The position numbers were made by a program, and so were the translations under genes. This document shows, piece by piece, positions 1 to 64,000 of a stretch of DNA of 64,000 nucleotides. The DNA comes from Promethearchaeota archaeon (GTDB taxonomy: Archaea; Asgardarchaeota; Lokiarchaeia; Sigyniarchaeales; SOKP01), in the NCBI GenBank assembly GCA_016839555.1, contig JAEOUA010000007.1, positions 128,001-192,000 of the forward strand. Reading direction: 5' to 3'. Within the stretch, counting starts at the first letter, position 1. Every line of letters starts with the position of its first letter. Under the pieces are notes generated by a model. That model was not told where the DNA came from. It worked only from the letters and a program-made list of their open reading frames with translations, and searched no databases.

Positions 1-1182
1 TTCAGAGATGATAAAATCGTCTCTATTAATTGATTTTCCTTTAAGTAATGGTAAGAGGCTTTTACCTTGAAAAAATTTGGGAATTTCTAAATCAAAATAA
101 TCTAATATCGTGGGAGCAATATCAATTAATTGTACTTGTTCCTCAACATATTTCACATTCTCTTTTTTACCCAACTCAATGATGATAAGAGGAATCTTTA
201 GAATTTCATCGAAAATATTTCCAGTATGATGTAATAATTCATGCTCATAAAATGCTTCTCCATGATCTGAGGTAATTATAATCAAGCAGTTTTTTTTAAA
301 AAGAGAATAAATTGTTTTAAAAATTTTTAATAAATATTTATCTACAAAATTTATTTCTCCATCATATAAATCAATCAAATTATTCAGGATTTCTTTATTT
401 ATATGATATCTCCTAAAATTCATAAGAAATTTAGTATTTAATAACTCTTTTTCTCTTAAATTAATATTTTCTCTTCTAAATCTTAATAGGTTTCTTTTTG
501 GTGGATTATAAGGATTATGTACATCCATGAAATGAGCACATAAAAACATATTTTTATTATATTTTTTTAAAAAATTAATAACTTTTCTTGAAATCAAAGG
601 TGCATTATATTCAAGTGTTATGTATGGAATTAATATTTCAATTAATTTGTACATTCTAAATACTATCCAATTTCTTATTGTATCAAAACCTATTAAACAT
701 TTTTTAATTTTTTCTAAAATTTTTTGATAATTTATAATTTTTTTTATATTTGAAAAAGCTGATATTTTAAGAGATTCATTTTTATTGAGTTTTTTTCGAG
801 TTTGTGAAAATTTACTTAATTGTCCTTCAAAAAAAATATCAAAACCCCGATCATAATTGTAATGCTTTCCTAAAAAGGGGTTATCATGTATGAAATAAGT
901 TAAAATATTATTTTTCTTTAAAATTTCTTGAAATGTCTTTTTTTGAGTAGGTAAAGGGGCATAACCTCCCCTTAAAAAAGGGAATATTGAAGAAAAAATG
1001 GCTGAAAATGAAGATGGTGAATCTATTCCGTTTGTATATGCATTTAAAAAAATTGTACCTTGGTTGATAAAAGATTCTAAATTTGGAGCCGTATTTCTAT
1101 AATATCCATAGCATTTTAAGCTGTCTCTTCTTAAAGCATCAATTGTAATAAGAATTACTCTTTTATTTGTTAATTTATTCAT
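1..1182 (-). CDS. Sulfatase-like hydrolase/transferase (alkaline phosphatase superfamily), runs off the window edge
   Basis: Not in ORF track. Manual translation from ATG at 1182 gives MNKLTNKRVILITIDALRRDSLKCYGYYRNTAPNLE...NAYTNGIDSPSSFSAIFSS...YDRGFD...HSMDVHNPY...IIITSDHGEAFYEH. The ITIDALR and TSDHGE metal-binding motifs are typical of sulfatase-like proteins. Confidence 0.85.
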   Translation of the reverse strand, partial: MNKLTNKRVILITIDALRRDSLKCYGYYRNTAPNLESFINQGTIFLNAYTNGIDSPSSFSAIFSSIFPFLRGGYAPLPTQKKTFQEILKKNNILTYFIHDNPFLGKHYNYDRGFDIFFEGQLSKFSQTRKKLNKNESLKISAFSNIKKIINYQKILEKIKKCLIGFDTIRNWIVFRMYKLIEILIPYITLEYNAPLISRKVINFLKKYNKNMFLCAHFMDVHNPYNPPKRNLLRFRRENINLREKELLNTKFLMNFRRYHINKEILNNLIDLYDGEINFVDKYLLKIFKTIYSLFKKNCLIIITSDHGEAFYEHELLHHTGNIFDEILKIPLIIIELGKKENVKYVEEQVQLIDIAPTILDYFDLEIPKFFQGKSLLPLLKGKSINRDDFIISE

Positions 1183-1402
1183 TGATTTATCAATTTATTT
1201 CAAGGAATTAAATAAATACCTAATTCATCTAATAATTAAAGACTTGATATACGAAAATAATTTTAAGAAAACATTAATTTAAACTTTTTTAAGAATTTTT
1301 GTTTTTAGAAAAAGAGTTTCTACTTAAATTTTATAAAAAATTACAAAAAAATTTTAGAAATCAATAATTACTTAATTAAATAGGTAAAATACGAAAGCAA
1401 CA

Positions 1403-2536
1403 ATGGAATATAAGAATGAAAAACCCGCTATACTAATGCTAAAAGATGGCCGATATTTTAAGGGTATCGGGTTCGGTGCAACTAAAATTGTTACAGGAGA
1501 ATTAGTATTTACAACAATAACTGGCGCAGGATATAATGAAACGCTCACAGATCCCTCCTATCAAGGTCAAATTGTTATTATGACTCATCCTTTAGTGGGA
1601 AACTATGGTGTACCTTCATGGGAGAAAGATGAATATGGGTTAATAAAATATTTTGAATCTGAATCTATTAAAGTAAGTGGATTTGTTGTAAATGAATGTT
1701 GTAAGCATCCCCATCATTATAAAAGCGTAAAAAATTTGGATCAATTTCTCACAGAAGAAGATATTCCAGGAATTGAATGGATGGATACGCGTGCTATCAC
1801 GAAAATCTTACGAGAAGAAGGAGTGCAAGTCGGATTATTAGCTGTTTTTAATCCTGGAAAAAAACCTAATATTGAAGAATTAAGAGAAATGGTAAAAGAG
1901 GCAGAAGATCCAAATCTAAGAAAATTAGCTGGTGAAGTCTCTGTTAAAAAAATTAAAAAATATTCACCAGTCAACCCTCGAGGAAGAGTGGTAATTTTAG
2001 ATTTAGGTGTGAAATATAGTATTATACGAAATTTATTAAAAAGAAATATAGAAGTAATTCTCGTACCATATGACTATACTTATGAGCAAATAATGAAATA
2101 TAGTCCTAATGGAGTAATTATATCAAATGGTCCGGGAGATCCCAAATTATATTATAATGCCATAGAAGTAAGTACAAGGTTGATGGAGGATGATATACCA
2201 ACCTTCGGAATATGTTTAGGAAACCAAATAATAGGCTTAGCTGCGGGGGGAACTTCCTATAAATTAAAATACGGGCATCGGGGCGGGAACAAAACCGTTA
2301 TAAATCCAGAAACAAGACGTTGCTATATTACCTCTCAAAATCATGGATATTGCGTAAAAGATTTTGAAGCAGGGGGTTTTATAGAATTTTTAAAAAACAT
2401 AGATGATGACTCAAATGAGGGAATTATTCATGAACGAAAACCAATTTTTGCGGTTCAATTTCATCCTGAAGCCTCGCCAGGTCCTCTAGATTCTATATAT
2501 TTATTTGATAAATTTATTGAATTGATGGAGATCTGA
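1403..2536 (+). CDS. carA: Carbamoyl-phosphate synthase small (glutaminase) subunit, catalytically intact
   Basis: SNGPGDP, GICLGNQ (catalytic Cys), YGHRGGN, SQNHG and QFHPEASPGP (His-Glu) motifs. Confidence 0.97.
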   Translation: MEYKNEKPAILMLKDGRYFKGIGFGATKIVTGELVFTTITGAGYNETLTDPSYQGQIVIMTHPLVGNYGVPSWEKDEYGLIKYFESESIKVSGFVVNECCKHPHHYKSVKNLDQFLTEEDIPGIEWMDTRAITKILREEGVQVGLLAVFNPGKKPNIEELREMVKEAEDPNLRKLAGEVSVKKIKKYSPVNPRGRVVILDLGVKYSIIRNLLKRNIEVILVPYDYTYEQIMKYSPNGVIISNGPGDPKLYYNAIEVSTRLMEDDIPTFGICLGNQIIGLAAGGTSYKLKYGHRGGNKTVINPETRRCYITSQNHGYCVKDFEAGGFIEFLKNIDDDSNEGIIHERKPIFAVQFHPEASPGPLDSIYLFDKFIELMEI

Positions 2537-2540
2537 TATC

Positions 2541-5500
2541 ATGCCTTTTGATAAATCCATTAAAAAAGCCTTAGTTTTAGGGAGTGGAGGTATTCGAATT
2601 GGCCAAGCAGGTGAATTTGACTACTCGGGTTCCCAAGTTTTAAAAGCCTTAAAAGAAGAGGGAATAGAAACTATCCTTATTAACCCAAATATTGCAACAA
2701 TTCAAACAGATCCTCAATTATCTGATAGAGTATATTTATTACCTATTAATGTTAAATATGTAGAAAAAGTTATCAAAAAGGAACGTCCTGACGGAATTCT
2801 TCTCTCATTTGGAGGACAAACAGCTCTTAATGTTGGAGTAGAACTCCAAGAATTAGGAATATTGGAAAAATATAATGTCCGTGTTTTAGGAACTCCTATT
2901 GAGGCAATCGAGGCGACAGAAGATAGGGATTTATTTGTAAAAGCAATGAATAAATCTAATGCCCCCGTGTGTAAAAGTAAGGCCGTCAATTCATATAATG
3001 AAGCAATTAAAACAGTGGAGGAATTTGGTTTTCCTTTAATGATAAGGGTAGCCTATACTTTAGGAGGAAGAGGTTCTGGTATTGTTTCTGATATCAAAGA
3101 ATTTGAAAAAATGGCAAGAAGAGGATTGGCACAATCCAGAATAAATCAAATACTTATTGAGGAGAGTGTATGGGGCTGGAAAGAAATTGAATATGAAGTT
3201 GTCCGTGATGCAGCAGATAATTGTTTTATAAATTGCAATATGGAGAATTTTGATCCTGTAGGTGTGCACACCGGGGAATCAATTGTCGTAGCCCCTTCTC
3301 AGACTCTTACTAATGAAGAATATCAAATGCTCCGTTCCGCGTCAATACGAATTATTAGAAATTTAGGGATTATTGGAGAATGTAATATTCAATATGCCCT
3401 TCATCCAAAAAGTAATGAATTTAGAGTAATTGAAGTAAATGCCCGTCTTTCAAGATCTTCCGCTTTAGCTTCAAAAGCGACGGGATATCCTTTAGCTTAT
3501 ATAGCTGCGAAATTAGCAATTGGATATCAACTTCCGGAATTGAAAAATAAAATTACAGGTAAAACGACCGCGTGTTTTGAACCCGCGTTAGATTATCTTG
3601 TCTTGAAAATTCCGCGCTGGGATATGACCAAATTTCAAAGAGTTGACCGTCATATCGGCAGTCAAATGAAGTCAGTCGGCGAAGTGATGGCTATTGGACG
3701 CACCTTCGAGGAAGTATTACAGAAGGCTGTCCGAATGCTCGATATTGGTATGAAAGGAATGGTTTCGAATGATTTAGAGCCAATTGAAGACCTTAATGAA
3801 TTAAAATATAACCTAAGAAATCCCACCGATTTACGAGTTTTTCGCTTGATTGAGGCTATTAAGAGAGGATTAGATCTCGATGAGATTTATAACCTTTCAA
3901 GAGTCGATAAATGGTTCCTCTATAAATTGCAAAATATTATTAATATTGAACGCCAGATTGAATCTTTAGATCTTTTAAAGTCTTCTGACTCTCAAAAAAA
4001 ATATATACTTAAAAGAGCAAAACGTTTTGGCTTTTCGGATGGACAAATCGCTAAAATTATGGGAATAGATACCATTCAAATACGTAATTTGCGCAGACGC
4101 TTCAACATTACTCCTTGCGTAAAACGAATTGATACCTTGGCAGCGGAATGGCCTGCTATCACTAATTATTTGTATCTTACTTATGCAGGTTTGGAGCATG
4201 ATATTGACTATGAACAAGAGGCTAGAAAGAATTTGCAAAAAATCATCGTGCTTGGAAGTGGTACATATCGAATTGGGGCGAGTGTTGAATTTGATTGGGG
4301 TTCTGTAAATTGCCTATGGGGTTTAAAAAAGCAAGATGTTGATCAAGCTATTATTATTAATTATAACCCAGAGACGGTTAGTACCGATTATGATATCAGC
4401 GATAAACTTTATTTCGAAGAGCTTTCGGGTGAGAGGGTATTAGATATATGTGAGTTAGAAAATCCCTATGGTATTATTGTTTCAGTAGGAGGGCAAATCG
4501 CAAATAACCTTGCCGCCAAATTCTCTAAGTATAGTGAGTTTTTTAGGAAAGTTGGTATTAATATCTTAGGGACTCACGGCTCTCGTATTGATATGGCGGA
4601 AGATCGTAGTAAATTTAGTAATTTGTTAGACCAATTGAATATCGGACAACCCCAATGGAAAACTTTGACCAATAAAGCGGAAGCGATAGATTTTTCTAAA
4701 GATGTGGGTTATCCCGTTCTCGTGCGCCCTTCCTATGTATTGAGCGGAGCTGCTATGAGAGTCTGTTATGATCAAAAGACATTGCAAGACACTTTAGATC
4801 TCGCCGCTTCCGTATCGAGTGAGTATCCCGTGGTAATTACCAAATTCTTTACTGATGCCCGTGAAGTAGAATGCGATGGAGTGTGCGATGGAGAAGAGGT
4901 GCTTATTGGAGCAATTGTGGAGCATATAGAAAATGCTGGAATTCATTCTGGAGATGCTACAATGGCAATCCCTCCTCAAACCATCTCAAATGAGGTGATT
5001 GAGATAATCAAAAAATACACAAAACAGATCGCTTTAGCACTTAAAATAAAAGGTCCTTTCAATGTTCAATATTTAGTAAAGAATGGGGGCGTCTATGTTA
5101 TCGAATGTAATCTCCGTTCAAGCCGCAGCATGCCTTATGTATCTAAAACCCGCGGCATTAACTTAATGCGAATCGCGGCAGAAATCTTCATGGGAAAGAA
5201 AATCCCCAAGCGATTATTAGATTTATCCTATGGGGATTATATCTCAGTAAAAGCTCCCATGTTTTCCTTCATGCGATTAGATAAAGCCGACCCAATTCTT
5301 GGCGTCGAGATGAATTCAACGGGGGAATGTGCGAGTTTTGGCGATACTTTTCCGGAAGCATTAGTAAAAGCAATTGAATCAACTGGTAGAAATATTCCGA
5401 TTTACGGGGGGAACGTCCTAATTTCAGTAGGCGGAGAGGAATTAAAGAAAAAAATTATCCCCTTAGCACAGAAATTAAGAAATATGGGCTTTACCATTTT

Positions 5501-5852
5501 TGCTACGGAGGATACTGCGTTAGCAATGAAAAAAAACGGGATATTCGCCGTCAAGCTGTATAAAATCTATGAATACGGAAAGGAGCCGAACATTGTGAGT
5601 TGCCTAGAAAATGCTGCTATAGACCTCGTTATAAATATCCCACTTCCAACAACCGTGGAAGAAAAATTCAGGCAAATTATGGAGGATGAGTATGTAATCA
5701 GGCGGAAGGCAGTTGATTTTAATATTCCTGTGATTACGAACTTTGAGTTGGGAGCCGCACTAGTAGACGCTATAGAAGAATTGCGCCATAAAGAAATCTC
5801 TATTAAATCTTTAAATGAATACCATAAAACCCTAAAAGAAGTTTATTGGTAG
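2541..5852 (+). CDS. carB: Carbamoyl-phosphate synthase large subunit, copy 1
   Basis: GSGGIRIGQAGEFDYSG, EVNARLSRSSALASKATGYP, two ATP-grasp halves and a C-terminal MGS-like domain. Confidence 0.97.
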   Translation: MPFDKSIKKALVLGSGGIRIGQAGEFDYSGSQVLKALKEEGIETILINPNIATIQTDPQLSDRVYLLPINVKYVEKVIKKERPDGILLSFGGQTALNVGVELQELGILEKYNVRVLGTPIEAIEATEDRDLFVKAMNKSNAPVCKSKAVNSYNEAIKTVEEFGFPLMIRVAYTLGGRGSGIVSDIKEFEKMARRGLAQSRINQILIEESVWGWKEIEYEVVRDAADNCFINCNMENFDPVGVHTGESIVVAPSQTLTNEEYQMLRSASIRIIRNLGIIGECNIQYALHPKSNEFRVIEVNARLSRSSALASKATGYPLAYIAAKLAIGYQLPELKNKITGKTTACFEPALDYLVLKIPRWDMTKFQRVDRHIGSQMKSVGEVMAIGRTFEEVLQKAVRMLDIGMKGMVSNDLEPIEDLNELKYNLRNPTDLRVFRLIEAIKRGLDLDEIYNLSRVDKWFLYKLQNIINIERQIESLDLLKSSDSQKKYILKRAKRFGFSDGQIAKIMGIDTIQIRNLRRRFNITPCVKRIDTLAAEWPAITNYLYLTYAGLEHDIDYEQEARKNLQKIIVLGSGTYRIGASVEFDWGSVNCLWGLKKQDVDQAIIINYNPETVSTDYDISDKLYFEELSGERVLDICELENPYGIIVSVGGQIANNLAAKFSKYSEFFRKVGINILGTHGSRIDMAEDRSKFSNLLDQLNIGQPQWKTLTNKAEAIDFSKDVGYPVLVRPSYVLSGAAMRVCYDQKTLQDTLDLAASVSSEYPVVITKFFTDAREVECDGVCDGEEVLIGAIVEHIENAGIHSGDATMAIPPQTISNEVIEIIKKYTKQIALALKIKGPFNVQYLVKNGGVYVIECNLRSSRSMPYVSKTRGINLMRIAAEIFMGKKIPKRLLDLSYGDYISVKAPMFSFMRLDKADPILGVEMNSTGECASFGDTFPEALVKAIESTGRNIPIYGGNVLISVGGEELKKKIIPLAQKLRNMGFTIFATEDTALAMKKNGIFAVKLYKIYEYGKEPNIVSCLENAAIDLVINIPLPTTVEEKFRQIMEDEYVIRRKAVDFNIPVITNFELGAALVDAIEELRHKEISIKSLNEYHKTLKEVYW

Positions 5853-5928
5853 ATCTAATTTATACTCAAATTATTAGAAAATTTTGGACCACTATTCTTT
5901 TAAATATTTGTATTTAGTTTTTTAATAT

Positions 5929-6087
5929 ATGGCAATATCAACTAATAATAGGTATAGAAGTTGCGTTGACTGCGACCATTATAATGAGGAGAGGCAATAT
6001 TGTGAATACTTTAAGAGAAAGCTCTCTCCACACTGTTATTGTTTAGTAGACGGAAATATGGTTTATTTCCTTAAAAACAATAACTAA
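5929..6087 (+). CDS. Small Cys-rich protein (52 aa), putative metal-binding
   Basis: Below the ORF-track cutoff. MAISTNNRYRSCVDCDHYNEERQYCEYFKRKLSPHCYCLVDGNMVYFLKNNN has CxxC...C...CxC. It is locally more GC-rich than its flanks and is followed by a T-tract. Confidence 0.55.
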   Translation: MAISTNNRYRSCVDCDHYNEERQYCEYFKRKLSPHCYCLVDGNMVYFLKNNN

Positions 6088-6252
6088 TCGTTTTTTTTCT
6101 CTCTTATTCTCGATCTTTTTATTCTATTTAATTAAAACATTTTTTATTTTACTGATATTATTTTTGAGAAGATAATTATATTAATTAAATTAGTAAAATT
6201 AGATATACAAAATATATTAAATAGTAAACAAAGCCGTATAAATGTAAATACA

Positions 6253-7392
6253 ATGATTTATAAAACTGAAAAACCAGCTATTTTGATGTTAGATAGTGGG
6301 CTATATTTTAAGGGAATTGGTTTTGGCGCCGTTAAAAAAGTATCTGGTGAAATCATATTTAATACAATACCAGGTTCGGGTTATGTTGAATTATTAACTA
6401 ATCCCACAAATAAAGGAAAAATTATAGTATGTACATACCCCTCCATCGGTAACTACGGGGTTCCCGCAAAATTGAGAGATGAATATGGGATATTAAAACA
6501 GTTTGAATCAGACTCAATTCATATAAATGGACTCGTAATCAGCGAATATTGTGATACACCGAGTCATTATGAAAGTATCAAAACCTTAGAGGAATGGCTT
6601 ATAGAGGAGGATATTCCTGCTATACAATGGGTAGATACGAGAAGGTTAACCCAATATCTCGTTCAAAATAAAACCTCTATGGGGATTTTACAAGTTTTTG
6701 ATCAAAATAGCAAACCAAATATTCAAGCTTTACGAGAAGAAGCAAAAAAATTAAAGAATTTAAATAAAAGAAATTTAGTAGAAGTGGTTTCCACCAAAAA
6801 AGTGAAAACTTATTCTTGTGAAAATAGTAAGGCAACAGTTCTCATTATTGATTTAGGAGTGAAAAACGGTATTTTAAGGGTTCTTCTCAAAAAAAAGATG
6901 GATATCGTTATAGTTCCCCATAATTTTTACTATAATAATATAATGGAGTTAAGGCCTGATGGAATTTTGATTTCAAATGGACCAGGGAATCCGAAAATAT
7001 ATTCTGAAATCGTGAACTTAATCGAAAAACTTCTAAATACAGAAACTCCAATGATGGGAATAGGATTGGGTCATATTTTAATTGGATTAGCGGCAGGTGC
7101 AGAAGTCTATAAGATGAAAGCCCCTCATAGAGGGGGAAGAACAACTGTGAAAAACTCAACAAATCAATGTTATATAACTTACCAAAATCATGGCTATTGT
7201 TTAAAAAGTTTAAAAGAAAATGGTTTTTCAGAATACTTTCATGATAAGGATGATGGATCGAATGAAGGGCTGATTCATAAAAATAAATCAATTTTTTCAG
7301 TTTTATTTAATCCAGAAGGATCCCCTGGGCCATTAGATGTGAGGGATATCATATTTGATAAATTTATAGAATCAATCAAGGTGAAGAAATAA
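6253..7392 (+). CDS. carA: Carbamoyl-phosphate synthase small subunit paralog lacking glutaminase catalytic residues
   Basis: Full-length paralog of 1403..2536, but GIGLGHI replaces GICLGNQ and LFNPEG replaces QFHPEA. Confidence 0.93.
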   Translation: MIYKTEKPAILMLDSGLYFKGIGFGAVKKVSGEIIFNTIPGSGYVELLTNPTNKGKIIVCTYPSIGNYGVPAKLRDEYGILKQFESDSIHINGLVISEYCDTPSHYESIKTLEEWLIEEDIPAIQWVDTRRLTQYLVQNKTSMGILQVFDQNSKPNIQALREEAKKLKNLNKRNLVEVVSTKKVKTYSCENSKATVLIIDLGVKNGILRVLLKKKMDIVIVPHNFYYNNIMELRPDGILISNGPGNPKIYSEIVNLIEKLLNTETPMMGIGLGHILIGLAAGAEVYKMKAPHRGGRTTVKNSTNQCYITYQNHGYCLKSLKENGFSEYFHDKDDGSNEGLIHKNKSIFSVLFNPEGSPGPLDVRDIIFDKFIESIKVKK

Positions 7393-10300
7393 TGCCCTTG
7401 GATAAATCAATCAAGAAAGTTCTCGTTTTAGGCTCTGGGGCAGTCAGAATCGGACAAGCAGGAGAATTTGACTATTCTGGTTCTCAAGTACTTAAAGCAT
7501 TAAATGAGGAGGGTATTGAAACAATTCTCGTGAATCCTAATATTGCCACAATCCAAACAGATCCTCAAATGTCTGATAAAGTTTACTTGGTTCCAATAAA
7601 TGTTAAATATGTTGAGGAAATTATTGAAAAAGAACGACCGGATGGAATCTGTCTTTCTTTTGGTGGGCAAACAGGATTAAATGTGGGAGTAGAATTAAAA
7701 GAAGCGGGAATTTTAGATAAATATAATGTGAGAGTTTTTGGAACACCAATTAAAGCTATTGAAGCTACTGAAGATCGTGATTTATTTGTAAAAGCGATGA
7801 ATGAAGCTAATTGCCCCGTATGTAAAAGCAAAGCGGTAACAAGTTATAAGGAGGCAAAACAAGTAGTTGAAAAATTTGGATTTCCTCTTATGCTGAGAGT
7901 GGCTTATGTTCTTGGAGGGAGAGGCTCTGGAATAATCCACAATATGAAGGAATTTGAACGAAAAGCAAAAGTTGGCTTGGCTCAATCAAGAATTAATCAA
8001 ATTTTAATTGAGGAATCAGTATGGGGCTGGAAAGAAATAGAATTTGAAATTCTTAGGGATGCGGATGATAATTGCTTTATTAATTGCTCTATGGAAAACG
8101 TTGATCCCTGTGGAATTCACACTGGAGATTCAATTGTAGTCGCTCCCGCTCAAACTCTAACTGATGAAGAATTACAAATGCTTCGTTCAGCATCAATTAG
8201 AGCTACTAAAGCTGTCGGAGTCTGTGGAGAGTGTAATATTCAATGGGCTTTAGATCCTTTCTCTAAAAAATATAGAGCAATTGAGATAAATGCAAGATTA
8301 TCTCGATCTTCCGCATTAGCTTCTAAAGCCACTGGCTATCCATTAGCGTATATTGCTGCGAAAATTGCAGTGGGATATACTTTACCAGAGCTTATAAATC
8401 AAATAACCTTAAAAACCACCGCAAATTTTGAACCCGCCACAGATTATATGGTCTTAAAGTATCCTCGATGGGATTTAACAAAATTTGAAAAGGTTGATAG
8501 ACATATTGGTCCTCAAATGAAAGGCGTAGGGGAATGTATGAGTATTGGAAGGTGCTTTGAAGAGGTATGTCAGAAAGCATTACGCATGTTAGATATTAAT
8601 CTGAAAGGATTTGTTGCAAATGATCTTGAACCGATTGAAGATATAAATGAATTGAAATATGAATTAAGAAATCCCACAGATTTAAGATTCTTAAGAATTA
8701 GTGAAGCAATAAAACGAGGGATTTCTATTGAAGAAATTTATGAACGGTCCAGAATTGATAAATGGTTTCTTCATAAATTAGAAAATATCATTAAAATTGA
8801 GAAGGAATTAGAAAACCTAGACTTTTTACAATCTTCTGATGAAGATAAAGAATATTTATTAACAAGGGCAAAAAGATTTGGTTTTTCTGATGGACAAATT
8901 GGTAAAATCATGGGATTGACTACTCCCGTAATACGAAGATTGCGAAAACGATTAAGAATTGTTCCCTATGTAAAACAAATTGATACATTGGCAGGTCAAA
9001 TTGAACCTGAACGTCATTATTTATACCTTACTTATTGGGGGGATAAACATGATATTGATTTTGAGAAAGAAGAGCAAGAAAATCAAAAAAAAGTGATTGT
9101 CTTAGGTTCAGGAACGTATCGAATAGGCTCCTCTGTTGAATTTGATTGGGGTTGTGTTAATTGTTTGTGGGGTTTACAAGAGCTTGGTGTTGATAAAGCG
9201 ATAATTATTAATTATAATCCTGAGACGGTAAGTACAGATTATGATATTTCTGATCGTCTTTATTTTGAGGAACTTTCAGGGGAACGGGTGCTAGATATCT
9301 GCGAATTAGAAAAACCATATGGAATTGTGCTAAACGCAGGGGGTCAAATCGCCCAAAATCTTGCCGCAAAGTTTGCAAAATATTCAGAGTTTTATCGAAA
9401 AACCAATATAAGGATATTGGGAACGCATGGCTCTCGTATCGATATGGCAGAGGATCGCGTGAAATTCAGTGCCCTCCTTGATGATCTACATATTAATCAA
9501 CCCGAATGGGCAATGCTTACCACTACAGAGGAAGCTATTGAGTTTGCCGAAAAAGTAGGATATCCAGTATTAGTGAGACCTTCTTATGTATTAAGTGGTG
9601 CTGCAATGCGAGTATCTTATGATAAAAAAACCTTAAAAGATACACTTGACTTAGCTGCGGCAGTATCTCGAGAATATCCAGTAATTATAACAAAATTTTT
9701 TACAGATTCAAGAGAGGTGGAATGCGACGGGATTTGCGATGGGGAGAATGTATTGATTGGAGCTATAGTGGAGCACATTGAAAATGCCGGTGTTCATTCT
9801 GGGGACGCCACCATGACAATCCCTCCACAGACTATTTCTAAAAAAATAATAAAACAAATAGAAGAATATACACGAGAAATTGCTTTAGCTTTGAAAATAT
9901 TAGGGCCATTTAATATTCAATATTTAGTAAAGGATGGGGAAGTTTCTGTGATTGAATGTAATTTAAGATCCAGCCGTAGCATGCCGTATGTATCTAAAAC
10001 ACGCGGAATAAATTTAATGAAATTAGCAGCAGAAGTTATAATGGGAAATAAAATACCAAAAAAATTAATAGACCTTCCCTATGGTAATTTTGTGGGAGTA
10101 AAAGCTCCCATGTTTTCATTTATGCGATTGGATAATGCAGATCCCATTTTAGGAGTGGAGATGAACTCTACTGGTGAAGTGGGGGTACTCGGAGATGATT
10201 TCGCAGATGCTTTAATGAAGGCACTTGAAGCTGCCGAAAATAATATACCTATTAAAAATGGAAATGTATTAATTTCAGTGGGAGGAGAGGAGCTTAAGAA

Positions 10301-10703
10301 GAAAATAATCCCTTTAGCAAAAAAATTGAAAAATATGGGATTTACGATCTTTGCGACGGAGGATACTGCTCTGGCTCTTAAAAAGAATGGAATTGATACT
10401 GTAAGATTATATAAAGTACATGAAGTTGGAAAAGAGCCAAATATTATGAAATGTTTACGAAAAGGAGAAATAGATTTAGTAATTAACATCCCCTTACCAA
10501 CGACGGTCAAAGAGAAATTTAGGCAAATAATGGAGGATGAATATAAAATTAGACGCCATGCGGTCGATTTTAATATTCCTGTTATCATTAATTTACAACT
10601 TGCCAAATCATTAATTAACGCCATTGAAAAAATGCGTCAAAAACAATTCTCAATTAAGGCTTTAAATGATTACCATAAATCATTAGAAGAAGTGTATTGG
10701 TAA
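7392..10703 (+). CDS. carB: Carbamoyl-phosphate synthase large subunit, copy 2
   Basis: Same length (1103 aa) and motifs as copy 1. Its start overlaps the carA2 stop (TAATG). Confidence 0.97.
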   Translation: MPLDKSIKKVLVLGSGAVRIGQAGEFDYSGSQVLKALNEEGIETILVNPNIATIQTDPQMSDKVYLVPINVKYVEEIIEKERPDGICLSFGGQTGLNVGVELKEAGILDKYNVRVFGTPIKAIEATEDRDLFVKAMNEANCPVCKSKAVTSYKEAKQVVEKFGFPLMLRVAYVLGGRGSGIIHNMKEFERKAKVGLAQSRINQILIEESVWGWKEIEFEILRDADDNCFINCSMENVDPCGIHTGDSIVVAPAQTLTDEELQMLRSASIRATKAVGVCGECNIQWALDPFSKKYRAIEINARLSRSSALASKATGYPLAYIAAKIAVGYTLPELINQITLKTTANFEPATDYMVLKYPRWDLTKFEKVDRHIGPQMKGVGECMSIGRCFEEVCQKALRMLDINLKGFVANDLEPIEDINELKYELRNPTDLRFLRISEAIKRGISIEEIYERSRIDKWFLHKLENIIKIEKELENLDFLQSSDEDKEYLLTRAKRFGFSDGQIGKIMGLTTPVIRRLRKRLRIVPYVKQIDTLAGQIEPERHYLYLTYWGDKHDIDFEKEEQENQKKVIVLGSGTYRIGSSVEFDWGCVNCLWGLQELGVDKAIIINYNPETVSTDYDISDRLYFEELSGERVLDICELEKPYGIVLNAGGQIAQNLAAKFAKYSEFYRKTNIRILGTHGSRIDMAEDRVKFSALLDDLHINQPEWAMLTTTEEAIEFAEKVGYPVLVRPSYVLSGAAMRVSYDKKTLKDTLDLAAAVSREYPVIITKFFTDSREVECDGICDGENVLIGAIVEHIENAGVHSGDATMTIPPQTISKKIIKQIEEYTREIALALKILGPFNIQYLVKDGEVSVIECNLRSSRSMPYVSKTRGINLMKLAAEVIMGNKIPKKLIDLPYGNFVGVKAPMFSFMRLDNADPILGVEMNSTGEVGVLGDDFADALMKALEAAENNIPIKNGNVLISVGGEELKKKIIPLAKKLKNMGFTIFATEDTALALKKNGIDTVRLYKVHEVGKEPNIMKCLRKGEIDLVINIPLPTTVKEKFRQIMEDEYKIRRHAVDFNIPVIINLQLAKSLINAIEKMRQKQFSIKALNDYHKSLEEVYW

Positions 10704-10843
10704 AGATAATCATAGATAAAAAGACCTATTGTATAAAAAAATAATCTTTTTCTCTCGATATTTTACACAAAATTATCTAATACCATGTATTTCTTTTAAA
10801 ATTTCTTAAAAAAAATTTAAAAAGGGAAAAAGAAAATTAATTT

Positions 10844-11611
10844 TTAAAAAAGAAATATTTTAATCATTAGAAACAAACTCAAACAAATAATAAAGATACC
10901 AGCTAATGTTTTCATGGATTTTTCTTTTTTAATTTTTTTGGTAGCTAATGCTCCTATGAAAGATGCTGGAACAGCTCCAATTATTAAAAGTAGAGGTAAT
11001 AGGGGATCAAAAAATCCATGAAACAAGATATAGAAAATTAAACTCGTAATACAGATAGGTGCTTCACAAGCTAAAGCCGTTGCTATTGAACTCTTTGTAT
11101 CTCTGCCAGAAACTACTTGTCCTGCCGTCACAAGTGGACCAAACCCACCACCCGAAATTGCTTTATTAAAAGAACTTATTAATCCTATTGCTACTATTTT
11201 ATTCCAAGAAAAACTATATTCCTTTTTTCTAAGCATTAAAGCACCAATAAATAGAACAAGAAATGCAATATAAATTTCAATAATTAGTTTGTTCAGACTA
11301 AATGCTAAAATGACCGAAATAAAAGCTGCAAAGGATCCTAAAATTGAAATAAGTCCACACACTTTCCAATTCATCTCACTATTTTTAGTAAAACTAGTAT
11401 TTTCAAATAGATGATGCGCAAAAGCTCCAGAAAGACCGGTAAAGATCTCTGATAAAAGTATTGAAGGCACAATGTAAAATAGATCTAGACCCAAAATTAA
11501 AAAAAGTGGAGTTAAAATTGTTCCATACCCTCCTCCCAGCGAAGTATCAATAAATTCTAAACCAAAAGCTAAAATTATTATTAGTATTCCTAAAATTATA
11601 TTTATCTCCAT
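10844..11611 (-). CDS. TauE/SafE (TSUP) family anion/sulfite exporter
   Basis: Hydrophobic multi-TM protein with two repeats of the glycine motif (LGGGYG, ISGGGFGP). Confidence 0.85.
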   Translation of the reverse strand: MEINIILGILIIILAFGLEFIDTSLGGGYGTILTPLFLILGLDLFYIVPSILLSEIFTGLSGAFAHHLFENTSFTKNSEMNWKVCGLISILGSFAAFISVILAFSLNKLIIEIYIAFLVLFIGALMLRKKEYSFSWNKIVAIGLISSFNKAISGGGFGPLVTAGQVVSGRDTKSSIATALACEAPICITSLIFYILFHGFFDPLLPLLLIIGAVPASFIGALATKKIKKEKSMKTLAGIFIICLSLFLMIKIFLF

Positions 11612-11962
11612 TTTTCTCAGATGATTTTTTAAGTTTTATTTTATAGTAATTAAGTATCATTAAATCTAATTAAATATAACTATGCTACATTAATATTAAA
11701 AGTTTTCTTTAAATTGAATTCTGATAAAATTTTTTTTATTAATCAATTTTCCATATTGAATTCCTATAGAACAATCAAAAGCTTATTTTTCCCTCTCATT
11801 TATATAATAGATAATTTAATCATATGTTGATTGAAATTAACAACGTATTTTTTAAAATAACATCATTGAGAAGAAATAATTCACTGGATATTTAATATGG
11901 TAAAATATTAATGAAATATGCAAATATAAAATTTTTAAAAATAACTTGTAAAATTAATTAAG

Positions 11963-12763
11963 TTAATAAATGATATTGATAAGACTAAAAATCGAGAGAG
12001 TAATAGCATAGAGCGGGATTATTACTCTCCAAATTTTGTTAGGTATAACTCTTACTAGATATGGAGAGATTAACGCTCCAAAAAATGCTCCCGTAAAGAT
12101 CGAAGGAAGAAGGATAAGATCTATTGTTACACCAGACCAACTTATCAAGAAAAAACTGAATACGCCCATTATAGAAACAAGTCCTTCAGCAAAAGCCACA
12201 ATTGCTCTGGCACTTTTTTCATAAACCCCTGAAAAGATTTGTCCTAGGGTTATAATAGGACCATAACCCCCTCCACTTATTCCCTTATTAAAACCAGCAA
12301 TAGCAGAAAATAATAATAAAAGTCTTGGTTTAACTTTGGATTCTGACTCATTCCTATTCTCATATCCATTTTTTAACCTAACTATTCCTACTCCTCCCAT
12401 AATAAGTACAAGAACCGAAACATAAATCTCAATAATCAATTCTGGAAATTTAATCGCAAAATATGCAATTATAATAGAAATAATAATAGCTATACATCCT
12501 ATTAAAGCAAATAAAAATGCGTATTTAGTTGCATCACTAAAGGGTTTAAATGTAAAATTAATATTTTCAAATTCATGGTCAAAATAAGCAGTTATTAAAC
12601 CAGTTATTGTTTGAGAAATAAGTAATGAAGGAACTATTTGTAGTGAATTGTAACCAAATAAAAACAGTAATGGAGCTAATCCTGTTCCAAAACCCATCCC
12701 AGTTGCTGAGTCCATAGCCGCAAGAAAAAAGGAAATCAAAATTACAATAATAATTAAATCCAT
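11963..12763 (-). CDS. TauE/SafE (TSUP) family exporter, second paralog
   Basis: TGMGFG and ISGGGYGP motifs; multi-TM. Confidence 0.85.
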   Translation of the reverse strand: MDLIIIVILISFFLAAMDSATGMGFGTGLAPLLFLFGYNSLQIVPSLLISQTITGLITAYFDHEFENINFTFKPFSDATKYAFLFALIGCIAIIISIIIAYFAIKFPELIIEIYVSVLVLIMGGVGIVRLKNGYENRNESESKVKPRLLLLFSAIAGFNKGISGGGYGPIITLGQIFSGVYEKSARAIVAFAEGLVSIMGVFSFFLISWSGVTIDLILLPSIFTGAFFGALISPYLVRVIPNKIWRVIIPLYAITLSIFSLINIIY

Positions 12764-12772
12764 ATAAAAGGC

Positions 12773-12928
12773 CTATATAAAGAAATAGAATAATACCATT
12801 ATAAGAAAATATACTAAAATAGCCAATAAAATTTTATGCCAAGTTCGCTTTTTGATCTTCATTCTTTCCTTTAAACTTTTTTGATCCAATGTTTTTGCTT
12901 CATTTCCAATATTAAGGGAATTTGACAT
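12773..12928 (-). CDS. Small tail-anchored membrane protein (51 aa)
   Basis: Manual translation MSNSLNIGNEAKTLDQKSLKERMKIKKRTWHKILLAILVYFLIMVLFYFFI. The stop is 9 nt upstream of the TauE start, and a purine-rich GAGAG lies upstream of its ATG. Confidence 0.55.
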   Translation of the reverse strand: MSNSLNIGNEAKTLDQKSLKERMKIKKRTWHKILLAILVYFLIMVLFYFFI

Positions 12929-13125
12929 AGATTTACTCTCTTTTCTTTAATTCATTTGATTGTATTTAGTTATTATATATAATTATATTTAATTAAAAAC
13001 TATTATCATTTTAAAACTCTTCGATTCTATGAGTAAAATAATAATAGAACTGACTTATTTGAAAATTTTGTTAAATTGAATTTATAAGAGTATTAAGAAG
13101 TAAAATATTAAATATTTAAAAATTT

Positions 13126-14781
13126 TTATTGTTTAAAATTTATTTTCTTTAAGACGGGATATCTTCTTCCGATTCCGAATGCACTAGAACTTACTTTAAT
13201 CGATTGAACTAATTGTCTTCTCTTAAATTCCGCTTTTAAATAAAGATTTTCTACTTTGTCAATTGTTTCAGAACTAATTCCATATTTTTTAAGTTCTGTA
13301 AAATTGGTCCCAATTCCATAATTTATTATATTCTGAAGAATTTTGTCTAAAATAGAATAAGGTGGTAAAGAATCGCTGTCTTTTTGATTTTCTCTCAGCT
13401 CTGCTGTTGGGGCTCTTGTTATAATTCCATTCGGTATTATTTCTTCATTTCGATTAATCCATTCACATATATCATATATTTGCACTTTTAAAAGATCTCC
13501 TGGAATATTTTTTCCTCCACATGTATCGCCATATAATGTACAATATCCAACAGCTATTTCTGACTTATTTCCAGTAGAAACCAGGAGCCAATTATATTTA
13601 TTTGAATAATACATCAATATATTAGCTCGGATTCTTGCCTGCAAATTCTCATCAGCAATATCAAATGAGATTTCTCCTAGCTTATTTTTAAGTGAATCTT
13701 CAAAACTATTGAAAACTTCATCAATAGGATGGATGATATATCGAGATCCAATATTCTCACATAATTTACGTGCTAGATCTATACTTTCTTGAGAAGTATA
13801 TCTTGTTGGCATCATGATATTGGTAACCTTATCTGGTCCAAGTGCTTTAGCACAAACATAAGATGTAAACGCGGAGTCAATACCACCGCTCAAACCTAAA
13901 ACAACTCCATCGAATATATTAATTTTATGAAAATAATCGTATAAATTAAGTGAAAGTGCTTCTATTACCTCTTCTCTCCAATCTTTAGATTTTTCTATCT
14001 CTTTAATATGCTCTTTTTTATCAATATGGAGAGTAATAGATGGAAAATCCTCTTCAAATGCTTTAGCTTTGTAAAAAAGTTGACCAAATTGATTAATAAT
14101 AAAACTTTGTCCGTCATAGACAATCTCATCTAATCCCCCAACCATATTGACATATATTATTGGAATTTGGAATCTTTTTGCTTTCTCGCAAATTATTTTT
14201 TTTCTTATCTCAAATTTATCAATATGATAAGGAGATGCATTGATAACTATTAATAATTCTGCCCCATTTTGAACCAAATTATCCGCAACTTTAATATCAT
14301 AATGTTCATCCCATATATCTTCGCAAATCAAGATTCCAACTTGGACACCTTTAATCTCAATCGGTTTAAATTGTTCATCAAAAGAGAAATATCTGCGTTC
14401 ATCAAATACATCGTAATTAGGTAATAATCGCTTATTTTCAATATATTTGATTTTTTTATTTTCAATTACAAGAGCAGAATTGTAGAATCTCTGAATTTTT
14501 TCCTTTAATTCTTCAGGTTCAGTAAATGTGCCGAGAATTATTGTAGATTCTGTATCTAATTCTGTAATCTCATCAATATATTCCTTATTCTTTTCGCAAA
14601 TCATAGGGTCAAGGATATGATCCATTAATGGATAACCCACTAGAGACATCTCAGGAAATATTATCATATCAGCTTTTTTGTTGGATTTAATGATCTGAAC
14701 AATTTTTTCTGCATTGTATTTTATATCTCCTACAATTGGATTAATCTGTCCGATTAAAACCGTTAATTGTCTGTTTTCCAT
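13126..14781 (-). CDS. nadE: Glutamine-dependent NAD+ synthetase
   Basis: N-terminal nitrilase-type domain (FPEM, NKRLLPNYDVFDERRYF, ICEDIW) plus synthetase domain (GLSGGIDS, ENLQARIR, GNKSE, PTAEL). Confidence 0.95.
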   Translation of the reverse strand: MENRQLTVLIGQINPIVGDIKYNAEKIVQIIKSNKKADMIIFPEMSLVGYPLMDHILDPMICEKNKEYIDEITELDTESTIILGTFTEPEELKEKIQRFYNSALVIENKKIKYIENKRLLPNYDVFDERRYFSFDEQFKPIEIKGVQVGILICEDIWDEHYDIKVADNLVQNGAELLIVINASPYHIDKFEIRKKIICEKAKRFQIPIIYVNMVGGLDEIVYDGQSFIINQFGQLFYKAKAFEEDFPSITLHIDKKEHIKEIEKSKDWREEVIEALSLNLYDYFHKINIFDGVVLGLSGGIDSAFTSYVCAKALGPDKVTNIMMPTRYTSQESIDLARKLCENIGSRYIIHPIDEVFNSFEDSLKNKLGEISFDIADENLQARIRANILMYYSNKYNWLLVSTGNKSEIAVGYCTLYGDTCGGKNIPGDLLKVQIYDICEWINRNEEIIPNGIITRAPTAELRENQKDSDSLPPYSILDKILQNIINYGIGTNFTELKKYGISSETIDKVENLYLKAEFKRRQLVQSIKVSSSAFGIGRRYPVLKKINFKQ

Positions 14782-15040
14782 ATTTATATTAACACTTCCA
14801 CTTAATTAAAAAAATTCATTTATAGCTTATTTATTCTATTATAAAATTTTCATACAAGTTCATATTAATTCATAATTTATGAGGCCTTATTAATATTGCT
14901 TCATAATCCTTATCCGAATTCTATTAAAGAATAATTAAATTTCTCAATGACCTTTATATAATTAATTATATTCTTTTAATCAAACAATAAATATATAAAT
15001 TTTAAAATAAAAATATAATAAAATAATATTGTGTTAATAA

Positions 15041-16276
15041 ATGGCTGAAGCTGATATTGCTTTTGTTTTGATATGCACTGGTTTGGTCTTTATAATGACA
15101 CCTGGATTAGCCTTCTTTTATGGCGGATTATTAAGGAAAAAAAATATTATTAATATGATGGCAATGTGCTTTGTTTCCATTGCGATCGTTTCTATCTTAT
15201 GGTTTTTCTTAGGTTATAGTTTAGCATTTGGTCCTGATATTGGAGGTTTTATTGGCGGATTCGATTATATAGGATTAATCGGAGTAGATTTTCAATCGGA
15301 ATTCGATTTTTCATTAATATTAGGAGATATCTACAGATATTTCTTTCTTGCTCCAACAATTCCTGACATGTTATTTATGGTATTTCAGTTAATGTTTGCT
15401 ATTATTACTGTTGCAATAATTGCAAGTCCATTTTCAGAAAGAGTAAACTTTGGTGCTTTTTGCATTTTTATCTCTATTTGGTTAATCATCGTGTATTCTC
15501 CAATTGCTCACTGGGTGTGGGGAGAAGGAGGATGGTTAAATGTTATGGGCGCACTTGATTTTGCTGGAGGTACAGTTGTTCACATAAATGTGGGATTTGC
15601 CGCATTAGCAGTAGCAATGGTAATAGGACCACGTGCAGGATATCAAAAAGAATCACATGGACCATCCAATATACCTTATGTATTATTAGGAATGGGATTA
15701 TTATGGATCGGGTGGTTTGGTTTCAACGGAGGTAGTGCTTTAGCTGCAAATGGTGATGCTGTTTTAGCAGTATTTAACACGCATATCGCTGCAAGTTCTG
15801 GGGGCATAATTTGGATGTTGATTGAATATTCAAGAACAAAAAAATTCAGTACTTTGGGTCTCGCTTCAGGAGTGCTTGCGGGCTTAGTTGCCATAACACC
15901 AGCAGCTGGATTTGTACAACCATGGGCGGCACTTCTTATAGGAACTATTTCAGGAGTATTTTGCTTTTTCGCACTTTCCCTACGTTCACGCTCGAAAATT
16001 GATGAATCATTAGATGCTATCTCTATTCATGGAACAGGAGGTATCTGGGGTGCAATTGCTACAGGAATATTCGCAAGTATAGGTTCATCTGGATTACTTT
16101 TAGGAAATTTAGTACAATTCTTTATCCAAATACTCGGTGTTGTAGTAACCATAGGATTTTCATTTGGTATAACTTATGCTTTAGCATGGGTTCTTAATAA
16201 AACAATTGGATTTAGAGTACCTATTGAATTGGAATATGTAGGTCTTGATATGTCGCAGCATGGAGAAATAGCATGA
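15041..16276 (+). CDS. amtB: Ammonium transporter
   Basis: MTPGLAFFYGG, DFAGGTVVH, WFGFNGGS and second His in ISIHG. Confidence 0.97.
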   Translation: MAEADIAFVLICTGLVFIMTPGLAFFYGGLLRKKNIINMMAMCFVSIAIVSILWFFLGYSLAFGPDIGGFIGGFDYIGLIGVDFQSEFDFSLILGDIYRYFFLAPTIPDMLFMVFQLMFAIITVAIIASPFSERVNFGAFCIFISIWLIIVYSPIAHWVWGEGGWLNVMGALDFAGGTVVHINVGFAALAVAMVIGPRAGYQKESHGPSNIPYVLLGMGLLWIGWFGFNGGSALAANGDAVLAVFNTHIAASSGGIIWMLIEYSRTKKFSTLGLASGVLAGLVAITPAAGFVQPWAALLIGTISGVFCFFALSLRSRSKIDESLDAISIHGTGGIWGAIATGIFASIGSSGLLLGNLVQFFIQILGVVVTIGFSFGITYALAWVLNKTIGFRVPIELEYVGLDMSQHGEIA

Positions 16277-16281
16277 GGTGA

Positions 16282-16629
16282 ATGAGAATGAAAAAAATTG
16301 AATGTTTTATTAGGGCAGAAAAGCTTGAAATAGTGAAAAAAGCTTTATTCGAGAAAGGAATAAAAGGTATGAGTATTTATGAAGTACGTGGTCATGGTCA
16401 TCAAAGAGGCATGTTGTTAACAGGAAGAGCAGGACAATATTGTGTTGAATGGATCGGAAAACTAAAAATGGAAATTGCTATTAGTGATAAAGTGAATCTT
16501 GATGAAATTATTGATGTTATCATTGAAAATGCTAGAACGGGCAATCCAGGCGATGGAAAAATTTTCATTATTCCTATAGAAGATGCAATCAGAATTAGAA
16601 CCAACCAAAGAGGAGAAGAAATACTTTAA
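16282..16629 (+). CDS. glnK: P-II nitrogen regulatory protein
   Basis: T-loop GHGHQRG...QY, B-loop RTGNPGDGKIFI and C-loop IRIRT; directly downstream of amtB. Confidence 0.95.
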   Translation: MRMKKIECFIRAEKLEIVKKALFEKGIKGMSIYEVRGHGHQRGMLLTGRAGQYCVEWIGKLKMEIAISDKVNLDEIIDVIIENARTGNPGDGKIFIIPIEDAIRIRTNQRGEEIL

Positions 16630-16770
16630 ATACAAAATCTTAATTTTTAACTATTTTTTTTAAAAATCTAAAAAATTACTTTTTTTAAAATGCTGATATT
16701 ATTTTTAAAAAGATAAATTTAAATTATTTTTCTTTTACTCTTTTTATAAAATTTATTATTGTGTAAGTGA

Positions 16771-17151
16771 ATTCATATCAAAAAAACAATTTTCATATTT
16801 GAAAATAATCCAAAAATTCTGAAATTAATTAAGGTAGTCCTGGGTAAGAATCCCGAATACGAGATTAAAACGGAAGAGAGAGGAGATCTTGTCCTCTAAA
16901 AGATAAAACAACAATATCCAATGGTCATAATCTTGGAAATTCAATTAACAGAATAGAGTGGGATTGAACTATGTCGAGAATTACGAATGCTTAATAATTG
17001 TTAAGACATCCTTATAATTGCTTTTATGGCCTTTGCAATGAAAGGGAATATGAAAAAAATATTAGCGATGGGATTCAACGGTTATATATCTAAACCATTA
17101 AACATAAATGTATTAAAAAATTGTGTCCATTCTTATATGAAAGAGATGTGA
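16771..17151 (+). pseudogene. Degenerate single-domain response regulator (CheY/DivK-like)
   Basis: One frame reads KKTIFIFENNPKILKLIKVVL...VL*KIK...IILEIQLTE*SGIELCRELR...C*DILIIAFMAFAMKGNMKKILAMGFNGYISKPLN. It has three in-frame stops, no start codon and Glu at the phosphoacceptor Asp position. Confidence 0.8.
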
Positions 17152-17157
17152 TAAAGT

Positions 17158-18945
17158 ATGAATATCTTTGCAATGTTTTCTTTAAGTGGTGCTATAATTA
17201 CATTTACTCTAGGTCTTTTTATTTATGCTAAAGACTCGAATAAATTATTGAATAGAATTTTTATGTTATTTTGCATTAGTGTTTCTATTCTTAGTTTTTC
17301 TGAATTTGGAATGAGACAAGCTGAAAGTTATGACACCGCAAAGTTTTGGTTTGTCCTAACTGGAATATTCCCTTTATGTGCGTTTTTATTTTTCTATTTT
17401 ACATTGATCTTCTATAAAAAGGATATTTTCAAAAATAAAAAATGGCTTTTTCCAATACTTCTCCCTCTTACTTCAATCATAATTTTTCTAAATTTTACTA
17501 TAACTATTTTTTATAGTAATCCCATAAAAACAAATTGGGGATTTGATTATTCTTTCACTCAAGATGTATTTTTATTTTATCTAACTATTTTAGACTTCTC
17601 TTTCTCAATTGGGCTAATAATTTTTTCAATACTTCTCTATGTCAAGATTTATATCAGTTCAGACGATAAAATAAAGAAAAATCAAGCAAAATTGATATCA
17701 TTTGGGGTAACTATAGCCATTTTAACATTTATTATAATTAGGTTAATAATTCCTATAATAATTCAAACAGATAATATTCCAGATTTGACAATGATGAGTT
17801 TTATTTTTACTTGTATACTTATAAGATATGCAATGTGGAGATATGAATTATTTTCTTTAGACTTAACAACTGCCTCTGAAAGAATTTTTTCTACCATTTC
17901 AGACTGCTTAATTTTAACCAATTCTCAAACCATAATTTTATCGGTCAATCAAGAAGTATTAAAATTACTTGATTATAGAGAAGATGAGATAAAGCAAAGA
18001 CCATTAGCTATTTTACTAGCTTCAGAGCGAGACCAGAAATTATATCAATACCAATACCAGTTGCTCACTGACAAGGAAAATGGAGGGTTCTTAACCGACA
18101 TCGAAGTGGATTTTAAAACTAAAACCAATAATAAAATTAAAGTATCTTTAACCGCCTCTAAAATAATTAATAAAAAAGGAGATTTGCGAGGAATAATACA
18201 TATCGGGAGGAATATTACAAAAACGAGAAAGATACAACAACAACTTGACGAAGCCATTCAAAAATCTCAGTTTAAAACGAAATTTATGGCATCAATGTCC
18301 CACGAGTTAAGAACTCCTTTAAATGCCATTATAGGGTTTGTCGATCTTCTCCTGGAGGATTATTGTGGATCTTTAAATAAATGCCAAAACGACTTTCTTT
18401 CCGATGTCAAACTATCTTCGAAAGATTTACTGGAATTAATCAACAGCCTTCTTGATCTTTCTAAAATCGAAGCGGGTGAATTAGAACTCGAAATTCATAG
18501 CATTAACATAGAAACATTACTGAATCATATTGAAACCATTCTCAAACCATTATGCAGAAAAAAAAACTTAAAATTTAACATTGAGAACTTAACTACTTCA
18601 GAATTCATTAATGCTGATTTAGTGCGGTTAAAGGAAATCTTGTTCAATTTATTAAATAACGCATTAAAATTTACTCAAAAAGGAAGTGTGACCTTGCGAA
18701 TTAAAGAATTATCCAAATGGTTTGAATTTAATGTGATCGATACAGGTATTGGTATTGATGAGAGCGAATATGGTAATATATTTGAAGAATTCAAGAAAAT
18801 CAACAATCCAGAAATTCGAGATTCGCAAGGCATGGGTTTAGGATTAGCCATAACGCAACATTTGGTTAGACTTCACGGAGGGCAAATTTCCTTTTTCAGC
18901 GAAGTTGGAAAGGGGAGCACTTTTGTTTTCACAATACCTAAATAA
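17158..18945 (+). CDS. Membrane sensor histidine kinase (N-terminal multi-TM, PAS, HisKA, HATPase)
   Basis: MSHELRTPLN H-box, NLLNNALKF N-box, DTGIG and GMGLGL G-boxes; about 7 N-terminal hydrophobic segments. Confidence 0.93.
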   Translation: MNIFAMFSLSGAIITFTLGLFIYAKDSNKLLNRIFMLFCISVSILSFSEFGMRQAESYDTAKFWFVLTGIFPLCAFLFFYFTLIFYKKDIFKNKKWLFPILLPLTSIIIFLNFTITIFYSNPIKTNWGFDYSFTQDVFLFYLTILDFSFSIGLIIFSILLYVKIYISSDDKIKKNQAKLISFGVTIAILTFIIIRLIIPIIIQTDNIPDLTMMSFIFTCILIRYAMWRYELFSLDLTTASERIFSTISDCLILTNSQTIILSVNQEVLKLLDYREDEIKQRPLAILLASERDQKLYQYQYQLLTDKENGGFLTDIEVDFKTKTNNKIKVSLTASKIINKKGDLRGIIHIGRNITKTRKIQQQLDEAIQKSQFKTKFMASMSHELRTPLNAIIGFVDLLLEDYCGSLNKCQNDFLSDVKLSSKDLLELINSLLDLSKIEAGELELEIHSINIETLLNHIETILKPLCRKKNLKFNIENLTTSEFINADLVRLKEILFNLLNNALKFTQKGSVTLRIKELSKWFEFNVIDTGIGIDESEYGNIFEEFKKINNPEIRDSQGMGLGLAITQHLVRLHGGQISFFSEVGKGSTFVFTIPK

Positions 18946-19201
18946 AAATAACTAACAAAAATCAATATAACAACTCATTTTCCTTATATAATCAAAAATT
19001 TTCTATAATTAATAGAGATAATGAACTTGACGCAATTCGGGAAAATCATTAATAAAATAATAACTATTATTTTTTCATAGTAAAAAATTAATACGAGATA
19101 TAAAAAAATACGGATTTTTCCATAAGTTCATTAGTAAGTAATATAGATGTTTAATAAAAATTAAAAATAGTCATAATATTTAGAATAAAAAAAAGCAATT
19201 A

Positions 19202-19432
19202 TTATGAAATGTTATTTAAATAAATAGTTAATTTAGCAAAACTTTCTTTTATTTCTGCTTTAAAGCCCATCCCATTTAATACCTCGAGTAAAAATTCTTT
19301 TATAAACTTTTTTGATATATCTGAACCCAATAATAATGTATATCTTGTAGTAGATTCTTTCAGAATTTTAAAAAAATTACAAGTTTCTAATCGTTTCACC
19401 ACAGCGTCAATACTTTTTTCAGTTTCACTAAA
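19202..19432 (-). pseudogene. 3' remnant of a hypothetical gene
   Basis: Protein-like frame (FSETEKSIDAVVKRLETCNFFKIL...) is bounded upstream by TAA and abuts the start of the broken Lrp gene head-to-head, leaving no promoter space. Confidence 0.4.
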
Positions 19433-19448
19433 TTATTTTAAACATATT

Positions 19449-19910
19449 ATGGAGTTAGAAAAATTAGATCTAGAAATTCTAAAAATCTTGAGTAAGGATG
19501 GGAGAAGATCTTTAAGGAGGTTAGCAGAAGAATTAGATAAATCTCCCACCACTATTAAAAAGCATTTGGATGATTTATAAAAAGAAGGTTTTATAAAGAA
19601 TTATGGGGTATCATTAAATTATGACAAATTGGGTTATAAGGAGATTGCATTAATAGAACTTACAATTGATAAAGGAATGATGATCGAGGTGGAGGAAATA
19701 ATCTCTCAAGATCCACATATTTTTGGTGTGTTTGATATAACAGGGGAATATGATGCTGCCATATTAGCTAGATTTAAGACAAAAGAAGATTTGAGCCAAT
19801 TAATAAAAAAAATTAATACTAATGAATTTGTTTTACAAACAAATACTCAAATTATCCTTAATGTGATAAAAGATGGATTGGATTTTTGTAAATTAATACA
19901 AAATGAATAG
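19449..19910 (+). pseudogene. Lrp/AsnC transcriptional regulator with internal nonsense codon
   Basis: ATG at 19449 gives MELEKLDLEILKILSKDGRRSLRRLAEELDKSPTTIKKHLDDL*(TAA 19578-19580)KEGFIKNY..., continuing in frame into ORF 19629..19910. Paralog of 34689..35156. Confidence 0.85.
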
Positions 19911-20027
19911 GAAAAATGAGTTTTAATATTAAAAAATAGTGATTAAATAGATTTTTAATGATAGTTTAAAAAAAAATTGATGGTTATTCAAAAATTAAAC
20001 ATATTCTAAGAAAAATTCATGTGAGTT

Positions 20028-20825
20028 TTAGATGAGTTCTCCACAATAATTCCCTCCAAATGGTCTTTTTGATATGGGTTTGATTACTTTAAAGGGTTTT
20101 TGATCAATAATTTCCCTAGGTATATTAAAAATATTGCAGAATTCATCTAAGTATGGTCTTATTTGCCTTAAATCCTCTTTAGTTACACCAAATATTTTTG
20201 CTCCAATTCCCAATTTTTCTTTTAATTTTTCATTTGTCCGAAGTAAAATCCACCCTCTATGCATTCCAGTACCAAGTTCGCCCCCACAGATCGGTTGATT
20301 ACTTTCTATTACGCTTCCATCGGAGAGGGTTTTTAAACCTAACACAATAATTATCCCTCCAGCCATATATTCTCCTAGAAAATCTTTCGCAGTTCCTCCT
20401 ATGATTAAGATTGGATGTTTATGTTCGTATTCTTTGATATGGATACCTACTCGATAACCAACATCATTTTTAATAAAAATTTTTCCTCCCCTCGCAGATA
20501 ATCCAATTACATCTCCACAATCTCCGTGAATAATCAAATTTCCATCATTCATTGTATTTCCTGCTTGATCTTCACAATTTCCATTAACGATTATGGTTGG
20601 CCCATCCATAAAGATTCCTAGATCATTTCCAGGTAAACCGTTGATAATTATTTCTATATCTCCTTGTAAAGATGCTCCAATAAACCGTTGTCCACAAACA
20701 TTATTGAGGATAATTTTGTCTTTTCCCTTATCTAATGCTTTATGAATTTGTTCATTTAGATTTTTATAACCTAAAGGTTTTCCATTAGGTATTGCATCTA
20801 TTTCTATTACATTATTATTTGACAT
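20028..20825 (-). CDS. Glutamate synthase GXGXG beta-helix subunit (GltB domain 3)
   Basis: GQRFIG, GNDLG, GNTMNDG, GYRVG and GEYMAGG repeats; last gene of the split-GltB operon. Confidence 0.9.
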   Translation of the reverse strand: MSNNNVIEIDAIPNGKPLGYKNLNEQIHKALDKGKDKIILNNVCGQRFIGASLQGDIEIIINGLPGNDLGIFMDGPTIIVNGNCEDQAGNTMNDGNLIIHGDCGDVIGLSARGGKIFIKNDVGYRVGIHIKEYEHKHPILIIGGTAKDFLGEYMAGGIIIVLGLKTLSDGSVIESNQPICGGELGTGMHRGWILLRTNEKLKEKLGIGAKIFGVTKEDLRQIRPYLDEFCNIFNIPREIIDQKPFKVIKPISKRPFGGNYCGELI

Positions 20826-20851
20826 AATTATTTCCTCTCCTTTTTTTCTTA

Positions 20852-22375
20852 TTATTCTCCAGCGTGTTTAACGCCTAATATATCTGCTATTCTTGGATTT
20901 GGCCCGATATATCTGAGTCTGTCTCTATTAGAGCGCAATGATTCTACGGAGTCTATGCCCATTGCCCCTAGAACTTCTTTCAATTCCTCATTCCAGCTAT
21001 GAAAAAGATTAATAATCCTGTTTCGAGCCATATCTATATCCAATCGTCTAACGAGATACTCTTGTTGAGTTGCAATACCCCATGAACAAAGTCCTCGAAA
21101 GCATTGTTGACAGACGCGACATCCCATAGCTATTAACACAGGCATACCTACCATACAAACATCAGCTCCTAATGCAATGGCTTTAATTAAGTCTGCTGAA
21201 TATCTGATTGAACCCCCTGCCACAAGTGTAATTTGATCTCGCAGATTTTCCTGACGTAAACGCTCATCCACAGCAGCGATTGCTAATTCTATAGGAATGC
21301 CCGCATGATCTCTTATAATTCGAGGGGCAGCACCGGTACCCCCTCTAAAACCATCGAGCGTAATAAAATCCGCACCGCCTCTGACTATTCCCACAGCAAT
21401 AGGGGCAGAATTATGAACAGCCGCTATTTTTACTCCTATAGGGACTTTATATCGTGTTGCCTCTTTTAATGCTGCTATTAATTGGGCTAAATCTTCTATT
21501 GAATAGATATCATGATGAGGATAAGGACTTAATGCATCAGAACCTTTAGGAATCATACGAGTTTGAGAAATTAAACTGTTAACTTTCTCACCTGGAAGAT
21601 GTCCCCCATGACCAGGTTTCGCTCCTTGTCCGATTTTAATTTCTATTCCAGCTGCATTTTTAAGATAATTGATATCTACGCCAAATCTCCCCGAAGCTAT
21701 TTCAGTAATAATATTAGGACCGTATTCATAAAAATCTTGATGTAGTCCACCTTCACCTGAACCCGCTAATATGTTTAACTCTTTAACTGCTTGATAAATC
21801 GCCATAACAGCATTATAACTTATTGAGCCAAGACTCATATGGCCAACCATTATAGGCATAGCAATCTCGAAATTAGGTGAAAAATCTGTTTTGAGTGAAA
21901 TTTCATCTGGGTCATCTAAATTATAGCAAAATTCTAGCTTTTCTGGTTTCCGTCCAAAAAAAATTTTTGTTTCAATAGTCTCTCTTAATGGATCAATGGC
22001 AGGATTAGTAACTTGGCAAGCATCGAGCAACAAATCGTCAAAAATAACTGGAATTGGACGATCATTTCCAGTAGCAGAAAGTAACACCCCACCATCTCCT
22101 GCTTGCCTCCAAATTATATTTCGAATTCTTCTCGTGTAATTACCATGAGGAGGTAAATAAGAATCATTTCTTACAATTCTTATGGCTTTATCAGGGCACA
22201 TTGCTACACATCGATTACACGCAACACATTTTGAATCATCTGAAACTATTCTTTCACCATTAAAAGAAAGTGCACCATAGCTGCAGTGCGTTGTGCAACG
22301 CTTGCATTTTTTACAAGATTCTTGGTCTATTTTAACTTTGAAGTAAGATGGTATTTTGTGAGCTAATGAAGACAT
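20852..22375 (-). CDS. gltB: Archaeal glutamate synthase FMN-binding subunit with N-terminal 2x[4Fe-4S] ferredoxin domain
   Basis: CxxCxxCxxxC twice; MSLGSIS, SGEGG, EIKIGQGAKPGHGGHLPGEKV, DGFRGGTGAAP and CRVCQQC motifs. Confidence 0.93.
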   Translation of the reverse strand: MSSLAHKIPSYFKVKIDQESCKKCKRCTTHCSYGALSFNGERIVSDDSKCVACNRCVAMCPDKAIRIVRNDSYLPPHGNYTRRIRNIIWRQAGDGGVLLSATGNDRPIPVIFDDLLLDACQVTNPAIDPLRETIETKIFFGRKPEKLEFCYNLDDPDEISLKTDFSPNFEIAMPIMVGHMSLGSISYNAVMAIYQAVKELNILAGSGEGGLHQDFYEYGPNIITEIASGRFGVDINYLKNAAGIEIKIGQGAKPGHGGHLPGEKVNSLISQTRMIPKGSDALSPYPHHDIYSIEDLAQLIAALKEATRYKVPIGVKIAAVHNSAPIAVGIVRGGADFITLDGFRGGTGAAPRIIRDHAGIPIELAIAAVDERLRQENLRDQITLVAGGSIRYSADLIKAIALGADVCMVGMPVLIAMGCRVCQQCFRGLCSWGIATQQEYLVRRLDIDMARNRIINLFHSWNEELKEVLGAMGIDSVESLRSNRDRLRYIGPNPRIADILGVKHAGE

Positions 22376-23574
22376 TATGAATTACCTCCCATAATAGTTA
22401 ATTTAATTTTTTCAAATGGTTGTTTGAGTCCATCATTAATTAATCCCTCGCCCACTCTTGCAATAATAGCTGTCCCACTTTTAGGATGCCAAATCTCTTT
22501 AAAATTAAATCCGTTGCTGGAATCTAAGATAAGGCGTCTAAAGGAGGCTTCTTCACTGCTCAGAAATATAGTATTTTCATCATCTGATAATCCTGCCACG
22601 AGAGGGCGGAGTTTTTTTCTATCAGAAAGACCAATTAGAGTAGGAATTGGATCCGTCATCCCAACTACAATAGAGAAGGGACCATTTAACATAGTAGATC
22701 GATAAGTTGCTCTTAAATTTTTTAGAATATATTGATATTTTTTATCCATTTGGTTAATCTCTTTAAATAATGGAGGTGCTAATGCAATAGTCGTGATTGA
22801 AAGAGGTATTTTATGTTTTCTTACTAATAAATCGAAAAGATAAGCAATAACCTCAGTGTCAGTTTTTAAGGTACATTTATATCCAAATGATTCTAAGTAT
22901 CGCATATTAGTACCATAAGATGTAATTTCCCCATTATGAACTACACTTGTTCCTAAAAGATTGAATGGGTGTGCGCCACCCCACCATCCAGGTGTATTTG
23001 TCGGAAATCTACTATGTGCTAGCCACATATAAGCTTTATAATCTTTAATATTATAAAAGTCTGCAATTTCATAAGACCATCCATTTCCTTTAAAGACCCC
23101 CATATTTTTACCAGATGACATAATATAAGCCCCTTCGAAGTTGGAATTAATATCCATGACCAATTGGACGACTTCTTCATCAGGCGAAACACTTTTCATC
23201 TCTTTTGGTTCATAGAATACTCGCCAAGTGATAGGTGGAAAATCAATATGTCCGGGAACTTTCGTTGGGATGGCTTCAGAATGAATAATATAACCCATTT
23301 TTTCTAGATGGTTTATAACATGTTCCTTGCATTTTTCATGGTCAAATAAAAAATGAAGAGCATAATAATCTTTATATTTTGGATAAATTCCATAGCCTGC
23401 AAAACCAGCACCTAATCCGTTTTCTCTTTCACTTAAAATACAAAGCATATCAAATACTTTTTGTCCACTTTCTCTTTCACTGTTTAAATTTAAAAAGCCA
23501 GAAATTCCACATCCGTCAAAAACTCTTTCATTTCGAAAAAGCTCTGGTAAAGAAGTATAATTTTTCCAAATCAT
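22375..23574 (-). CDS. Glutamate synthase class II glutamine amidotransferase subunit (GltB domain 1)
   Basis: Propeptide then DG-CGISG (N-terminal nucleophile Cys); HSRFPTNT, AHPF, HNGEI and TDTE motifs. Confidence 0.92.
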   Translation of the reverse strand: MIWKNYTSLPELFRNERVFDGCGISGFLNLNSERESGQKVFDMLCILSERENGLGAGFAGYGIYPKYKDYYALHFLFDHEKCKEHVINHLEKMGYIIHSEAIPTKVPGHIDFPPITWRVFYEPKEMKSVSPDEEVVQLVMDINSNFEGAYIMSSGKNMGVFKGNGWSYEIADFYNIKDYKAYMWLAHSRFPTNTPGWWGGAHPFNLLGTSVVHNGEITSYGTNMRYLESFGYKCTLKTDTEVIAYLFDLLVRKHKIPLSITTIALAPPLFKEINQMDKKYQYILKNLRATYRSTMLNGPFSIVVGMTDPIPTLIGLSDRKKLRPLVAGLSDDENTIFLSSEEASFRRLILDSSNGFNFKEIWHPKSGTAIIARVGEGLINDGLKQPFEKIKLTIMGGNS

Positions 23575-23594
23575 TTTCTTGTTGTTTTCTCAAT

Positions 23595-24926
23595 TTATTT
23601 ATTATTTTTTACTTTATTAATTAAAACTTTCAAATCTTCAAGCTCTGGTTTAACCGTTTCTAAACCAACTCGTTGGCGAGCGACTTTCGAAAACATAGTA
23701 ACAATCCCTTCTTTTTCAAAAGTGGTTAGTTCATCTTTAAACCCATCAGCAATAAATCCTCTTTCTTTAGCTAAATTACGTAAAATGGTAAACAACTCAA
23801 CTAATCCAATCTTCATAGGACAAAGTTCATAACAAACATAACAATCAAGGCATAACCAAATCGATGGATCTTCAATTACTTTATCAATCTTTCCGTTTAG
23901 AATCTTTTTAACTATTTTTTGTGGATTGAATTCTTGCGGCAAATATTTTGCTACTGGACAGTCATTATTACACGCACCACAAGAATAGCAGGTTTTTAAA
24001 AATTCCAAGTTGAAATATTTCTCTATTTCTTTATTTTTTTGATGGATATCATCGATTTTTTCAAATATACCATTAACTTGAGTTCGATGATACTTCTTTA
24101 TCATATTTTTTATATCTAAGCCTAATGCTATACATAATAATTCCGAATAATAAAGCACGGGAATGTCAAAATCATAATCTAACTTTTTTAATTCTTTCTG
24201 GAGATGATCAAATTGAATAAAACATTGAGGACATCCTACAACAATTACATCAACATTTTCTTTTTTCATACTTTCTAGTTTAGTCAAGACCATTTCTAAC
24301 CCAGAATCAGGATTTCCGGCTCTTGCAAGACTGCCTCCGCAACAATCCATTTTATGAATATAGTCCACGCTTTTTGCTCCAAGATCTTCAATTAATTTAT
24401 CAAACATATGTGGTTCCATAGGATCATCCATTTGTATTTTATTGCTGGGTCGAAGGAAGTGGCATCCATAATGCACTGCAACCCGTAGTCCATTTAATTG
24501 ATATTTAATTTTTTCTTTTATAACATCACTACCCAATTTATGAAAAAATTCAATTAAATGATACACATCTGAAGCACCCTCAACGTGTAAATCAATATTT
24601 TTTAAATATTTATTCATCTTATTCCTGAAATGACTATCGACCTTTATTTCACTCCGGATTCCTTTTAAAGTCTCAAAACATCCATTACATGGAGTTAGTA
24701 TATCTTTTTTGTCTTTTTCAGCTATGCCAAGGTTCCTAGATGCGGTTATATTATAAATTAATTGATTTGAATTTTTAATTCCGTTTGGTTCCGGACAACA
24801 TGAAAATCTATTACTTTCTGTATATTGGATATTGAATGATTCTAAAGCTTTTTTAACGGATATCTCTATAAACGGTAAACGATATGAAATCATACATCCA
24901 GGAAATAAGATTATATTATCTCTAAT
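23595..24926 (-). CDS. Heterodisulfide reductase-like HdrB (CCG) - HdrC (4Fe-4S) fusion; probable ATT start at 24926
   Basis: CCP, TPCNGC, HYGCH, DCCG and GCPQC motifs, then CYSCGACNNDCP and WLCLDCYVCYELCP. The conserved LFPGC lies in frame upstream of the called ATG (24893). Confidence 0.88.
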   Translation of the reverse strand: MRDNIILFPGCMISYRLPFIEISVKKALESFNIQYTESNRFSCCPEPNGIKNSNQLIYNITASRNLGIAEKDKKDILTPCNGCFETLKGIRSEIKVDSHFRNKMNKYLKNIDLHVEGASDVYHLIEFFHKLGSDVIKEKIKYQLNGLRVAVHYGCHFLRPSNKIQMDDPMEPHMFDKLIEDLGAKSVDYIHKMDCCGGSLARAGNPDSGLEMVLTKLESMKKENVDVIVVGCPQCFIQFDHLQKELKKLDYDFDIPVLYYSELLCIALGLDIKNMIKKYHRTQVNGIFEKIDDIHQKNKEIEKYFNLEFLKTCYSCGACNNDCPVAKYLPQEFNPQKIVKKILNGKIDKVIEDPSIWLCLDCYVCYELCPMKIGLVELFTILRNLAKERGFIADGFKDELTTFEKEGIVTMFSKVARQRVGLETVKPELEDLKVLINKVKNNK

Positions 24927-25472
24927 TGTTTTGAATCCTCGCTTTGGAAAATATATATATTCTTTAACTATATTATATTTAACTTAAATAACTATATTAT
25001 CTCACATAATATAAAGTTTTCTATTAGATAAAAAAAAAATTTATTTTTACAAAATTATTCTCATATAACATGCGTATATGCAAAGTTATATTGGTTATAT
25101 TATGTATTTTGTAAAAAAATAAGAATATAGAATTAGAATATTTAATTTTTTTCTAATATATTGTTTCATTAATATTTTTTAATATTTTATTCATTTATTG
25201 TTGATCACTTTATTAAAATTCTATTTTTTGCTTTAATTTATTAATAGGTTCTAAATATTTAGATCTGAAAATGTAAAATAAAAATTTTAACTCTCATTCG
25301 AATAAATATTTAATTATTTTGCTATGTTTAAAGATTTTAATAATTTTGTAAATAATTTTATGTTTTCTTCATTATATAGAGTCCCAATTAATTTTAATAT
25401 TGATAAAATTAGCTTTATTTTACAGTATTTCTAAAGATCTTTCTTGTTTTCAATAAAAAAATTGTTGCTATT

Positions 25473-27320
25473 TCAACTGCTTTCTGGAATTAATATAATG
25501 AAATTACTCCCTTTCGAAGAGTCTCCTTTAACATTGTTTTCTACCCAAATATCTCCATTATAGATTTCTAAAATTTTTTTCACTAAGGATAGTCCCAATC
25601 CCATCCTCTTACCTCTATATTTTTTTCTATAATCCCTTTTAAAAATTTTAACTTTCATATCATTCGGTATCCCTCTCCCATTGTCGATAAATTCTATTTT
25701 GTAATAATTAATACTCTTTTTATGTTCTCTTGAAATCTTAATTATAATTTCGATATTTGGATTGACATTATGTTGTATAGCATTGTTTAAGATATTTTCA
25801 AACACCTCTCTTAAGAGATTATCAGCTTGAACAAAAATTTTACCAAAAGGATTTCTAATTTTTATAGAAATTTCTTTATCGGGAAAACTATTTAAAATTA
25901 GTTTTCGTATTTTTTTCAAAACTGCTAAAACCTCTGTTGGGTGAAGATCTTTTATTTTTTTGTCTAATTTTGATAATATTTGAATATTAGATATTAAATT
26001 TACCCCTCTTTTAACTTGTTCATCAATGATTTTCAACATTTTTTTAATATTCTTTCTATTTTCTTTATCTTTTAAATATATCATAGATAAATCATTAGAA
26101 TTCATTATTACTTGGAGAATATTGTTTATGTCATGAGCGAATAAATCCTTATATAATTCAGCTTGATTAAATGCTTCCCGATATTTTTTTTCAGATTTTT
26201 TTAGTTTCTGTTCTGCCTCCTTACGTAAAGTTATCTCACGACTAATTCCAATTGTTTTTATAAAAGTATTGTTTTCATCATGTATACCTCTACCATTATA
26301 TTCCAACCATTTGTATGATCCGTCTCTACATTTAAATCTCACTTCATTTTTCAAAAATTCTTTTTGTTTTACTTTTTCAAAATCATGAAGAACTTTATTT
26401 ATATCTTCAGGATGGACATATTTAAAAGCCACAGTTCCGATTAGCTCTTCGGGAGCGTACCCTAAAACTTTTTTATAAGCTTCATTACAATATAAAAACC
26501 TTCCTTCGTGATCATTTATAGAAATTAAATCATTTATGTTTTTAGAAATTAATTGATATAATTCTTTGGAAATTTCTGATTCCTGTAACATCTCTTTATA
26601 TTCGGTAAGCTCCCGAACGAAAACGGCAATTATTGGCTGGTTCTGTAACTTAATTTTGACTAAAGTAGTTTCAGCAGGAAATGTGCTTCCATCTTTTCGC
26701 TTGTGCATTCCGATTACTTTAGTATGCTCACCGAATGCTAATTTCTCCCAATATCTTTTTTTATGCTCCATAGGAATAACTTCAAGAGCTACATCTGCGG
26801 CATTCAATTGTAAAAACTCTTCTCTTGTGTACCCTGATCTTTTTAATGTTATATCATTTACCATTATAAAATTTCCTTTCAAATCAAGGGCTGCAATAGC
26901 AATACCAGATTTTTCTAACATGATTCTAAAAACTTCTTCAGATTCCTTTAATTCTTGTTCTGCCTTTTTCTTTTCTGTTATATCTTCGGTAATAACCATA
27001 ATTAAATCAGATAATATAGGCTGATAAGTAACATAGAGGATTTTTTCAAGACCCGTGGTTTTAAAAGTATAATTCATTTCTCGGAAGATTTTTACTTTCT
27101 CATTAATACAGTGATTTAAATCTCTTAAAATTTCGGGCTGATTTTTATGGAATATTGAAGCTTTAATACCTAAAATATCTCGGACTTTTCTGTTGGTTAT
27201 ATCTTCAGCAGCTTTATTATAATCTAAAAGAATTAACTCCTTTTCAATGTTTTTCCATATATAAACTGGATATGGAAATAATTTGACTATTGTTTCTAAT
27301 TTCTCTTTTGAAATGTTCAT
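25473..27320 (-). CDS. Cytoplasmic multi-PAS histidine kinase
   Basis: Three PAS/PAC-like units (RKDGSTFP, VHPED, CRDGSYKW); FAHDINN H-box, NILNNAIQH, DNGRG and GLGL. Confidence 0.9.
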   Translation of the reverse strand: MNISKEKLETIVKLFPYPVYIWKNIEKELILLDYNKAAEDITNRKVRDILGIKASIFHKNQPEILRDLNHCINEKVKIFREMNYTFKTTGLEKILYVTYQPILSDLIMVITEDITEKKKAEQELKESEEVFRIMLEKSGIAIAALDLKGNFIMVNDITLKRSGYTREEFLQLNAADVALEVIPMEHKKRYWEKLAFGEHTKVIGMHKRKDGSTFPAETTLVKIKLQNQPIIAVFVRELTEYKEMLQESEISKELYQLISKNINDLISINDHEGRFLYCNEAYKKVLGYAPEELIGTVAFKYVHPEDINKVLHDFEKVKQKEFLKNEVRFKCRDGSYKWLEYNGRGIHDENNTFIKTIGISREITLRKEAEQKLKKSEKKYREAFNQAELYKDLFAHDINNILQVIMNSNDLSMIYLKDKENRKNIKKMLKIIDEQVKRGVNLISNIQILSKLDKKIKDLHPTEVLAVLKKIRKLILNSFPDKEISIKIRNPFGKIFVQADNLLREVFENILNNAIQHNVNPNIEIIIKISREHKKSINYYKIEFIDNGRGIPNDMKVKIFKRDYRKKYRGKRMGLGLSLVKKILEIYNGDIWVENNVKGDSSKGSNFIILIPESS

Positions 27321-27601
27321 AACTTTTTGAGTATCCTTTAAAGCTGATAAAAACTTTCTCTTATTTCTTTAAGGAAAATAAATGATGATACTAATATTTT
27401 TTAGTATAAAATATCACTTCTTTTATTTAAATATTCATACTATTTTTTATTTAAATGCTATATAACCTTACATTAGGAGAAGTAATTATTAATAATTAGT
27501 TTTAAATTTTGGATTATATTGAAAAAGTTAAAGAAATTGCATAATTATAATATATCAATCTTGATTTCACAAATATATAAAAAATTAGGAGTATAGCAAA
27601 A

Positions 27602-28450
27602 TTAACTTGATGGTCTTTTGCTCCGAATTTCAGTTTTAGGAATATCTTTAAATTTTTGAATTGTTTTTTCTAATTTTACCTTTTGCTCTTCTAATAAATT
27701 TTTATCTTTTGCTAATTTATCTCTTTCTCGTTTGATTATATTTTTTTCATCTTCAATTCTACGATTTTCTTTTTCTAATTGTCTCTTTTCATCTGCCACA
27801 TTTGATTTTTCTCGTGAAATATCTTTAATAATTCTGTCTTTTTTATCCTCTAAATCCTTTATATCAATTGTTAATTGATCTCTCTCATCTTTTAGATTAT
27901 TTATTTTTCTTTGCCAATCTCTTGCTTCATTTTTTAATTTAGAATTATCTCCTCTTAATTTTTTGATTTTATCTTCTTCTTTCTTTCGAGTTTTTTCAAG
28001 ATCTTTTCTTGCATTTTTAAGGTCGTCTTTTAATTGTGCTAGTTTATCTTTTTCATCTTTTAAATCTTTGAATTCATCATCTAATTGTTCTTTCTTTTTT
28101 CTTAACATATCTTTAGTATTTTGAATTTTATCTTTTTCTTTTTCTAGATTCATTTTTTGATTTTCAATGTTATTCTGCATATCTTGTATATTATCTTTTA
28201 TATCATCCTGCTTTTTTAGCATGTTTTTCATATCTAATTCTATAGATTTTCTCTTATTTTCGAGATCTTCAATATTGGTGTTGTATTTCTGAATTTTTTC
28301 GATAGTGTTCTCCCACTCTTCACGTTCTTTTTTAAGCTTATTTCTTTCCTTTTTAAGTTTTTGAAGAAGTTTTTTACTGGGAAGAGCTCTCTCCTTCTCG
28401 ATTGGAGTTTTTTCTTTTATTTGATATTTATTTGGTGTTTTTTCTTGCAT
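27602..28450 (-). CDS. Long coiled-coil protein
   Basis: K/E/D/L-rich continuous heptad pattern over about 240 aa with no Pro in the core. ATG 28450 is preferred over the track's TTG 28477. Confidence 0.75.
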   Translation of the reverse strand: MQEKTPNKYQIKEKTPIEKERALPSKKLLQKLKKERNKLKKEREEWENTIEKIQKYNTNIEDLENKRKSIELDMKNMLKKQDDIKDNIQDMQNNIENQKMNLEKEKDKIQNTKDMLRKKKEQLDDEFKDLKDEKDKLAQLKDDLKNARKDLEKTRKKEEDKIKKLRGDNSKLKNEARDWQRKINNLKDERDQLTIDIKDLEDKKDRIIKDISREKSNVADEKRQLEKENRRIEDEKNIIKRERDKLAKDKNLLEEQKVKLEKTIQKFKDIPKTEIRSKRPSS

Positions 28451-28598
28451 ACTTTTCTTCACTATATTCTTATACAAAATAATAGAATTTATTTCTTTAG
28501 CAAATTCATGTTTAAAAAAAAACTCATTTATATAGTTTAATTTGTATGTGTGTATTAATAAAAATAGTACTCAATTAAAAATAAGAGGTTTATATAAA

Positions 28599-28967
28599 AT
28601 GAGTTTTGATGAGGAATTTGATGAGGAATTTGACGAAGATCTTGGTGGTCCCTCGGAAAAGGCTCCAAGTAAGAAATTTAAATCGAAAACCCCAGAAATA
28701 AAAGGACCTTCCGGTGGAAAAAAGATTTCCCTCTATTTTACCTCTACAGTAGGTCCAGGAGAAAAGAAACAAAAACTTATGGTTGACAATGCTAATCTTG
28801 TTGATGCAATTAAGGAGACAGTGGGAAATATTTTCGGATTAGACCCTAATGACTTTCATTTATCTTCTGGTGGAGTTACTATGGAAGAATCAAGCCCCTT
28901 GAGCGATTACAATGTAGATGATGGAGATGAAGTATTACTCATTCCTAGCTCAACAGCAGGTAAATAA
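28599..28967 (+). CDS. Ubiquitin-like (beta-grasp) modifier with acidic N-terminal extension; C-terminus ...LIPSSTAG-K
   Basis: Ubl-like C-terminal half (PLSDYNVDDGDEVLLIP); GAGG upstream of ATG 28599; first gene of the E1-E2-JAMM-RING operon. Confidence 0.85.
   Translation: MSFDEEFDEEFDEDLGGPSEKAPSKKFKSKTPEIKGPSGGKKISLYFTSTVGPGEKKQKLMVDNANLVDAIKETVGNIFGLDPNDFHLSSGGVTMEESSPLSDYNVDDGDEVLLIPSSTAGK
28605..28640 (+). repeat. 12-bp tandem repeat encoding (FDEE)2-FDED
   Basis: tttgatgaggaa tttgatgaggaa tttgacgaagat. Confidence 0.8.
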
Positions 28968-29077
28968 ATAATTTATTGGTATTTGGTAATTATTTATTTT
29001 TCAATTATGGAATTTTTTTATTTTTTTAATTTTTTTAAATTATTAACCAAGCAATAATTATATAAAGATTTGATTTT

Positions 29078-30304
29078 ATGATAAAAGAATCTGATTTTTT
29101 TAGTGAAATGTTAACCTCAGAAGAACGAGAGCTATATGATAGACAATTCCGTTTAGAAGGGTGGTCTCAAAAGGTCGTTAAGAATTCTCGAGTGTTAATT
29201 ATAGGTATTGGGGGTTTAGGGTGTGAGATAGCTAAAAATCTTGCAATGCTTGGAGTTGGTCATTTAGACTTAGTTGATTTAGATGTTATTGAGTATTCTA
29301 ATTTAAATAGGCAATTATTATTTGCTGGAGCTAAATTGGGTCAGCCGAAAGCCATAGTTGCCGCTGAAAAATTAAAAGAAATAAATCCCAAAATAACTAT
29401 AAAAGCATATCACTCTTCTTTAGAAAGATTAGATCCAATTATTTATAAAAAAGCGGATGTCGTTATTGGCGGACTAGATTCGATGAACGCTCGACTTAAC
29501 CTAAATGCCCATTGTATACGATTTGGAAAACCACTTGTTGATGGAGGTGTAGCTGGATATCATGGACATATGTATACTGTATTTCCATATGTGAATGCAT
29601 GCTATGAATGTAATCCATTGCCTGTAGGTGAAATTGATGACATGGCAGCATGTACGGTGGTCGGCATACCTCGTAAACGTATACATTGTGTATTTAAAGG
29701 TGATATGGCATTTAAAGAAAAATTTGAGCGAGATCCCAATCCGAAGGATATTAATGATATAAAATTTATTCAAAAAGAAGCAAATATATTAGCTGAGAAG
29801 TATGATTTTCTCCCTAAATTCACCAAATCCGATATTTTACAGATTATAGATAGGCATGATCCGGGCATTATCACAATAAATGCCTTAATATCGGCGATGG
29901 AGTCCCATGAGGCTGTAAAAATAATACATTGGATAAACGGACATAAAGCTTTGGGGAGACCAGTGACATCATATGTAGTTTTTAATGCTATGACTATGAA
30001 ATTTTACCATATTGAAAAAAAAAGAAATCCCGAATGTCCTCAATGCGGAAATAATGTAAAAAGAGTAAAAATACAAATAAGAAAGACTTCTCCATGTGAA
30101 AATATTATAAAACTTTTACTAAATAATGGATTTGAATTAGATCCCGATTACGAGCCAATTTTAACCACAATGGATTTTAATAATATCAAAGTAGTGGATT
30201 TGGATAAAACACCGATTGAAAATGATCTTAGGAATTTTGACCTTATAACGGCTGTTGGCTTTAAGAATTTCGGCGAGATTTTTATTACATTAAATTTAGC
30301 ATGA
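29078..30304 (+). CDS. Ubiquitin-like activating enzyme E1
   Basis: YDRQ, GIGGLG, DLDVIEYSNLNRQ, CYEC and CPQC zinc site, catalytic-Cys segment ACTVVGIPRKRIHC, and a C-terminal extension. Confidence 0.93.
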   Translation: MIKESDFFSEMLTSEERELYDRQFRLEGWSQKVVKNSRVLIIGIGGLGCEIAKNLAMLGVGHLDLVDLDVIEYSNLNRQLLFAGAKLGQPKAIVAAEKLKEINPKITIKAYHSSLERLDPIIYKKADVVIGGLDSMNARLNLNAHCIRFGKPLVDGGVAGYHGHMYTVFPYVNACYECNPLPVGEIDDMAACTVVGIPRKRIHCVFKGDMAFKEKFERDPNPKDINDIKFIQKEANILAEKYDFLPKFTKSDILQIIDRHDPGIITINALISAMESHEAVKIIHWINGHKALGRPVTSYVVFNAMTMKFYHIEKKRNPECPQCGNNVKRVKIQIRKTSPCENIIKLLLNNGFELDPDYEPILTTMDFNNIKVVDLDKTPIENDLRNFDLITAVGFKNFGEIFITLNLA

Positions 30305-30403
30305 TTATTCTCTTATAATTTTATTCAAAAAAGTATTTAATAAAAATATATTAGATAGAATTATTACTTAATTTATAAAAATGATATAAAAAGAAGTGAA
30401 ATT

Positions 30404-30931
30404 ATGAGTTTAAGAAGCACGAGGATATCTCAAGATTTTGCGGCATTAAAAAAAATGATAAAAAACGGAACTATAGTCCAATTAAAACCTTGGGATAAAA
30501 AAAACAAGAGTATAGACCATCTTAAGGTTACCATTGAAGGACCAAAAGGAACTGCATATGAGGGGGGATTATTTAGGTTGGAAGTAAAATATCCTCCGCA
30601 ATATCCTAAAGTTCCTCCTTTTCTAAGATTATATACCCCTATTTGGCATCCAAATTTCTGGCCGAAACCCCATGAATATAAAGGGCAGAGAAATATTTGT
30701 TTAGCGTTGATTGATCCCTCATTAATTGGCAAAAAAGGGGGTTGGTCTCCTTCAAAAACTATTGTTACTGTGATCAATGCTATTATTGCGATGTTAAATA
30801 CTCGCGGAAAATATTTTAATCCCACAGATGTTTATAATAAAAAAGCTGCTTTAGAATCTATGAATAAGCGGGATTATTTTGAGAAAAAGGTTAAACATCT
30901 TGTAAAAAAATATGCGAATAAAAAGTGGTGA
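30404..30931 (+). CDS. Ubiquitin-conjugating enzyme E2
   Basis: GPKGTAYEGGLF, YPPQYPKVPP, HPN, NICL (catalytic Cys) and WSP. Confidence 0.95.
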   Translation: MSLRSTRISQDFAALKKMIKNGTIVQLKPWDKKNKSIDHLKVTIEGPKGTAYEGGLFRLEVKYPPQYPKVPPFLRLYTPIWHPNFWPKPHEYKGQRNICLALIDPSLIGKKGGWSPSKTIVTVINAIIAMLNTRGKYFNPTDVYNKKAALESMNKRDYFEKKVKHLVKKYANKKW

Positions 30932-30943
30932 GGAGAAAGGTAG

Positions 30944-31750
30944 ATGGATGAGAATCTAAAAAGAGATTCAATTAAAGAAACATTAAAAAAAAAAGTAAGA
31001 GAGCAATTAAAAGAAGAGCTCAAGAAAGAACTAAAACAAGAGCTTTTGGATGAAATTTATCAAGAATTAATGCAAGAAGAGATCGAATTCAAACAAGAAA
31101 TAACCTCAACCTTTAAAAATAAAATTGATAAAGGGAAATCTATTCAAAAAGCAGAAATGATAAAAGCACCCCAAAAAGTACAACAGATTCAAATTTCTAT
31201 AAAAGCAGTATTAAAAATGACAACCCATGCCTTAAAATATGCAAATAAAAATATACCACGAGAAAACTGGGTGGAGGTCATCGGATTGTTGGCAGGTAAA
31301 GAAAAAGATAACATTCTCCATATTAAGAATGCATATCCAATTGGGCATGGCAATGCAATTCATGTACAAATGGATGAGCGGAGAAATAAAAGAACTGGGC
31401 ATATTAAAGCATATGAAGAGAGTAGAAAAAGAAATTTATTTATTTGTGGATGGTATCATTCTCATCCCTCTTATGGGTGTTTTATGTCAGACGAAGATAT
31501 ATATACCCAAACCGAATATCAGAAACATTGGGAAAAAGCTGTAGCCATAGTGGTTGATCCTTATGAAATAGACGGGACTTCCTATGGATTCCAGGTATTT
31601 CGATGTGATTTAAAAACTCAAAAATGGTATTCCTTACCCTTTGAAATGGAAGAATCCTTAAATGTAAGCTTATTGCCCAAAATTTTAGATTTTGTAAATC
31701 CTATTGTTGATGGAGAAGCATTATTCTTAGAATATGATGAGGAATCATAA
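30944..31750 (+). CDS. JAMM/MPN+ metallo-isopeptidase (Rpn11/CSN5-like) with N-terminal charged helix
   Basis: EVIGLL, GWYHSHPSYGCFMSDED (HxH-x7-S-x2-D) and AVAIVVDP. Confidence 0.93.
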   Translation: MDENLKRDSIKETLKKKVREQLKEELKKELKQELLDEIYQELMQEEIEFKQEITSTFKNKIDKGKSIQKAEMIKAPQKVQQIQISIKAVLKMTTHALKYANKNIPRENWVEVIGLLAGKEKDNILHIKNAYPIGHGNAIHVQMDERRNKRTGHIKAYEESRKRNLFICGWYHSHPSYGCFMSDEDIYTQTEYQKHWEKAVAIVVDPYEIDGTSYGFQVFRCDLKTQKWYSLPFEMEESLNVSLLPKILDFVNPIVDGEALFLEYDEES

Positions 31751-31823
31751 GGAATAATTAAGGTCTATAATTTCACATAATAAAGGGTAATTAAGTGAGG
31801 TATCAGAGTATTGGTGATTTTCA

Positions 31824-32957
31824 ATTAAAAAAAGTTATTTTATTCCTTTAATCATAAGTTTCATCATTGGATTTATTCATGGAGTATTAATAGAGCCATC
31901 TTTTAATCTCTTTATTTCCTGGATTTTAATTGGGTTTTGGGTTATCTTTTCTATGAAAAGTATAGCTAAAATTAGAAAATATCGGCAATTTAATTCCCCT
32001 CATAATACCTCATTTTTTATTTTAGGGATCAATACAATTGGATTATTTTATTACTATACTAGCTTTTATACAGAATTAATTAATTGGGAATTATTTCAAG
32101 AAATTCAGAATTTTACTTTTTTTAATGCGTGGATCCTTATTTTCTCGCTTCCTTATTTAGTGTATGGACTATATTCCCTCTTTAAATGCATAAAAAAATA
32201 TCATGTAATATACATATATAAAGTTAAATCCATCAATACTCGAAAATTTATAGTCTTTTATTCTGTTTTGATTTTCACAGCAAATATAATCTTTCTAATT
32301 ATTCTTTTATATGAAATTGAAATTCTTTTTTTTACTCCTTTAATTAATTCTCCCGGACTAATTTATATCTTCTATAATTTTTTTATTTTTGTTTTGATTA
32401 TTTATGCAATTGCTAAGAAAAGAACAACTATTTCAGATATTTCACCTGAATTAATAGCACAGCGAAGGGCTCAAGTAGAATCGGTTCAATCAGCACCCAT
32501 TAGATCAGCACGAAGGGCACCCTCTAGTAGAGCCTCATCCTCTAGTAGATCTCAAAGAACAATGTCTACCACAAGATCAAGAACTACTCCAAAAGTGTAT
32601 AGACCGAAAACACAAAAAGCGCGGTCAAAATTAAGTACTCAACAAAAGAAGCAAATTTTTGAAAAAATAAAAAGCATGAAACCAAAAACCACGATGCTTA
32701 CACTAGATGATTTTAAATGCATCTTTTGCTTTAATCTTCCAGAATATCCAAAAGACAAGGGAAGGGGAATAGTTCTTTGCCCAAAATGTAATTATCCTGC
32801 TCACGCTGATGAGTTTAAAGATTGGCTTAAAAATTCGAATTTATGCTCTCGATGCAGTGCAGAATTACCTGCTTCTTATAAAAGAAATCCAAAAACTGTT
32901 TCAGTGAAATTTTATAGTAAAGTCATCCAATATTATAAGAAAAAAGAAAAATTGTGA
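31824..32957 (+). CDS. Multi-pass membrane protein with C-terminal RING-like finger (putative membrane E3 ligase); probable ATT start at 31824
   Basis: About 6 hydrophobic segments, a Ser/Arg-rich linker, then CIFC-x16-CPKC-x4-H-x2-E...W...CSRC. The track start is ATG 31953, but the frame is open from 31818 behind GGTGA. Confidence 0.8.
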   Translation: MKKSYFIPLIISFIIGFIHGVLIEPSFNLFISWILIGFWVIFSMKSIAKIRKYRQFNSPHNTSFFILGINTIGLFYYYTSFYTELINWELFQEIQNFTFFNAWILIFSLPYLVYGLYSLFKCIKKYHVIYIYKVKSINTRKFIVFYSVLIFTANIIFLIILLYEIEILFFTPLINSPGLIYIFYNFFIFVLIIYAIAKKRTTISDISPELIAQRRAQVESVQSAPIRSARRAPSSRASSSSRSQRTMSTTRSRTTPKVYRPKTQKARSKLSTQQKKQIFEKIKSMKPKTTMLTLDDFKCIFCFNLPEYPKDKGRGIVLCPKCNYPAHADEFKDWLKNSNLCSRCSAELPASYKRNPKTVSVKFYSKVIQYYKKKEKL

Positions 32958-33142
32958 AAGTAGCGCAATCCGTTTTCCACTGAATATTTTTTAAGAATTA
33001 AGAGTGCATTATATCTCTTAAAAATAATAAAAGCTGATTTCACAAAAACAAATAAACTTTTTCTATCGAAGAGATTCTTGTAGTATTTTAATATTTTAAT
33101 TGTTAAAAAAAAAAGAAAATTATTATTATAAAGATCACAAAA

Positions 33143-34498
33143 TTACAATCTGGTAATATATCGATTGCGTTCCCAATCAGAAACAATCACGCGATATGCA
33201 TCGTATTCTTCTAGCTTTGCATAATAATAATTTTTAAACATTTGCTCCCCAAAAATTTCCTTCATCATATCGGATTCTTTAAATTCTGTTAGTGCAACCC
33301 TGAGGCTACCTGGCAGAGAAATGATTCCAGATTTTTCAAGATCTTTGGTAGAAAAGTGATATACATTTCTATCAGTAGGGGGAGGGATTTCAATATCATC
33401 TGAAAGGAGACCATTCAATCCTGTTCCCAATAAAACCGCAAATTGTAAATAAGGATTTCCAGCTGGATCGGGGCAGCGAATTTCACAGCGTGCGGCGCTT
33501 GATTTATTATGAAAATCAGGAACACGAATAAGAGGCGAACGATTTCGAAATCCCCACGCAACATATACTGGAGCCTCATATCCTGGTACTAACCTTTTAT
33601 AGGAATTTGGCCAACTTGATAGTACCGCACACATCGCTCTTGCATACTTTAATTGTCCAGCAATCCATTTTTTCATCTCGTAGGAAATAGAGGCCTCATC
33701 ATTAGGATCATAGAATATATTTTTACCATCCTTCCAAATACTTTGATGTACATGCATGCCGGATCCATTAATTTTTGCAAATGGCTTTGGCATAAAAGTG
33801 GCTGTCATATCATGCAGAGCAGCGACTGTTTTGATTATTGATTTAATTGTAATGGTATTATCCGCGGTATCAACAGCTTTATCATAACGAAAATCTACTT
33901 CATGCTGTCCATAAGCAACTTCATGATGAAGTGCTTCAATTTCTATGCCCATTTTATCACAATATTGTGCTATCTTATATCTCATCATTTCATTTATGTC
34001 ATATGGATCATAATCAAAGTATCCACGGAGATCCGATGGTTTAAATTCTTTTTCTTGAGTTGTTTTATCTAAAATGAAAAATTCCATTTCAGGAGCACAA
34101 TAATAGGTAAGACCATGTTCCGCAGCTTTATCAACCATTTTTTGGAGTATAAATCTCGGATCACCTTCATAGCGGCATCCATCTGGTTTATAAATATCAC
34201 AAATGACTCTGGCGACTTTATCTTCCTTTCTCCAGGGAAGAATCTGGAAGGTTGTTGGATCTGGGATGGCAACTTTATCACTTTCTTCTATAGCTCCATA
34301 GCCTGTAATTGAGCTCCCATCAAAATTTTCTCCATCTTCAAGAAAATCCTCAATTCGTTTTGCGTTTATCTCGAAAGATTTGATTAATCCATGAATATCT
34401 GTGAATTGTAGGTATATAAATTTGATATCATATTCTTTAACAGTTTCTATCACTTGATTGCATACTTTTTTTCGATTGGGGTCAGTTTTTTTAATCAT
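33143..34498 (-). CDS. glnA: Glutamine synthetase type I
   Basis: FDGSSI, PEMEFF, HHEVAYGQHE, TFMPKP, NGSGMHVH, SYKRLVPGYEAP and RCPDPAGNPY. Confidence 0.97.
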   Translation of the reverse strand: MIKKTDPNRKKVCNQVIETVKEYDIKFIYLQFTDIHGLIKSFEINAKRIEDFLEDGENFDGSSITGYGAIEESDKVAIPDPTTFQILPWRKEDKVARVICDIYKPDGCRYEGDPRFILQKMVDKAAEHGLTYYCAPEMEFFILDKTTQEKEFKPSDLRGYFDYDPYDINEMMRYKIAQYCDKMGIEIEALHHEVAYGQHEVDFRYDKAVDTADNTITIKSIIKTVAALHDMTATFMPKPFAKINGSGMHVHQSIWKDGKNIFYDPNDEASISYEMKKWIAGQLKYARAMCAVLSSWPNSYKRLVPGYEAPVYVAWGFRNRSPLIRVPDFHNKSSAARCEIRCPDPAGNPYLQFAVLLGTGLNGLLSDDIEIPPPTDRNVYHFSTKDLEKSGIISLPGSLRVALTEFKESDMMKEIFGEQMFKNYYYAKLEEYDAYRVIVSDWERNRYITRL

Positions 34499-34688
34499 TT
34501 AATATAACCAATATATATTTTTATTTTAATATTATATCTTATATATAATGAAAATTAAGAAGATATTTAAAGATAACGAAAAAAGATCTAACCTATAAAC
34601 AAAATTCTGATCAAAAATCTATCATAATACTTAAAAAGTGAGGTAATCTTAATAAAATTTAAATAAGTATAAATATATATTTTATTGT

Positions 34689-35156
34689 ATGGTTGATAAT
34701 TTAGATGAATTAGATATAGAAATATTGAAAATTTTAAGCAAAGACTCCACAATATCTAATAGCAACATAGCGAATCAATTAGATAAACATCCCACCACCA
34801 TAGCTAACCATGTGACCGAGTTAAAAAAGAATGGGATTATAAAGGAGTTTTCAATTACCATAGATTATGAAAAACTGGGTTTTGATATAATTGCCATAAT
34901 TGAATTAACAATCTCTAAAGGGAAAATGTTAGAAGTTGAAAGAGACATTGCGAAAATATCTAATGTTTTCGCTGTGTATGATATAACAGGGCAGTATGAT
35001 GCGTTAGTCCTAACGAGATGTAAAAATCGAAAGGCATTAAGTGTGCTTGTAAAAAAAATTAATTCTTATAATAACGTAATTAGAACTAATACTCATATTA
35101 TCCTTAATGTGATTAAAGAAGGAACTAATTTTTTTGATTTAATAAATATGGAATAA
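34689..35156 (+). CDS. Lrp/AsnC transcriptional regulator, divergent from glnA
   Basis: LDELDIEILKIL HTH start, DYEKLGF and YDITGQYD. Confidence 0.92.
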   Translation: MVDNLDELDIEILKILSKDSTISNSNIANQLDKHPTTIANHVTELKKNGIIKEFSITIDYEKLGFDIIAIIELTISKGKMLEVERDIAKISNVFAVYDITGQYDALVLTRCKNRKALSVLVKKINSYNNVIRTNTHIILNVIKEGTNFFDLINME

Positions 35157-35308
35157 AAGTGCTTTATTTATTATTTATCAAAAATCTAAATTGAAAAATG
35201 ATTATATCACCCAAAAGATATAATTACCGAAATATTTAAATCTCTATTTATCTAAGTTATATTGAAAAAGAGAAATTTAATTAAAAATTTCATACGAGAA
35301 GAAATAAG

Positions 35309-36667
35309 ATGAATGAACATAAAGATGTTAAAAAAGAAACAGGAGTAAAGGATAAATTTCTATTCGGAATGCCAAGATTGGGCTCTTCTATTGTATTAGG
35401 AATCGAAGGGTGGGCTTTACTTACACTTTATACTTCCGGTTATGCCTTAGATCCATTTCGCACGGGGTTTGCTATCGCTATGGGATATCTTACTATTGCA
35501 GTCTCTCAGTTTCTACTTGGATGGCTAAGTGATGCCAAATATACAAAGTTGGGTCGAAGAAAACCTTATATCTTAATTTTTGCTCCGCTTTTAGGGCTTT
35601 CGATTATTTTTCTTTTATTACCTCAATTGGTACTACCAGATTTAGAAAATAAAAATGCACTTTTCTTTTGGTTGTTAATATGGGATATTATTTTCAGAGC
35701 CAGTTATGCGGTTACAACTCCTTATCAAGCTTGGATGGCAGAAGTCTTTCCGGTAAACGAGAGACCAAAAGTTTCACAAATTCAAAATACTTTTAACTAT
35801 ATTGGTAATGGAATAATGGCATTATTTTCGCTTTTAATTCTAACGAGTTTTATAGATGATTTAAGAATAAATGTAAATGCCCCGGTTCCGGTGATTTTTT
35901 TCATACCCCTTGTTATTTTCGGAGTTCTGACCATTGTATTGTTCTATTTGGTAGCTATTTTCCTTCCCAATGAGCCTAAATATGAAATAAAATCTAATAT
36001 GATAGACAATCTTAAAACCATTATAAAAAATAGAAATTTTATGCTGATTATTTTGATGGTGGGTATTGCTGGATTAGGATGGACAATGGGTACTACTACA
36101 ATGTTAAAATATACTGAAGATGCCCTGGCTCTTGGAGGATTTGATTACGTGATAGTGGCTCTTTGCTTATTGATATCGATATTTGTTTTTCTTTATATTT
36201 GGAGGCGGAATATTAATAAACATGGTAAAAAAAAGATGCTCTTATTTGTATTTCTCATAGCTGCAGCATTCTTTCCAATAACATTAATAGGCTTAATTCC
36301 AATGCCCTCCTACCTTATATTTGGAATAATATTTATAGTGGGAATCGGAGCTATATTAGCTGGCTGGTTCTTATTTCCCTATATTGTCTATGCAGATCTC
36401 GCCGAAGATGATCAAAAGAAGACTGGAGAGTTAAAAGCGGGAATTTATGCGGGATTTCCCTCTATCATTCTTAATATCTTTCAAGCTGCTAGTACTTTGC
36501 TTATTGGAGCAATTCTATCAATACCCATATATTATAGTCCTACCGCTTTTGTAGATCCTTATTCCATTGGTTTAGTATTATGGGGTCCACTAGCTTCGAT
36601 AGTCTTAATTATAGCATATTTCTACACAAAAAAATACATTACTTTAGATTTTGAATGGGAAAAATAA
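35309..36667 (+). CDS. MFS transporter (GPH/MelB-like)
   Basis: GWLSDAKYTKLGRRKPY motif A; about 12 TMs; ADLAEDDQKKTGELKAG. Confidence 0.88.
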   Translation: MNEHKDVKKETGVKDKFLFGMPRLGSSIVLGIEGWALLTLYTSGYALDPFRTGFAIAMGYLTIAVSQFLLGWLSDAKYTKLGRRKPYILIFAPLLGLSIIFLLLPQLVLPDLENKNALFFWLLIWDIIFRASYAVTTPYQAWMAEVFPVNERPKVSQIQNTFNYIGNGIMALFSLLILTSFIDDLRINVNAPVPVIFFIPLVIFGVLTIVLFYLVAIFLPNEPKYEIKSNMIDNLKTIIKNRNFMLIILMVGIAGLGWTMGTTTMLKYTEDALALGGFDYVIVALCLLISIFVFLYIWRRNINKHGKKKMLLFVFLIAAAFFPITLIGLIPMPSYLIFGIIFIVGIGAILAGWFLFPYIVYADLAEDDQKKTGELKAGIYAGFPSIILNIFQAASTLLIGAILSIPIYYSPTAFVDPYSIGLVLWGPLASIVLIIAYFYTKKYITLDFEWEK

Positions 36668-36808
36668 TTTAAAATTTAATTATATTTTTTTTTTTGAATT
36701 TTTTTTATTTATAATTTTATATCAATATAAATAATGAAGACTTGGTTCAAATTTATTTTATTATTATTTTATTAAAAAGCAAGTTATAAGGAACAAATAG
36801 AAAAGTGC

Positions 36809-37585
36809 CTAATAGAACTTGGATTGATCTGAATCGAATAAACGTTGCAAGTAGCCAAAAACTAAGTCGAGCGATTTTTCCTCTAATGTAGAACAAGGAA
36901 TCAATTCTGCAGTGGAACCCATTTGCAAAAAAACATCAGAAATAAGCATCGATAATTCTCTTATTAATCCTTGTTCTCTCTCATTGGTAGAATCTTCTAA
37001 TGCCATAAAATCTTGGCTCCAATTAACAATCATTTCAATTTGATTTTCATCTAAAAGATCTGCTTTTGATAAGATGTTTATCTGTGAAATATTTTTGAAT
37101 CTGAATTGAACTGACGCAGCTAATAATAGAGTTGATATAAAACCGTTCGGACGAAGTACAAAATTAGCATCAAATAAAAATGAGACCGCTTTCTGGATGG
37201 GTTGAATTCCTAATGAATTTGCGATTAAAGGACCCGTTTCTCGAAAAGAGAAAAGTTCTAACTGACCTGTGGTGTCAACTAATACCCAATCAGGATTATA
37301 TTGGTCAATTTCATATTTTAAATCATCTATATATTGAATCATCAAATCTGAAGCCAATATGGTGGCTCCGTTAGGTCCAAGACCATACTTTTCCATAACA
37401 TCATCTAATACAATATAATCTCTTATATCTATATCGGGTATATAAGGCATATCTTTAACTCCAGGGTCCAGATTAATAATAATTGCCGAAGCTTCGGGAT
37501 TTCTATTTAAAATATACTCTTTTAAAGCCCCTGTCAGAGTTGTTTTACCTGAGCCAGCTGTGCCTATAATATAATTAAGTAAAAT
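36809..37585 (-). CDS. GPN-loop GTPase; probable ATT start at 37585
   Basis: GLGPNG, DTTGQLE and SKAD. The P-loop GTAGSGKT and NLDPG lie in frame upstream of the called ATG 37450. Confidence 0.92.
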   Translation of the reverse strand: MLLNYIIGTAGSGKTTLTGALKEYILNRNPEASAIIINLDPGVKDMPYIPDIDIRDYIVLDDVMEKYGLGPNGATILASDLMIQYIDDLKYEIDQYNPDWVLVDTTGQLELFSFRETGPLIANSLGIQPIQKAVSFLFDANFVLRPNGFISTLLLAASVQFRFKNISQINILSKADLLDENQIEMIVNWSQDFMALEDSTNEREQGLIRELSMLISDVFLQMGSTAELIPCSTLEEKSLDLVFGYLQRLFDSDQSKFY

Positions 37586-37679
37586 TTCTATAACCTCTTT
37601 ATATTCTCATTTTAATTTAAATCTTGAATAAATAACTTAATAAATTAAAGAAATCCTTCAAACATAATATTTGTTTTAT

Positions 37680-38069
37680 TTAAGTAAATCTTTTTAATTT
37701 TGATAAATAATACACTGGTTTATTAAATTTCTTTTGAAAATATTCGATTTCTTCTTTAGATTGCTCTCCTATATAATTACCTTTATCCAGCACTAAAACC
37801 GCATCTTGAGAATGTAATTTTTTCATAGCAATTTTTTGAAGCTTATTCCATTCATTTTGAGAAAACTGCTTTTTATGTAAAAGACCATCTACAGAACAAA
37901 TTGATACTATTTTATTATAACTAATTTGGAGAATAGTTTCTATTTCATAAAAATATTCTTTCGCATTTGTAATTGATCCTACAAGAAAAATTCTCTCTTC
38001 TTTTATTTTAGAAAAATCATATCTCTCAAATTTCTTCAGAAAATTCTCATTTAGTCTTAATCTACTCAT
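37680..38069 (-). CDS. Hypothetical protein, possible nucleoside 2-deoxyribosyltransferase-like/DUF4406-like fold
   Basis: IFLVGSI...DAVLVLD..YIGEQSKEEIEY...KPVYY pattern. Confidence 0.55.
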   Translation of the reverse strand: MSRLRLNENFLKKFERYDFSKIKEERIFLVGSITNAKEYFYEIETILQISYNKIVSICSVDGLLHKKQFSQNEWNKLQKIAMKKLHSQDAVLVLDKGNYIGEQSKEEIEYFQKKFNKPVYYLSKLKRFT

Positions 38070-38235
38070 AATTTCTTATAATACCATACTCTTTTAAATA
38101 TTTCATGAATTTTATTAAAGAAGGTGAGAAAAATTTCTTATTCACCTAATAAATTATAATAGATTAAAATTAATATAAGTGAAAAATAGATGATTAAAAA
38201 AAAAAACTAATAATATAATAAGAGAAAAAAAAATT

Positions 38236-41200
38236 TTAATTAAAAAATTCAGAAATATTTTCTCCGCATTTAGGACAATATTTTTTTGGTGATTCTAAAG
38301 CCTTACCACAGAAAGGACAATGAAATATAATTTTTTCTTCCTTCAATCCGCCTCTATCAATATATTTTTCAGAGTCTTCTGGATATCTACTCGCGAAATC
38401 TTCATCTACATATTCGGGTATAATTCTCTTCCTTCTAATAGCATAAATCACTACTAATATCCCAAAAATACCAGCAATTATTAGCAAGGCTACGATAATT
38501 GGTACCCAATTTGATTGTTCCTCACTTGGAATAAGTTGATTAAATAAATCATAGTTAAACGTAATTGTTGTTGCTATAATAAAGGGAGTCGTCATAGAGG
38601 TTCCCTCTTCATCTAATACATCAATATAGAGTATTCCTATATAATTATCAGGGAAGTAACCGGTAGATGTAGAAATTCTTTTAACTCCTTGTATTGATTC
38701 AAATAACATCGAATATGGAATACTAAAAGAGCCAGTATATTTTCCTAACTTAGAATTATATGAAAGACTATGCTCTTCAAATGAGGCAGGAGGAATTAAA
38801 ATTATTGTGCTATACCCCCCTTCTGGTTCTGAGATTGCTGCTATGAAAAGATTCACTGAAACCTCTACATTTGAATTATTATCATCATCTATAGTTTGAA
38901 TTTGAAAATTAATAATGTCTCCTTGATAGGCTTGTTGAACATAAATATAACCACCTGATGATGTATCGGAGAATTTTGTATATCCAGAAAAACCTATTCG
39001 AAAAAGTGAATTATCTAAATCAATATCTGGGGGTTCATTATTGATTTCAAAAGTTGCTCGTGGAGAATTTGGATTAGAATAATTATCATTAAAGGGGATT
39101 ACATAAAAAATTCCATAACCAGATGGCTCATTAGGTAAATTTATAGCTTTATTATAAATATTAATTAACGGTAAATTAGATAATAAATGAGTTTGATTAA
39201 TTGTTTTTTCAGAATTATGGAAACGATGTGAGTATAAAGAGAGATAAGCATTAAAATCTAAATATCCCGAGCTATTCATTTGAGCCTCTATAATAATGCT
39301 ATTTCCTTTATTAACACTTTCTTTACTAGTTTTAAGATTTAATATATTTGGAATAGCACTAGATTCATAATATAGAATTTTAGTGTTCTTAGTATATGTT
39401 TTGGAACCAAGTGTTAAATTAACTGAAATTTCATAGGGTTTAGTGGAAGGTGAGGGAATTATATAAGAATAATTGAATGCTATTCCGTCAATCGAAGAAG
39501 AAAGATTGATTGATTTATTGAATGAACTATTACTTATTCTTGCAGTTAAATTATTACTATCCAGAATAGAATTACTAATAAATGAATTAGATGTGGTGTT
39601 TTTTACATAGACAGAAATATTTAAACTCCCATTATTAACTCTCTCACCATTCAACTTGATATTTATTGAAATCTCATCTTTCCCAAAGAAGTAATCCATC
39701 AAATTGTTTAATAATAGCTCATGATTTTGTTTATAATCATTTTCCTCACTTGTATAATCATAATATAACCAGTTTAAATCTCCAAAGGCAACAAATTTAC
39801 CTTTATTGGAAGAAGTACCATTATATGCCACAGCTACGGATTTATTTTCCACTTCCGCGATACTTTCAGCAGCACCAGATACATTGAAAGTATTTCCATA
39901 TAACCATAAGGAGTGATTAACATCTTTAAATATAGAATGATTTTTCGGAATAGTATTTAATGCATATAATATTGTTCCAATCCCGATCCATTCTTCTGAG
40001 ATAATATTTTCTTCATTAATCATAGTATTTATTCCAAGTTCTGAAAAAAGAGTGTTTATATTATCCGAACATACATGTTGATATTGAGTACCCAAATAAA
40101 GAATGTCTCCACTATTATTGTAATATTCTACAAGATTTTCGATTTCCATCGGGCTATATGGTAGGATTGGGTTTTGTAAGACAATCAGGTCATACTGAGA
40201 TAACAATTCCTCAGTCAAAATATAGTTATCTGAGCTCTTATTATATCCAATTTGCCAATATTCCATTGAATAATCCATTGATATATTCAAATCTGCTAAA
40301 TCTGACATTGCCTCGTAAAATCCAATCTGAGGGAAGGATAATTCCGGGTTTAACCAGTCGTTAAGACCGTGATACGAATCAAATAAGATTTTTTGTTCCG
40401 GTAATCGAATATCTAAAGAAATATTAATATAATTAGCTATTACCCCATCTATTGTTATGCCAATAGAAAAATTCTGCACCCCTACGGTCGCATTATCTTT
40501 TATTTTAATAGCTAGTGTAGTAAAATTTATTCCTGCTCTTTGAAAAATAAAATAGTCATTTTCTAAATTAATCTCAATTCCAGAAAGATCAGTTGGTACC
40601 TCTATCCTTATGGTATTGTTCTTTCCAGAAATCACCGATAGGTTATATGTTTGAGAATCTCCTGGGAAATTAAGTAGATCGTAAGGTTTAAACGGCAAAA
40701 TATCAGGAAAAATCTTCGTAATATTGTTAATATCAGAGTGGGTTGAATTAATAATGTTTAAATATTCTAAGGATGCGGATACATTTATAAGCCCCGCGCC
40801 TGATTTAGGTAAATATGTTTCCTCAGATTTCGGAAGATGATATGCTCCTTCATAAAGCGCTATTCTCGCAGTTTCTGCGCTAATATTTGGATACGCATCT
40901 TTCAATATAGCAATTGCACCAGATACCATCGGACACGACATACTTGTTCCACTTAAGGGAATATAATTAGCAGAACCTTTGAAATCAAAAAAATCTCCAA
41001 GAAATTTCACTTCTTTTTCAAGCACAGAATTTGGAGCAGATGTGGAAATAATATTAAATCCAGGAGCAACTACATCGGGGTATCCAATGTAAGTTAAGGA
41101 TGGCCCCCAACTACTAAAATATGCAAGGCTATTATTAATATCTGTCGCACCAACACTAATAACATCAGGATGAGAGGCTGGCGTAGAACCAGTAAAATAT

Positions 41201-42231
41201 GTTGGTCCCGAATTACCCGCTGAGGCTACAAAAATAGTTCCATAGTTATCACTTGCATTGGAAATAGCATCCCATATTTCTTGATTAGTATCAAATTGAT
41301 CTCCTCCAAAGCTCATGGAAATTATATCAGCTCCAGCACCACCATCATTTATAGGTTTGGATACCCATTCTATTGCAGCTATTATATCTCCATCTAAAAT
41401 GCCTCCTGATGAATTCGAGATTTGAGCGTCAATTAATGAAACGCCAGGAGCAACACCGCAATACGTTCCTCCAGAAGATAGTCCACTACTACCAATTATT
41501 CCCGCAACATGGGTGCCATGTCCAAATAAATCTCCACTGCCTCCACCATAGGTTGCCAAATCACTTCTATTAATAATATTTAAATCAGGATGAGAATATA
41601 TTCCAGTATCAAGTACAGCAACCGATACTCCTGTACCATTATATGTAAGATTATCGGCACCAATAGCTTTAATCCACCAATTGGGATATGAATCAACATT
41701 AAGATTACTAACTCCAAGTTCCTGATCTCTAATAACTGGTGTATCATATTCCATCGATTTATATATACTTATGATGCTTGGTTCTTGTGAAATTAATGCT
41801 TCTTTCTCAATCAATTCTAAAGGATCGACCTTTAAAAAAGTCCCGGAAATAATATCATAATTATAAATTATTTCATAATCATTAAGTAAGGAATCAATTA
41901 TAGTAAGTCTCTCCTTTTTAGCGAGAGTCTCAATAAAATTTATAATTATAGTAATTTTCTCTCTTTTATTAGCACTCTGAGGTTTTAATTCATTTAAATA
42001 ATTTTCAAGATCGGAATTATATATGGGAGGATTAGAACTAATTGGACTATCGAGAGTAGGCTGTTCTTTAGTAACTAGACTATTGCTAATTAATTTAGAA
42101 TCTGAATCATTTAAATCGTTAATATTTTTATTATTTGAATTTTTTAAATTGATTAAAACTACAGGCAGAAAGATCTGGCTTACCAAGAGCAATAAAAATA
42201 TTATTGATGCTCGCTTTTTAAAATGTTTCAT
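38236..42231 (-). CDS. Membrane-anchored S8 subtilisin-like protease with GIFT/DUF4350-like domain, C-terminal TM and zinc ribbon
   Basis: Signal/TM N-terminus; VLDTG, HGTHVAG and GTSMSCP triad; ILFDSYH domain; TM WVPIIVALLIIAGIFGILVVIYAI; CPFC/CPKC. Confidence 0.92.
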   Translation of the reverse strand: MKHFKKRASIIFLLLLVSQIFLPVVLINLKNSNNKNINDLNDSDSKLISNSLVTKEQPTLDSPISSNPPIYNSDLENYLNELKPQSANKREKITIIINFIETLAKKERLTIIDSLLNDYEIIYNYDIISGTFLKVDPLELIEKEALISQEPSIISIYKSMEYDTPVIRDQELGVSNLNVDSYPNWWIKAIGADNLTYNGTGVSVAVLDTGIYSHPDLNIINRSDLATYGGGSGDLFGHGTHVAGIIGSSGLSSGGTYCGVAPGVSLIDAQISNSSGGILDGDIIAAIEWVSKPINDGGAGADIISMSFGGDQFDTNQEIWDAISNASDNYGTIFVASAGNSGPTYFTGSTPASHPDVISVGATDINNSLAYFSSWGPSLTYIGYPDVVAPGFNIISTSAPNSVLEKEVKFLGDFFDFKGSANYIPLSGTSMSCPMVSGAIAILKDAYPNISAETARIALYEGAYHLPKSEETYLPKSGAGLINVSASLEYLNIINSTHSDINNITKIFPDILPFKPYDLLNFPGDSQTYNLSVISGKNNTIRIEVPTDLSGIEINLENDYFIFQRAGINFTTLAIKIKDNATVGVQNFSIGITIDGVIANYINISLDIRLPEQKILFDSYHGLNDWLNPELSFPQIGFYEAMSDLADLNISMDYSMEYWQIGYNKSSDNYILTEELLSQYDLIVLQNPILPYSPMEIENLVEYYNNSGDILYLGTQYQHVCSDNINTLFSELGINTMINEENIISEEWIGIGTILYALNTIPKNHSIFKDVNHSLWLYGNTFNVSGAAESIAEVENKSVAVAYNGTSSNKGKFVAFGDLNWLYYDYTSEENDYKQNHELLLNNLMDYFFGKDEISINIKLNGERVNNGSLNISVYVKNTTSNSFISNSILDSNNLTARISNSSFNKSINLSSSIDGIAFNYSYIIPSPSTKPYEISVNLTLGSKTYTKNTKILYYESSAIPNILNLKTSKESVNKGNSIIIEAQMNSSGYLDFNAYLSLYSHRFHNSEKTINQTHLLSNLPLINIYNKAINLPNEPSGYGIFYVIPFNDNYSNPNSPRATFEINNEPPDIDLDNSLFRIGFSGYTKFSDTSSGGYIYVQQAYQGDIINFQIQTIDDDNNSNVEVSVNLFIAAISEPEGGYSTIILIPPASFEEHSLSYNSKLGKYTGSFSIPYSMLFESIQGVKRISTSTGYFPDNYIGILYIDVLDEEGTSMTTPFIIATTITFNYDLFNQLIPSEEQSNWVPIIVALLIIAGIFGILVVIYAIRRKRIIPEYVDEDFASRYPEDSEKYIDRGGLKEEKIIFHCPFCGKALESPKKYCPKCGENISEFFN

Positions 42232-42425
42232 ATTCTTTTATAAAAGAAGATTAAAAATTTATTTATTTAGGTATTAAATTATAAGCAACAATTTAAAGTT
42301 ATTCTAGAAAGTCAATCCATACCCGCGTCTAATCCATAATTTTTTTAAAAATTATTTACTATCTGTCTTAGCAATAAACTGTTTTTAATAAGTTCTTATC
42401 ACTTCAATCAATTTTGTTCCTTTAA

Positions 42426-42540
42426 GGGGTCGTGGATTAGCTCGGAAGATCACTCGCTTGGCATATGAGTAGCTGGGCAGGATAATGTCTTAGCTCTCAG
42501 CCAAGGCGAGAGGCCGGGGGTTCGAATCCCCCCGACTCCA
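42426..42540 (+). tRNA. tRNA-Ala(GGC) with 41-nt intron (42465..42505)
   Basis: Acceptor GGGGTCG/CGACTCC with G3:U70 and discriminator A; anticodon stem CTCGC/GCGAG; GGC at 42460-42462; T-arm GGGGG-TTCGAAT-CCCCC; intron forms a hairpin; CCA not encoded. Confidence 0.93.
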
Positions 42541-42645
42541 TAATTTTTAGTTCTCATCCAACGTACAGATTAGTAAACAATTATTCTCCAAAAATAGAAA
42601 ATAATAATCTAATTTACTTTAAGCACATTTATACTTAAGATTTTA

Positions 42646-44766
42646 TTATGAAATTTCTATCTTGTCTGTGAGAATATTTTCAGCGCCTGCTATAGGTTGT
42701 CCTCCTCCAATTGAAATTTCGACTATACCTGGTTCAAGAAGTAAATCACCTTGCTCATTTACATTTTTAAATTGTGAAGAATCTAAGATAAATGAGACTT
42801 GTTTTTTATGATCTTTTTCAATATGAATGCGTTTAAATGCTTTTAATTCATGAATTGGAACTCTGTAAGGTAAATCTTTTCTACCTAAATAGACTTGAAC
42901 GACTTCATCTCCTGAATAAGGCCCTTTATTTAAAACATCCATTTTTATTTCTATATTTTTATTTTCTTCAATTCTATTAGGTTTTATTTTTAGATTTTTA
43001 TAGTGAAATTTAGAATAACTTAGTCCATATCCGAAGGGAAAAAGAACATCACCTTTAAAATAACGATATGTTCTATTTTCCATTGAATAATCTCTATAAT
43101 CAGGAAGTTGGTCAATTGATTTATAAAATGTTAGCGGCAATCTTCCTGCTGGATTATAATCTCCAAATAATACATCTGCTATCGCATTACCCCCCTCACA
43201 TCCAGAATACCATGCTTCAAGAATAGCTGAGGCATTTTGACTAGTTGCTACTGCGCTTCCGCTGGTGAGAATAAGTATTAGAGGTTTTTTAATTTGCTCT
43301 AGTTCTTTTAATAATTTCTCTTGCATTTTAGGAAGTCTTAAATGCGTTCTATCTCCAGTTGTTTCACCAATAACATGTCCTTCTTCTCCTTCCAAGTTTC
43401 CCGTTAGACCAAGAACTGCAATAATAACATCAGATGAGTGGGAAAATTGTATAGCGTGGTTCCAATCTTCTGCCGGTTCTATTAGTGCACAACCTTTAGC
43501 ATAATGAATTTTAAAAGAACCATTGTTTTTATTGTGCGATCCCTCTAAAATTGTTGTAATTTCTGGTGGATTAGTATAATAATGGGGATAATACATTGCT
43601 TCCGGGTTATTAGCATTTGGACCTATTAATGCAATGGAGTCAATTGTTTTTATATCAAGTGGTAATGTATTGTGTTCATTTTTTAATAAAACAATTGTTT
43701 CTTGAGCGCATTGGCGAGCAAGTTCCCGATGCTTTTTAGAATTTATTATATCATACGGGATTTTAGTATAAGGAACTAGTTCGGGAGGATCAAACATACC
43801 TAATTTAATCCGTGCTCTCAGAGCTCGCTTTAATGCTATGTTTATAACTTTTTCAGTTAATTTTCCATCTTTAATGGCTTTTAATACTGATTTTTTTAAT
43901 CGATTCAATTTTGCAGTAGTCATTATATCCATAGGATTAAGTATGTCGCAGCCTGCTTTTAATGCCATAGCAGAAGCTTCTGAATAGTCTTCAGCTACTT
44001 TATGATATTTATGAATATCCCGAATTGCTCCTCCATCGGAAATTACATAACCTTTAAACCCAAATTTATCTCGTAAGATTTCTTGTAATAAATAATGACT
44101 TGCAGAACACGGAACTCCGTATAACCGATGATAAGCACTCATTATTCCTTTTGCATTCGCTTCTTGGATACATGCTTTAAATGCGGGTAAATAGGTTTCA
44201 TATAAATCTTTTTTACTTATATGGATATCCATTCTATGACGATCTTTTTCCGGACCACTATGCACCGCAAAATGTTTTGGCTCGGCCGATGTTTTTAAAT
44301 ATTTTGGGTGAGAACCCTGTAGTCCTTTACAAAATGCTACACCCATTCTAGAGGTTAAGTATGGATCTTCTCCAAAAGTTTCTTGGCAACGCCCCCATCT
44401 CGGGTCTCGAACGATATTAATATTAGGCGCTGAAAACGTAATACCCGTCCAGCGAATTCTCTCATTCCTTCTACAATATTCATGATGTCTGGCTCTTGCT
44501 TCATCTCCAATTACACTTGCGACAGATTCAATAAGTTTTTCATTAAAAGTTGCCGCCATCGCGATTGCTTGAGGGAAAATAGTGGAAATATCGACAAACG
44601 CTACCCCTTGAAGGGCTTCATTACGCCAATCGTATCGAGGAATATTAAGACTCTTTATTTCAGTCGATATATTGAAAATTTGACTAATTTTTTCCTCTAT
44701 AGTCATTCTAGAGATAAGATCCTCTACTCTTTCATCAATGGGAAGGAGATGATTCAAGTATTTCAT
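42646..44766 (-). CDS. Glycoside hydrolase family 3 (beta-xylosidase/beta-glucosidase)
   Basis: RDPRWGRCQETFGEDP, KHF, ISDGGA nucleophile, GRLPLTFY and FPFGYGLSY; Fn3-like C-terminus. Confidence 0.93.
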   Translation of the reverse strand: MKYLNHLLPIDERVEDLISRMTIEEKISQIFNISTEIKSLNIPRYDWRNEALQGVAFVDISTIFPQAIAMAATFNEKLIESVASVIGDEARARHHEYCRRNERIRWTGITFSAPNINIVRDPRWGRCQETFGEDPYLTSRMGVAFCKGLQGSHPKYLKTSAEPKHFAVHSGPEKDRHRMDIHISKKDLYETYLPAFKACIQEANAKGIMSAYHRLYGVPCSASHYLLQEILRDKFGFKGYVISDGGAIRDIHKYHKVAEDYSEASAMALKAGCDILNPMDIMTTAKLNRLKKSVLKAIKDGKLTEKVINIALKRALRARIKLGMFDPPELVPYTKIPYDIINSKKHRELARQCAQETIVLLKNEHNTLPLDIKTIDSIALIGPNANNPEAMYYPHYYTNPPEITTILEGSHNKNNGSFKIHYAKGCALIEPAEDWNHAIQFSHSSDVIIAVLGLTGNLEGEEGHVIGETTGDRTHLRLPKMQEKLLKELEQIKKPLILILTSGSAVATSQNASAILEAWYSGCEGGNAIADVLFGDYNPAGRLPLTFYKSIDQLPDYRDYSMENRTYRYFKGDVLFPFGYGLSYSKFHYKNLKIKPNRIEENKNIEIKMDVLNKGPYSGDEVVQVYLGRKDLPYRVPIHELKAFKRIHIEKDHKKQVSFILDSSQFKNVNEQGDLLLEPGIVEISIGGGQPIAGAENILTDKIEIS

Positions 44767-44908
44767 ATGGGCTTTATCCTTATTTTCTATATTGTATCAC
44801 CAATCTTAATCTTCTTGTATTTAACTAAATTAATAAAATAAAAATTATACTCTATAATAAGTTCTAGATAAAAATTTTATTATTTTCACAAAATAATTCA
44901 TAGATATA

Positions 44909-45835
44909 ATGGATGCAAATTATGTTTTTCTTCTTTCTTTAAGCATTATTATTATCGGATATATTGTTAAAAAGGTTGGAATCTTAAAGGAGGAGCATGG
45001 GAGAATAATTGCTAAGTTAATTTTAAATGTAACCCTTCCCGCTTTAATTTTGGAAGTATTTAGTAATATCGAAATCCAACCAACCTTGCTATTGCTGCCT
45101 CTGATTGCTTTAGGTCATAGTGCAATAGTCTTAGCATTTAGTTTCTTAATTTTTAAAAACGCTCCCTTGAAAAAAAAAGGGTTATTTTTAATGACTACTA
45201 TTGGTTTTAATATTGGGTTATTTGCGTATCCAATGATTCAAGCAATATGGGGAGCAAATGGAATGGAATACGTCATAATGTTTGATTTAGGAAATTCATT
45301 TGTTGTCTTTATTTTTGCCTATACTACCGGTTTTATTTATTCTCCTGACATTAAACCAGAAAAAGATAAATTAGAAATTAAAAATATCTTAAAAAGAATT
45401 ATCAAATCAGTCCCTCTCATTGTATTATTTATAGCCATTATAATTAATTTATTAGGAATTATTTTACCAGTGTTTATCACAGATTTATTAAATATTTTAT
45501 CGCGAGCCAATATGGCTCTCACCTTATTGATATTGGGAATATTTATAAATTTTAATTTCGAAAAGGAAAGCTGGAAAAATATTATAAAGGTTCTACTAAT
45601 AAGATATGGTTTTGGGTTTATTTCAGGAATTTTAATATGTTTCTTCTTACCTTTTGAAAATATTTATAATGCCGTAATTTTTGTTGCGCTAACATTACCT
45701 ATTGGAATGAGTGCAATACCTTTTTCCGTTGAATTCGGATATGATGAACGTATTGCTTCTACGCTAGTGAATCTAACAAATATTATTAGCTTTTTTCTTA
45801 TGTGGTTGGTTGTTTCTTTACTAGGAATCAGCTGA
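44909..45835 (+). CDS. AEC (auxin efflux carrier) family transporter
   Basis: LILNVTLPALI and NIGLFAYP; about 10 TMs in two repeats. Confidence 0.85.
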   Translation: MDANYVFLLSLSIIIIGYIVKKVGILKEEHGRIIAKLILNVTLPALILEVFSNIEIQPTLLLLPLIALGHSAIVLAFSFLIFKNAPLKKKGLFLMTTIGFNIGLFAYPMIQAIWGANGMEYVIMFDLGNSFVVFIFAYTTGFIYSPDIKPEKDKLEIKNILKRIIKSVPLIVLFIAIIINLLGIILPVFITDLLNILSRANMALTLLILGIFINFNFEKESWKNIIKVLLIRYGFGFISGILICFFLPFENIYNAVIFVALTLPIGMSAIPFSVEFGYDERIASTLVNLTNIISFFLMWLVVSLLGIS

Positions 45836-45921
45836 ATAAAAGAATTATAGTGAATCTAAAATTATATATAAGAAAGGTATGCGGTTAATCTTCTATGATA
45901 ATTAAGAAAAAAAGAATTCTA

Positions 45922-46389
45922 TTATTCAGTGAAAATATTATATGTATTAATTAGCTTTGTCTTAATTGATTTAGCCAATGGACATCTATTTTCTGTAATT
46001 TCTAAAATTCTCCTTGCCTTCTTTTCTCTCATAGAGGATGGTATCGTAAGCGTGATATCTTGCTCTATTTTTTCCATCATTTTTACTCCAGTACTGGTAC
46101 CTACATAACCCTTAGATTCTATTTCTAATTCTGTATAATTAAAATTGGAATTAGAACAAACGACTGTGAAAGTGGTAAAAAAGCATCCAGATATCGCAGC
46201 AAGAAAATAGTGTTCCGGAGTATATAGTTTTTCTCTATTTTGTCCTTCCGGCCCCTCATAGGCGACTGGGAGTTGAAAAGTTAATTCTGGTAAAGAAGAA
46301 TTTTTGGGATTATTAATTTTATGGATTCTTTTTCTTGGATTTTCAGTCAAAGGGCCACTTCTCAATAATAAGTTAAATTCATCAGCCAT
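45922..46389 (-). CDS. OsmC/Ohr family protein
   Basis: PEHYFLAAISGC ... RCPLAKSI two-Cys pattern. Confidence 0.85.
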   Translation of the reverse strand: MADEFNLLLRSGPLTENPRKRIHKINNPKNSSLPELTFQLPVAYEGPEGQNREKLYTPEHYFLAAISGCFFTTFTVVCSNSNFNYTELEIESKGYVGTSTGVKMMEKIEQDITLTIPSSMREKKARRILEITENRCPLAKSIKTKLINTYNIFTE

Positions 46390-46524
46390 TTTAATACCTC
46401 TGGAATTGGATAAATTTTATTTATTTGTTTTTTTGATTTTCTTTAAATTTTATTTAATTTTAAGTAATTTTATCTTATATTTGTTTAAAATATTTTAGTA
46501 AATAGCAAAAAAGAGTCTAAAATA

Positions 46525-47232
46525 CTATAATTTTATCAAAACATTTCCATCCTCTTGTCCGATATACGCTTTTGTAGTCATCCCTAAGAATAATCCTGTG
46601 TCAACTATGCCTGGTATATTCAGCAATTTCTGATTAAGTTCTGATGGGTTTTTAATAATTCCAAAATCCACATCAATGATAAAATTGCCGTTATCCGTAA
46701 CAAGAGGGCCCGCTTTGGCTTTTGCCATCCTTAATAGTGGTTTTCCGTCCATTTTTTCTAATTTTTTCATAATAGGGACATAAGCTTTTGGAATGACTTC
46801 TATTGGAACCCCTTTCTTCCATTTTTCACCTAAGAAAGTCGAATCTTTTCTAAAATCAGCAATTATAATCAATTTTTTAGAATTATAGGCAATTATTTTC
46901 TCCTGGACTAAACACCCTCCGCCACCTTTAATAAGATTTAAGTTTTTATCAATTTCATCGGCACCATCAATATCTAAATCAATATTCGGATATTGATCTA
47001 AAGTTCCTAAAGTTAATCCATGATCGATAATTAGTTTATACGCTTGAAATGAGCTGGGTATACATATCAATCCTAAATCATTTTTTTTATTCATTTCTGC
47101 TACTTTCTCGATAGCATATACTATAGTGGACCCACTTCCCAATCCTAGTATCATGCCTTTTTTCACGTTCTCTTCTACAGCTTTTTCTGCAGCATTTTTC
47201 TTAGCATTTTCAATTCCTTTATTTTGAGACAT
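46525..47232 (-). CDS. rpiA: Ribose-5-phosphate isomerase A
   Basis: GLGSGST, DGADE, KGGGG and TDNGN. Confidence 0.96.
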   Translation of the reverse strand: MSQNKGIENAKKNAAEKAVEENVKKGMILGLGSGSTIVYAIEKVAEMNKKNDLGLICIPSSFQAYKLIIDHGLTLGTLDQYPNIDLDIDGADEIDKNLNLIKGGGGCLVQEKIIAYNSKKLIIIADFRKDSTFLGEKWKKGVPIEVIPKAYVPIMKKLEKMDGKPLLRMAKAKAGPLVTDNGNFIIDVDFGIIKNPSELNQKLLNIPGIVDTGLFLGMTTKAYIGQEDGNVLIKL

Positions 47233-47254
47233 CTTAATTTCACTTTTAGACTTT

Positions 47255-47674
47255 TTAATCTAATAATTTTAATATTCTAATTGCTAAATAGGCAGCATTT
47301 TCACCTCTATCAATTCCCACCGTTGCAACCGGAACACCAGGCGGCATCTGAGCAGTCGATAGCAACGCATCAAGCCCTCCTAATTTTGCAGAAACGGGTA
47401 CACCAATAACGGGTTTATCTGTTTTAGAAGCAATCACACCTGGTAGTGCTGCTGAAAGTCCTGCGACAGCAATAAATATAAGTGCTTCACTTTCTTTTAT
47501 ATATTCATCAAGTTTTTCTGGATCTCTATGCACAGAGATTATTTGGAATTCATGGGGAATCTTATTTTCTTTTAATACATCTAGCGTCTTAGTATAAACA
47601 TGTTCATCAGATTTGCTCCCAGCAATAATTGCTACTCTAATTTTTTGACTAATTTTTTTACTATTCTTACTCAT
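47255..47674 (-). CDS. purE: AIR carboxylase / N5-CAIR mutase
   Basis: [24 protein letters not shown] and [11 protein letters not shown]. Confidence 0.94.
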
Positions 47675-47902
47675 ACTATGTGTTAATTATTTTTTAATTA
47701 TTTATTTTTTTAAATTAAAGAATGATCTTGAACATTTAATGTAAATTTTTATGTTTTTAATATAAATAATTATGATCTTCCTCAATAGTATGCCTTTTAA
47801 GATTCATAAAGATTTTCAAAAACTTTAATTAATTTTTTAAATTTCATAAATTATTAAACTAATCATATTAGTTAAATAAAAGCAAGAGTTGAAAAAATTA
47901 AA

Positions 47903-49222
47903 ATGCCAGAAACAAAAGAAGTTTGGATGATAGATTATGCGAGAACTCCATTCTCTCGTTCTAGACCGAAAACTCCGGAACGAGATGTATTTGGTGAGAT
48001 TCGCGGTGATGAGCTTTTAGCTACCTTATTGATGAAGTTTTTTGATCAGAAATTAGCTGATAAAGGCATCCTGAAATCAGATATTGACGAGGCGACTGTT
48101 GGAACTGCTATGGGAGTATATGAAAATTGGACCTACGGGGGTAGGCTCCCATTATTTTTGGCTAAGTTTCCCGCAGACACACCTGGATTATTTGTAGACC
48201 GTCAATGCGGCTCGGCCGGAAGCGGTATGCATGTTGGCATCATGGAAATAATGCTCGGTTATAGCAAATGCACCTTAGCCACAGGGGTAGAACATATGAC
48301 AAGAGTTTCAATGCAAAATGATTGGGTGAGACCAAACTTAAAAATGATTAATAAGAATAGTGAATGGTATAGACCCGAGTATGATTTATTAACTACAATC
48401 AACATGATTCAAACTGCTCAAAAGCTTTATGAACAAGAGACTCCGTATTTTACCAAAGAAGATTTAGATAAATTTGGTGTGCGCAGTCATAATTTAACGG
48501 TCAAATCTCAAGAAGAAAACTGGTTCACAAGTGGTGTATGGGGTGGGGAAATTATACCAATTGAAGCTCACGCTGAAGGAAATGTTGAAGAGAAAATGAT
48601 TGTCGATAAAGATATGGCAGCTCGTAAATCCAAATTGGAGGTTGTAAGCCAATTAACTAGATTATCGAAACCATTTTATTTAAAGCAGAATATATATGGA
48701 GAAGATATTGGGGGACGAAGTGGATATGCGGAACGAGAAGGTACAAAAGATGGTGTTATAACACCTGGAAACTCATCCCCTCTAAATGCAGGTGCTACAG
48801 CAGCGGTATTAATGGAGGCTGAAGAAGCTAAAAAGAGAGGGCTTGAACCTTTGGCTAAAATTGTGTCAATTGGTTGGGCAGCTGTGGATCCTTCTGTAAT
48901 GGGTCGTGGACCGGTTCCAGCAACAGAAATGGCACTCAAACATGCGGGTATGAAAGCAGAAGATATTGATTATTGGGAGATTAATGAGGCGTTCTGTATT
49001 GTTACTTTGAACTGTATGAGAGCTTTTAATATTCCAGAAGAAAAAGTTAATGTAATGGGCGGAAGTACCGCAATTGGTCATCCATTAGGGTCAACAATGG
49101 TTCGTTTACCCGGTACCCTCGCGAGAATTTTACGAGATAAAGGCGCAAAATATGGTTTGGCAAATGCCTGTTGTGGTGGCGGTCAAGGAGTAGCTGTACT
49201 TATTGAGAATCCTGACGCATAA
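47903..49222 (+). CDS. Thiolase (acetyl-CoA C-acyltransferase)
   Basis: RQCGSA, EINEAF, GHPLG and ACCGGGQG. Confidence 0.94.
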   Translation: MPETKEVWMIDYARTPFSRSRPKTPERDVFGEIRGDELLATLLMKFFDQKLADKGILKSDIDEATVGTAMGVYENWTYGGRLPLFLAKFPADTPGLFVDRQCGSAGSGMHVGIMEIMLGYSKCTLATGVEHMTRVSMQNDWVRPNLKMINKNSEWYRPEYDLLTTINMIQTAQKLYEQETPYFTKEDLDKFGVRSHNLTVKSQEENWFTSGVWGGEIIPIEAHAEGNVEEKMIVDKDMAARKSKLEVVSQLTRLSKPFYLKQNIYGEDIGGRSGYAEREGTKDGVITPGNSSPLNAGATAAVLMEAEEAKKRGLEPLAKIVSIGWAAVDPSVMGRGPVPATEMALKHAGMKAEDIDYWEINEAFCIVTLNCMRAFNIPEEKVNVMGGSTAIGHPLGSTMVRLPGTLARILRDKGAKYGLANACCGGGQGVAVLIENPDA

Positions 49223-49358
49223 AATCTTTACTTTTTTATTTTTCTCTTAATTTATTTTATATTTGTATTCTTTTTTAGAATCAAGAAGTTATTTGAATTT
49301 AGTTTAAATTTTTCTATTTTTCACACAAGGTAAAAATATTATTGATCTCATTAAAAAA

Positions 49359-50102
49359 CTAGAAAATATCATTGAGATTTAAATTTTTAAGGAATTGTGG
49401 TAATGTTTTTTTATTTAGAACAAGATACTCACCATCTATCTCAAATTCATAATTTTCAGCCCAATCAACTATAAATTTCATAAGCTCATTTCTTTCAATA
49501 CTTAAAATATCCTGAATATCAGTGATATTAATCTTTTTTGAGACTCTAAACAAAGATTTAAGTTGTTCGAGGATAATATTTTCTGAGGTTTGACCTTCTA
49601 TTCTTGAGGTATCATCAAGCTTCTTTTCTACGATTTTTTTTGCGTCTTTAGCATATAAAAAATTTGCGTCAATCTCTAATGCCCTTTTATACGCTTTAAG
49701 TGCCTTTTCCAGCAATCCCTTATCTTCATAAACCAAGCCAATATTATAATAACAAAATTTATACTCTGGGTTCAATTTCAGTACCTCTTTAAATTTTATT
49801 AAGGCTTCATCGTGTTTCCCCAATGAAAATAAAGCAATTCCCAAATTATATATCGCACGATAATTTTCAGGCTCAAGATCGATAATTTCTTGATAACATT
49901 TACAAGTTTTTGGGTAATCTATCACCCAATCATCCATTAACCATCCTGCATAATCAAATAATAATTTTATTAATACTGCTTTAATCTTTTGAGAGTTTTT
50001 ATTTTTATCCAACAGATTTTTAATAAGGTTAATGCTTTTTTCATACTCTCCTTTATCTTTTAAAGCTAATGCTTCTTCAATTGTCTCATCCGCGCTTGCC
50101 AT
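49359..50102 (-). CDS. TPR protein with C-terminal winged-helix (PCI-like) domain
   Basis: YNLG/YNIG TPR units, then LFRVSKKINITDIQDILSI...FEIDGEYLVL. Confidence 0.75.
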   Translation of the reverse strand: MASADETIEEALALKDKGEYEKSINLIKNLLDKNKNSQKIKAVLIKLLFDYAGWLMDDWVIDYPKTCKCYQEIIDLEPENYRAIYNLGIALFSLGKHDEALIKFKEVLKLNPEYKFCYYNIGLVYEDKGLLEKALKAYKRALEIDANFLYAKDAKKIVEKKLDDTSRIEGQTSENIILEQLKSLFRVSKKINITDIQDILSIERNELMKFIVDWAENYEFEIDGEYLVLNKKTLPQFLKNLNLNDIF

Positions 50103-50138
50103 ATGAATATCACTTGTTTTGCTAATTACTAATGATAG

Positions 50139-50759
50139 AAATCCTTAAGAGTAAAAGAATTTAATGATTCTCAAGAATTTGATATTGGCATTTCTCCTGA
50201 AGACCTTTACTGGTCTCAATATGCCCAAGTAATCGCCTTGGAAATGAATTCCGACCCCAATGGTAATAGTGTGCCGGGAGGCGCCTATGCCGTAGATGCC
50301 TCTAATGACTTATACAAATTAACGGTATATGTTGATGAAGTATATTACGATGATGAGCATGAGGGCTGGTTGATGGGCGATGGGGAAATGTACCTTAAAT
50401 TATGGATTGGCGAAGCCTATTTTCCAAGCTACGCAGCTGGTGGCGATTCAAATGATAATCATTTAGATAAAATTGATGATGCAAATGATGATTATGAAAG
50501 TTGTGGAAAAAAGGAGGCGTTAGATTGGAATAATTACCATTATGCCTTAGTCTCATATGATTCCTATATGAAGGTTCGTGTTCAGGCTTCTGAATACGAT
50601 TCAACACTTGGAGATGATGATTATCCCGTATTCCAGTGGTGGTTTAATCCATCTCAATGGCACGGATATATAAATAATGGATGGTATTGGTCTGGAAATC
50701 GCTATGATATGGGAGATTGTCGTTATACAATCTGGTTCCGAATAGACTCGGTCTATTAG
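50139..50759 (+). CDS. Hypothetical acidic/aromatic beta-rich protein, probably a 5'-truncated fragment
   Basis: Track ORF 50238..50759 starts at TTG, but the frame is open and protein-like from 50139 with no start codon, only 36 nt from the divergent TPR gene start. Confidence 0.55.
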   Translation, partial: KSLRVKEFNDSQEFDIGISPEDLYWSQYAQVIALEMNSDPNGNSVPGGAYAVDASNDLYKLTVYVDEVYYDDEHEGWLMGDGEMYLKLWIGEAYFPSYAAGGDSNDNHLDKIDDANDDYESCGKKEALDWNNYHYALVSYDSYMKVRVQASEYDSTLGDDDYPVFQWWFNPSQWHGYINNGWYWSGNRYDMGDCRYTIWFRIDSVY

Positions 50760-50835
50760 GTTTCGCAATAAAATAAAAAATCTTATCATTTTTTTTTTTT
50801 AATAAATTACTTTTTCTTTTAAGATTTTTTTTATG

Positions 50836-50856
50836 ATTTTATCAAAGTGGAATATG
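50836..50856 (+). repeat. Direct repeat copy 1 flanking the SIR2-TPR gene
   Basis: attttatcaaagtggaatatg, identical to 53866..53886, with imperfect similarity extending on both sides. Confidence 0.8.
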
Positions 50857-50955
50857 TTTAAGACTTTTGAGAAGTACTATTTGAGAAACTTGAAGACAAT
50901 TTGTTTCTTAAACCAATAAAAAAGAAATTACTAAAAAAAAATTGAAGATTGAATA

Positions 50956-53322
50956 TTATTCGTTGAGTATATTTTTTAAAGCTTCTATATTTTTTTTAAA
51001 TATTTGAGCGTTTCGAGAGTTTTCTAATCCCAATTCTATGAGAGTATCTAATGCCTGTTCAAAGGATCTTAAAGATGCCTCATAGTTCCCTTGCGCATAA
51101 TATATACTTCCGATGTTGTTAAGGCGGGTGGCTTTCCCCAAAAGGTCTCCCAGCTGCTCGGCAATCTTGAGCGCCTCTTCATACCGTTCTAACGCTTCGG
51201 GATAGTTTCCTTGCGCCTGATATATACCACCGATGTTGTTAAGGCGGGTGGCTTTCCCCGAAAGGTCTCCCAGCTGATCGGCAATCTTGAGCGCCTCCTC
51301 ATAGTATATCAACGCCTCGGAATAGTTTCCTTGCACCTGATATATACTCCCGATGTTGTTAAGGCGGGTAGCTTTCTTCGATAGGTCGCCCAGCTGATCG
51401 GCAATCTTGAGCGCCTCCTCATACCAATTAATTGCTTCGGAATAGTTCCCTTGCGCATAATATATCTTTCCGATGTTGTTAAGGCGGGTGGCTTTTCCCG
51501 AAAGATCCCCCAGCTGCTCATCAATCTTGAGCGCCTCCTCATACCGTTCTAACGCCTCGGGATAGTTCCCTTGCGCATAATATACACTCCCGATGTTGTT
51601 ATGGCGGGTGGCTTTTCCCGAAAGATCCCCCAGCTGATAGTCAATCTTGAGCGCCTCCTCATACCGTTCTAACGCCTCGGGATAGTTACCCTGCGCCCTA
51701 TATATCTCTCCGATGTTGTTAAGGTCTGTAGCTTTCCCCGAAAGGTCCCCCAACTGCTCATCAATCTTGAGCGCCTCCTCATACCGTTCTAACGCCTCGG
51801 GATAGTTCCCTTGCGCATAATATACACTCCCGATATTGATAAGGTCTGTAGCTTTCCCCGAAAGGTCGCCCAACTGCTCATCAATCTTGAGCGCCTCCTC
51901 ATATCGATTTATTGCTTCAGGATAGTTCCCTTGTGAATAATATATCTTTCCGATGTTGTTAAGGACACGGGCTTTCTTAGAAAGGTCGCCAAACTGCTCG
52001 ATAATCTTCAGCGCCTCCTCATACCTATTTATTGCTTCAGGATAATTCCCCTGTGCATAATATATACTCCCGATGTTGTTAAAATGGGTAGCTTTTTCTG
52101 AAAGGTCGCTCAGCTGCTTATCAATCTTGAGCGCCTCCTCATAGTATTTCAGTGCCTCGGTATAGTTCCCTTGCGATCCATAAATTGTCCCCATTGAGCT
52201 CAGCGCAAAAGCTTTCCAGGAGAGATCTTCTTGTTCTTCTGCGAGCTTAAGAATTGTCGTTAGACACCGCATTGAATCGGGATGCTTATTAAAATTATCA
52301 TAGATTTTATAGGGGATTGAAAATTTCTGGAAACTATCCGCAGCTTTGATATTATCTTTAAGAAAAGTGGTGGATTTCAACGAAAAATTTTTCGCATTAA
52401 GTGATGGTTTCGTTTCCAATAAATCATTCACCAAGCGTAATGTATTGGTTTCCACCCGGTAGATATATCTTGTGTTTCGCATTCTGTAGATGCCACTGAG
52501 GATTTGATTCACTTTATCTGATTGATCTAAATGTAATATTGTTTTACCATCGATTTCATAAATTTGTTCTCTTCCACCGTCATCTAATTTGTAATCGATC
52601 CACACAATAGTTTCCACATCCTTAAGCACTTGTAAAGTGGGCACTATATCGAAGTCATCACTTCCCGAATAGCCCATCACGACCAATGTCCGCCCTCTTG
52701 AGATATTATTAAATAGTGGGCGCTTAAAGGGCTCTAACTGGAATACGCTTTCTCCTTCTTTTCCTAAGCCAAACGCCTGTATGGTTGCCACTAAAGAATC
52801 CTTGGTACTTTCTTGAGTGATTATATTTTTAGGAGAGCCGTGAATCTTATAGACTACCTTTTTGCCTTCTTGAAATAATGCTTCGGGATTGTTATATGTT
52901 TCGAAATCGTTTCTAGTAATTACAGGAACAATCTCATTTTTGGGAACGCCCGATTGCTCTAAGGCATGTTCGATAAGAAAGTCGAAGTTGGTGGTCATCA
53001 CAAAATGTCCTTTCTGAAGCATCTCCGCCAGAAAATAGTGTTGGAGATTCGGGGTATCGCACATACCATAGTAATCGATAATTTTAAGCTCGGGATCTAA
53101 TCGGTCTCGAATAATTTCGACTAACTGCTCGAATCTCAATTCTTTTAAGTCTAATAGCTTCTCAATTTCGCTTTCGGCACAAGTAACGTTAATAATAGCC
53201 TCTATCATGGCTCGCCCTGTCGGAAGGCACGAGGGCGTATCCACTGAGCAACCCGCTCCCACTAAAAAGCTCAGCTTTTTGCCATTAATAAGCTCTTTAA
53301 AGCTCTGATTTTTACGGGTCAT
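50956..53322 (-). CDS. SIR2-like (SIR2_2) domain + TPR repeat protein
   Basis: FLVGAGCS, TTNFD, KIHGS and GYSGSDDFD sirtuin-like motifs, followed by about 10 40-aa TPR units. Confidence 0.9.
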   Translation of the reverse strand: MTRKNQSFKELINGKKLSFLVGAGCSVDTPSCLPTGRAMIEAIINVTCAESEIEKLLDLKELRFEQLVEIIRDRLDPELKIIDYYGMCDTPNLQHYFLAEMLQKGHFVMTTNFDFLIEHALEQSGVPKNEIVPVITRNDFETYNNPEALFQEGKKVVYKIHGSPKNIITQESTKDSLVATIQAFGLGKEGESVFQLEPFKRPLFNNISRGRTLVVMGYSGSDDFDIVPTLQVLKDVETIVWIDYKLDDGGREQIYEIDGKTILHLDQSDKVNQILSGIYRMRNTRYIYRVETNTLRLVNDLLETKPSLNAKNFSLKSTTFLKDNIKAADSFQKFSIPYKIYDNFNKHPDSMRCLTTILKLAEEQEDLSWKAFALSSMGTIYGSQGNYTEALKYYEEALKIDKQLSDLSEKATHFNNIGSIYYAQGNYPEAINRYEEALKIIEQFGDLSKKARVLNNIGKIYYSQGNYPEAINRYEEALKIDEQLGDLSGKATDLINIGSVYYAQGNYPEALERYEEALKIDEQLGDLSGKATDLNNIGEIYRAQGNYPEALERYEEALKIDYQLGDLSGKATRHNNIGSVYYAQGNYPEALERYEEALKIDEQLGDLSGKATRLNNIGKIYYAQGNYSEAINWYEEALKIADQLGDLSKKATRLNNIGSIYQVQGNYSEALIYYEEALKIADQLGDLSGKATRLNNIGGIYQAQGNYPEALERYEEALKIAEQLGDLLGKATRLNNIGSIYYAQGNYEASLRSFEQALDTLIELGLENSRNAQIFKKNIEALKNILNE
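51081..52200 (-). repeat. Intragenic 120-bp tandem repeat array (about 9-10 near-identical units)
   Basis: tcaatcttgagcgcctcctc and ccgatgttgttaagg recur every 120 bp. Confidence 0.95.
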
Positions 53323-53454
53323 TAATTTTCCTACTAATTATATTGAATTTGGAATATGAATAATTATGAAGATAAACATAAATTTATATTTAAATTTTAG
53401 ATATATCCCAAAAAAAAAGAGAATATTCCTTTTTAATTTTCCTTAAGACCAGAT

Positions 53455-53820
53455 CAAGGCTCGGGAAAGAAATTATAATCGTTGGTAGAAATATCTTCCA
53501 AAAACAGTAATATCTGTTTGGGATGTTTCTCTTCTAACAATATAAAGATTAATCGTTTAAATACATGCTCTATGGCAAACTTTTCTGCCTCTAGCTTTAT
53601 CTGATCTATAACACTAAAAATATTCTTATTTACAACCTCTCATTAATTAGGATCATCTACCATTCGTGAACTATCATAAGTTGAAATATAGATTGTAATA
53701 GCATGTCCGATCATTACTAACGACCCAATTCGGACATCGAGCGCTAATTGTGCTTAGAGAGGCACGAAAACGGAAGGTCCAATCTCCGGAGCTTTGAATT
53801 TGAGGGATATCAGATCCGAG
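53455..53820 (-). pseudogene. Degraded gene remnant, N-terminal part resembling a gamma-carbonic anhydrase/hexapeptide protein
   Basis: Frame reads SDLISLKFKAPEIGPSVFVPL*AQLALDVRIGSLVMIGHAITI...DPN**EVV... with several stops. Confidence 0.3.
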
Positions 53821-53865
53821 GTATAAATAGATAAAAACTTTTTCTATCAAAGCTTTTTTTTCCCA

Positions 53866-53886
53866 ATTTTATCAAAGTGGAATATG
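53866..53886 (+). repeat. Direct repeat copy 2 flanking the SIR2-TPR gene
   Basis: attttatcaaagtggaatatg, identical to 50836..50856. Confidence 0.8.
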
Positions 53887-54024
53887 CTAAAGATTTATTA
53901 TAAAAGCAAACTATAAATAAAAGAAAGTGCTAATAATAATTTATAATAGTAGAAATTACTCAAATGGAAGTGAGAAAAGATAACAGTATCAGATGAATCA
54001 AAATTTAGTGATAATGTAAAAAAG

Positions 54025-55071
54025 TTGATGCAAGAGTATCAAAAGATTCAGATGAAAGCAGTAGGTGAATTTCTCAAGCGAAAAGAAAATCAGAAAATCA
54101 ATTTTTTAGACCTTTGGAATAAATTGATGGATGCCAATGCTCTTTGGGTCGACACTAAGGGAAAAGATTTAACTTACGAGGATTTATCTAATTTAACTAC
54201 TCATGAAGAGCGGATGTTTCTTGCTAAATTTATTCGAGATATATTCGATTATACTTCTGAACTCCAGGAAAAAGAAGATCCGCTGCCAGAAAGCATAAAA
54301 ATCGAGCAAATTGAGGCCAATGAAGTACCTGCTGAATGGCAGATTGTTCCAAACGCGAATGAAGAAAGAGTTTTACTATATTTTCATGGGGGAGGTATGG
54401 TTTTAGGTTCTCCAAGAAATTCTCGATATCTCACGGTGGAAATTGCGAAAGCTACGAAAATGAAAGTATTAAGTGTAGATTATCGTTTAGCTCCAGAACA
54501 TCCCCATCCTGCGGGACAAGAAGATTGTATGAAAGTGTACGAATGGCTCCTTTCGGAAGGTTACAAACCAAAAAACATCATTTTAGGAGGATTATCCGCG
54601 GGGGGTTATTATACAATTATAACGCTTTTAAGATTGAGAGATGAAGGGAAACCATTACCATTGGGAGGTGTATGTCTTTCTCCTGCCACGGATTTAAGAG
54701 AAGAGGGTCAAGATGATTTGTTTTACCAAAATGCAAGGACCGATCCAATTTTGGCAGATTCTGGGTTGTTATTATGGTGTACCATCGCATATTTAGGAGG
54801 AAAAGACCCAAATGATCCCTATATAACTCCCCTCCTGGCTGATTTAAAGGACTTACCTCCCTTATTAATTCAAGCTAGCACTTCTGAAATACTTTATAGC
54901 AACGCTAAAAAATTTTACGAGAAAGCAAAAGAAGCCGGTGTAAACGTAAAATTTGAAACATGGGATAATGTTCCTCACGGATTTCATTCTTTTGGATTAA
55001 ATATCTTACCAGAAGCACAAGACGCTATCAAACACATTAAAATGTTTGTTGATGGGTTATTTCATCAATAA
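54025..55071 (+). CDS. Alpha/beta hydrolase, hormone-sensitive-lipase-like esterase
   Basis: HGGG oxyanion motif, DYRLAPEHP, GLSAG nucleophile and HGF. Confidence 0.92.
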   Translation: MMQEYQKIQMKAVGEFLKRKENQKINFLDLWNKLMDANALWVDTKGKDLTYEDLSNLTTHEERMFLAKFIRDIFDYTSELQEKEDPLPESIKIEQIEANEVPAEWQIVPNANEERVLLYFHGGGMVLGSPRNSRYLTVEIAKATKMKVLSVDYRLAPEHPHPAGQEDCMKVYEWLLSEGYKPKNIILGGLSAGGYYTIITLLRLRDEGKPLPLGGVCLSPATDLREEGQDDLFYQNARTDPILADSGLLLWCTIAYLGGKDPNDPYITPLLADLKDLPPLLIQASTSEILYSNAKKFYEKAKEAGVNVKFETWDNVPHGFHSFGLNILPEAQDAIKHIKMFVDGLFHQ

Positions 55072-55388
55072 AATTATATTCATATTAAGAACTGAAAAGT
55101 GAGTCTCTAAGAAATTTTTACATATCAATCTATCTTTTACCTTTTTTTTATTCTGTCTCTTTCTTTGATATTGCTATTCCAAAACCAGATTAAATATCAT
55201 AATCAATGCAATTTAGATATAAAAAAGTAGATCCATCTCCTTGTAAGTATCTTGAGTGCAAAAATATTACTCCTAAAAACTGATCCCAAATTGAGATTTT
55301 CATTTCATAAAATAATTATTTCAAAAATATTTAAATACAAGATTAGCATATTTTTTTATACTGAAGAAAAAAAAGAAGGTGATAAAGA

Positions 55389-55601
55389 ATGGTCGGGATG
55401 GTTTATAAATCAATAGAATTAGTTGGCACAAGCGATAAAAATTGGGCTGAAGCAGTAAAAAACGCTTATAAAGAGGCTAAAAAAACTCTCCGGGGTATTA
55501 GAAACATTAGTATTATTCAGTCAGATGTTAAAGTGAAAGAGGATACCGACACTCTTATATATCGAGTAAGGTGTCAAGTGAATTTTGAGCTTGAGAAATA
55601 A
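55389..55601 (+). CDS. Dodecin family flavin-binding protein
   Basis: VYKSIELVGTS..W..AVKNA...A.KTLRGI; SD GGTGA upstream. Confidence 0.9.
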   Translation: MVGMVYKSIELVGTSDKNWAEAVKNAYKEAKKTLRGIRNISIIQSDVKVKEDTDTLIYRVRCQVNFELEK

Positions 55602-55819
55602 TTTTTTACTGTACTAAAATTTTAAATTTTAATTTTTTTTTTATTTTTTTTATTTATTCTTTTATATATTTCTTTTCTATATTTTTTTCTTTTTATTTGA
55701 AGAGGTATATTTTAGTATATTTAATTAAGATTTAATAACAACGCTTTTTTAATTTCCTACATAAATTAGTGTATTAAGCAATTAGACTTAATGGAAAAAT
55801 AAGAAGTACCCACAATAAA

Positions 55820-56311
55820 ATGGAAAAAGTATATTTTAAAAAAGTCAGAAAAAATGTGGAGCTTCCTCAACCTTCAAAGCGAGGAGATGCGGGAGCGGAT
55901 GCGAGGATCATGGGATTTAAAAAAATCCAGAGAGAAGGGAAGGATAAAAAATTAATTGATATCGATTCAGATAGTTATGTTTTAAAACCCTTAGAACGAG
56001 TGGGATGCGCCTTAGGGTTTGCAACAGCAATTCCGCAAGGATATTATTTTAAGGTGGTGCCTCGAAGCGGACTTGCGCTTTGGGATGGGCTTACGATTTT
56101 AAACACGCCGGGAACTATAGATTCTGGATATCGAAATGAATGGATGGCAATTGTAGCTAATCTCTCAAATAAGGAAGTAACCTTACACAAGGGTGATAGG
56201 ATTTGTCAGATAATATTTGGCAAACTCCACGATTATCAAGGTATTGAAGTAGATGAATTACCCTCATCCGAGAGAGGTTTGGGTGGTTTTGGGTCTACTG
56301 GAAAAAAATAG
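55820..56311 (+). CDS. dut: dUTPase
   Basis: GDAGAD, PRSGLA, GTIDSGYR, RICQ and RGLGGFGSTG. Confidence 0.96.
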   Translation: MEKVYFKKVRKNVELPQPSKRGDAGADARIMGFKKIQREGKDKKLIDIDSDSYVLKPLERVGCALGFATAIPQGYYFKVVPRSGLALWDGLTILNTPGTIDSGYRNEWMAIVANLSNKEVTLHKGDRICQIIFGKLHDYQGIEVDELPSSERGLGGFGSTGKK

Positions 56312-56435
56312 ATTTTTTGTAAACTTTTCCTCTTTAAGTAAGAATCTTAACATTCAAATGTTTAGAAAGATATATCTAATTGACTTTGTCAATAACATAA
56401 TAAACTAATTATATAAAGTCATTAGGTTATAAAAA

Positions 56436-57962
56436 GTGAATAAAAAGAATAAAGAACCGATGCCTAAGGATCATTTTCTTTATAAGATTTTAAATCCCGA
56501 TTCGATAGCTGTTTTTGGAGCAAATAATAATCTTCTCACTACAATGGGTTCAATGCAATTACGGAATATCATTACTGGAGGATTTAAAGGGGAAATATAT
56601 CCAATACACCCTAAATTAACCCAAGTGCAAGGATATAAAGCATATCAAAATATTCTTGATGTTCCAGAAACTCCTGACTTAGCATTCCTGATTCTTCCAC
56701 CAAGAGTGATCCCGGAAGTCTTAAAAGAATGTGGAGAAAAAGGCATAAAACGATTAATTATTACTTCTGGAGGATTTAGAGAAATTGGGGAAGATGGAAA
56801 GCAATTATCTCAAGAAGTTAATCAAATAGCTGAAACCTATGATATGAGGTTTGTTGGACCCAACTGTTTAGGAATTTATAATGGGTGGTATGATCCAGAA
56901 GTGAAAGATTCATATTTTAATACAATGTGGATATATGAGACTCCAGAGAGAGGAAATATCTCTATTGTGTCTCAATCTGGTACTATTGCGTGTCATGTCT
57001 TCTGGCATTGCCAAGATTGGGGTGTGAAGATTGGTAAATCATTATCAATCGGTAATGAACTAAATATTGATATTTTAGACTATTTAGAATATTTCAGACA
57101 AGATCCGCAAACTCAAGTCATAGGAATTTATCTAGAAGAGATAAAACGGGGTAGGAAATTTGTAGAGTTAGCTAAAGAAATAACCCCAGAGAAACCAATA
57201 GTAGCTATCTATGCAGGTGGTACAGAAGCTGCCGAGCGTTCGATCAAGAGCCATACCGGTGCGATAGGAGGCAATCAAAAAATTTATGATGCTGTATTTA
57301 AAGAAACTGGAATTATTTCAACCACTTCAATGACTGACTTTTTATACTATCTACGTACCTTATCTTTCGCGCAAAATGATAAAATCTATCTAAATGGGGA
57401 TAAAGTGGGGATTATTACTGATTCTGGGGGAAGTGGAAGTATGATGACAAAAACAGCAGAACAATTAGGATTAAAAGTCCCTCGCTTTAGTAAAGAGTTG
57501 CAATCAGAAATTCAAAAAAAAATTCCATATACAGCAAGCGCTCTGAATCCAATCGATGTAACTTTTGATACTGATTTTATAAACTTACTCAAGAGCTTCC
57601 CCAAAATATTAATGGAATCAGGAGAGGTGGATGCGATAATTGTATATGGAGTTTTTGATTTTGACGATGTGCTAAAAACTATGGAAGAATCAGGAATGAA
57701 AATTAATGATGAAATGAAGCAAATAAGTGATATGATTCAGCGAGCCGTTTTTAAACCGATCAAACGTTTAATGAAAAAATATTCTTTACCAGTCTTTTAT
57801 GTAGGTCCGATGCCATACAGATTTGAATGGTATCGGAAATTCATTTCCCATGATATTCCTATATTTTCACTCTGGGATGCTCCCTCAAAATGTTTGAAAA
57901 TACTTTATGATTATTCTCAACACCGCAACAAATTTAAAACATTCAAAAATAATTCTGTATGA
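56436..57962 (+). CDS. acdA: Acetate/acyl-CoA ligase (ADP-forming) alpha subunit
   Basis: CoA-binding domain, GPNCLG, SQSG, SIGN, SHTGAI (phospho-His), DSGG and NPID. Confidence 0.88.
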   Translation: MNKKNKEPMPKDHFLYKILNPDSIAVFGANNNLLTTMGSMQLRNIITGGFKGEIYPIHPKLTQVQGYKAYQNILDVPETPDLAFLILPPRVIPEVLKECGEKGIKRLIITSGGFREIGEDGKQLSQEVNQIAETYDMRFVGPNCLGIYNGWYDPEVKDSYFNTMWIYETPERGNISIVSQSGTIACHVFWHCQDWGVKIGKSLSIGNELNIDILDYLEYFRQDPQTQVIGIYLEEIKRGRKFVELAKEITPEKPIVAIYAGGTEAAERSIKSHTGAIGGNQKIYDAVFKETGIISTTSMTDFLYYLRTLSFAQNDKIYLNGDKVGIITDSGGSGSMMTKTAEQLGLKVPRFSKELQSEIQKKIPYTASALNPIDVTFDTDFINLLKSFPKILMESGEVDAIIVYGVFDFDDVLKTMEESGMKINDEMKQISDMIQRAVFKPIKRLMKKYSLPVFYVGPMPYRFEWYRKFISHDIPIFSLWDAPSKCLKILYDYSQHRNKFKTFKNNSV

Positions 57963-58161
57963 AATTCTTACCTTTTTAAATCCTCAAAAGTTGAAATCGC
58001 TGTTTTTCTTTTTATTTATTTTAGACTAAACAATTATAACTATTCGTGCAGCAATTTCATGATTTAGTAGAAGTAATATCTTTTTGAATGATATATAAAT
58101 TTATTATTAGATTTATTTTATTTATTGAGAGAAAGAGAATTATAAATTTTTTTATATATAT

Positions 58162-59175
58162 ATGATAAATAATTTATTCTTGAGATTTTATAATCCTCCA
58201 GCAGCTCTTTTGGCTTCAGGCTCAAAAGAAGGAGTAGAATTAGGTGGCTCTAAGCTCATCCTTAGTATAGATGGGGATCATAATTTCTACAACGAGGGCT
58301 TGATTTATACAGAAATGAGTTGGGCAGAATTTTATAAAGATATCATCGGGCTGGAGGATCAAATAGATACATTCACCACTCAAGAGTTTGAATCAATAAG
58401 AGAAGATCCTAAAGCACTAGTTGAAACAATCGTGTCAAGCATTAAAAAAATTATGACTCAAGAAAAATTATTTTATGGACTCGGAGATTTTGAAGTAGAT
58501 GCCTTCATGAATCAAAACACAGTAATTCCTGGACTAAAATTAGAGAGTACATTGATAAATAAATTGATGGAAGCCCATAAAGAATTTAGGGATACTACAA
58601 AGTTTCCTAAATTAATGAAAGAAGAAGCAAATACAAAATTTATAAATATTACAATTCAAGGCACAAATAAAGAAAGGCTAAGGATTAAAGGGAAAAATCT
58701 CGAGGATATCGCTGATAAATTAAGATTTGCTAAAGGATTTGCTACAGGATTGATAGTATCTTCCAATAAATCTGCAAACTTTTTTATTATGAATGATAGA
58801 ATAGTATTTAAAGAAAATCAGGAACCGGAATTCTATATTGATAAAGATTGTATTATAATTATTGAATCTGGTATTGAGAGGAAGAGGCTTTTTCCAATTA
58901 GTTGGTTTAGATTTGATATTGGAATTCGATCTTTAAAAACTCTTGATTTGTGGGATGAAATTAAGGATGATCCTAATCTAATACAAGTTTTAAACGAATA
59001 TAATTCTTATATTGAAAAACTAATTATAAAAAAATATATAACTCTTAGCACTTCAGAGGATATTGACACAGATTTCGAGAAGGAATTTTTTAAATTAAAT
59101 CCAGCTCAGCGAAGAAAAGCATTAAAAGACATGCTAGATGCCATAAGGGAATTAACTAAAAAACTAGAGGAGTAG
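58162..59175 (+). CDS. Hypothetical protein
   Basis: 337-aa ORF with normal composition; no family recognised. Confidence 0.7.
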   Translation: MINNLFLRFYNPPAALLASGSKEGVELGGSKLILSIDGDHNFYNEGLIYTEMSWAEFYKDIIGLEDQIDTFTTQEFESIREDPKALVETIVSSIKKIMTQEKLFYGLGDFEVDAFMNQNTVIPGLKLESTLINKLMEAHKEFRDTTKFPKLMKEEANTKFINITIQGTNKERLRIKGKNLEDIADKLRFAKGFATGLIVSSNKSANFFIMNDRIVFKENQEPEFYIDKDCIIIIESGIERKRLFPISWFRFDIGIRSLKTLDLWDEIKDDPNLIQVLNEYNSYIEKLIIKKYITLSTSEDIDTDFEKEFFKLNPAQRRKALKDMLDAIRELTKKLEE

Positions 59176-59177
59176 AA

Positions 59178-59483
59178 TTACTCTTTTAAAATCCGGGGTG
59201 CTTTAATATAACCGTCTTTTGTATGTTGGGCGTTTTTTAATGCCTCTTCTTGACTTAAGCCTTCCCACGGTTTATCTTCCCTAAACACATTCTTTAGTTC
59301 TTCAATAGGATGCCGTGTAGGTTCCACATTTTCTGTATCTAGATTGTTTAATTTTTTAAAATAAGAGAGAATACTATTTAGCTGTTTAGAAAATGTCTCT
59401 TTTTCTTCTGGTGTTAATTCTAATAATGCTAAATCCGCAATTTGCTCTATGATATCCTTTGAGATTTCTTTATCATTCGTCAT
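59178..59483 (-). CDS. gatC: Asp-tRNA(Asn)/Glu-tRNA(Gln) amidotransferase subunit C
   Basis: IADLALLEL, ILSYFKKL..LDTENVEP, NVFRED, ALKNA and YIKAPRI. Confidence 0.93.
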   Translation of the reverse strand: MTNDKEISKDIIEQIADLALLELTPEEKETFSKQLNSILSYFKKLNNLDTENVEPTRHPIEELKNVFREDKPWEGLSQEEALKNAQHTKDGYIKAPRILKE

Positions 59484-59606
59484 TATTTAAAGAAATAAAC
59501 CGTTTTACTTTATTTTTTATAATACTAAAGATATTATTATTTTTTTCTTTTTGTTATATAATCAATTTAACAATTCTCAAATAAAATCATAATTTTTTAA
59601 AAAACG

Positions 59607-59960
59607 ATGAGTAGTAAAAATAGGTTATGGCGCGAGATTCCCGGATATGTTTTCGTTGCGTTAGCTCGTAGAGGCATGGAAAAGATCCCATTAGATCAAT
59701 GTTTTTTGCCTGGTTGCGACAATAATGATATTAATGAATTAGAACCTTTCGATATCGAAGAACATGATGATGACGAGAAAAATATTAAAATCATTAAAAT
59801 TAAATGCCATAAGTGCCAAGGTATCTTTCAATTCAAACTCGAAACTTTAAAAAAAGTAGCTAAAAAAGTTGGTGATAGCGAAGAAAAACCATTATCTATG
59901 GGAATTGCTTATGCCTTAGATGAAAAAGGTAAAAATCTCGGACATATTGGCTATTTTTAA
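59607..59960 (+). CDS. Hypothetical small zinc-binding protein
   Basis: CFLPGC ... CHKC. Confidence 0.65.
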   Translation: MSSKNRLWREIPGYVFVALARRGMEKIPLDQCFLPGCDNNDINELEPFDIEEHDDDEKNIKIIKIKCHKCQGIFQFKLETLKKVAKKVGDSEEKPLSMGIAYALDEKGKNLGHIGYF

Positions 59961-60049
59961 TGGTATAGAATGTATTAAAACATAAATTTTTTTCTTGATT
60001 AATTTTATTGAATTATTATTTAGTATTGAAAAAGGGTGATGCGCTAAAG

Positions 60050-60742
60050 ATGAGATTTAACCTATATCTCTTTGATCTTGATAATTCTTTATTATATATT
60101 CCAGATCCACCATCATATTTTGATAATATTTTAGTGGAAACAATCAAATCATTTACGATCAAAGAAATACCTTCCAGAGAGGAAAGAAATAAGTTTTGGA
60201 ACTCTGGAGAAGATTATATGGTTCTTTTACAAAAATGGGGAATCAAATTAAAAGAAGGAGAACTTTTTTGGAGGAAATTTGATGCTAATGATTTTGAAAA
60301 AAGAAGAATCTTAATTGCCGATAATAAGATCACTCTCTTTTTAGATGTATTAAATGTACTTAATAAATTGAAGGCGGCTGGAAAGAAATTAGCCTTAGTT
60401 TCCAATACGGCCAAATACATTGTTAATTACGTAATAAAAGAGTTTAAGCTTGAAAATTATTTTCATGATATATTTGCATTAGGATATGGAATAGAACAAG
60501 AAATTGCAAAACCTTCTCCTAAAGGGATATCTCTTATATTAAAAAATTTAGGATTTAATCCAAATAAATCATCTGCAATAATGATAGGTGATTCAAAAAT
60601 TGATATTATTGCCGCAAAAAGAGCAAATATAAATGCCTGTCTCCTAAAGAGAAATTTATGGAAATTTTCAGAAACAGTGGATGCATGGGAATATCAACCA
60701 GACTTTATTATCGAAAATTTAGAAGAAATATTTACCCTTTAA
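60050..60742 (+). CDS. HAD family hydrolase (phosphoglycolate phosphatase-like)
   Basis: FDLDNSL, VSN, KPSP and IGDSKID. ATG 60050 follows GGGTGA and is preferred over the track's TTG 60008. Confidence 0.9.
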   Translation: MRFNLYLFDLDNSLLYIPDPPSYFDNILVETIKSFTIKEIPSREERNKFWNSGEDYMVLLQKWGIKLKEGELFWRKFDANDFEKRRILIADNKITLFLDVLNVLNKLKAAGKKLALVSNTAKYIVNYVIKEFKLENYFHDIFALGYGIEQEIAKPSPKGISLILKNLGFNPNKSSAIMIGDSKIDIIAAKRANINACLLKRNLWKFSETVDAWEYQPDFIIENLEEIFTL

Positions 60743-60834
60743 GTATTAAATTATTCTATTATATTACTTTTCATATGATATACAAAAATATTTTACTCTC
60801 TATTCTTATAAATTAATGTAATAACACATATTAG

Positions 60835-62568
60835 ATGAATCAAATGACCACACGTCTCGTAGAAGAAAATGAATTGCGGAAAAAAGTATGGAGAATCATA
60901 AATTTAATTCAAGCAAACCAATTATTTGTGCACTCAAAGAATTTAGAAATTCAAATCAATGATAAGGAAGGTAAAACCCAAAAAAGAAATCTACCGGAAA
61001 TATTAACTTTATGTGTATTAAATGCAATAATACCTAATTCTGCCATCTTATTAAAGGGAGGGCACGGTGGAGGGAAAACGACTTTGATCAAGTTGCTTGG
61101 TCGTATGTTTACGTCAAAATCTCTTAATCACATTGAGGAATCTATAGTCCGAGGTCATCCACAGATTACTGAGGAAAAGCTTGTGGGGACGCTTAAGTTA
61201 GGGAAATTAATGAAAGAAGGAAAAGAAATTGTAGTTTGGAAAAAATTCACGAAAAGTTTTTGGAAAATAATTGATGAAGTAAATAGATTAACACCCTATG
61301 CTCAAGATATTTTATTATCACTTCTCGCTGAAGGCACAGTAAAATTTTATGATTCTATTTTTACTATTAATAAATTCTCATTGTTCGCAACTATAAATCC
61401 TCACGATGTAGGAACTTTTGAACTTTCCAAACCTTTTTTAGATAGATTTGGTATTTCAGTACCTATATCTATGCCTAGTAGTCGGGATTTACAACTCATT
61501 TTAGCAGGAAAAGATGAGAAATATTCGGGCTATGATGAACTTATTCAAGTTCCTGGAATTTTAGTGATTGATGAATTAATGGAAATATGGTATTATGTCA
61601 ATAAAATTAAAATTGACCAAGAAGCGAATAATTATATTCATGCAATTGTTAGAGAATTTACCCTATGCGATCGCATTGATAAAGGTAACACTGAAGATCT
61701 AAAACCCAGTACAGGTTTATGTTCAGGATGTCATTTTAATACAACTCAAAATGTATGCAATAAAATAGATTCTATCCTAAGTGTAAGAGTGGCGAAAGAT
61801 CTATTACGATATGCAAAAGCTTTAGCGTGGCTATTAGGACTTGAAATAATTGATATTAATATTATAAATACCATTGCTCCTTATGTAATTGCCCATAGAG
61901 TTGAATATTCGCAACGAGAATTAGAAAAAGCGCCCTATTGGGGTAATAAATACGAGTTTTCAAAAAATTTATTATCAAATATTAAAAATAGATTTATGAA
62001 ACGAAAGCAATGTTATGAAATTGCTCAAAAATTTAGAGATGGTATTCAAAACAAAGAAGATATAACTGAATTGAAGAATTTTCTAAAAAATGATTTAATC
62101 GTAAAATATGATTTATATCCTTTTATCCAAGCTATTAAAGGGAAAAAATATGCAGAATTGGCGCAGGAAATACAAGATGCCTCTAAAAAAGGACATATTT
62201 CTCAATTAGCAGAAATAAGAAATCAATTATTAGCAAATTTAGAATTCCCAAATCGTGCGGATTTAATTAATTGGTGCAATCGTGAACTCTATCGACAAAC
62301 TGTTACGGATTATGTGTTTAAATATTATTACTGGAAAGAAGTATGGGCTGATATAGCATCGGAATTTCCTAATTTAGATGAACCTTTAAAAGTAGCTCTT
62401 AGCCAGAGACAGACAAAACAAATACGTTCGGAAGACCTTTTGATAGAAATAAATGTAACAGGCACTAAGGATGAGAGTCTTGTTAATATGCAGATATCTG
62501 GTGGGTCTGATGCATTGAAATTAAAAAAAATCTTAAATAATTCAGAATATTTAAAAAAAGATGATTAA
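60835..62568 (+). CDS. MoxR-like AAA+ ATPase
   Basis: GGHGGGKT Walker A, IIDEVNR Walker B, ATINP, FLDRF and SVR sensor. Confidence 0.88.
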   Translation: MNQMTTRLVEENELRKKVWRIINLIQANQLFVHSKNLEIQINDKEGKTQKRNLPEILTLCVLNAIIPNSAILLKGGHGGGKTTLIKLLGRMFTSKSLNHIEESIVRGHPQITEEKLVGTLKLGKLMKEGKEIVVWKKFTKSFWKIIDEVNRLTPYAQDILLSLLAEGTVKFYDSIFTINKFSLFATINPHDVGTFELSKPFLDRFGISVPISMPSSRDLQLILAGKDEKYSGYDELIQVPGILVIDELMEIWYYVNKIKIDQEANNYIHAIVREFTLCDRIDKGNTEDLKPSTGLCSGCHFNTTQNVCNKIDSILSVRVAKDLLRYAKALAWLLGLEIIDINIINTIAPYVIAHRVEYSQRELEKAPYWGNKYEFSKNLLSNIKNRFMKRKQCYEIAQKFRDGIQNKEDITELKNFLKNDLIVKYDLYPFIQAIKGKKYAELAQEIQDASKKGHISQLAEIRNQLLANLEFPNRADLINWCNRELYRQTVTDYVFKYYYWKEVWADIASEFPNLDEPLKVALSQRQTKQIRSEDLLIEINVTGTKDESLVNMQISGGSDALKLKKILNNSEYLKKDD

Positions 62569-62620
62569 AACAAAATATTAAATTACATAAAAGAAAGAAA
62601 AATATAAAATTACATAAAAA

Positions 62621-64000
62621 GTGACAACAAATAGCCAAAAAGATTATATTAAAGAACAAGAAGGTAAATTAATTCAATTAGCAAAAAAAGGATGGAATAA
62701 TAGTTTAAGAGAATTTTATTATCCTCCTCTTAATGAACCTAATTTTATTTTCGATTATATCCGTCAAGAAGGATTTTATATAGATCCTCATAAAAAGTGG
62801 CAAATTACAATGAATCTAGTAAACACCCCACTTTTTTCAGACGATGAAGATTATATAAAATATTATCATTCTATCACTTTGCATGAAATCTCTCATTATC
62901 AAATAATTCCCTATGATGGATATATTAATGCTAAGCTCTTAAAAGCAGCTATGAGATATGTAAATCAATACTTTGCTCCAATCATAGTTAATATTTTTGC
63001 AGATCTTGTAATTGATCGGATGCTTTTTCTCAAGCATCCTGATCTTGTATCTTGGGAGCTCAAAGAGACTTATAAGCATATTAAAAATAAGAATACATTA
63101 TCTGAATTTTCAAACCTTCTTTTTTCGCTTTATGAAAAAGTGTTAGATATTACAATTTTTGAAGAAAAGCCCTCAAATATTGATAATTATTTAGTATCTC
63201 AAATTTCTAAAACAATTTTAAAGGATTTCTATGATGAAACTCAGTGGGAGCAAAAGGTACAAAAGATTGCATATTATTTAATTAACATGATTAAAGACAC
63301 ATTCACTCTTATAGGAATTGGCGTTAAATGTAAGGAAGGAACTTCAAAGAGAAAAGCCCCTGGAAAAGGAGATCATTATATCAAAATACCAGATGACATT
63401 TTAGAGCTCATGGATAATCCTTTAGAAAATAAAAATACTGATAAATTAGAGAAAGATAATGATGATACATTGAGACAAAAATCGGAAGAATTTGCAAAAG
63501 ATACGGATTATTCAGAATTTGGAGCCCCTGCAGGACAAGCGGGAATATTAATAGATGCAAACCCTTTAGCTGCATGGTATAGGGGAAAAGCAAAAGATTT
63601 AATTCAAATCAAAATATTTGAAAAGAAACCTGGAGGTGAAGTTCCCATTTATCCAGAAGTATGGAGAATTGGAGATCCCATAGAAGAATTGGACATCGTA
63701 CAAACTTTAATTAGTAGTCCTATAGTTGTTCCTAATATTACTACTAGAAAATGGAAATATCAATTAGGAGAAGGGCATTTGGAAGAACAACAAATCCCAG
63801 ATCTTTTAATAGTACTTGATTCGAGCGGTTCTATGGGATGGAATTATTTAGCAGCTTCAGAAGATTCACGAGGTCCCTACCATACTGCCTTAATAGCTGC
63901 ATTTGCTTCCTTACACTTTGCTGCCAAAAAAGGCGTGAAATTTAGTATAATTAATTTTTCTGATAAAGCTGATGTGTGTCAATGGACTTATGATTATGAA
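62621..64000 (+). CDS. HExxH metallopeptidase-like + vWA domain protein, runs off the window edge
   Basis: Not in track. From GTG 62621: ...ITLHEISHYQIIPYD... and PDLLIVLDSSGSMG (MIDAS DxSxS); directly downstream of MoxR. Confidence 0.85.
   Translation, partial: MTTNSQKDYIKEQEGKLIQLAKKGWNNSLREFYYPPLNEPNFIFDYIRQEGFYIDPHKKWQITMNLVNTPLFSDDEDYIKYYHSITLHEISHYQIIPYDGYINAKLLKAAMRYVNQYFAPIIVNIFADLVIDRMLFLKHPDLVSWELKETYKHIKNKNTLSEFSNLLFSLYEKVLDITIFEEKPSNIDNYLVSQISKTILKDFYDETQWEQKVQKIAYYLINMIKDTFTLIGIGVKCKEGTSKRKAPGKGDHYIKIPDDILELMDNPLENKNTDKLEKDNDDTLRQKSEEFAKDTDYSEFGAPAGQAGILIDANPLAAWYRGKAKDLIQIKIFEKKPGGEVPIYPEVWRIGDPIEELDIVQTLISSPIVVPNITTRKWKYQLGEGHLEEQQIPDLLIVLDSSGSMGWNYLAASEDSRGPYHTALIAAFASLHFAAKKGVKFSIINFSDKADVCQWTYDYE

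Follow-up and report, generated by a model that had tools for sequence, protein, structure and literature searches.

What is the role of a second carbamoyl-phosphate synthetase (CPS) whose glutaminase subunit lacks its catalytic residues? The question is raised by a stretch of 64,000 nucleotides from a Promethearchaeota archaeon (the window, in the following), in which two carAB operons are arranged in tandem, carA1B1 (1403-5852) preceding carA2B2 (6253-10703), with all four ORFs on the + strand. Coordinates of the ORFs agree with those of the preliminary description, in which the tandem had been recognized. The features of the locus are the following.

1403..2536, + strand: carA1, small subunit of 377 aa with a canonical glutaminase site, Cys271, Gln275, His354 and Glu356 intact
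2541..5852, + strand: carB1, full-length large subunit of the synthetase (1103 aa), pairing with carA1
5853..6252, + strand: AT-rich spacer of 400 bp between the two operons
6253..7392, + strand: carA2, full-length small subunit, 379 aa, dead glutaminase site
7063..7065, + strand: GGA, Gly271 of CarA2, aligned with the catalytic Cys269 of E. coli
7309..7311, + strand: AAT, Asn353 of CarA2, aligned with the triad residue His353 of E. coli
7392..10703, + strand: carB2, full-length large subunit, 1103 aa, start overlapping the carA2 stop

Both CarAs match PF00988 and PF00117 (E 5.6e-35 and 7.8e-35, respectively, for CarA2). CarA2 belongs to the CarA family by its TIGR01368 score of 353 bits (cut-off 307) and by position, as a carB comes after the dead carA in all related loci where the contig is long enough. 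CarB2 scores 1416 bits for the CarB family TIGR01369. Identity between paralogs is 51% for CarA1/CarA2 and 76% for CarB1/CarB2. Gene conversion between carB1 and carB2 in the window was considered and rejected: the two genes are 71% identical overall and 49% at third positions, no identical run exceeds 21 nt, and the CarBs fall into distinct clades. The stop codon of carA2 and the start codon of carB2 overlap in a TAATG at 7390-7394 and, judging from this arrangement, carA2 is translationally coupled to carB2. The spacer includes a Cys-rich ORF of 52 codons (5929-6087) followed by a T8 run; homologs of this ORF are absent from all the related loci fetched.

At the places aligned to the GGA and AAT codons, CarA1 features TGT (Cys271, 2213-2215) and CAT (His354, 2462-2464), and the CarA1 motifs GICLGNQ and FHPE read GIGLGHI and FNPE in CarA2. 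The sites altered in CarA2 correspond to Cys269, Gln273 and His353 of E. coli CarA. Both replacements, and the loss of the glutamine-binding Gln (GHI versus GNQ), had been described earlier and are confirmed, as is the retention of these residues in carA1. The Cys-His-Glu triad of EC 6.3.5.5 enzymes (E. coli Cys269, His353, Glu355) is therefore missing in CarA2. Gly, Asn and Glu are found at the triad sites in CarA2 and in 17/17 relatives, with Glu changed to Asp in one. The Gln273 place is variable across the dead CarA family, in which Ser47 is replaced by Thr or Ala, and Gly313 also varies (E. coli numbering). Cys-269 and His-353 are essential for glutamine hydrolysis (PMC6245113).

The rapid evolution of CarA2, 2-3 times faster than CarA1 in both domains, might speak for a decaying pseudogene or a sequencing artefact. 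Either explanation is hardly credible, and both have been rejected. The carA2 frame is open and full length, and dN/dS values, 0.11-0.23 for dead carA versus 0.04-0.09 for canonical carA, are well below 1. Sixty-nine columns are invariant over 35 sequences, and the same Gly and Asn are found at both sites in 105 of the 120 best protein clusters and in 17/17 genome loci, so that the loss of Cys and His is conserved in orthologs. Marsh metagenome contigs from two other studies (X3 and X4) span 7063-7065 with zero differences, and carry the same Gly codon, in line with the earlier view that a sequencing error was unlikely there; 7309-7311 is covered by a contig (X5) from a further sample of the source study. 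RNA runs containing the locus were looked for, and none is listed. The AF2 model of CarA2 is confident (pLDDT 89) and superposes with TM 0.89-0.90 on E. coli CarA, and with TM 0.88 on the N-terminal region of human CPS1; the fold is predicted to be intact. carA2 is kept under purifying selection and is far from neutral, yet relaxed about 2-3 fold relative to canonical carA; the refuting outcomes set earlier for the orthologs and for selection on carA2 did not materialize. The second carA of a related locus (L045) was also considered as a pseudogene; this was rejected, as its frame is interrupted by a stretch of N in the scaffold.

In trees, dead CarAs form one clade and their CarBs form one clade (SH-aLRT 100) at matching positions, which indicates one operon duplication followed by vertical descent. 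Sequence data thus assign the dead-CarA operon to one old duplication. Both clades lie within one GTDB family, the dead CarAs being nested among its canonical CarAs, and the dead paralog is found in 20/135 species genomes of this family. Four genomes, 92-99% complete, lack any CarA1 or CarB1, and the dead CPS is their only CPS. This does not prove that it supplies carbamoyl phosphate, because all four genomes host a carbamate kinase gene beside a transcarbamylase gene.

The partner subunit looks fully competent from its sequence. CarB2 features two ATP-grasp sites, the ammonia gate, the carbamate tunnel and the MGS-like allosteric domain, as expected of a CarB large subunit. At the 39 ATP-site and tunnel positions checked, gate residues C232/A251/A314 included, CarB2 has either the E. 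coli residue or a residue shared with CarB1, the only exceptions being I18V and Thr at E. coli position 352. The list of catalytic and tunnel residues is reportedly that of the Thoden, Holden and Raushel papers, and the listed residues are conserved 17/17. The gate residues are confirmed by PMC4655335. The allosteric-pocket residues checked are likewise kept. Conservation of CarB2 equals that of CarB1 in all four domains, and dN/dS of carB genes partnering dead carA (0.02-0.11) is within the canonical carB range. Fixed differences between CarB2 and CarB1 are 18, all within 18-552 in E. coli numbering, with none in 553-1073. The two domains holding these differences contact the small subunit (PMC6245113), and the choice of partner, instead of the handling of ammonia, could account for the 18 sites.

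Duplicate CPSs under pathway-specific control are well known (PMC6022934), and the two enzymes might be specialized in regulation only, one for arginine and one for pyrimidines as in Bacillus and fungi, the loss of glutaminase being secondary. This must be regarded as very improbable. Residues of the ornithine and UMP/IMP sites, as aligned to E. coli, are identical in CarB1 and CarB2, and allosteric specialization of CarB2 was rejected because the allosteric domain has no fixed difference. Neither operon adjoins arg or pyr genes, and the loss of the triad would be left unexplained.

Subunits might also be swapped, so that CarB2 and CarA1 form a glutamine-dependent enzyme while CarA2 acts as a regulatory decoy competing for CarB. 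The adjacency of the two operons in at least 9 genomes, and the 65-76% identity of the CarB interface-side domains between paralogs, are compatible with the exchange. The coupling of carA2 to carB2 and the four genomes devoid of CarA1 and CarB1 speak against it, as do the fixed paralog-specific residues found on both partners (residues 115-137 in CarA, the N-terminal half and the oligomerization domain in CarB). Such an exchange is quite improbable.

The favoured reading, to which we give a probability of about 0.7 on the basis of the sequence comparisons, is that carA2-carB2 encodes a heteromeric CPS that depends on ammonia and contains a pseudo-glutaminase with a structural role. CarA2B2 would be unable to hydrolyse glutamine and would use free ammonia. 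The chemistry of CarB2 would be normal, with bicarbonate phosphorylation, attack by NH3 and carbamate phosphorylation. CarA2 would serve as structural partner of the carboxyphosphate and oligomerization domains, and would probably also be part of the route leading external ammonia to the conserved gate. carA1B1 encodes the ordinary glutamine-dependent enzyme. With plentiful ammonium, carbamoyl phosphate could be made without spending ATP on glutamine synthesis; with scarce ammonium, it would be made from glutamine. An ammonia-only CPS with a structural small subunit had already been put forward in the preliminary description, and is supported by the loss of the triad, by selection and by the intact CarB2, from which we infer the use of ammonia.

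The best match of CarA2 among solved structures is, by sequence, CPS1 (E 2.5e-73). CarA2B2 shares with vertebrate CPS I (human CPS1, EC 6.3.4.16; PDB 5DOT/5DOU/6UEL) the retention of a glutaminase-type domain that has lost its nucleophile, the conserved gate residues (E. coli C232/A251/A314 correspond to Cys648/Ala667/Ala729 in CPS1) and external ammonia as expected substrate. In CPS1 the Cys is gone, and external ammonia enters by a path bypassing the old site (PMC4655335). At the entrance of this path, Glu82 and His142 of CPS1 are matched in the alignment by E46 and H105 of CarA2. The two enzymes differ in many respects. CPS1 carries Ser294 at the Cys site and keeps the His, in contrast to Gly271 and Asn in CarA2; it is a single fused polypeptide of the animal CPS I/III lineage, while two genes are found here. 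The old tunnel of CPS1 is blocked by a Gln at E. coli position 293 (PMC4655335); a block of this type was rejected for CarA2, as Gly293 is kept in 17/17 dead CarAs. CPS1 needs N-acetylglutamate (PMC4655335), whereas the allosteric-pocket residues of CarB2 are those of the glutamine-type paralog. CarA2, moreover, originated independently, inside one Asgard family. The parallel to CPS I drawn earlier consequently holds for function, and does not extend to fusion, residues, origin or a changed allosteric pocket.

CarA2B2 resembles E. coli CarAB (EC 6.3.5.5) in its two-subunit architecture and fold, but the E. coli enzyme in its wild-type form depends on glutamine, unlike CarA2B2 as read here. Natural changes in CarA2 fall at the same positions as laboratory variants of E. 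coli that abolish glutamine use. In work attributed to Rubino (1986) and Miran (1991), the C269G and H353N variants reportedly keep the ammonia-dependent reaction. Structures of E. coli small-subunit variants are available as 1A9X (NPE at the His353 place), 1C30 (titled C269S) and 1M6V (titled G359F). E. coli CPS with a blocked or perforated tunnel is still active on ammonia (PMC4655335). The ammonia reaction of the wild-type E. coli enzyme needs very high, unphysiological concentrations (PMC6245113). This speaks against the ammonia reading, as does the fact that no substitution seen here can be named as one that reduces the Km for ammonia.

The pocket of CarA2 could, to judge from the invariance of Lys202, Asn311, His312 and Glu355, still bind something. 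CarA2B2 might use another nitrogen nucleophile or ligand at this remodelled pocket, or perform mainly a partial or reverse reaction. Gly241 and Gly243 are similarly invariant in the dead Asgard CarA family, and E. coli position 309 is almost always occupied by Phe, possibly an alternative tunnel plug. Carbamate kinase, in addition, is mostly missing in genomes with both CPSs (about 1/15, versus 80/135 in the whole family). A different chemistry nevertheless seems unlikely, as the ATP sites, tunnels and gate of CarB2 are unchanged, as full carbamoyl-phosphate synthesis would require, no new candidate nucleophile is found among the 13 CarA2-specific fixed sites, and the genome itself encodes two transcarbamylases, the two usual consumers of carbamoyl phosphate.

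The following genes are found downstream of the two operons.

13126-14781, - strand: nadE, glutamine-dependent NAD synthase
15041-16276, + strand: amtB
16282-16629, + strand: glnK
20852-23574, - strand: split glutamate synthase genes
23595-24893, - strand: CCG/4Fe-4S protein gene, after the split glutamate synthase genes
33143-34498, - strand: glnA, the only glnA found in the genome
34689-35156, + strand: Lrp/AsnC regulator

The closeness to amtB-glnK pointed out earlier is real in the window. A conserved link of the dead CPS to amtB-glnK/nadE was rejected, as it is seen only in the nearest relatives, L040 and L043, and is absent from the other Asgard loci, although on one side several of these cover less than 10 kb.

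In Bacteroides thetaiotaomicron, a second CPS similarly accompanies a canonical glutamine-dependent one. The orphan CarB2 of this species has been proposed to be ammonium dependent and important at high ammonium, and the canonical CPS is encoded within a high-affinity ammonium locus (PMC8121099). The orphan CarB2 has no small subunit, whereas a dead small subunit, coupled to carB2, is kept here.

Many CarAs lacking the triad were also identified in Bacillota, in Cerasibacillus, Pseudogracilibacillus, Virgibacillus, Lactobacillus delbrueckii, L. iners, Oscillospiraceae and Erysipelotrichaceae. Like CarA2, most have Cys changed to Gly and His changed to Asn or other residues, and a full carB comes after each of them. 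They are relaxed at Ser47, Gln273 and Pro360, as the CarA2 family is, and keep Lys202, Gly241, Glu355, Pro358 and Gly359; Asn311 and His312, invariant in the dead Asgard CarAs, both drift. The Bacillota proteins are only 31-40% identical to CarA2. In a comparison by identity, the closest clusters include both triad-less and canonical CarAs, which are intermixed and about equally similar to the query. In Cerasibacillus terrae the sole CarA is dead, and is encoded within a pyrR-pyrB-pyrC-carA-carB-pyrK-pyrD-pyrF-pyrE operon.

The balance tips slightly towards triad-less CarAs being part of an unrecognized class of prokaryotic two-subunit ammonia-dependent CPSs, which would have arisen repeatedly, a single time in the Asgard family and, probably, on several occasions in Bacillota; the changes involved would often have been identical, Cys to Gly and His to Asn. 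The dead subunit would be retained as wall and entrance of the path for external ammonia. Two reviews name glutamine as nitrogen donor for every CPS other than CPS I (PMC4655335) and, by extension, for bacterial CPSases without exception (PMC6245113), and the glutamine-only CPS is a long-standing hypothesis for bacteria (PMC8121099). No description of a triad-less prokaryotic CarA was found in the literature searched. Such a class, if real, contradicts the textbook view that every CPS but CPS I uses glutamine, and the public label 'glutamine-hydrolyzing' is probably wrong for more than 100 Asgard clusters and many Bacillota proteins. A conserved and selected CarA-CarB pair with a dead glutaminase would give CPS I a natural counterpart in prokaryotes. 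With its glutamine-dependent twin alongside, it would provide a paired system for questions as to how a CPS gains efficiency on free ammonia, why a dead subunit is retained and where ammonia enters. The finding bears on the nitrogen economy of ammonium-rich, peptide-fermenting sediment archaea.

The window carries two colinear carA-carB pairs, which encode two carbamoyl-phosphate synthetases (CPSs).

carA1: 1403-2536 (+), first pair
carB1: 2541-5852 (+), first pair
carA2: 6253-7392 (+), second pair
carB2: 7392-10703 (+), second pair

CarA1 and CarA2 are 51% identical, CarB1 and CarB2 76%. Residues 271 and 353 of CarA2 are Gly (codon GGA, 7063-7065) and Asn (AAT, 7309-7311); the positions aligned with them in CarA1 are occupied by Cys (TGT, 2213-2215) and His (CAT, 2462-2464). 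In the alignment with E. coli CarA (locus L149) the replaced sites correspond to Cys269 and His353, both required for glutamine hydrolysis (PMC6245113), and Ile is found where Gln273 aligns, C-terminal to the nucleophile site. The preliminary description of tandem carAB operons, the second having a dead glutaminase that also lost the glutamine-binding Gln, is thus confirmed. A sequencing error at the triad codons, already deemed unlikely there for the Cys codon, is excluded, because the Gly codon is identical in contigs from two other studies and a further sample from the source study spans the Asn codon. The stop codon of carA2 and the start codon of carB2 overlap (TAATG), which indicates that synthesis of the two subunits would be coupled. 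The carB1-carA2 spacer hosts a 52-codon Cys-rich ORF (CxxC...C...CxC; 5929-6087, +) with a T8 run after it; a search of the related loci gave no similar ORF. The CPS operons are flanked upstream by a sulfatase gene (1-1182, -), and downstream by two tandem genes of the TauE/SafE sulfite-exporter family (10844-12763, -). The related locus L036 has a sulfatase too, 3' of the dead operon.

CarAs in which both catalytic residues are replaced are called here dead, those keeping the triad canonical. Among the 120 best 90%-identity clusters matched by CarA2, 105 feature Gly and Asn at the two sites, and the expected conservation of the Cys/His loss across orthologs was therefore borne out. The third triad position is Glu in 91 and Asp in 14 of these; the remaining 15 clusters (16 rows counting the CarA1 of the window) are canonical. 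The matched clusters are named as Promethearchaeota, Lokiarchaeota, Hermodarchaeota or Hodarchaeota MAG proteins, and annotated as 'glutamine-hydrolyzing'. Scanning one genome per GTDB species located a dead carA in 18 Asgard loci. Next to it, downstream, is a full-length carB wherever the contig reaches that far, and in at least nine loci a canonical carA-carB pair is found directly upstream, as in the window. The dead paralog is present in 20 of the 135 species genomes of the GTDB family of the window (18 full loci, 2 partial). Outside the family, every match fetched from a 151-genome sample of the phylum was canonical. The genome itself (92% complete) has only two CarAs, those of the window.

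Seventeen dead CarAs were compared in E. coli numbering, and the residues checked, in CarA as in CarB, are those described in the work of Thoden, Holden and Raushel. Cys269 is replaced by Gly and His353 by Asn in all 17. Gln273 and Gly313 are variable, Ser47 is changed to Thr or Ala, Ala309 to Phe in 15 of 17, and position 360, Pro in 23/23 canonical CarAs, is mostly Ala. Glu355 is kept in 16/17, and Lys202, Gly241, Gly243, Gly293, Asn311, His312, Pro358, Gly359 and Asp362 are invariant. AF2 gives CarA2 a confident model (pLDDT 89.3, pTM 0.90), which can be superposed on E. coli CarA (TM 0.89-0.90) as well as on the N-terminal portion of human CPS I (CPS1; TM 0.88). CarB2 keeps all the ATP-site residues checked in both halves, the carbamate-tunnel residues and the ammonia gate Cys232/Ala251/Ala314, the gate residues being confirmed by PMC4655335. 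CarB2 does not differ from CarB1 at the positions that correspond to the ornithine and UMP/IMP sites of E. coli.

CarA and CarB trees, built as a check, concur. The 17 dead CarAs form one clade (SH-aLRT 100) nested among the canonical CarAs of the family, sister to their main clade (SH-aLRT 90), and their CarB partners form one clade (SH-aLRT 100) in the matching position. The whole operon was therefore duplicated once, near the base of the family, after which each copy diverged along with the species. Canonical CarAs of one genus (loci L122-L124, from genomes G129, G147 and G040; motifs GICLGDQ and LQFHPES) branch outside the duplication; G167 (locus L035), of the same genus, hosts an ordinary canonical copy and a dead copy. 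The CPS of this genus may be divergent or replaced. No trace of gene conversion between carB1 and carB2 was detected in the window (71% identity overall, 49% at third positions, longest identical run 21 nt).

The branches of dead CarAs exceed canonical ones in length about 2-3 times, but those of CarB2 and CarB1 are equally short. By pairwise NG86, leaving out the near-identical pair L032/L083 (dS < 0.1), dN/dS is 0.11-0.23 for dead carA (0.12-0.16 where dS <= 1) versus 0.04-0.09 for canonical carA; it is 0.02-0.11 for carB2 and about 0.04 for carB1, from one computable pair only. In nine genomes holding both copies, mean pairwise identity is 0.63 in dead versus 0.81 in canonical CarA for the N domain, and 0.60 versus 0.74 for the GATase domain; CarB2 matches CarB1 in conservation across each of the four domains. 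By these values dead CarA is relaxed yet clearly maintained by selection, and CarB2 is under full constraint.

The CarB1 and CarB2 clades are each fixed for a different residue at eighteen CarB columns. All of these fall within E. coli residues 18-552, the stretch of the carboxyphosphate and oligomerisation domains, and none in the carbamoyl-phosphate or allosteric domains, half of the protein; by our own arithmetic, the chance of 0/18 in that half is ~0.5^18, or ~4e-6, for independent, evenly spread sites. According to PMC6245113, the carboxyphosphate and oligomerisation domains are exactly those with which the small subunit makes contact. Thirteen CarA columns are also fixed differently, 6 of them in the N domain. 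The two CPSs might differ by purely allosteric specialisation, one serving arginine and the other pyrimidine synthesis; the fixed differences argue against this, and fit instead a co-adapted A2-B2 interface, which would provide partner specificity, ammonia handling or both.

With the synthetase intact and the glutaminase absent, nitrogen would have to reach CarA2B2 as free ammonia. Vertebrate CPS I, which likewise lost the Cys and has a vestigial glutaminase, is a precedent; in CPS1 the N-terminal domain admits external ammonia between its Glu82 and His142, and the path then follows the subunit interface up to the conserved gate (PMC4655335). In E. coli, variants whose glutamine tunnel is blocked or perforated are still active with external ammonia (PMC4655335). 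Glu82 and His142 align with E46 and H105 of CarA2, which vary little or not at all among dead CarAs, and the dead subunit may be retained because it would form here part of a CPS1-like ammonia path. Phe at 309 and the lost Pro360 may, speculatively, remodel the disused tunnel. CarA2 scores human CPS1 above E. coli CarA (250 versus 186 bits). CarA2B2 would be an ammonia-type CPS with a vestigial glutaminase.

The only CPS genes of four genomes from one genus (92-99% complete) are those of a dead CarA and its CarB partner. All four have a carbamate kinase over the cut-off and an adjoining transcarbamylase, and carbamoyl phosphate could therefore possibly come by another route there. Across the family (handles G166-G274), carbamate kinase is found in 80/135 genomes versus about 1/15 genomes having both CPSs. 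Kinase and dual CPS are nearly complementary across genera, a clade-structured pattern and not an independent correlation. The genome of the window has two transcarbamylases, and no carbamate kinase above the family cut-off.

The CPS operons adjoin a nitrogen-assimilation island with nadE, amtB, glnK, split glutamate synthase genes, glnA and a Lrp/AsnC regulator.

13126-35156: whole island
17158-18945: 7TM-PAS histidine kinase
20852-23574: split glutamate synthase genes
23595-24893: CCG/4Fe-4S protein gene, beside the former
25473-27320: second PAS histidine kinase
33143-34498: glnA, the only one in the genome

The closeness to amtB-glnK pointed out earlier is real in the window, but the adjacency, nadE included, recurs only in the two closest relatives, and is therefore not a defining feature of the dead operon. 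CarA2B2 would likely be of benefit at high ammonium, by sparing the ATP that goes into making glutamine; such a benefit has been proposed for the orphan CarB2 of Bacteroides thetaiotaomicron (PMC8121099).

Dead CarAs are found also in bacteria. The same pattern search, in which FNPE was required, so that the His state is not independent evidence and the Cys loss is, retrieved about 58 loci, almost all from Bacillota, with Asn at the His site of carA. In the 55 whose carA is full-length, the Cys site is occupied by Gly, Asn, Ala or Ser, and carB comes next in nearly all of the ~58. Examples from the set L048-L108 are:

L048: 9956-14276
L092: 9989-14235
L062: 9971-14240

In many Bacillota carAs the catalytic Cys is lost, mostly to Gly, and His is changed to Asn, Tyr, Gln and others. 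No other CarA was found in Cerasibacillus terrae, an Oscillospiraceae MAG and an Erysipelotrichaceae MAG; the genomes of L. delbrueckii and L. iners encode a canonical CarA as well. The C. terrae dead carA lies in a classical pyr operon (pyrR-pyrB-pyrC-carA-carB-pyrK-pyrD-pyrF-pyrE). A second carB of this species (G152:C2:23331-23552, open frame 1063 aa) has no adjacent CarA, and may encode a stand-alone large subunit comparable to the orphan CarB2 of B. thetaiotaomicron. Cys and/or His are absent, with varied replacements, in 31 of the 120 clusters closest to the CarA of C. terrae; canonical Bacillaceae sequences of comparable identity to the query are interspersed among them. Of the 150 top-ranked 50%-identity representatives matched by the dead-CarA profile, about 24 lack Cys and/or His, not counting two animal CPS I-like and two truncated sequences. 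The same sites are relaxed (Ser47, Gln273, Pro360) and kept (Lys202, Gly241, Glu355, Pro358, Gly359) in bacterial and Asgard dead CarAs. Because of these loci and clusters, loss of the CarA glutaminase looks recurrent in prokaryotes.

Literature searches gave no description of a triad-less prokaryotic CarA, and reviews state that glutamine is used by all CPSs except CPS I (PMC6245113, PMC4655335). The window places a glutamine-dependent twin directly beside the dead CPS. The observation is confirmed, and its reading as a glutamine-dependent CPS paired with an ammonia-type one is supported by conservation, selection and the intact CarB2. If true, CarA2B2 would be a prokaryotic ammonia-type CPS, against the statement that enzymes other than CPS I use glutamine only.

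Follow-up and report, generated by a model that had tools for sequence, protein, structure and literature searches.

A ubiquitin-like conjugation operon of Loki-type Asgard archaea with a probable membrane-embedded RING-fold ligase

Operon layout, conservation, and genome context

The window, a stretch of 64,000 nucleotides from a Promethearchaeota contig, carries five consecutive ORFs on the plus strand, encoding a ubiquitin-like modifier (Ubl; 28599..28967), an E1 activating enzyme (29078..30304), an E2 conjugating enzyme (30404..30931), a JAMM/MPN+ metalloprotease (30944..31750), and a membrane protein with a C-terminal finger of predicted RING/U-box fold (gene 5; 31824..32957). The same five co-oriented genes had been listed in an earlier note on this sequence, and their coordinates are confirmed except for the start of gene 5, which is moved from ATG 31953 to an ATT codon at 31824, 43 codons upstream. 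The reading frame is open over these 43 codons, whose product matches the N-terminal helix of homologues and adds two membrane helices; ATT 31824 is the sole possible start and is preceded, at 6 nt, by the Shine-Dalgarno-like motif GGTGA. A coiled-coil protein (27602..28450, minus strand; 282 aa from the conserved ATG) is transcribed divergently from the operon.

The survey of operon conservation, suggested in the earlier note, shows the order Ubl–E1–E2–JAMM–membrane finger in 80/80 species loci with a contig flank of sufficient length, an agreement far above chance expectation. At least 200 Asgard genomes have the cassette as a conserved core feature; in the family of the host it is present in 117 of 134 genomes, single-copy and at a fixed position. 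The Ubl ending in Ala-Gly and the membrane RING protein are co-inherited with E1 and E2 in every locus. One genus of the same family has gene 5 in none of its five genomes; among the four of these genomes that were checked, two of them 100% complete, the Ala-Gly Ubl is missing in three and gives a partial match in the fourth, and only a much weaker match to E2 is seen.

The operon neighbours encode a PAS histidine kinase, glutamine synthetase, Lrp, an MFS transporter, and a GPN-type ATPase. ESCRT genes are not found within about 10 kb, in line with the earlier observation that none is adjacent, and neither Der1, Hrd3, or Cdc48 genes nor a soluble RING adjoin the cassette. The host genome (3.74 Mb) has a single UQ_con gene, that of the operon E2. 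Elsewhere it encodes two orphan Ubls ending in Gly-Gly (three Ubls in total with the Ala-Gly modifier), six JAB-domain proteins, and three ThiF-type enzymes; a 253-aa MoeB/UbaA-like E1, 14 kb from one Gly-Gly Ubl, could serve the Gly-Gly Ubls in an E2-free, SAMP-like manner. Due to the two additional Gly-Gly Ubls and the only E2, the operon E1 and E2 may serve more Ubls than the Ala-Gly modifier, and the former description of the system as self-contained is to be read with this caveat.

Enzymes and modifier

The E1 (408 aa; ThiF, 203 bits) consists of an adenylation domain and a C-terminal domain located where a ubiquitin-fold domain would be, with no rhodanese domain. Its catalytic Cys192 (29651-29653) lies within AACTVVGIPRKRIHC and aligns with the catalytic-Cys motif of human SAE2; GxGxxG, Asp134, and two CxxC zinc pairs (C175/C178/C320/C323, a structural zinc site) are retained, and at least 97% of 50 species share the key residues. 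The best solved relatives are SAE2/UBA2 (145 bits), Uba1, and UBA3, the alignment to UBA3 spanning residues 34-371; UBA5 scores 63 bits. The E2 (175 aa; UQ_con, 87 bits) has the active site HPN82-84 and Cys99 (30698-30700). Alignment to solved E2s reveals an insertion of about seven residues between HPN and Cys and further ones beyond Cys; these loop insertions, already suspected in the earlier note, are invariant in 34 species, with the mean column identity of the protein at 86% and WHPNFWPKPxEYxGxRNICL near-invariant. The JAMM protease (268 aa; JAB, 61 bits) carries the catalytic motif E111 + H172-S-H174-x7-S182-x2-D185 (31457-31498), conserved in 78 species, and a conserved, charged, helical N-terminal extension of about 75 aa; among solved structures it is closest to the Caldiarchaeum Rpn11 homologue 6FJV (E 2.4e-17), followed by CSN5 and Rpn11. 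Hence, the E1 and E2 cysteines and the JAMM ligands are intact, as had been claimed, and at least 97% of relatives retain the catalytic residues of all three proteins.

The Ubl precursor (122 aa) matches PF00240 with 26.4 bits, slightly above the cut-off, and so do 40/40 aligned Ubl relatives. A disordered N-terminal tail of about 40 residues, with an acidic block (MSFDEEFDEEFDED) and K30-T31-P32 (28686-28694), precedes the beta-grasp core (residues 42-116; AF2 pLDDT about 90); the acidic extension reported before is thus N-terminal. The C-terminus reads ...STAG-K, not Gly-Gly, in agreement with the earlier note: Ala120-Gly121 (Gly at 28959-28961) is followed by one Lys. Because 71 of 103 Ubl relatives end directly after Ala-Gly, and the remaining 32 add one to six variable, unconserved residues, the mature end of the modifier is, as judged from these sequences, Ala-Gly. 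By both sequence and fold, the modifier is nearest to Caldiarchaeum ubiquitin, not UFM1; the best Foldseek matches are 6FNO/6FJ7 (E 7.6e-8), then ubiquitin, ISG15, and NEDD8. Rad60-SLD (SUMO-like) is weakly matched by 16/40 Ubl relatives; by fold and profile the Ubl is nearer ubiquitin than SUMO. None of the 40 family members matches the Pfam Ufm1 model at E <= 10, all 40 match ubiquitin, and UFM1 is absent from the top 50 Foldseek and top 60 profile matches of the Ubl.

Membrane protein and the KTP motif

The product of gene 5 (377 aa), earlier described as a polytopic membrane RING protein, is indeed predicted to have six membrane helices (residues 3-23, 27-54, 63-79, 102-125, 139-162, and 179-197; AF2 mean pLDDT 84), followed by a basic linker rich in Ser/Thr/Arg (198-290) and a RING/U-box-fold domain (residues 290-377; 32691..32954, plus strand) recognized by fold search. 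The loop charges point to an N-in/C-in topology with the finger in the cytoplasm; the cytoplasmic motif NSPHNT (residues 57-62) is invariant. All of the more than 351 homologues are named hypothetical. The membrane domain is confined to its own family (54 clusters among 1.84 billion representatives) and matches no known fold, with only generic helical bundles in a PDB-wide search; comparison with eukaryotic RING families in the Atlas yields matches of TM < 0.32 throughout, and no membrane-domain homology is detected.

The finger, C299-x2-C302-x16-C319-x2-C322-x4-H327-x2-E330-x10-C341-x2-C344 with invariant Trp334, has seven Cys/His and an invariant Glu at the canonical ligand spacing; it is found in 27 of 29 full-length or nearly full-length family representatives, the sixth ligand being Glu in all 27. 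Its top Foldseek matches are nearly all RING/U-box domains, with probability up to 0.97 and E only 0.1-1, and VIA-align gives Z 7.2 over 75 aa for the 3LRQ U-box, 6.7 for Ring1b, and about 6.2 for TRIM25, CHIP, and Rad18. Among 60 family members, no Pfam RING model attains its cut-off; zf-RING_16 weakly matches 55 of them, always below the cut-off. By its predicted structure, the C-terminal domain is of the RING/U-box fold, and gene 5, the sole ligase candidate in the cassette, is probably the E3 of the operon. Its role as an E2 activator is uncertain, since Glu is the sixth zinc ligand, Ser replaces Pro after the seventh, and the basic linchpin after the last Cys is missing.

The coiled-coil protein belongs to no Pfam family; in nearly all loci whose flank is long enough, its gene adjoins one for a Ubl. 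It has two psi-x-x-K-T-P motifs at the N-terminus (MQEKTP, IKEKTP) and is among only five ORFs in the genome with at least two KTP. In 50 species, 123 KTP are observed in this protein vs. 2.5 expected (about 50-fold over chance), all of them within the terminal tenth of the sequence at either end; in the lineage of the window the C-terminal KTP is lost and reads SKRP. In the Ubl tails, 147 KTP are observed vs. 3.6 expected; the motif is present in 93/98 tails and invariant in one Ubl alignment (A4). Given this enrichment in the Ubl tail and at the coiled-coil ends, the KTP lysine is a likely candidate acceptor site, and the co-inherited coiled-coil protein is a candidate substrate or partner. 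An equally possible role for the T-P of this motif is phosphorylation or docking.

Proposed pathway, alternatives, and known systems

We moderately favour the view that Loki-type Asgard archaea have here a complete E1–E2–E3 Ubl conjugation system with a membrane-embedded ligase and homology to the Caldiarchaeum operon, since the Ubl and JAMM are each closest to characterized Caldiarchaeum proteins. From the observed gene content, catalytic residues, folds, synteny, C-terminal signature, and motif enrichment, we infer the biochemistry, the E3 role, and the acceptor role of KTP as follows. The Rpn11-like JAMM would trim the residue(s) beyond Gly121 of the ...STAG-K precursor, as suggested by the variable tails and the Caldiarchaeum precedent; the E1 would adenylate Gly121 and hold the modifier as a thioester on Cys192, from which it would move to Cys99 of the single E2. 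The six-helix protein would display its RING-fold domain at the cytoplasmic face via the long basic linker, bind E2~Ubl, and promote transfer to lysines of proteins located at the membrane or close to it; JAMM may also undo the modification. With the psi-x-x-K-T-P lysine as the likely acceptor, KTP in the disordered tail of the modifier itself might support chain formation, as in SUMO2/3, while KTP at the coiled-coil ends might turn the neighbour into a substrate or scaffold that comes with the operon; this motif could be read by the E2 loop insertions, which are invariant and lie beside the active site. The earlier proposal of a membrane-associated modification pathway is a reasonable one, because the sole ligase candidate combines six membrane helices with a cytoplasmic RING-fold domain; its other part, quality control, finds no support, and neither does a link to ERAD: the membrane domain resembles none of the known folds, and genes for Der1, Hrd3, or Cdc48 do not adjoin. 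With such an operon in a Loki-type archaeon, ubiquitin-style tagging at a membrane probably predates eukaryotes.

The membrane RING might be just one outlet of a general ubiquitin system, whose E1 and E2 also charge the Gly-Gly Ubls and channel soluble proteins to degradation by the proteasome. This is a minor possibility of some weight: one UQ_con E2 faces three Ubls, further JAB-domain and ThiF-type proteins are encoded elsewhere, and ubiquitin conjugation in Caldiarchaeum is not restricted to the membrane (PMC5654768); however, in every locus E1/E2 are accompanied by the Ala-Gly Ubl and the membrane RING, which are missing together in one genus, the Gly-Gly Ubls could be served by the 253-aa E1, and no soluble RING is seen next to the cassette. 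It is rather unlikely that gene 5 serves in the membrane as a receptor, anchor, or substrate, its finger binding the modifier or E2 but catalysing no transfer, with conjugation being E3-independent and the E2 reading KTP as Ubc9 reads the SUMO consensus. The non-canonical finger, the sub-threshold Pfam RING matches, the weak matches of a ubiquitin-binding zinc finger model in 25/60 members, and the extra E2 loops, which could recognize the motif unaided, agree with such a role; on the other hand, RING/U-box E3 domains make up nearly all fold-search matches, which extend over 70-76 residues and take in the flanking helices, there is no variation in the E2-contacting Trp or in the hydrophobic residue preceding the second Cys, and gene 5 holds the operon slot of the small RING E3 in Caldiarchaeum (PMC5654768).

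A bacterial-type antiviral Ubl module (CBASS Cap2/Cap3-like or Bil-like Ubl–E1–E2–JAB), tagging viral proteins, has the same parts list, and the E1 weakly matches PADLOC E1-E2 models (up to 65 bits) and NCBIfam cap2_3. Such a function is very improbable: the E1 matches are at the superfamily level only (65 bits vs. 203 for ThiF and 145 for SAE2), PADLOC gives no match for the Ubl and gene 5 and very weak ones for E2 and JAMM (E 0.003 and 0.0009), E1 and E2 are separate proteins of the eukaryotic type, and the single-copy cassette at a fixed position in most genomes of the family is unlike a patchy defence island. Barely credible is an E1-activated modifier acting only as a sulfur carrier (ThiS/MoaD/Urm1-like). 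The E1 does belong to the ThiF/MoeB superfamily, although its scores with the NCBIfam MoeB and ThiF models are far below the cut-offs; it has a eukaryote-type catalytic Cys and no rhodanese domain, the modifier is inherited along with a canonical E2 (HPN and Cys), a deconjugating JAMM, and a RING-fold protein, and the Ubl is of the ubiquitin family in 40/40 members, only two of which touch ThiS, at E > 0.2.

The favoured conjugation system with a membrane-embedded ligase is of a known kind, the archaeal Ub–E1–E2–RING–JAMM operon reconstituted from Caldiarchaeum (PMC5654768, PMC6043591), and forms part of the core of the Asgard genomes mentioned above; calling it an undescribed system was too strong. 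What seems to be undescribed is limited to the membrane-embedded ligase, the Ala-Gly end, and the KTP motif, for which the searchable literature gave no description. For the Caldiarchaeum subterraneum operon (Rpn11, Ub, E2-like, E1-like, small RING finger), the cascade and Rpn11 processing were demonstrated in vitro (PMC5654768, PMC6043591). Both operons combine five functions, a JAMM-trimmable precursor, and eukaryote-type E1 and E2, and the Caldiarchaeum Ubl and JAMM are the best solved relatives of the present ones; the gene order is different, the mature end is Ala-Gly instead of Gly-Gly, the modifier has the disordered tail with an acidic block and invariant KTP, the loop insertions of the E2 are invariant, the RING forms the C-terminal part of a six-helix membrane protein of 377 aa and has Glu as one ligand, and a KTP-bearing coiled-coil gene is attached.

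In Asgard archaea (Helarchaeia and others), clusters of Ub, E1, E2, and soluble RING E3 are linked to UEV-Vps23/ESCRT (bioRxiv 10.1101/2023.07.25.550441; PMC9192718). They share with the present operon the phylum, the enzyme families, and a pro-modifier with a short C-terminal extension, but have Gly-Gly ubiquitin, a soluble RING with an N-loop, and adjoining ESCRT genes, while the present operon lacks ESCRT neighbours and has an Ala-Gly end and a membrane-embedded RING. The signature IPR018611 is that of UFL1, the E3 UFM1 ligase. As this signature defines E3 in the Methods of Hatano et al., gene 5 would escape their E3 count. Nine Asgard clades reportedly have Ufm1 homologues (PMC12962969), a set that might include the present Ubl family. 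The UFM1 system has a similar single Gly after a small residue and acts at the ER membrane, with membrane-associated action being probable here as well; however, the present E2 keeps HPN, unlike UFC1, and the E1 scores 63 bits with UBA5 vs. 145 with SAE2.

The eukaryotic polytopic ligases Hrd1/gp78, Doa10/MARCH6, and Tul1/Dsc have a like layout, in which a bundle of membrane helices is joined by a flexible linker to a cytoplasmic RING that would bring a soluble E2 to the membrane, although the membrane domain shows no detected homology and ERAD partner genes do not adjoin; the likeness is one of possible mode of action, not of family membership. In the SUMO system, Ubc9 reads the psi-K-x-E consensus, and SUMO2/3 chains form via a consensus lysine in the disordered N-terminal tail. 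Here, similarly, a short lysine motif recurs in the disordered tail of the modifier and in a candidate substrate, Rad60-SLD is weakly matched, and SAE2 is the best solved E1 relative; however, the motif, a putative acceptor, is psi-x-x-K-T-P rather than psi-K-x-E, and the Ubl is nearer ubiquitin.

The operon and its conjugation enzymes

The window (contig 6, 128001-192000; GC content about 30%) belongs to a 3.74-Mb genome of Promethearchaeota (Loki-type Asgard). Between 28599 and 32957 on the forward strand five ORFs follow each other in the same direction, as the earlier note had reported, and encode a ubiquitin-like modifier (Ubl), E1, E2, JAMM, and a membrane RING protein (gene 5). The residues described there as intact, i.e., the E1 and E2 cysteines and the JAMM metal ligands, are conserved in relatives (Cys192, Cys99, and E/H/H/S/D, respectively). 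The operon is very likely a working E1–E2 conjugation system; a pure sulfur-carrier role for its Ubl is very unlikely.

The E1 (29078-30304, 408 aa) matches Pfam ThiF with 203 bits. Among solved structures it comes closest to the catalytic subunits of eukaryotes, namely SAE2/UBA2 (145 bits), Uba1, and UBA3, the UBA3 alignment spanning E1 residues 34-371; MoeB, ThiF, and UBA5 score lower. Cys192 lies within AACTVVGIPRKRIHC, the counterpart of which is the SAE2 segment FPGCTIRNTPSEPIHC bearing the SAE2 catalytic cysteine. At least 97% of 50 species keep Cys192 together with the GxGxxG motif, Asp134, and two CxxC zinc pairs. The E2 (30404-30931, 175 aa) matches Pfam UQ_con with 87 bits and is the only UQ_con gene of the genome; His-Pro-Asn at positions 82-84 (HPN) and Cys99 are invariant in 34 species. 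Loop insertions had been claimed for this E2 and are indeed seen: compared with minimal E2s, the stretch from HPN to Cys is longer by about seven residues, and there is another insertion past Cys. The first inserted segment is almost invariant in the 34 species, the mean column identity of the whole E2 being 86%.

The JAMM protein (30944-31750, 268 aa) matches Pfam JAB with 61 bits; its closest solved relative is the Caldiarchaeum Rpn11 homologue CsRpn11 (6FJV, E 2.4e-17), followed by CSN5 and Rpn11. Glu111, His172, His174, Ser182, and Asp185 are kept in 78 species. The protein also carries an N-terminal extension of about 75 residues (30944-31170), Lys/Glu-rich and helical, that is not found in the Caldiarchaeum homologue; several of its positions (K23, E33, E41) are kept across the 78 species.

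The Ubl (28599-28967, 122 aa) matches the Pfam ubiquitin family PF00240 with 26.4 bits (cut-off 25.4); this family is matched by all 40 aligned relatives, and the SUMO-like Rad60-SLD by 16 of the 40. The AF2 model has a beta-grasp core at residues 42-116 (pLDDT about 90), preceded by a 40-residue disordered tail. Its best Foldseek matches are Caldiarchaeum ubiquitin 6FNO/6FJ7 (E 7.6e-8) and 6FNN (about 1e-7), then ubiquitin, ISG15, and NEDD8; ubiquitin is also the best PDB match of the family profile. The modifier lacks a Gly-Gly end, as had been noticed before, and terminates in STAG followed by a single Lys. Across 103 related genes the C-terminus reads ...IP[AS]S[TIV]AG; in 71 of them the stop codon comes straight after this Gly, and in 32 there are one to six unconserved residues (K, YF, RLI, KNNF, and others). 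This pattern points to the glycine (Gly121) as the mature end, the occasional extension being trimmed. In some relatives, proteins of 260–300 aa encoded 2–3 kb downstream of the operon (L009:9640-10548, L019:6399-7271, and L018:8954-9742 of the relatives' loci) carry this Ubl as their C-terminal domain, with an end of either STAG and two more residues or a degenerate RVAG/RVAE; they may be fusion precursors or decoys.

Conservation was surveyed by a pattern scan with one genome per species, which yielded 137 loci, the best 80 of which were compared. Among these 80, the order Ubl–E1–E2–JAMM–membrane RING is kept at every locus with enough contig, with identities to the window proteins of about 60-88% (Ubl), 65-84% (E1), 71-91% (E2), 40-79% (JAMM), and 36-57% (RING protein). 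The membrane RING protein is present in 200 of 400 sampled genomes of the phylum, among them 117 of the 134 genomes of the organism's own family; four other families in the sample show weaker full-length matches. Another genus of the same family has it in none of its five genomes (G145-G149). Four of these, two being 100% complete, were searched in more depth: three have no Ala-Gly Ubl and one (G145) has a partial match, and the sole E2 match in them is far weaker, at about 120 bits, which, as a single event, is consistent with joint loss of the operon parts. Genome G277 is likewise without the membrane RING protein; it and G145-G147 and G149 show a weak E2 match only (94-124 bits), the Ala-Gly Ubl being missing in four of these five and partial in G145. 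Several genomes among G145-G149 and G277 are 98-100% complete, and a different ubiquitin-like set-up may stand there in place of the cassette.

As stated earlier, no ESCRT gene is adjacent to the operon, nor is there one within about 10 kb on either side, where a PAS histidine kinase, glutamine synthetase, Lrp regulator, MFS transporter, and GPN-type ATPase are encoded. Farther along the window, the tRNA at 42426-42540 is called at 115 nt by Rfam and as a 75-nt tRNA-Glu(CTC) at 42466-42540 by ARAGORN; the extra 40 nt on the 5' side may belong to an intron or leader, or to a weak match that overlaps the tRNA.

The membrane RING protein

The start of gene 5, formerly placed at ATG 31953 (334 aa), appears instead to be ATT 31824, which gives a gene spanning 31824-32957 and a protein of 377 aa. 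The 43 codons 5' of the ATG are open and encode the N-terminal helix that the homologues conserve (IHG...S.N.F..W.LIG.W), and within 31810-31826 the ATT is situated 6 nt past a GGTGA Shine–Dalgarno-like motif; since the frame opens directly past a TGA, ATT 31824 is the sole possible start. Without it, the conserved first two membrane helices would stay untranslated. The start is also placed too late in public calls of the closest relatives, e.g., in the 355-aa protein P0002.

The protein has more than 351 homologues, every one from Asgard metagenomes and every one annotated as hypothetical. The polytopic membrane RING architecture proposed in the earlier note agrees with the AF2 model (mean pLDDT 84), in which a basic, disordered Ser/Thr/Arg linker connects six membrane helices to a compact domain with the RING/U-box fold at the C-terminus (residues 290-377). 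Loop charges predict an N-in, C-in topology, with the C-terminal domain and the invariant NSPHNT motif in the cytoplasm. There is no small separate RING gene in or beside the operon, the RING-fold domain being the last 88 residues of gene 5. In VIA-align this domain (pLDDT above 90) matches the U-box 3LRQ (Z 7.2 over 75 aa), Ring1b (Z 6.7), and TRIM25, CHIP, Rad18, and TRIM21 (each about Z 6.2); RING/U-box domains make up nearly all of the top Foldseek matches, at probabilities of at most 0.97 and E-values of only 0.1-1, the domain being short. No curated Pfam RING model matches gene 5 above its cut-off; the best is zf-RING_16 (13.8 bits vs. a cut-off of 27.4), which is matched by 55 of 60 family members, in every case below the cut-off.

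The finger has the form C-x2-C-x16-C-x2-C-x4-H-x2-E-x10-C-x2-C, i.e., seven Cys/His and, at the sixth position, Glu330 as putative zinc ligands, with x4 between ligands 4 and 5 instead of the canonical x2-3. This Glu and a Trp four residues on are kept in all 27 finger-bearing representatives, while the neighboring Asp varies. At the positions by which RING domains contact the E2, the hydrophobic Ile300/Phe301 ahead of the second Cys and Trp334, in the place of the central-helix Trp, are conserved; Ser342 (CSRC) stands where Pro is usual after the seventh ligand, and no conserved basic linchpin residue is seen past Cys344. With the membrane domain alone as the query, 54 clusters match among 1.84 billion representatives, and the finger is present in 27 of the 29 near-full-length ones. 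No specific match to the membrane domain is found by PDB-wide VIA-align or in the ESM Atlas, and no usable match in a language-model atlas. Judging from the model, we read the C-terminus as a RING-fold domain that is genuine, if unusual, and is joined to an orphan membrane domain. Due to Glu at the sixth ligand position, the Ser in place of Pro, and the absence of a linchpin Arg, catalytic competence of the finger is uncertain, and gene 5 may instead serve as a receptor or anchor with no catalytic function; still, we consider it probable that gene 5 is the E3 of the system.

The KTP motif and the coiled-coil neighbor

A short psi-x-x-K-T-P motif recurs at this locus. Its K-T-P part (KTP) is present in 93 of 98 Ubl tails, with 147 occurrences vs. 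3.6 expected from shuffling, and K30, T31, and P32 of the Ubl are invariant in the Ubl alignment (A4). The divergently transcribed coiled-coil neighbor (27602-28450, reverse strand, 282 aa) has 123 KTP occurrences in 50 species vs. 2.5 expected, all of them within a tenth of the protein length from one end or the other; in the window's own protein, MQEKTP and IKEKTP are found at the N-terminus, and the C-terminal motif is degenerate (SKRP). Only five ORFs of at least 70 aa in the genome contain two or more KTP, the coiled-coil neighbor among them. The other four were considered as substrates and rejected: they look like ordinary enzymes (by eye, we take them to be histidinol-dehydrogenase-like, selenophosphate/thiamine-phosphate-kinase-like, Xaa-Pro-peptidase-like, and acyltransferase-like), their motifs are not restricted to disordered ends, and their occurrence is probably due to chance. 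The KTP motif is real and locus-specific. Its lysine is a candidate acceptor site, a role that we regard as possible but doubtful.

In most other Loki-type species (e.g., L081:1447-3472, and most of loci L021-L081), a 2.4-kb insert separates the coiled-coil gene from the operon; it is not found in the window's lineage. Three proteins are encoded in the insert: another Ala-Gly Ubl, whose acidic tail is longer; a membrane protein of 265 aa terminating in a Ubl-like domain that lacks the AG end and is non-conjugatable; and a winged-helix regulator of 223 aa.

Proposed mechanism, alternatives, and known systems

The cycle that we propose is based on homology with the Caldiarchaeum cascade, which has been reconstituted (PMC5654768), and with precursor processing mediated by its Rpn11 (PMC6043591). 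JAMM would trim the modifier precursor, exposing Gly121, which would then be adenylated by the E1, transferred to Cys192 as a thioester, and handed to Cys99 of the E2. The RING-fold domain of gene 5 would bring E2~Ubl to the membrane on its cytoplasmic side and favor transfer to lysines there, and JAMM may also remove the modifier from targets. As acceptors, the best candidates would be the lysines of KTP in the Ubl tail and in the coiled-coil protein. Taken as a whole, the proposal (a conjugation system, gene 5 as its E3, and this mechanism) is one that we favor by a modest degree. A more specific version is unlikely: psi-x-x-K-T-P would be a dedicated acceptor consensus that the invariant extra loops of the E2 read, the tagging machinery would be tethered to the membrane by its RING protein, and chains built via Lys30 of the Ubl tail would be coupled to both ends of the coiled-coil protein. 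If true, it would describe a Ubl-crosslinked scaffold under the Asgard membrane formed by consensus-directed tagging, SUMO-like in logic. Ubiquitin-like conjugation would then have a use not known before, one that may foreshadow the membrane-associated ubiquitin signaling of eukaryotes.

The pathway had been called self-contained, and the cassette is full; however, the genome has two further Ubls beside the one E2. These end in ...MATQAGG(V), with no E1, E2, or JAMM adjoining: one of 84 aa on contig 4 (257113-257298, reverse strand; L083:1486-1740; PF00240, 40 bits) and one of 86 aa on contig 1 (183546-183731, forward strand; L084:1438-1698; PF00240, 36 bits). A 253-aa MoeB/UbaA-like E1 is encoded 14 kb from one of them. 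Besides the E1 and JAMM of the operon, the genome has a total of two ThiF enzymes and five JAB proteins more. With a single E2 in the genome, the cassette may be not fully self-contained, or the Gly-Gly Ubls may use a separate, E2-free SAMP-like route. A part in antiviral defence, like that of the bacterial antiphage Ubl systems (CBASS Cap2/Cap3 and similar), is unlikely: E1 and E2 are separate genes, not fused as in Cap2, and the PADLOC E1–E2 matches reach at most 65 bits, being superfamily-level and restricted to the nucleotide-binding part, with negligible matches for the E2 and JAMM and none for the Ubl or gene 5.

The quality-control role suggested earlier is not borne out, as nothing points to quality control or ERAD. 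For an Hrd1/ERAD ligase there is no supporting membrane-domain match in PDB-wide VIA-align and the ESM Atlas, and the neighboring genes are unrelated to ERAD partners (Der1, Hrd3/Sel1, Cdc48); the analogy is one of layout only. VIA-align matches to gene 5 residues 1-210 include no membrane E3, only generic helical bundles (Z up to 8.8), which is still compatible with distant homology, and ESM Atlas matches of gene 5 to eukaryotic RING families have TM below 0.32. Ufm1 homologues are reported in Asgard archaea (PMC12962969); a UFM1 system was rejected here, since none of 40 Ubl relatives matches Pfam Ufm1 at E up to 10, UFM1 is not among the top Foldseek or profile matches, the operon E2 has the HPN that UFC1-type E2s lack, and the E1 scores 63 bits with UBA5 vs. 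145 with SAE2.

Asgard archaea are the closest archaeal relatives of eukaryotes. RING ligases embedded in membranes, which act in ERAD, organelle quality control, and receptor sorting, count as a eukaryotic specialty; to our knowledge, the archaeal ubiquitin systems studied to date rely on Gly-Gly ubiquitin and on RINGs that are small and soluble. A cassette that is single-copy and strongly conserved and has its probable ligase in the membrane would put ubiquitin-type membrane tagging before endomembranes. Its five proteins are few enough for reconstitution; the KTP motif offers a concrete candidate for the acceptor site, and the attached coiled-coil gene one for the first substrate. Due to the Ala-Gly end, conjugates would escape standard di-Gly remnant proteomics.

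The earlier note had seen in the operon the best candidate of the window for an undescribed system. Its kind is already known, Ub–E1–E2–RING–JAMM operons being described from Aigarchaeota and Asgard archaea (PMC5654768, PMC3082918, PMC9192718, bioRxiv 10.1101/2023.07.25.550441); what is new relative to the searched literature is the membrane RING, the Ala-Gly end, and KTP. That literature makes no mention of a membrane-embedded RING, an Ala-Gly modifier, or KTP in Asgard or archaeal ubiquitin systems. Hatano et al. counted E3s by the UFL1 signature, and gene 5 would escape such a count. The Caldiarchaeum-type archaeal operon and that of the window have in common an operon-encoded ubiquitin-fold modifier, an E1 with an adenylation site and a catalytic Cys, a UBC-fold E2 with HPN and an active-site Cys, and an Rpn11-like JAMM. 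They differ in the modifier, which ends in a C-terminal di-glycine in the former and in S-[TIV]-A-G in the latter, and in the E3, a small soluble RING finger protein in the Caldiarchaeum type, whereas its counterpart in the window is the RING-fold tail of a 377-aa six-helix membrane protein.

What the first reader, a model, noticed from the sequence alone, without database searches (positions are those of the whole stretch)
28599..28967. Modifier ends in a single Gly (STAG-K), resembles UFM1, and has a SUMO-like disordered N-tail
Seen: no di-Gly; the C-terminus is GDEVLLIPSSTAG followed by one Lys; about 40 N-terminal residues are acidic repeats then Lys/Pro-rich. Known: UFM1 ends ...ELRIIPRDRVG with a single Gly exposed by proteolysis and acts at the ER membrane. 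By-eye similarity also covers the first strand (KISLYFTSTVGP vs KVSFKITLTSDP). Inference: a pro-form needing removal of one Lys, probably by the operon's JAMM. It is paired with a UBA3/UBA2-style E1 (CT...PR..HC) rather than a UBA5-style one, a mosaic of eukaryotic pathways.
Basis: partly seen in the sequence, partly recalled or inferred. Interest (0 to 1): 0.75.

Follow-up and report, generated by a model that had tools for sequence, protein, structure and literature searches.

The report
Asgard ubiquitin-like tag ending Ala-Gly
This gene encodes the protein tag of an Asgard archaeal ubiquitin-type tagging operon. It belongs to a highly conserved family that always ends in Ala-Gly rather than Gly-Gly and carries a floppy acidic N-terminal tail. 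It is a ubiquitin relative, not demonstrably a UFM1 relative.

Summary
Window 28599-28967 (+) encodes a 122-aa protein ending ...IPSSTAG-K, with no di-Gly. AlphaFold2 models residues 1-36 at pLDDT below 50. The tail is an acidic FDEE-repeat block followed by a Lys/Pro-rich block.

The UFM1 reading is only weakly supported.
- Pfam places all 48 tested family members in PF00240 (ubiquitin) and none in Ufm1.
- The best fold match is Caldiarchaeum ubiquitin, then ubiquitin, ISG15 and NEDD8. UFM1 is absent from both top-50 structure lists.
- The genome shows no UFC1 or UFSP.
- Ufm1 appears only as second-tier language-model neighbours (0.84 against 0.89-0.91).

The enzymes are the canonical type: an E1 nearest UBA2/UBA1/UBA3, a UBC E2 with the HPN motif, a JAMM nearest Caldiarchaeum Rpn11, and a membrane RING protein. 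This is one coherent cascade, not a mosaic.

New family-level facts:
- All 225 unique relatives, all Asgard, end IP[AS]S[TIV]AG. 78% stop at Gly and 22% carry 1-7 variable extra residues.
- 222 of 225 have a K[TI]P motif at a fixed distance before strand 1.
- The order Ubl-E1-E2-JAMM-RING is conserved in 57 of 79 loci.
- Tandem two- and three-unit precursors exist.

So the terminal Lys is most likely a dispensable propeptide.

Verdict: a new variant of a known kind. The scan had already noted this operon on this same window.

The parts
28599..28967 (+). Ubl gene: 122-aa precursor of an Ala-Gly-ended ubiquitin-family modifier
   Evidence: PF00240 at 26.4 bits (cut-off 25.4); 712 homologues; AlphaFold2 beta-grasp; best fold match is Caldiarchaeum ubiquitin.
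28599..28646 (+). Acidic block of the N-tail (residues 1-16, FDEE repeats). It includes a perfect 12-bp tandem repeat at 28605-28633.
   Evidence: pLDDT below 50. Family tails average 13.9 acidic against 3.9 basic residues.
28647..28721 (+). Lys/Pro-rich block of the N-tail (residues 17-41). It contains the conserved S29-K30-T31-P32 motif at 28683-28694.
   Evidence: K30 and P32 are invariant and T31 is at least 90% conserved among 48 members. K[TI]P is present in 222 of 225 relatives, 6 or 11 residues before strand 1.
28722..28955 (+). Beta-grasp core (residues 42-119)
   Evidence: AlphaFold2 pLDDT about 90, with strands at 42-49, 56-63, 86-90 and 111-116 and a helix at 68-79. Foldseek and VIA matches are to ubiquitin-type folds.
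28956..28961 (+). Ala120-Gly121, the presumed mature C-terminus and site of adenylation
   Evidence: A120 and G121 are invariant. All 225 relatives end IP[AS]S[TIV]AG.
28962..28964 (+). Lys122, a one-residue C-terminal extension (presumed propeptide)
   Evidence: Read directly. Absent in 175 of 225 relatives and variable in the other 50.
29078..30304 (+). E1 (408 aa): ThiF-fold adenylation domain with the canonical-E1 catalytic Cys segment
   Evidence: PF00899 at 3.7e-60. PDB: UBA2 2.9e-41, UBA1 5.6e-38, UBA3 1.4e-36 (aligned over residues 34-371), UBA5 2e-16.
30404..30931 (+). E2 (175 aa): UBC fold with the HPN motif and the catalytic Cys. It is the only UQ_con gene found in the genome.
   Evidence: PF00179 at 1.3e-24; alignment to a solved E2; one match in the genome.
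30944..31750 (+). JAMM/MPN+ metalloprotease (268 aa) with a Lys/Glu-rich N-terminal extension
   Evidence: PF01398 at 9.3e-17. Best PDB match is the Caldiarchaeum Rpn11-like protein 6FJV/6FNN at 2.4e-17, with the HSHP...S..D motif aligned.
31953..32957 (+). Membrane protein with a C-terminal RING-like zinc finger (presumed E3)
   Evidence: Weak hit to zf-RING_16 (E 0.038). It holds the last place of the operon in the loci. An earlier scan note, e1-5561368, describes it.
27602..28477 (-). Divergently transcribed Lys/Glu-rich coiled-coil gene that travels with the operon
   Evidence: tblastn finds it directly upstream on the opposite strand in most of the 79 loci. Only sub-threshold coiled-coil Pfam hits. 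Its low-complexity composition makes the similarity soft.

Best explanation
The gene encodes the modifier of an Asgard archaeal ubiquitin-type conjugation cascade. It belongs to a distinct, highly conserved, Asgard-only family of ubiquitin-fold proteins. Each member has three parts: a disordered tail of about 40 residues (an acidic Phe/Asp/Glu block, then a Lys/Pro block with an invariant K-T-P motif), a beta-grasp core, and an invariant ...L-I-P-[A/S]-S-[T/I/V]-A-G end.

Proposed mechanism:
1. In this organism the protein is made with one extra Lys, which must be removed to free the Gly121 carboxylate. The operon's Rpn11-like JAMM protease is the likeliest agent.
2. The UBA2/UBA3-like E1 adenylates Gly121 and takes it onto its catalytic Cys.
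3. The tag passes to the Cys of the UBC-type E2.
4. The membrane-embedded RING protein directs it onto lysines of membrane or membrane-near targets.
5. The JAMM also reverses the mark. This is probably its main job, because most operons keep the JAMM although their modifier needs no trimming.

Shown here: gene reality, fold, family membership, invariance of Ala-Gly, variability of the extension, enzyme types and synteny. Inferred: every biochemical step, the identity of the trimming enzyme, the targets, and the role of the tail.
For: - C-terminus: all 225 unique relatives end IP[AS]S[TIV]AG. 175 stop at Gly. 50 carry 1-7 unrelated residues.
- Head-to-tail two- and three-unit proteins exist, in which ...STAG is followed directly by the next unit's acidic tail (P0123 and P0122). 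They could only yield monomers by cleavage after Ala-Gly.
- Enzymes: E1, E2 with HPN and Cys, JAMM nearest the Caldiarchaeum Rpn11 that was shown to process pro-ubiquitin (PMC5654768, PMC6043591).
- Synteny: 57 of 79 species-representative loci have the Ubl directly before the E1, and nearly all loci long enough to show it continue with E2, JAMM and RING.
- This is the only UQ_con E2 found in a genome estimated 92% complete.
Against: - No experiment exists for this family. No RNA run holds the locus.
- The PF00240 score is barely over the cut-off (26.4 against 25.4 bits).
- Ala at the penultimate place is unlike every characterised E1-E2 modifier I know of, so activation by a canonical E1 is an assumption.
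- By alignment to ubiquitin, Ile44, Lys48 and Lys63 correspond to Ser89, Val93 and Asp108. Ubiquitin's usual recognition surface and chain sites are therefore not kept.
- The RING assignment rests on a weak Pfam hit (E 0.038).
- The tandem forms sit on 1.2-kb singleton contigs.
- Two unlinked Gly-Gly-ended small Ubls in the same genome could also be substrates of this E1.
Confidence: 0.78

Rival explanations
1. The family is the Asgard counterpart, or ancestor, of eukaryotic UFM1. It would have a single-Gly end exposed by proteolysis, and might be what a 2026 paper calls 'Asgard Ufm1 homologues'.
For:
- The strand 1-2 loop is long.
- With ubiquitin-type clusters excluded, the three nearest named ESM-Atlas clusters are all Ufm1 (0.84; 129-139 of 256 features).
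- PMC12962969 (preprint 10.1101/2024.07.03.601958) reports Ufm1 homologues in nine Asgard clades and in no other prokaryote. It notes that some hits were not full length and some had several hit regions. That fits this family's fused and tandem forms and its Asgard-only range.
Against: - No Pfam Ufm1 hit at E<=10 for 48 members or in the genome.
- In 400 Asgard genomes the Ufm1 model never reaches its cut-off. None of the 21 sub-threshold hits I inspected belongs to this family.
- UFM1 is not among the 50 listed Foldseek rows or the 50 best VIA entries, while about 50 other ubiquitin-type domains are.
- The E1 is UBA2/3-like, not UBA5-like. The E2 is a UQ_con with HPN.
- UFC1 and the UFSP protease family were not found in the genome, and the UFL1 family gives only 15 bits.
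- A score of 0.84 is in the range that shuffled proteins often reach.
- I could not make a direct profile comparison with UFM1, because no tool gave me a UFM1 sequence by reference.
Confidence: 0.12
2. The terminal Lys is not removed. The 122-aa form is the working protein, either as a non-covalent ubiquitin-like adaptor or with Lys122 as a regulated cap that keeps most of the pool inactive.
For: - The Lys codon is present in the assembly and in a contig of a second study.
- A 93%-identical relative (P0003) and an 80%-identical one (P0008) also end in K.
- Related membrane-anchored Ubl-domain proteins with no terminal Gly at all exist in expanded clusters.
Against: - Close relatives at 84-92% identity (P0004 to P0007) end exactly at Gly.
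- Extensions across the family share neither length nor sequence. That is the pattern of an unconstrained propeptide.
- The gene sits directly before E1, E2 and JAMM.
Confidence: 0.06
3. It is a sulfur-carrier type beta-grasp protein (MoaD/ThiS/Urm1/SAMP-like) that is thiocarboxylated by the ThiF-family enzyme, rather than a protein tag.
For: - JGI names three relatives 'molybdopterin converting factor small subunit'.
- The E1 also matches MoeB and ThiF models below their cut-offs.
- The tandem form P0122 matches the ThiS family over its cut-off (36.1 against 22.5 bits), and two of 48 members match it weakly.
Against: - The operon holds a UBC E2, a RING protein and a JAMM, which sulfur transfer does not need.
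- The E1 carries the canonical-E1 catalytic Cys segment, and no rhodanese domain was detected.
- The genome has two other ThiF-family genes for such roles.
Confidence: 0.03

Closest known systems
Caldiarchaeum subterraneum ubiquitin operon (Ub, E1-like, E2-like, small RING finger protein, Rpn11/JAMM), reconstituted in PMC5654768 and PMC6043591
   Same: - The same five kinds of gene lie in one cluster.
- The modifier's best fold match is CsUb (6FNO, 6FJ7).
- The JAMM's best sequence match is CsRpn11.
- The modifier may be made with a C-terminal extension that has to be removed.
   Different: - CsUb ends Gly-Gly followed by nine residues. This family ends Ala-Gly followed by 0-7 residues.
- CsUb keeps an Ile44-like hydrophobic patch (PMC5654768). 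Here the aligned residue is an invariant Ser.
- This family has a conserved disordered N-tail of about 40 residues.
- The RING protein here is a multi-pass membrane protein, not a small soluble one.
- The family was found only in Asgard archaea.
Asgard Gly-Gly ubiquitin linked to ESCRT genes (Odin, Heimdall, Hel; PMC9192718; bioRxiv 10.1101/2023.07.25.550441)
   Same: Same phylum, same enzyme classes (E1, E2, RING E3), and pro-forms with short extensions (Ser-Pro-Lys-Asn in the Helarchaeial case).
   Different: - Those modifiers end Gly-Gly and lie beside ESCRT genes. This operon is unlinked to the genome's ESCRT-III genes, which are on another contig.
- Asgard families without this Ubl still have E2 genes, for example 12 of 12 and 18 of 19 genomes. 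At least two E2-dependent systems therefore exist in the phylum.
Eukaryotic UFM1
   Same: A single C-terminal Gly exposed by trimming; an I-P-x4-G end; a beta-grasp fold; second-tier language-model neighbours.
   Different: - No Ufm1 profile match.
- Not among the 50 best listed structural matches in either search.
- The E1, E2, protease and E3 classes all differ (UBA5, UFC1, UFSP and UFL1 against a UBA2/3-like E1, a UBC E2, a JAMM and a RING).
Eukaryotic SUMO
   Same: - A disordered N-terminal tail before the beta-grasp.
- An uncharged Thr-x-Gly end (T-A-G here; T-G-G in SUMO, from my own knowledge).
- The E1's best solved relative is UBA2.
- 6 of 48 members weakly match Rad60-SLD.
   Different: - The E1 is encoded by one gene, not by a SAE1/UBA2 pair.
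- The E2 is not specifically UBC9-like. UBE2T and UBE2R score higher.
- No psi-K-x-E site can be read in this tail.
- The protease is a JAMM, not a Ulp/SENP cysteine protease.
Eukaryotic polyubiquitin genes
   Same: Relatives P0122 (three units) and P0123 (two units) are head-to-tail repeats of the whole modifier. Each unit ends in the conjugation motif.
   Different: - Each unit includes its own acidic tail.
- The units differ from one another.
- The forms are known only from two short metagenome contigs. I could not place them in a genome.

Membership tests
Ubiquitin family (Pfam PF00240), conjugatable type | Profile match over the curated cut-off | tested here: met
   26.4 bits against a 25.4 cut-off for this protein. 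48 of 48 family members match; best E 2e-06.
Ubiquitin family (Pfam PF00240), conjugatable type | Beta-grasp fold | tested here: met
Ubiquitin family (Pfam PF00240), conjugatable type | C-terminal Gly-Gly | tested here: not met
   Ala-Gly in all 225 relatives.
Ubiquitin family (Pfam PF00240), conjugatable type | Ile44-centred hydrophobic patch and Lys48/Lys63 | tested here: not met
   In the gapless HMMER alignment to ubiquitin, Ser89 (invariant), Val93 and Asp108 stand at these places. This is based on alignment only.
Ubiquitin family (Pfam PF00240), conjugatable type | Dedicated E1, E2 and E3 enzymes | tested here: met
   Adjacent E1, E2 and RING genes, syntenic across Asgard loci.
Ubiquitin family (Pfam PF00240), conjugatable type | Isopeptide conjugation to target lysines | not testable with these tools
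   Needs biochemistry or proteomics.
UFM1 | Match to the Ufm1 profile (PF03671) | tested here: not met
   No hit at E<=10 in 48 members or in the genome. No match over the cut-off in 400 Asgard genomes.
UFM1 | Closest structural relatives are UFM1 structures | tested here: inconclusive
   UFM1 is not listed among the 50 best in Foldseek-PDB or VIA-wide. A family that is not listed is not thereby excluded. No direct superposition was possible.
UFM1 | Single C-terminal Gly exposed by removal of a short extension | tested here: met
   ...A-G followed by 0-7 residues. The trimming itself is inferred.
UFM1 | UBA5-type E1, UFC1 E2, UFSP cysteine protease, UFL1 E3 | tested here: not met
   The E1 matches UBA2 at 2.9e-41 against UBA5 at 2e-16. 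The E2 is a UQ_con with HPN. PF08694 and PF07910 give no match in a genome estimated 92% complete. PF09743 gives only 15.4 bits.
Archaeal ubiquitin operon (Caldiarchaeum type) | Clustered Ub, E1, E2, RING and JAMM genes | tested here: met
Archaeal ubiquitin operon (Caldiarchaeum type) | Gly-Gly modifier and a small soluble RING finger protein | tested here: not met
   The end is Ala-Gly. The RING-like finger lies at the end of a 334-aa protein whose N-terminal half is hydrophobic.
SUMO | Disordered N-terminal tail | tested here: met
   pLDDT below 50 for residues 1-36.
SUMO | Rad60-SLD/SUMO profile, heterodimeric E1, UBC9-type E2 | tested here: not met
   Rad60-SLD matches only 6 of 48 members, at E>=0.0017. 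There is one E1 gene. UBC9 ranks below UBE2T and UBE2R.

The most novel reading that the evidence does not exclude
The Ala-Gly family is a separate, Asgard-born protein tag that is the sister or ancestor of eukaryotic UFM1, and is the unnamed 'Asgard Ufm1 homologue' of PMC12962969. In Asgard archaea it is still served by a canonical UBA2/3-like E1, a UBC E2, a membrane RING E3 and a JAMM protease, and in some lineages it is encoded as polyubiquitin-like tandem precursors. UFM1's own UBA5/UFC1/UFL1/UFSP enzymes would then have been recruited only later, and a membrane-directed single-Gly tagging pathway would predate eukaryotes.
Probability: 0.12. Interest if true: 0.8.

Novelty: new variant of a known kind. 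Interest (0 to 1): 0.5.

Why it matters
Ubiquitin-type tagging in Asgard archaea bears on how eukaryotic protein regulation arose. Published work has dealt with Gly-Gly ubiquitins tied to ESCRT genes.

This family differs in four ways:
- It shows a second system that is at least as conserved: 65-90% identity across named Asgard lineages, and a match in 192 of 400 genomes searched.
- It has a different conjugation end (Ala-Gly).
- It lacks ubiquitin's Ile44 surface.
- It has its own conserved tail motif and a membrane-bound RING partner.

There is also a practical consequence. The protein has no Lys or Arg after Lys72, so trypsin would leave a 49-residue remnant on targets. Standard di-Gly remnant proteomics would miss this modification entirely. 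Glu-C should leave about ten residues (VLLIPSSTAG).

The family also tests how far canonical E1 enzymes and JAMM proteases tolerate Ala at the penultimate position. It gives a concrete candidate for checking the published claim that UFM1 came from Asgard archaea.

Tried and rejected
Genomic context came from the search for related loci and my own tblastn instead.
- I could not compare the family directly with UFM1 by pairwise alignment, hhalign or superposition.
- UFM1 was absent from the listed Foldseek and VIA rows. This is reported as an absence only.
- The Pfam Ufm1 model over 400 Asgard genomes gave only sub-threshold hits. The 21 I inspected were ACT-domain, HAD, purine phosphorylase and other unrelated proteins. 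The exception is a 103-aa ORF, L095:1390-1698. It is unrelated to this family (hhalign probability 0.3%) and has only two homologues.
- The supplements of PMC12962969 are not held, so the identity of its 'Asgard Ufm1' remains open.
- No RNA holder was listed for the locus. The contigs laid say nothing about expression.
- The three-unit precursor P0122 was not found in the metagenome contig scan, nor in 400 Asgard genomes at E<=1e-45.
- I considered and rejected a sulfur-carrier role and a chance ORF.
Full report
**1. What is there**

Window 28599-28967 (+) is an ORF of 122 codons. It ends I-P-S-S-T-A-G-K-stop, read as gca ggt aaa taa at 28956-28967. More than 100 relatives begin M-[S/G/D]-F-D-[D/E]-E-F. 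The ATG at 28599 is therefore the start, and the database's own 139-aa gene call (P0002) is over-extended.

- Residues 1-16 are acidic: 9 Asp/Glu and no Lys/Arg. They are encoded partly by a perfect 12-bp tandem repeat at 28605-28633.
- Residues 17-41 hold 7 Lys and 4 Pro.
- AlphaFold2, run with a 48-sequence alignment, gives pLDDT below 50 for residues 1-36. It gives about 90 for a beta-grasp with strands at 42-49, 56-63, 86-90 and 111-116 and a helix at 68-79.

**2. Surroundings**

The gene heads a co-oriented row of four further genes:
- an E1 (29078-30304; ThiF, 3.7e-60);
- an E2 (30404-30931; UQ_con, 1.3e-24);
- a JAMM protease (30944-31750; JAB, 9.3e-17);
- a 334-aa protein with a hydrophobic N-terminal half and a C-terminal RING-like finger (31953-32957; weak zf-RING_16 hit, E 0.038).

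A Lys/Glu-rich coiled-coil gene lies divergently upstream (27602-28477, minus strand).

The window belongs to a 3.74-Mb, 12-contig genome estimated 92% complete. The best DNA holders are marine sediment metagenomes. The nearest named relatives are Lokiarchaeota/Promethearchaeota MAGs.

**3. The family**

A search of 5.8 billion proteins gave 712 homologues. Every one that carries a name is Asgard: Loki/Promethearchaeia, Thor, Heimdall, Hod and Hermod. The genome-contig scan adds Odin and Sigynarchaeum.

Among 48 diverse members, 32 columns are invariant. They include:
- S-T-x-G-P-G-E-K after strand 1;
- most of the D-F-H-L-S-S-G-G-x-T segment;
- the end L-x-I-P-x-S-x-A-G.

I pooled database hits with genes read from 79 species-representative loci. 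That gave 225 unique sequences:
- All 225 end IP[AS]S[TIV]AG.
- 175 stop at the Gly.
- 50 go on for 1-7 residues with nothing in common (K, KC, ITM, ICQ, QIY, RLI, YF, LNISN and others).
- 222 of 225 carry K-[T/I]-P in the tail, 6 or 11 residues before strand 1.
- The tail has a median length of 40 residues and averages 13.9 acidic against 3.9 basic residues.

The family profile matches 192 of 400 Asgard genomes at E<=1e-15. That includes 119 of 134 in the window's own GTDB family. Several other families have none.

**4. Context is conserved**

tblastn with the window's proteins shows the Ubl directly before the E1 in 57 of 79 loci. Nearly all loci long enough to show it continue with E2, JAMM and membrane RING. 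The coiled-coil gene usually lies upstream on the other strand. Identities to the window's proteins:
- E2: 72-91% where matched at full length;
- E1: 62-83%.

Many loci are expanded. They carry a second plus-strand Ubl (37 copies, all ending AS[T/I/V]AG). They also carry a minus-strand gene of about 264 aa whose C-terminal Ubl domain ends ...IPSRKEKN, with no Gly. The database relatives of that type (P0201, P0240, P0257) start with hydrophobic segments.

Some genomes hold further stand-alone copies.

**5. Processing**

Three facts support the reading that residues after Gly121 are a propeptide.
- The extension is absent in 78% of relatives and unconstrained in the rest. Relatives 84-92% identical to the window protein end at Gly, while a 93%-identical one keeps the K.
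- Two proteins are head-to-tail repeats of the whole unit. P0122 has three units, with three PF00240 stretches. P0123 has two units. In both...ST/QAG runs straight into the next acidic tail. Monomers can arise only by cleavage after Ala-Gly.
- The operon's JAMM is closest in the PDB to the Caldiarchaeum Rpn11-like enzyme (2.4e-17, metal-binding motif aligned). That enzyme was shown to remove the nine-residue propeptide of its ubiquitin and to deconjugate it (PMC5654768; PMC6043591).

The JAMM is kept in operons whose modifier needs no trimming. Its main role is therefore probably reversal of the mark. The trimming itself is inferred, not shown.

Caveats: the tandem forms are singletons on 1.2-kb contigs. 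The nearest single-unit relative, P0135, is from a Hodarchaeales MAG. I could not find the tandem forms again.

**6. Ubiquitin or UFM1?**

Evidence for ubiquitin:
- PF00240 is the only family over its cut-off. 48 of 48 members match it, and none matches Ufm1 even at E<=10.
- PDB sequence searches with the protein and with the family profile list ubiquitins, Hub1, a Bacteroides ubiquitin-like protein and entries also listed by Foldseek as Caldiarchaeum ubiquitin. UFM1 is not among the 60 shown.
- Foldseek against the PDB ranks Caldiarchaeum ubiquitin first (E 6e-08), then ISG15, ubiquitin, NEDD8 and SUMO.
- The nearest ESM-Atlas clusters are ubiquitin-type, at 0.89-0.91.

Further evidence against UFM1:
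- The Ufm1 profile finds nothing in this genome at E<=10.
- It finds nothing over its cut-off in 400 Asgard genomes. The 21 sub-threshold hits I read are unrelated proteins.
- UFC1 and the UFSP protease family were not found. The UFL1 family gives 15 bits.
- The two segments compared by eye hit nothing in the PDB.

Evidence for UFM1:
- With ubiquitin-type clusters excluded, the three nearest named Atlas clusters are all Ufm1. The score is 0.84, which is a lead only.
- A 2026 paper reports Ufm1 homologues in nine Asgard clades. It remarks on partial hits and on hits with several regions (PMC12962969). That would suit this family, but no accession is in the held text.

I could not run a direct comparison with UFM1. 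My reading is that this is a divergent ubiquitin-family modifier, with a chance of about 12% that it is specifically UFM1's kin.

**7. The enzymes are canonical**

- **E1.** It matches UBA2 (2.9e-41), UBA1 (5.6e-38) and UBA3 (1.4e-36, aligned over residues 34-371). These are far better than MoeB (5.8e-33) or UBA5 (2e-16). Its segment A-C-T-V-V-G-I-P-R-K-R-I-H-C aligns with the corresponding UBA2 segment G-C-T-I-R-N-T-P-S-E-P-I-H-C. From my own knowledge, that segment holds UBA2's catalytic Cys.
- **E2.** It keeps the HPN motif and the Cys, with seven extra residues between them. It is the only UQ_con gene found in the genome.

Because the modifier is also ubiquitin-type, there is no mosaic.

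**8. How it differs from ubiquitin**

- In the gapless alignment to ubiquitin, Ile44, Lys48 and Lys63 correspond to Ser89 (invariant), Val93 and Asp108.
- The last five residues are uncharged (S-S-T-A-G), where ubiquitin has R-L-R-G-G.
- The conserved K-T-P motif and tail have no counterpart in ubiquitin.

These points suggest a private recognition surface and private enzymes. That could insulate this tag from the two small Gly-Gly-ended Ubls of the same genome (L001 and L002; PF00240 at 1e-10 and 3e-09). Those genes lie away from any E2.

The role of the tail is unknown. Candidates are a Lys acceptor for chains (as in SUMO), a proline-directed phosphorylation site, or a docking site for the RING or JAMM proteins. 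None was tested.

**9. Place among Asgard systems**

- Published Asgard work concerns Gly-Gly ubiquitins beside ESCRT genes (PMC9192718; 10.1101/2023.07.25.550441).
- Here the ESCRT-III genes are on another contig.
- Asgard families without this Ubl still have E2 genes. The phylum therefore holds at least two E2-dependent systems.
- I found no paper that describes the Ala-Gly end, the tail motif or the tandem forms. The library is not complete.
- NCBI already names many members 'ubiquitin-like domain-containing protein'.
- Earlier notes of this scan on the same window describe the operon and the membrane RING.

**10. Verdict**

The propeptide, the JAMM and the E1 type stand. The UFM1 likeness and the mosaic do not.
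- It is a new variant of a known kind.
- Interest is moderate. The system type is known, but the invariant Ala-Gly end, the conserved tail motif, the poly-Ubl precursors and the blind spot for di-Gly proteomics are worth a specialist's attention.

Noticed in passing
L001:1486-1740 (-) and L002:1438-1698 (+), own genome contigs C4 and C1: Two more small ubiquitin-family genes (84 and 86 aa). They have no N-tail and end ...TQAGG-V and ...TQAGG. Their PF00240 matches (1e-10 and 3e-09) are stronger than that of the operon's Ubl. Neither lies next to an E1 or E2 gene. A 253-aa ThiF-family gene lies 14 kb from the first.
   Followed up: partly
P0122 (372 aa) and P0123 (250 aa), metagenome proteins: Head-to-tail three-unit and two-unit versions of the whole modifier (tail plus core plus ...ST/QAG), resembling polyubiquitin genes. 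They are singletons on 1.2-kb contigs. The nearest single-unit relative, P0135, is from a Hodarchaeales MAG. I could not find them again in contig or genome searches.
   Followed up: partly
P0127, P0130, P0131, P0132, P0143, P0144, P0149, P0155; also P0126, P0255, P0138: Longer proteins that end in the same K-T-P tail, Ubl core and ...STAG. In front they carry a conserved Cys-x2-Cys domain of about 100 residues ('YNCPKC...') plus a coiled coil, or a Roadblock-like domain (sub-threshold), or a HerA-like ATPase. Whole proteins may be conjugatable through their C-terminal Gly. Some may instead be gene-call or assembly fusions; P0128 and P0134 look chimeric.
   Followed up: partly
for example L021:5192-5419 (-) and L025:5188-5415 (-); proteins P0201, P0240, P0257: In 37 expanded clusters, a gene of about 264 aa on the opposite strand encodes a related Ubl domain that ends ...IPSRKEKN, with no terminal Gly. 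It is a non-conjugatable relative sitting beside the conjugatable ones. The database proteins of this type start with hydrophobic segments and look membrane-anchored. The window's own cluster lacks it.
   Followed up: partly
L095:1390-1698 (+), genome G283: A 103-aa Asgard ORF ending ...IVPRDLLG-VFW. Its only Pfam hit is Ufm1 (E 0.0046, below the cut-off). It is unrelated to the Ala-Gly family (hhalign probability 0.3%) and has only two homologues in 5.8 billion proteins. It may be a genuinely UFM1-like archaeal protein.
   Followed up: partly
window 27602-28477 (-): A Lys/Glu-rich coiled-coil gene of 291 aa is divergently transcribed from the Ubl. It holds this place in most related loci, so it may belong to the system. 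Its low-complexity sequence makes the similarity soft.
   Followed up: partly
window 30944-31230 (+): The JAMM protease has an N-terminal extension of about 75-95 residues, rich in Lys and Glu, before the MPN domain. The Caldiarchaeum enzyme that was solved lacks it. The extension could dock the acidic tail of the Ubl. This is speculation.
   Followed up: no
window 30404-30931 (+): The E2 has seven extra residues between the HPN motif and the catalytic Cys, compared with a solved E2. The best UQ_con score in the window's own GTDB family (about 1e-25) is lower than in other Asgard families (1e-33 to 1e-39).
   Followed up: no
window 28605-28646 and 28836-28889: In marine sediment and marsh metagenomes, many short contigs 85-95% alike pile up on just these two stretches (the acidic repeat and the DFHLSSGGVTM segment). 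Several related Asgard species with this gene seem to share those samples.
   Followed up: no

Follow-up and report, generated by a model that had tools for sequence, protein, structure and literature searches.

A probable membrane-anchored RING-type ligase encoded in a ubiquitin-like operon of Asgard archaea

Protein tagging by membrane-embedded RING ligases underlies ER-associated degradation and receptor down-regulation, and it is regarded as a eukaryotic trait. Among archaea, Caldiarchaeum subterraneum encodes a small RING finger protein, srfp, which is the E3 of a Ub-E2-E1-srfp-Rpn11 operon and stimulates its E2 (PMC5654768). In addition, a soluble Helarchaeial RING E3 was shown to ubiquitylate UEV-Vps23 (bioRxiv 10.1101/2023.07.25.550441). 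The archaeal RING E3s characterized in the literature that we searched, both Asgard and Aigarchaeal, are soluble, and we found no membrane-embedded one among them. Likewise, our literature search, which covered subscription journals poorly, turned up no account of an archaeal ubiquitin operon with a membrane-embedded RING; an earlier mention is possible.

Here, we analyzed a stretch of 64,000 nucleotides, referred to below as the window, from the genome of a Promethearchaeota archaeon (contig JAEOUA010000007.1 of assembly GCA_016839555.1; about 30% GC and 92% complete). Within it, a gene for a six-helix membrane protein with a C-terminal RING-like finger follows genes for a ubiquitin-family modifier, an E1-like protein, an E2, and a JAB protease (Table 1). 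Our preferred reading, to which we assign a probability of about 0.6, is that this membrane RING protein is a membrane-anchored RING-type E3 for the operon's own modifier, which ends in Ala-Gly. It would thus probably be a membrane-bound tagging ligase, an enzyme type so far described only in eukaryotes. The reading draws on sequence and structural models, and it owes its standing to the analogy with Caldiarchaeum, whose operon RING protein stimulates the E2 (PMC5654768).

Table 1. Features of the operon and of the membrane RING gene, in window coordinates
Feature	Position	Strand	Basis
Operon gene 1, ubiquitin-family modifier ending ...IPSSTAG-K	28599..28967	+	PF00240, 26.4 bits against a cut-off of 25.4
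Operon gene 2, E1-like (ThiF family)	29078..30304	+	PF00899, E 3.7e-60; same position in related loci
Operon gene 3, E2 (UQ_con) with HPN, Cys99, and WSPS	30404..30931	+	PF00179, E 1.3e-24
Operon gene 4, JAB/MPN metalloprotease (Rpn11-like)	30944..31750	+	PF01398, E 9.3e-17
Shine-Dalgarno-like GGTGA, 6 nt before ATT	31813..31817	+	GGTGA(T) precedes the start in nearly all related loci
Probable ATT start codon	31824..31826	+	No canonical start nearby; related loci and homologue N termini align here
Six-TM RING coding sequence, 377 aa plus stop	31824..32957	+	Open frame, family, alignment, AF2 model
TM helix 1, residues 3-23	31830..31892	+	AF2 helix, hydropathy, family conservation
TM helix 2, residues 27-44	31902..31955	+	AF2; basic cytoplasmic extension of the helix to residue 55
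Cytoplasmic-loop motif N-S-P-H-N-T, residues 57-62	31992..32009	+	Family conservation
TM helix 3, residues 63-79	32010..32060	+	AF2 and family hydropathy/charge
TM helix 4, residues 102-125	32127..32198	+	AF2 and family hydropathy/charge
TM helix 5, residues 139-162	32238..32309	+	AF2 and family hydropathy/charge
TM helix 6, residues 179-197	32358..32414	+	AF2 and family hydropathy/charge
Basic Thr/Ser/Arg/Pro-rich disordered linker, residues 198-289	32415..32690	+	pLDDT, composition
RING-like domain and flanking helices, residues 290-377	32691..32954	+	Model pLDDT 91, structural matches, invariant ligands
Zinc-ligand core C299-C344 (predicted)	32718..32855	+	Ligand conservation

The membrane RING gene is the fifth gene of a tight same-strand Ubl-E1-E2-JAB cluster, and this operon context proved to be fixed. 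For the comparison of gene order we took 80 of the 171 loci that encode the protein. In 80/80 loci the gene immediately preceding that of the membrane RING protein encodes the JAB protease, and the full order Ubl-E1-E2-JAB-membrane RING is kept in 80/80 wherever the contig reaches; a relative with 81% identity is syntenic. The co-location of a RING gene with genes for a modifier, E1, E2, and JAB/Rpn11 is that of a Caldiarchaeum-type cassette.

The C terminus of the modifier reads ...LLIP(A/S)STAG followed by 0 to 4 residues in 66 loci (one Lys in the window), so that the conserved end is Ala-Gly and not Gly-Gly. A lead that would have made this protein a Ufm1 homologue (PMC12962969) was set aside because Pfam places it in the ubiquitin family and not with Ufm1. 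As for the E2, its HPN, Cys99, and WSPS are invariant in 60 orthologues, and it is the only UQ_con match in this genome. Mean column identity is 89% for the E2 versus 49% for the membrane RING protein. The E2 is unusually conserved also from locus to locus, with 73 to 91% identity where the RING proteins are only about 38% identical.

Two more small ubiquitin-family genes were seen (L091, 3099-3353, minus strand, and L092, 2984-3244, plus strand, on contigs C4 and C1 of G000). They encode proteins of 84 and 86 aa ending in ...ATQAGGV and ...ATQAGG. Since neither adjoins an E1 or E2 gene, the one E2 of the genome may act with other modifiers as well. Other RING-like open reading frames are present in the genome and could also use that E2. 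We also observed the complete Asgard-type operon on two contigs filed under bacterial MAG names (L034 and L076; Deferrimicrobium and Nanopelagicaceae), labels that probably reflect mis-binning.

The finger follows the pattern C-x2-C-x16-C-x2-C-x4-H-x2-E-x10-C-x2-C, with its ligand positions at C299, C302, C319, C322, H327, E330, C341, and C344 and a Trp at W334. Across 117 homologues, the seven Cys/His ligands, W334, and D329 are invariant, and E330 is at least 90% conserved. Set against the eight-ligand RING, the finger has seven invariant Cys/His ligands at the correct spacing and a Glu at the sixth position. Modeled alone (pLDDT 91), it adopts the cross-brace beta-beta-alpha fold of RING and U-box domains, and its leading matches in both Foldseek and VIA-align are without exception RING/U-box E3 domains. 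The top 50 Foldseek matches include 3lrq, RNF4, Bmi1/Ring1b, Rbx1, EL5, TRIM32, and CHIP, with probabilities of up to 1.00 and core rmsd values of 1.8 to 3 Å over about 55 residues. At E values of up to 1, zf-RING_16 is matched by 115 of the 117 fingers (best E, 4.3e-5), Prok-RING_1 by 105, and zf-RING_2 by 32. No Pfam RING model is matched at its gathering score (14.1 to 14.4 bits for the window versus 27.4 for zf-RING_16), and RING-CH is absent among the top Pfam families matched by the 117 fingers.

The sixth ligand position deserves separate comment. All ligand columns coincide in an alignment of the membrane RING family with soluble Asgard relatives of the finger, and the column of E330 is His (H-x2-H) in every soluble relative. 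Moreover, this residue is still Glu in divergent membrane members such as P0220, in which D329 is lost. On these two grounds, Glu330 occupies the sixth-ligand column of the alignment. It is a putative zinc ligand, and in a cross-brace it would belong to site 1 together with C299, C302, and H327. Some RINGs, Rbx1 among them, bind zinc through a carboxylate, and Glu is rare as a structural zinc ligand; the finger would offer a natural Glu-for-His/Cys variant of the RING. The preliminary description had proposed a C4-H-E-C2 finger with the characteristic Trp and a Glu at the sixth ligand position, and had named a Foldseek comparison of the RING part as a check. The invariant ligands and Trp, the alignment with the His of the soluble proteins, and the exclusive matches to RING/U-box E3 domains agree with it on each of these points.

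A RING-like fold need not make an enzyme. The fingers of IFT144/WDR19 are non-catalytic, and RING-like fingers can be purely structural. The membrane RING protein could accordingly be a non-catalytic membrane receptor or scaffold, with a finger like the RING-like fingers of IFT-A or GATOR2, that tethers the E2, JAB, or modifier or holds a complex together and does not activate the E2; conjugation would then be E3 independent or proceed via another RING protein, and other RING-like open reading frames do exist in the genome. Among PDB sequences, the finger in fact matches best the structural C-terminal fingers of IFT144/WDR19 (E, 0.12 to 0.95), with E3 RINGs next, and 32 family members match Zf_2nd_IFT121. 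The Glu ligand differs from catalytic RINGs, as does the residue after the seventh ligand, which is Ser342 in place of the Pro usual at RING-E2 interfaces. Against this, the Ile after the first Cys is nearly invariant and the helix Trp invariant in the 117 sequences, and we take these two to be E2-contact positions in RING-E2 interfaces. Furthermore, the strict operon pairing with a canonical HPN E2 parallels the Caldiarchaeum operon, whose RING protein is a demonstrated E3 (PMC5654768). On balance we consider a scaffold role unlikely, if worth serious attention.

As a separate observation, window positions 32694-32900 and the protocoatomer-type IFT144/WDR19 share the motif CPxC-x-[FY]PA-x-A-x2-F, in weak matches (E, 0.12 to 0.95).

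Co-folding of the E2 with the finger bears on the same question. The pair scored 0.34, and the best of 3 controls scored 0.00, which we grade as weak support for E2 binding and which can also be counted on the side of a scaffold. The mark that the pair passed is reached by 58/80 solved complexes and 2/110 mismatched pairs, and scores at 0.60 or under comprise only 7/80 solved complexes together with both passing mismatches. At least 97% of contacts are shared between the runs, and the partner pLDDT is at least 84. Because RING-E2 complexes have already been solved, the pass may reflect likeness to these.

The AF2 model of the whole protein, built on the 117-sequence family alignment, has a mean pLDDT of 84, with the TM region above 90, and contains six helices (Table 1). 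The positive-inside pattern is clear. Family-average counts of Lys plus Arg are 1.6 in the N-terminal tail, 3.8 in loop 2, 4.0 in loop 4, and 24 in the linker. Loops 1, 3, and 5, by contrast, are acidic and average 0, 0.1, and 0.2. By this pattern the protein is N-in/C-in, which places the finger in the cytoplasm, on the side of the E1 and E2. The linker is disordered in the model, with pLDDT below 50 at residues 227 to 266, and carries 25 Lys/Arg in 92 residues in the window; its composition across the family is 21% Thr, 17% Arg, and 15% Ser. Thus, the roughly six TM segments and the Ser/Arg-rich low-complexity linker of the preliminary description are both borne out, and an outward-facing finger, which it had listed as a refuting outcome, is contradicted by the loop charges.

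Judged from the alignment, the TM domain is conserved far beyond what an anchor needs. Within the NSPHNT motif, S58 and N61 are invariant and N57, P59, and T62 are at least 90% conserved in the 117 sequences. Further conserved features are an IHG motif in TM1, W33, G37, W39, W103 (invariant), and P110. In one member labeled Helarchaeota (L066), TM1 and TM2 are separated by an insert of about 43 hydrophobic residues, which may form two more helices.

A domain so conserved and so confidently folded, next to a linker rich in Lys and Arg, might also mean that the protein is mainly a target of the pathway or a regulated effector. The six helices would then transport, sense, or catalyze, and linker lysines would be modified by the Ubl so as to control activity or turnover. 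However, we found no transporter or enzyme family or fold for the domain in Pfam, NCBIfam, VIA-align, or 1.84 billion representative proteins, and a role as target leaves unexplained why an invariant RING fold is fused in every member. We judge it decidedly improbable.

These searches can be specified as follows. The TM domain matched no Pfam or NCBIfam family, and an exhaustive profile search of the 1.84 billion representatives gave no match to it outside the family. That search returned only 141 matches at E values of up to 0.001, comprising family members, fragments, low-complexity matches to the linker, and soluble Asgard RING proteins. When the full-length model was compared with the PDB by Foldseek, no TM match appeared, and the matches were all RING domains, including the Hrd1 RING (6a3z). 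A wide VIA-align search with the membrane domain gave generic helical bundles, with Hrd1 within structural noise. The ESM Atlas shape search returned the protein's own family and then eukaryotic and bacterial TM-plus-RING proteins at query TM-scores of 0.31 or less. The ESM Atlas feature search with the membrane RING protein gave no usable match, and a word-seeded search for small RING relatives gave fragments of the same family only.

The six-helix architecture depends on where the gene begins. Its open frame runs from TGA at 31815-31817 to the stop at 32955-32957, and the earliest ATG, GTG, or TTG in frame lies at 31953, with none between TGA 31815 and that position. A start at ATG 31953 would give a protein of 334 aa with four helices, TM1 and TM2 being lost. 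The 43 codons 5' of ATG 31953 are nevertheless kept as protein, homologues of about 374 aa align throughout, and ATG 31953 reads ATC in the relative with 81% identity. A canonical start preceded by GGTGA(T) stands exactly 57 codons before the conserved NSP motif in most of the 80 related loci. The window's clade (L005-L007, L010, L011, L013, L017, and L019) has no canonical start at that position; in its loci, 6 to 7 nt separate GGTGA from an ATT, ATC, or ATA codon that is followed by AAA AAA. A further clade has ACG (L020, L057, and L079) or ATT (L059) where L033 and L041 carry ATG. The apparent upstream stop TGA is itself part of the GGTGA motif, which can base-pair with the 3' end of the archaeal 16S rRNA. 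Because of the conserved 43 codons, the GGTGA spacing, the near-cognate codons in related loci, and the ATC at 31953, ATT 31824 is well supported by sequence comparison as the true start, in keeping with the ATT extension proposed in the preliminary description.

A -1 frameshift from GTG 31795 over an A7 run was considered since the 81%-identity relative has ATG at the same place, and was rejected since it is unconserved in other relatives and L010 has a TAA stop there. That the Cys/His pattern of the finger arose by chance, or that the gene was mis-called (the 334-aa frame or that frameshift), is exceedingly improbable, for, although no canonical start precedes TM1 and TM2 and GTG 31795 lies in the adjacent frame ahead of the A7 run, the ligands are invariant over 117 sequences and both the upstream codons and the start signals recur as described. 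Near-cognate starts (ATT, ATC, ATA, and ACG) 6 to 7 nt past GGTGA are seen in several Asgard lineages and have led gene callers to truncate the proteins, e.g., P0003-P0009. The gene thus presents a clear case of near-cognate starts in Asgard genes.

The membrane RING family comprises at least 351 proteins in an index of 5.8 billion, and a scan with one genome per species found the gene in 171 species genomes. Named homologues are labeled Promethearchaeota, Lokiarchaeota, and Hel-, Hod-, Hermod-, Odin-, Thor-, or Sifarchaeota, all Asgard archaea. The gene is present in 190/400 sampled Asgard genomes, at 117/134 in the window's family; 25/31, 7/12, and 19/22 in three families of other classes; and 0/12 and 0/19 in other Asgard families. 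Genomes with the membrane RING carry an orthologous E2 (E, 1e-72 to 1e-113 to the E2 profile), whereas the E2s of lineages that lack the gene are all distant (E, 1e-9 to 1e-35). The exceptions that were examined sit at contig ends (e.g., G182, G123, and G244). Across several Asgard classes, then, the gene and one E2 subfamily are found together. Both are present, for instance, in G138, a genome of the same order as the window's that is assembled as one contig of 6.0 Mb.

Five genomes of one genus (g11; G167, G169, G170, G171, and G175) have a second, shorter match in open frames of 206 to 233 aa that spans only the linker and RING (profile positions of about 200 to 384), which suggests a paralogue without the six-helix domain. 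The soluble Asgard relatives (P0229-P0249) match the family profile at E values of 4e-9 to 4e-4. They are about 130 to 250 aa long with a C-terminal finger (e.g., L087, 4233-4820, and L090, 8001-8594), and many have an N-terminal zinc ribbon. An uncharacterized gene of about 285 to 295 aa lies directly upstream of P0232 and P0233, in two contexts, and one contig with a soluble relative also encodes ARPC4 and small GTPases.

If the membrane RING protein is the E3 of its operon, the pathway might run as follows. The JAB protease would trim the modifier precursor to expose its ...STAG end, and would also reverse modification. The E1 and E2 would charge the Ala-Gly-ended modifier, and the RING, on its flexible basic tether of about 90 residues, would dock the E2~Ubl at the inner face of the membrane. 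The modifier would then be passed to lysines of proteins at the cytoplasmic membrane face. Targets selected by the TM domain or the cytoplasmic loops could be membrane proteins or the ligase itself. The scheme lends itself to in vitro assay, as the cytoplasmic fragment, its cognate E1 and E2, and the modifier are all small.

A more far-reaching proposal is that the protein is an archaeal counterpart, possibly a forerunner, of the eukaryotic membrane-embedded RING ligases. Its six-helix domain would recognize membrane proteins within the bilayer, and the RING on its tether would attach the Ala-Gly modifier to them, marking them for sorting or for extraction and degradation. We regard this as quite unlikely; if true, membrane-protein tagging of an ERAD-like or endocytic type predates eukaryotes. 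The six-helix RING, found in about half of the 400 sampled Asgard genomes, is a concrete candidate for the first coupling of tagging to membranes. What it may say about the origin of membrane-coupled ubiquitin signaling is drawn from sequence and models only.

How, then, does the membrane RING protein compare with known ligases? With Hrd1 and gp78 it shares the order of parts, in which several membrane helices are followed by a disordered region and then by a cytosolic RING, whereas its C4-H-E-C2 pattern departs from their RING-H2 (C3H2C3). MARCH and Doa10 are likewise membrane embedded, and the first five ligands of their RING-CH (C4HC3) and the spacing C-x2-C ... C-x2-C-x4-H-x2- resemble those of the window's finger. 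However, their RING-CH is N-terminal, before the TM segments, with Cys as the sixth ligand, while the finger described here is C-terminal, after six TM helices, with Glu in that place, and so falls outside the RING-CH class. The ERAD-ligase-like topology put forward in the preliminary description therefore holds for the layout of a TM domain followed by a cytosolic RING and fails for the ligand pattern, which is neither C3H2C3 nor C4HC3. Of its further suggestion of an analog or precursor of membrane quality-control E3s, the RING fold, the cytoplasmic facing, and the operon fit, and the quality-control role is conjectural. It had claimed no homology of the TM region, and structure comparison of that region gave Hrd1 only within noise. 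Since the TM domain is without detectable relatives, kinship with Hrd1, gp78, or Doa10 is as yet not supported; the resemblance to ERAD ligases is one of layout and not of demonstrated homology, nor is descent from or into them shown.

The soluble Asgard relatives come from the same phylum, and their fingers are alignable with that of the window, with the same spacing and the same Trp. They differ in being soluble, in having an N-terminal zinc ribbon and helical region, and in their His sixth ligand, and those examined in context adjoin no E1 or E2 genes. It is with srfp that the genomic setting agrees: both RINGs stand in one operon with a ubiquitin-family modifier, an E1-like protein, an E2-like protein, and an Rpn11/JAB protease. 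Whereas srfp is small and soluble and its modifier ends in Gly-Gly, the RING of the window follows six TM helices and a tether of 90 residues, carries Glu at the sixth ligand position, and is paired with an Ala-Gly modifier. Compared by gene context and layout, the likeness of the two lies in their genomic logic.
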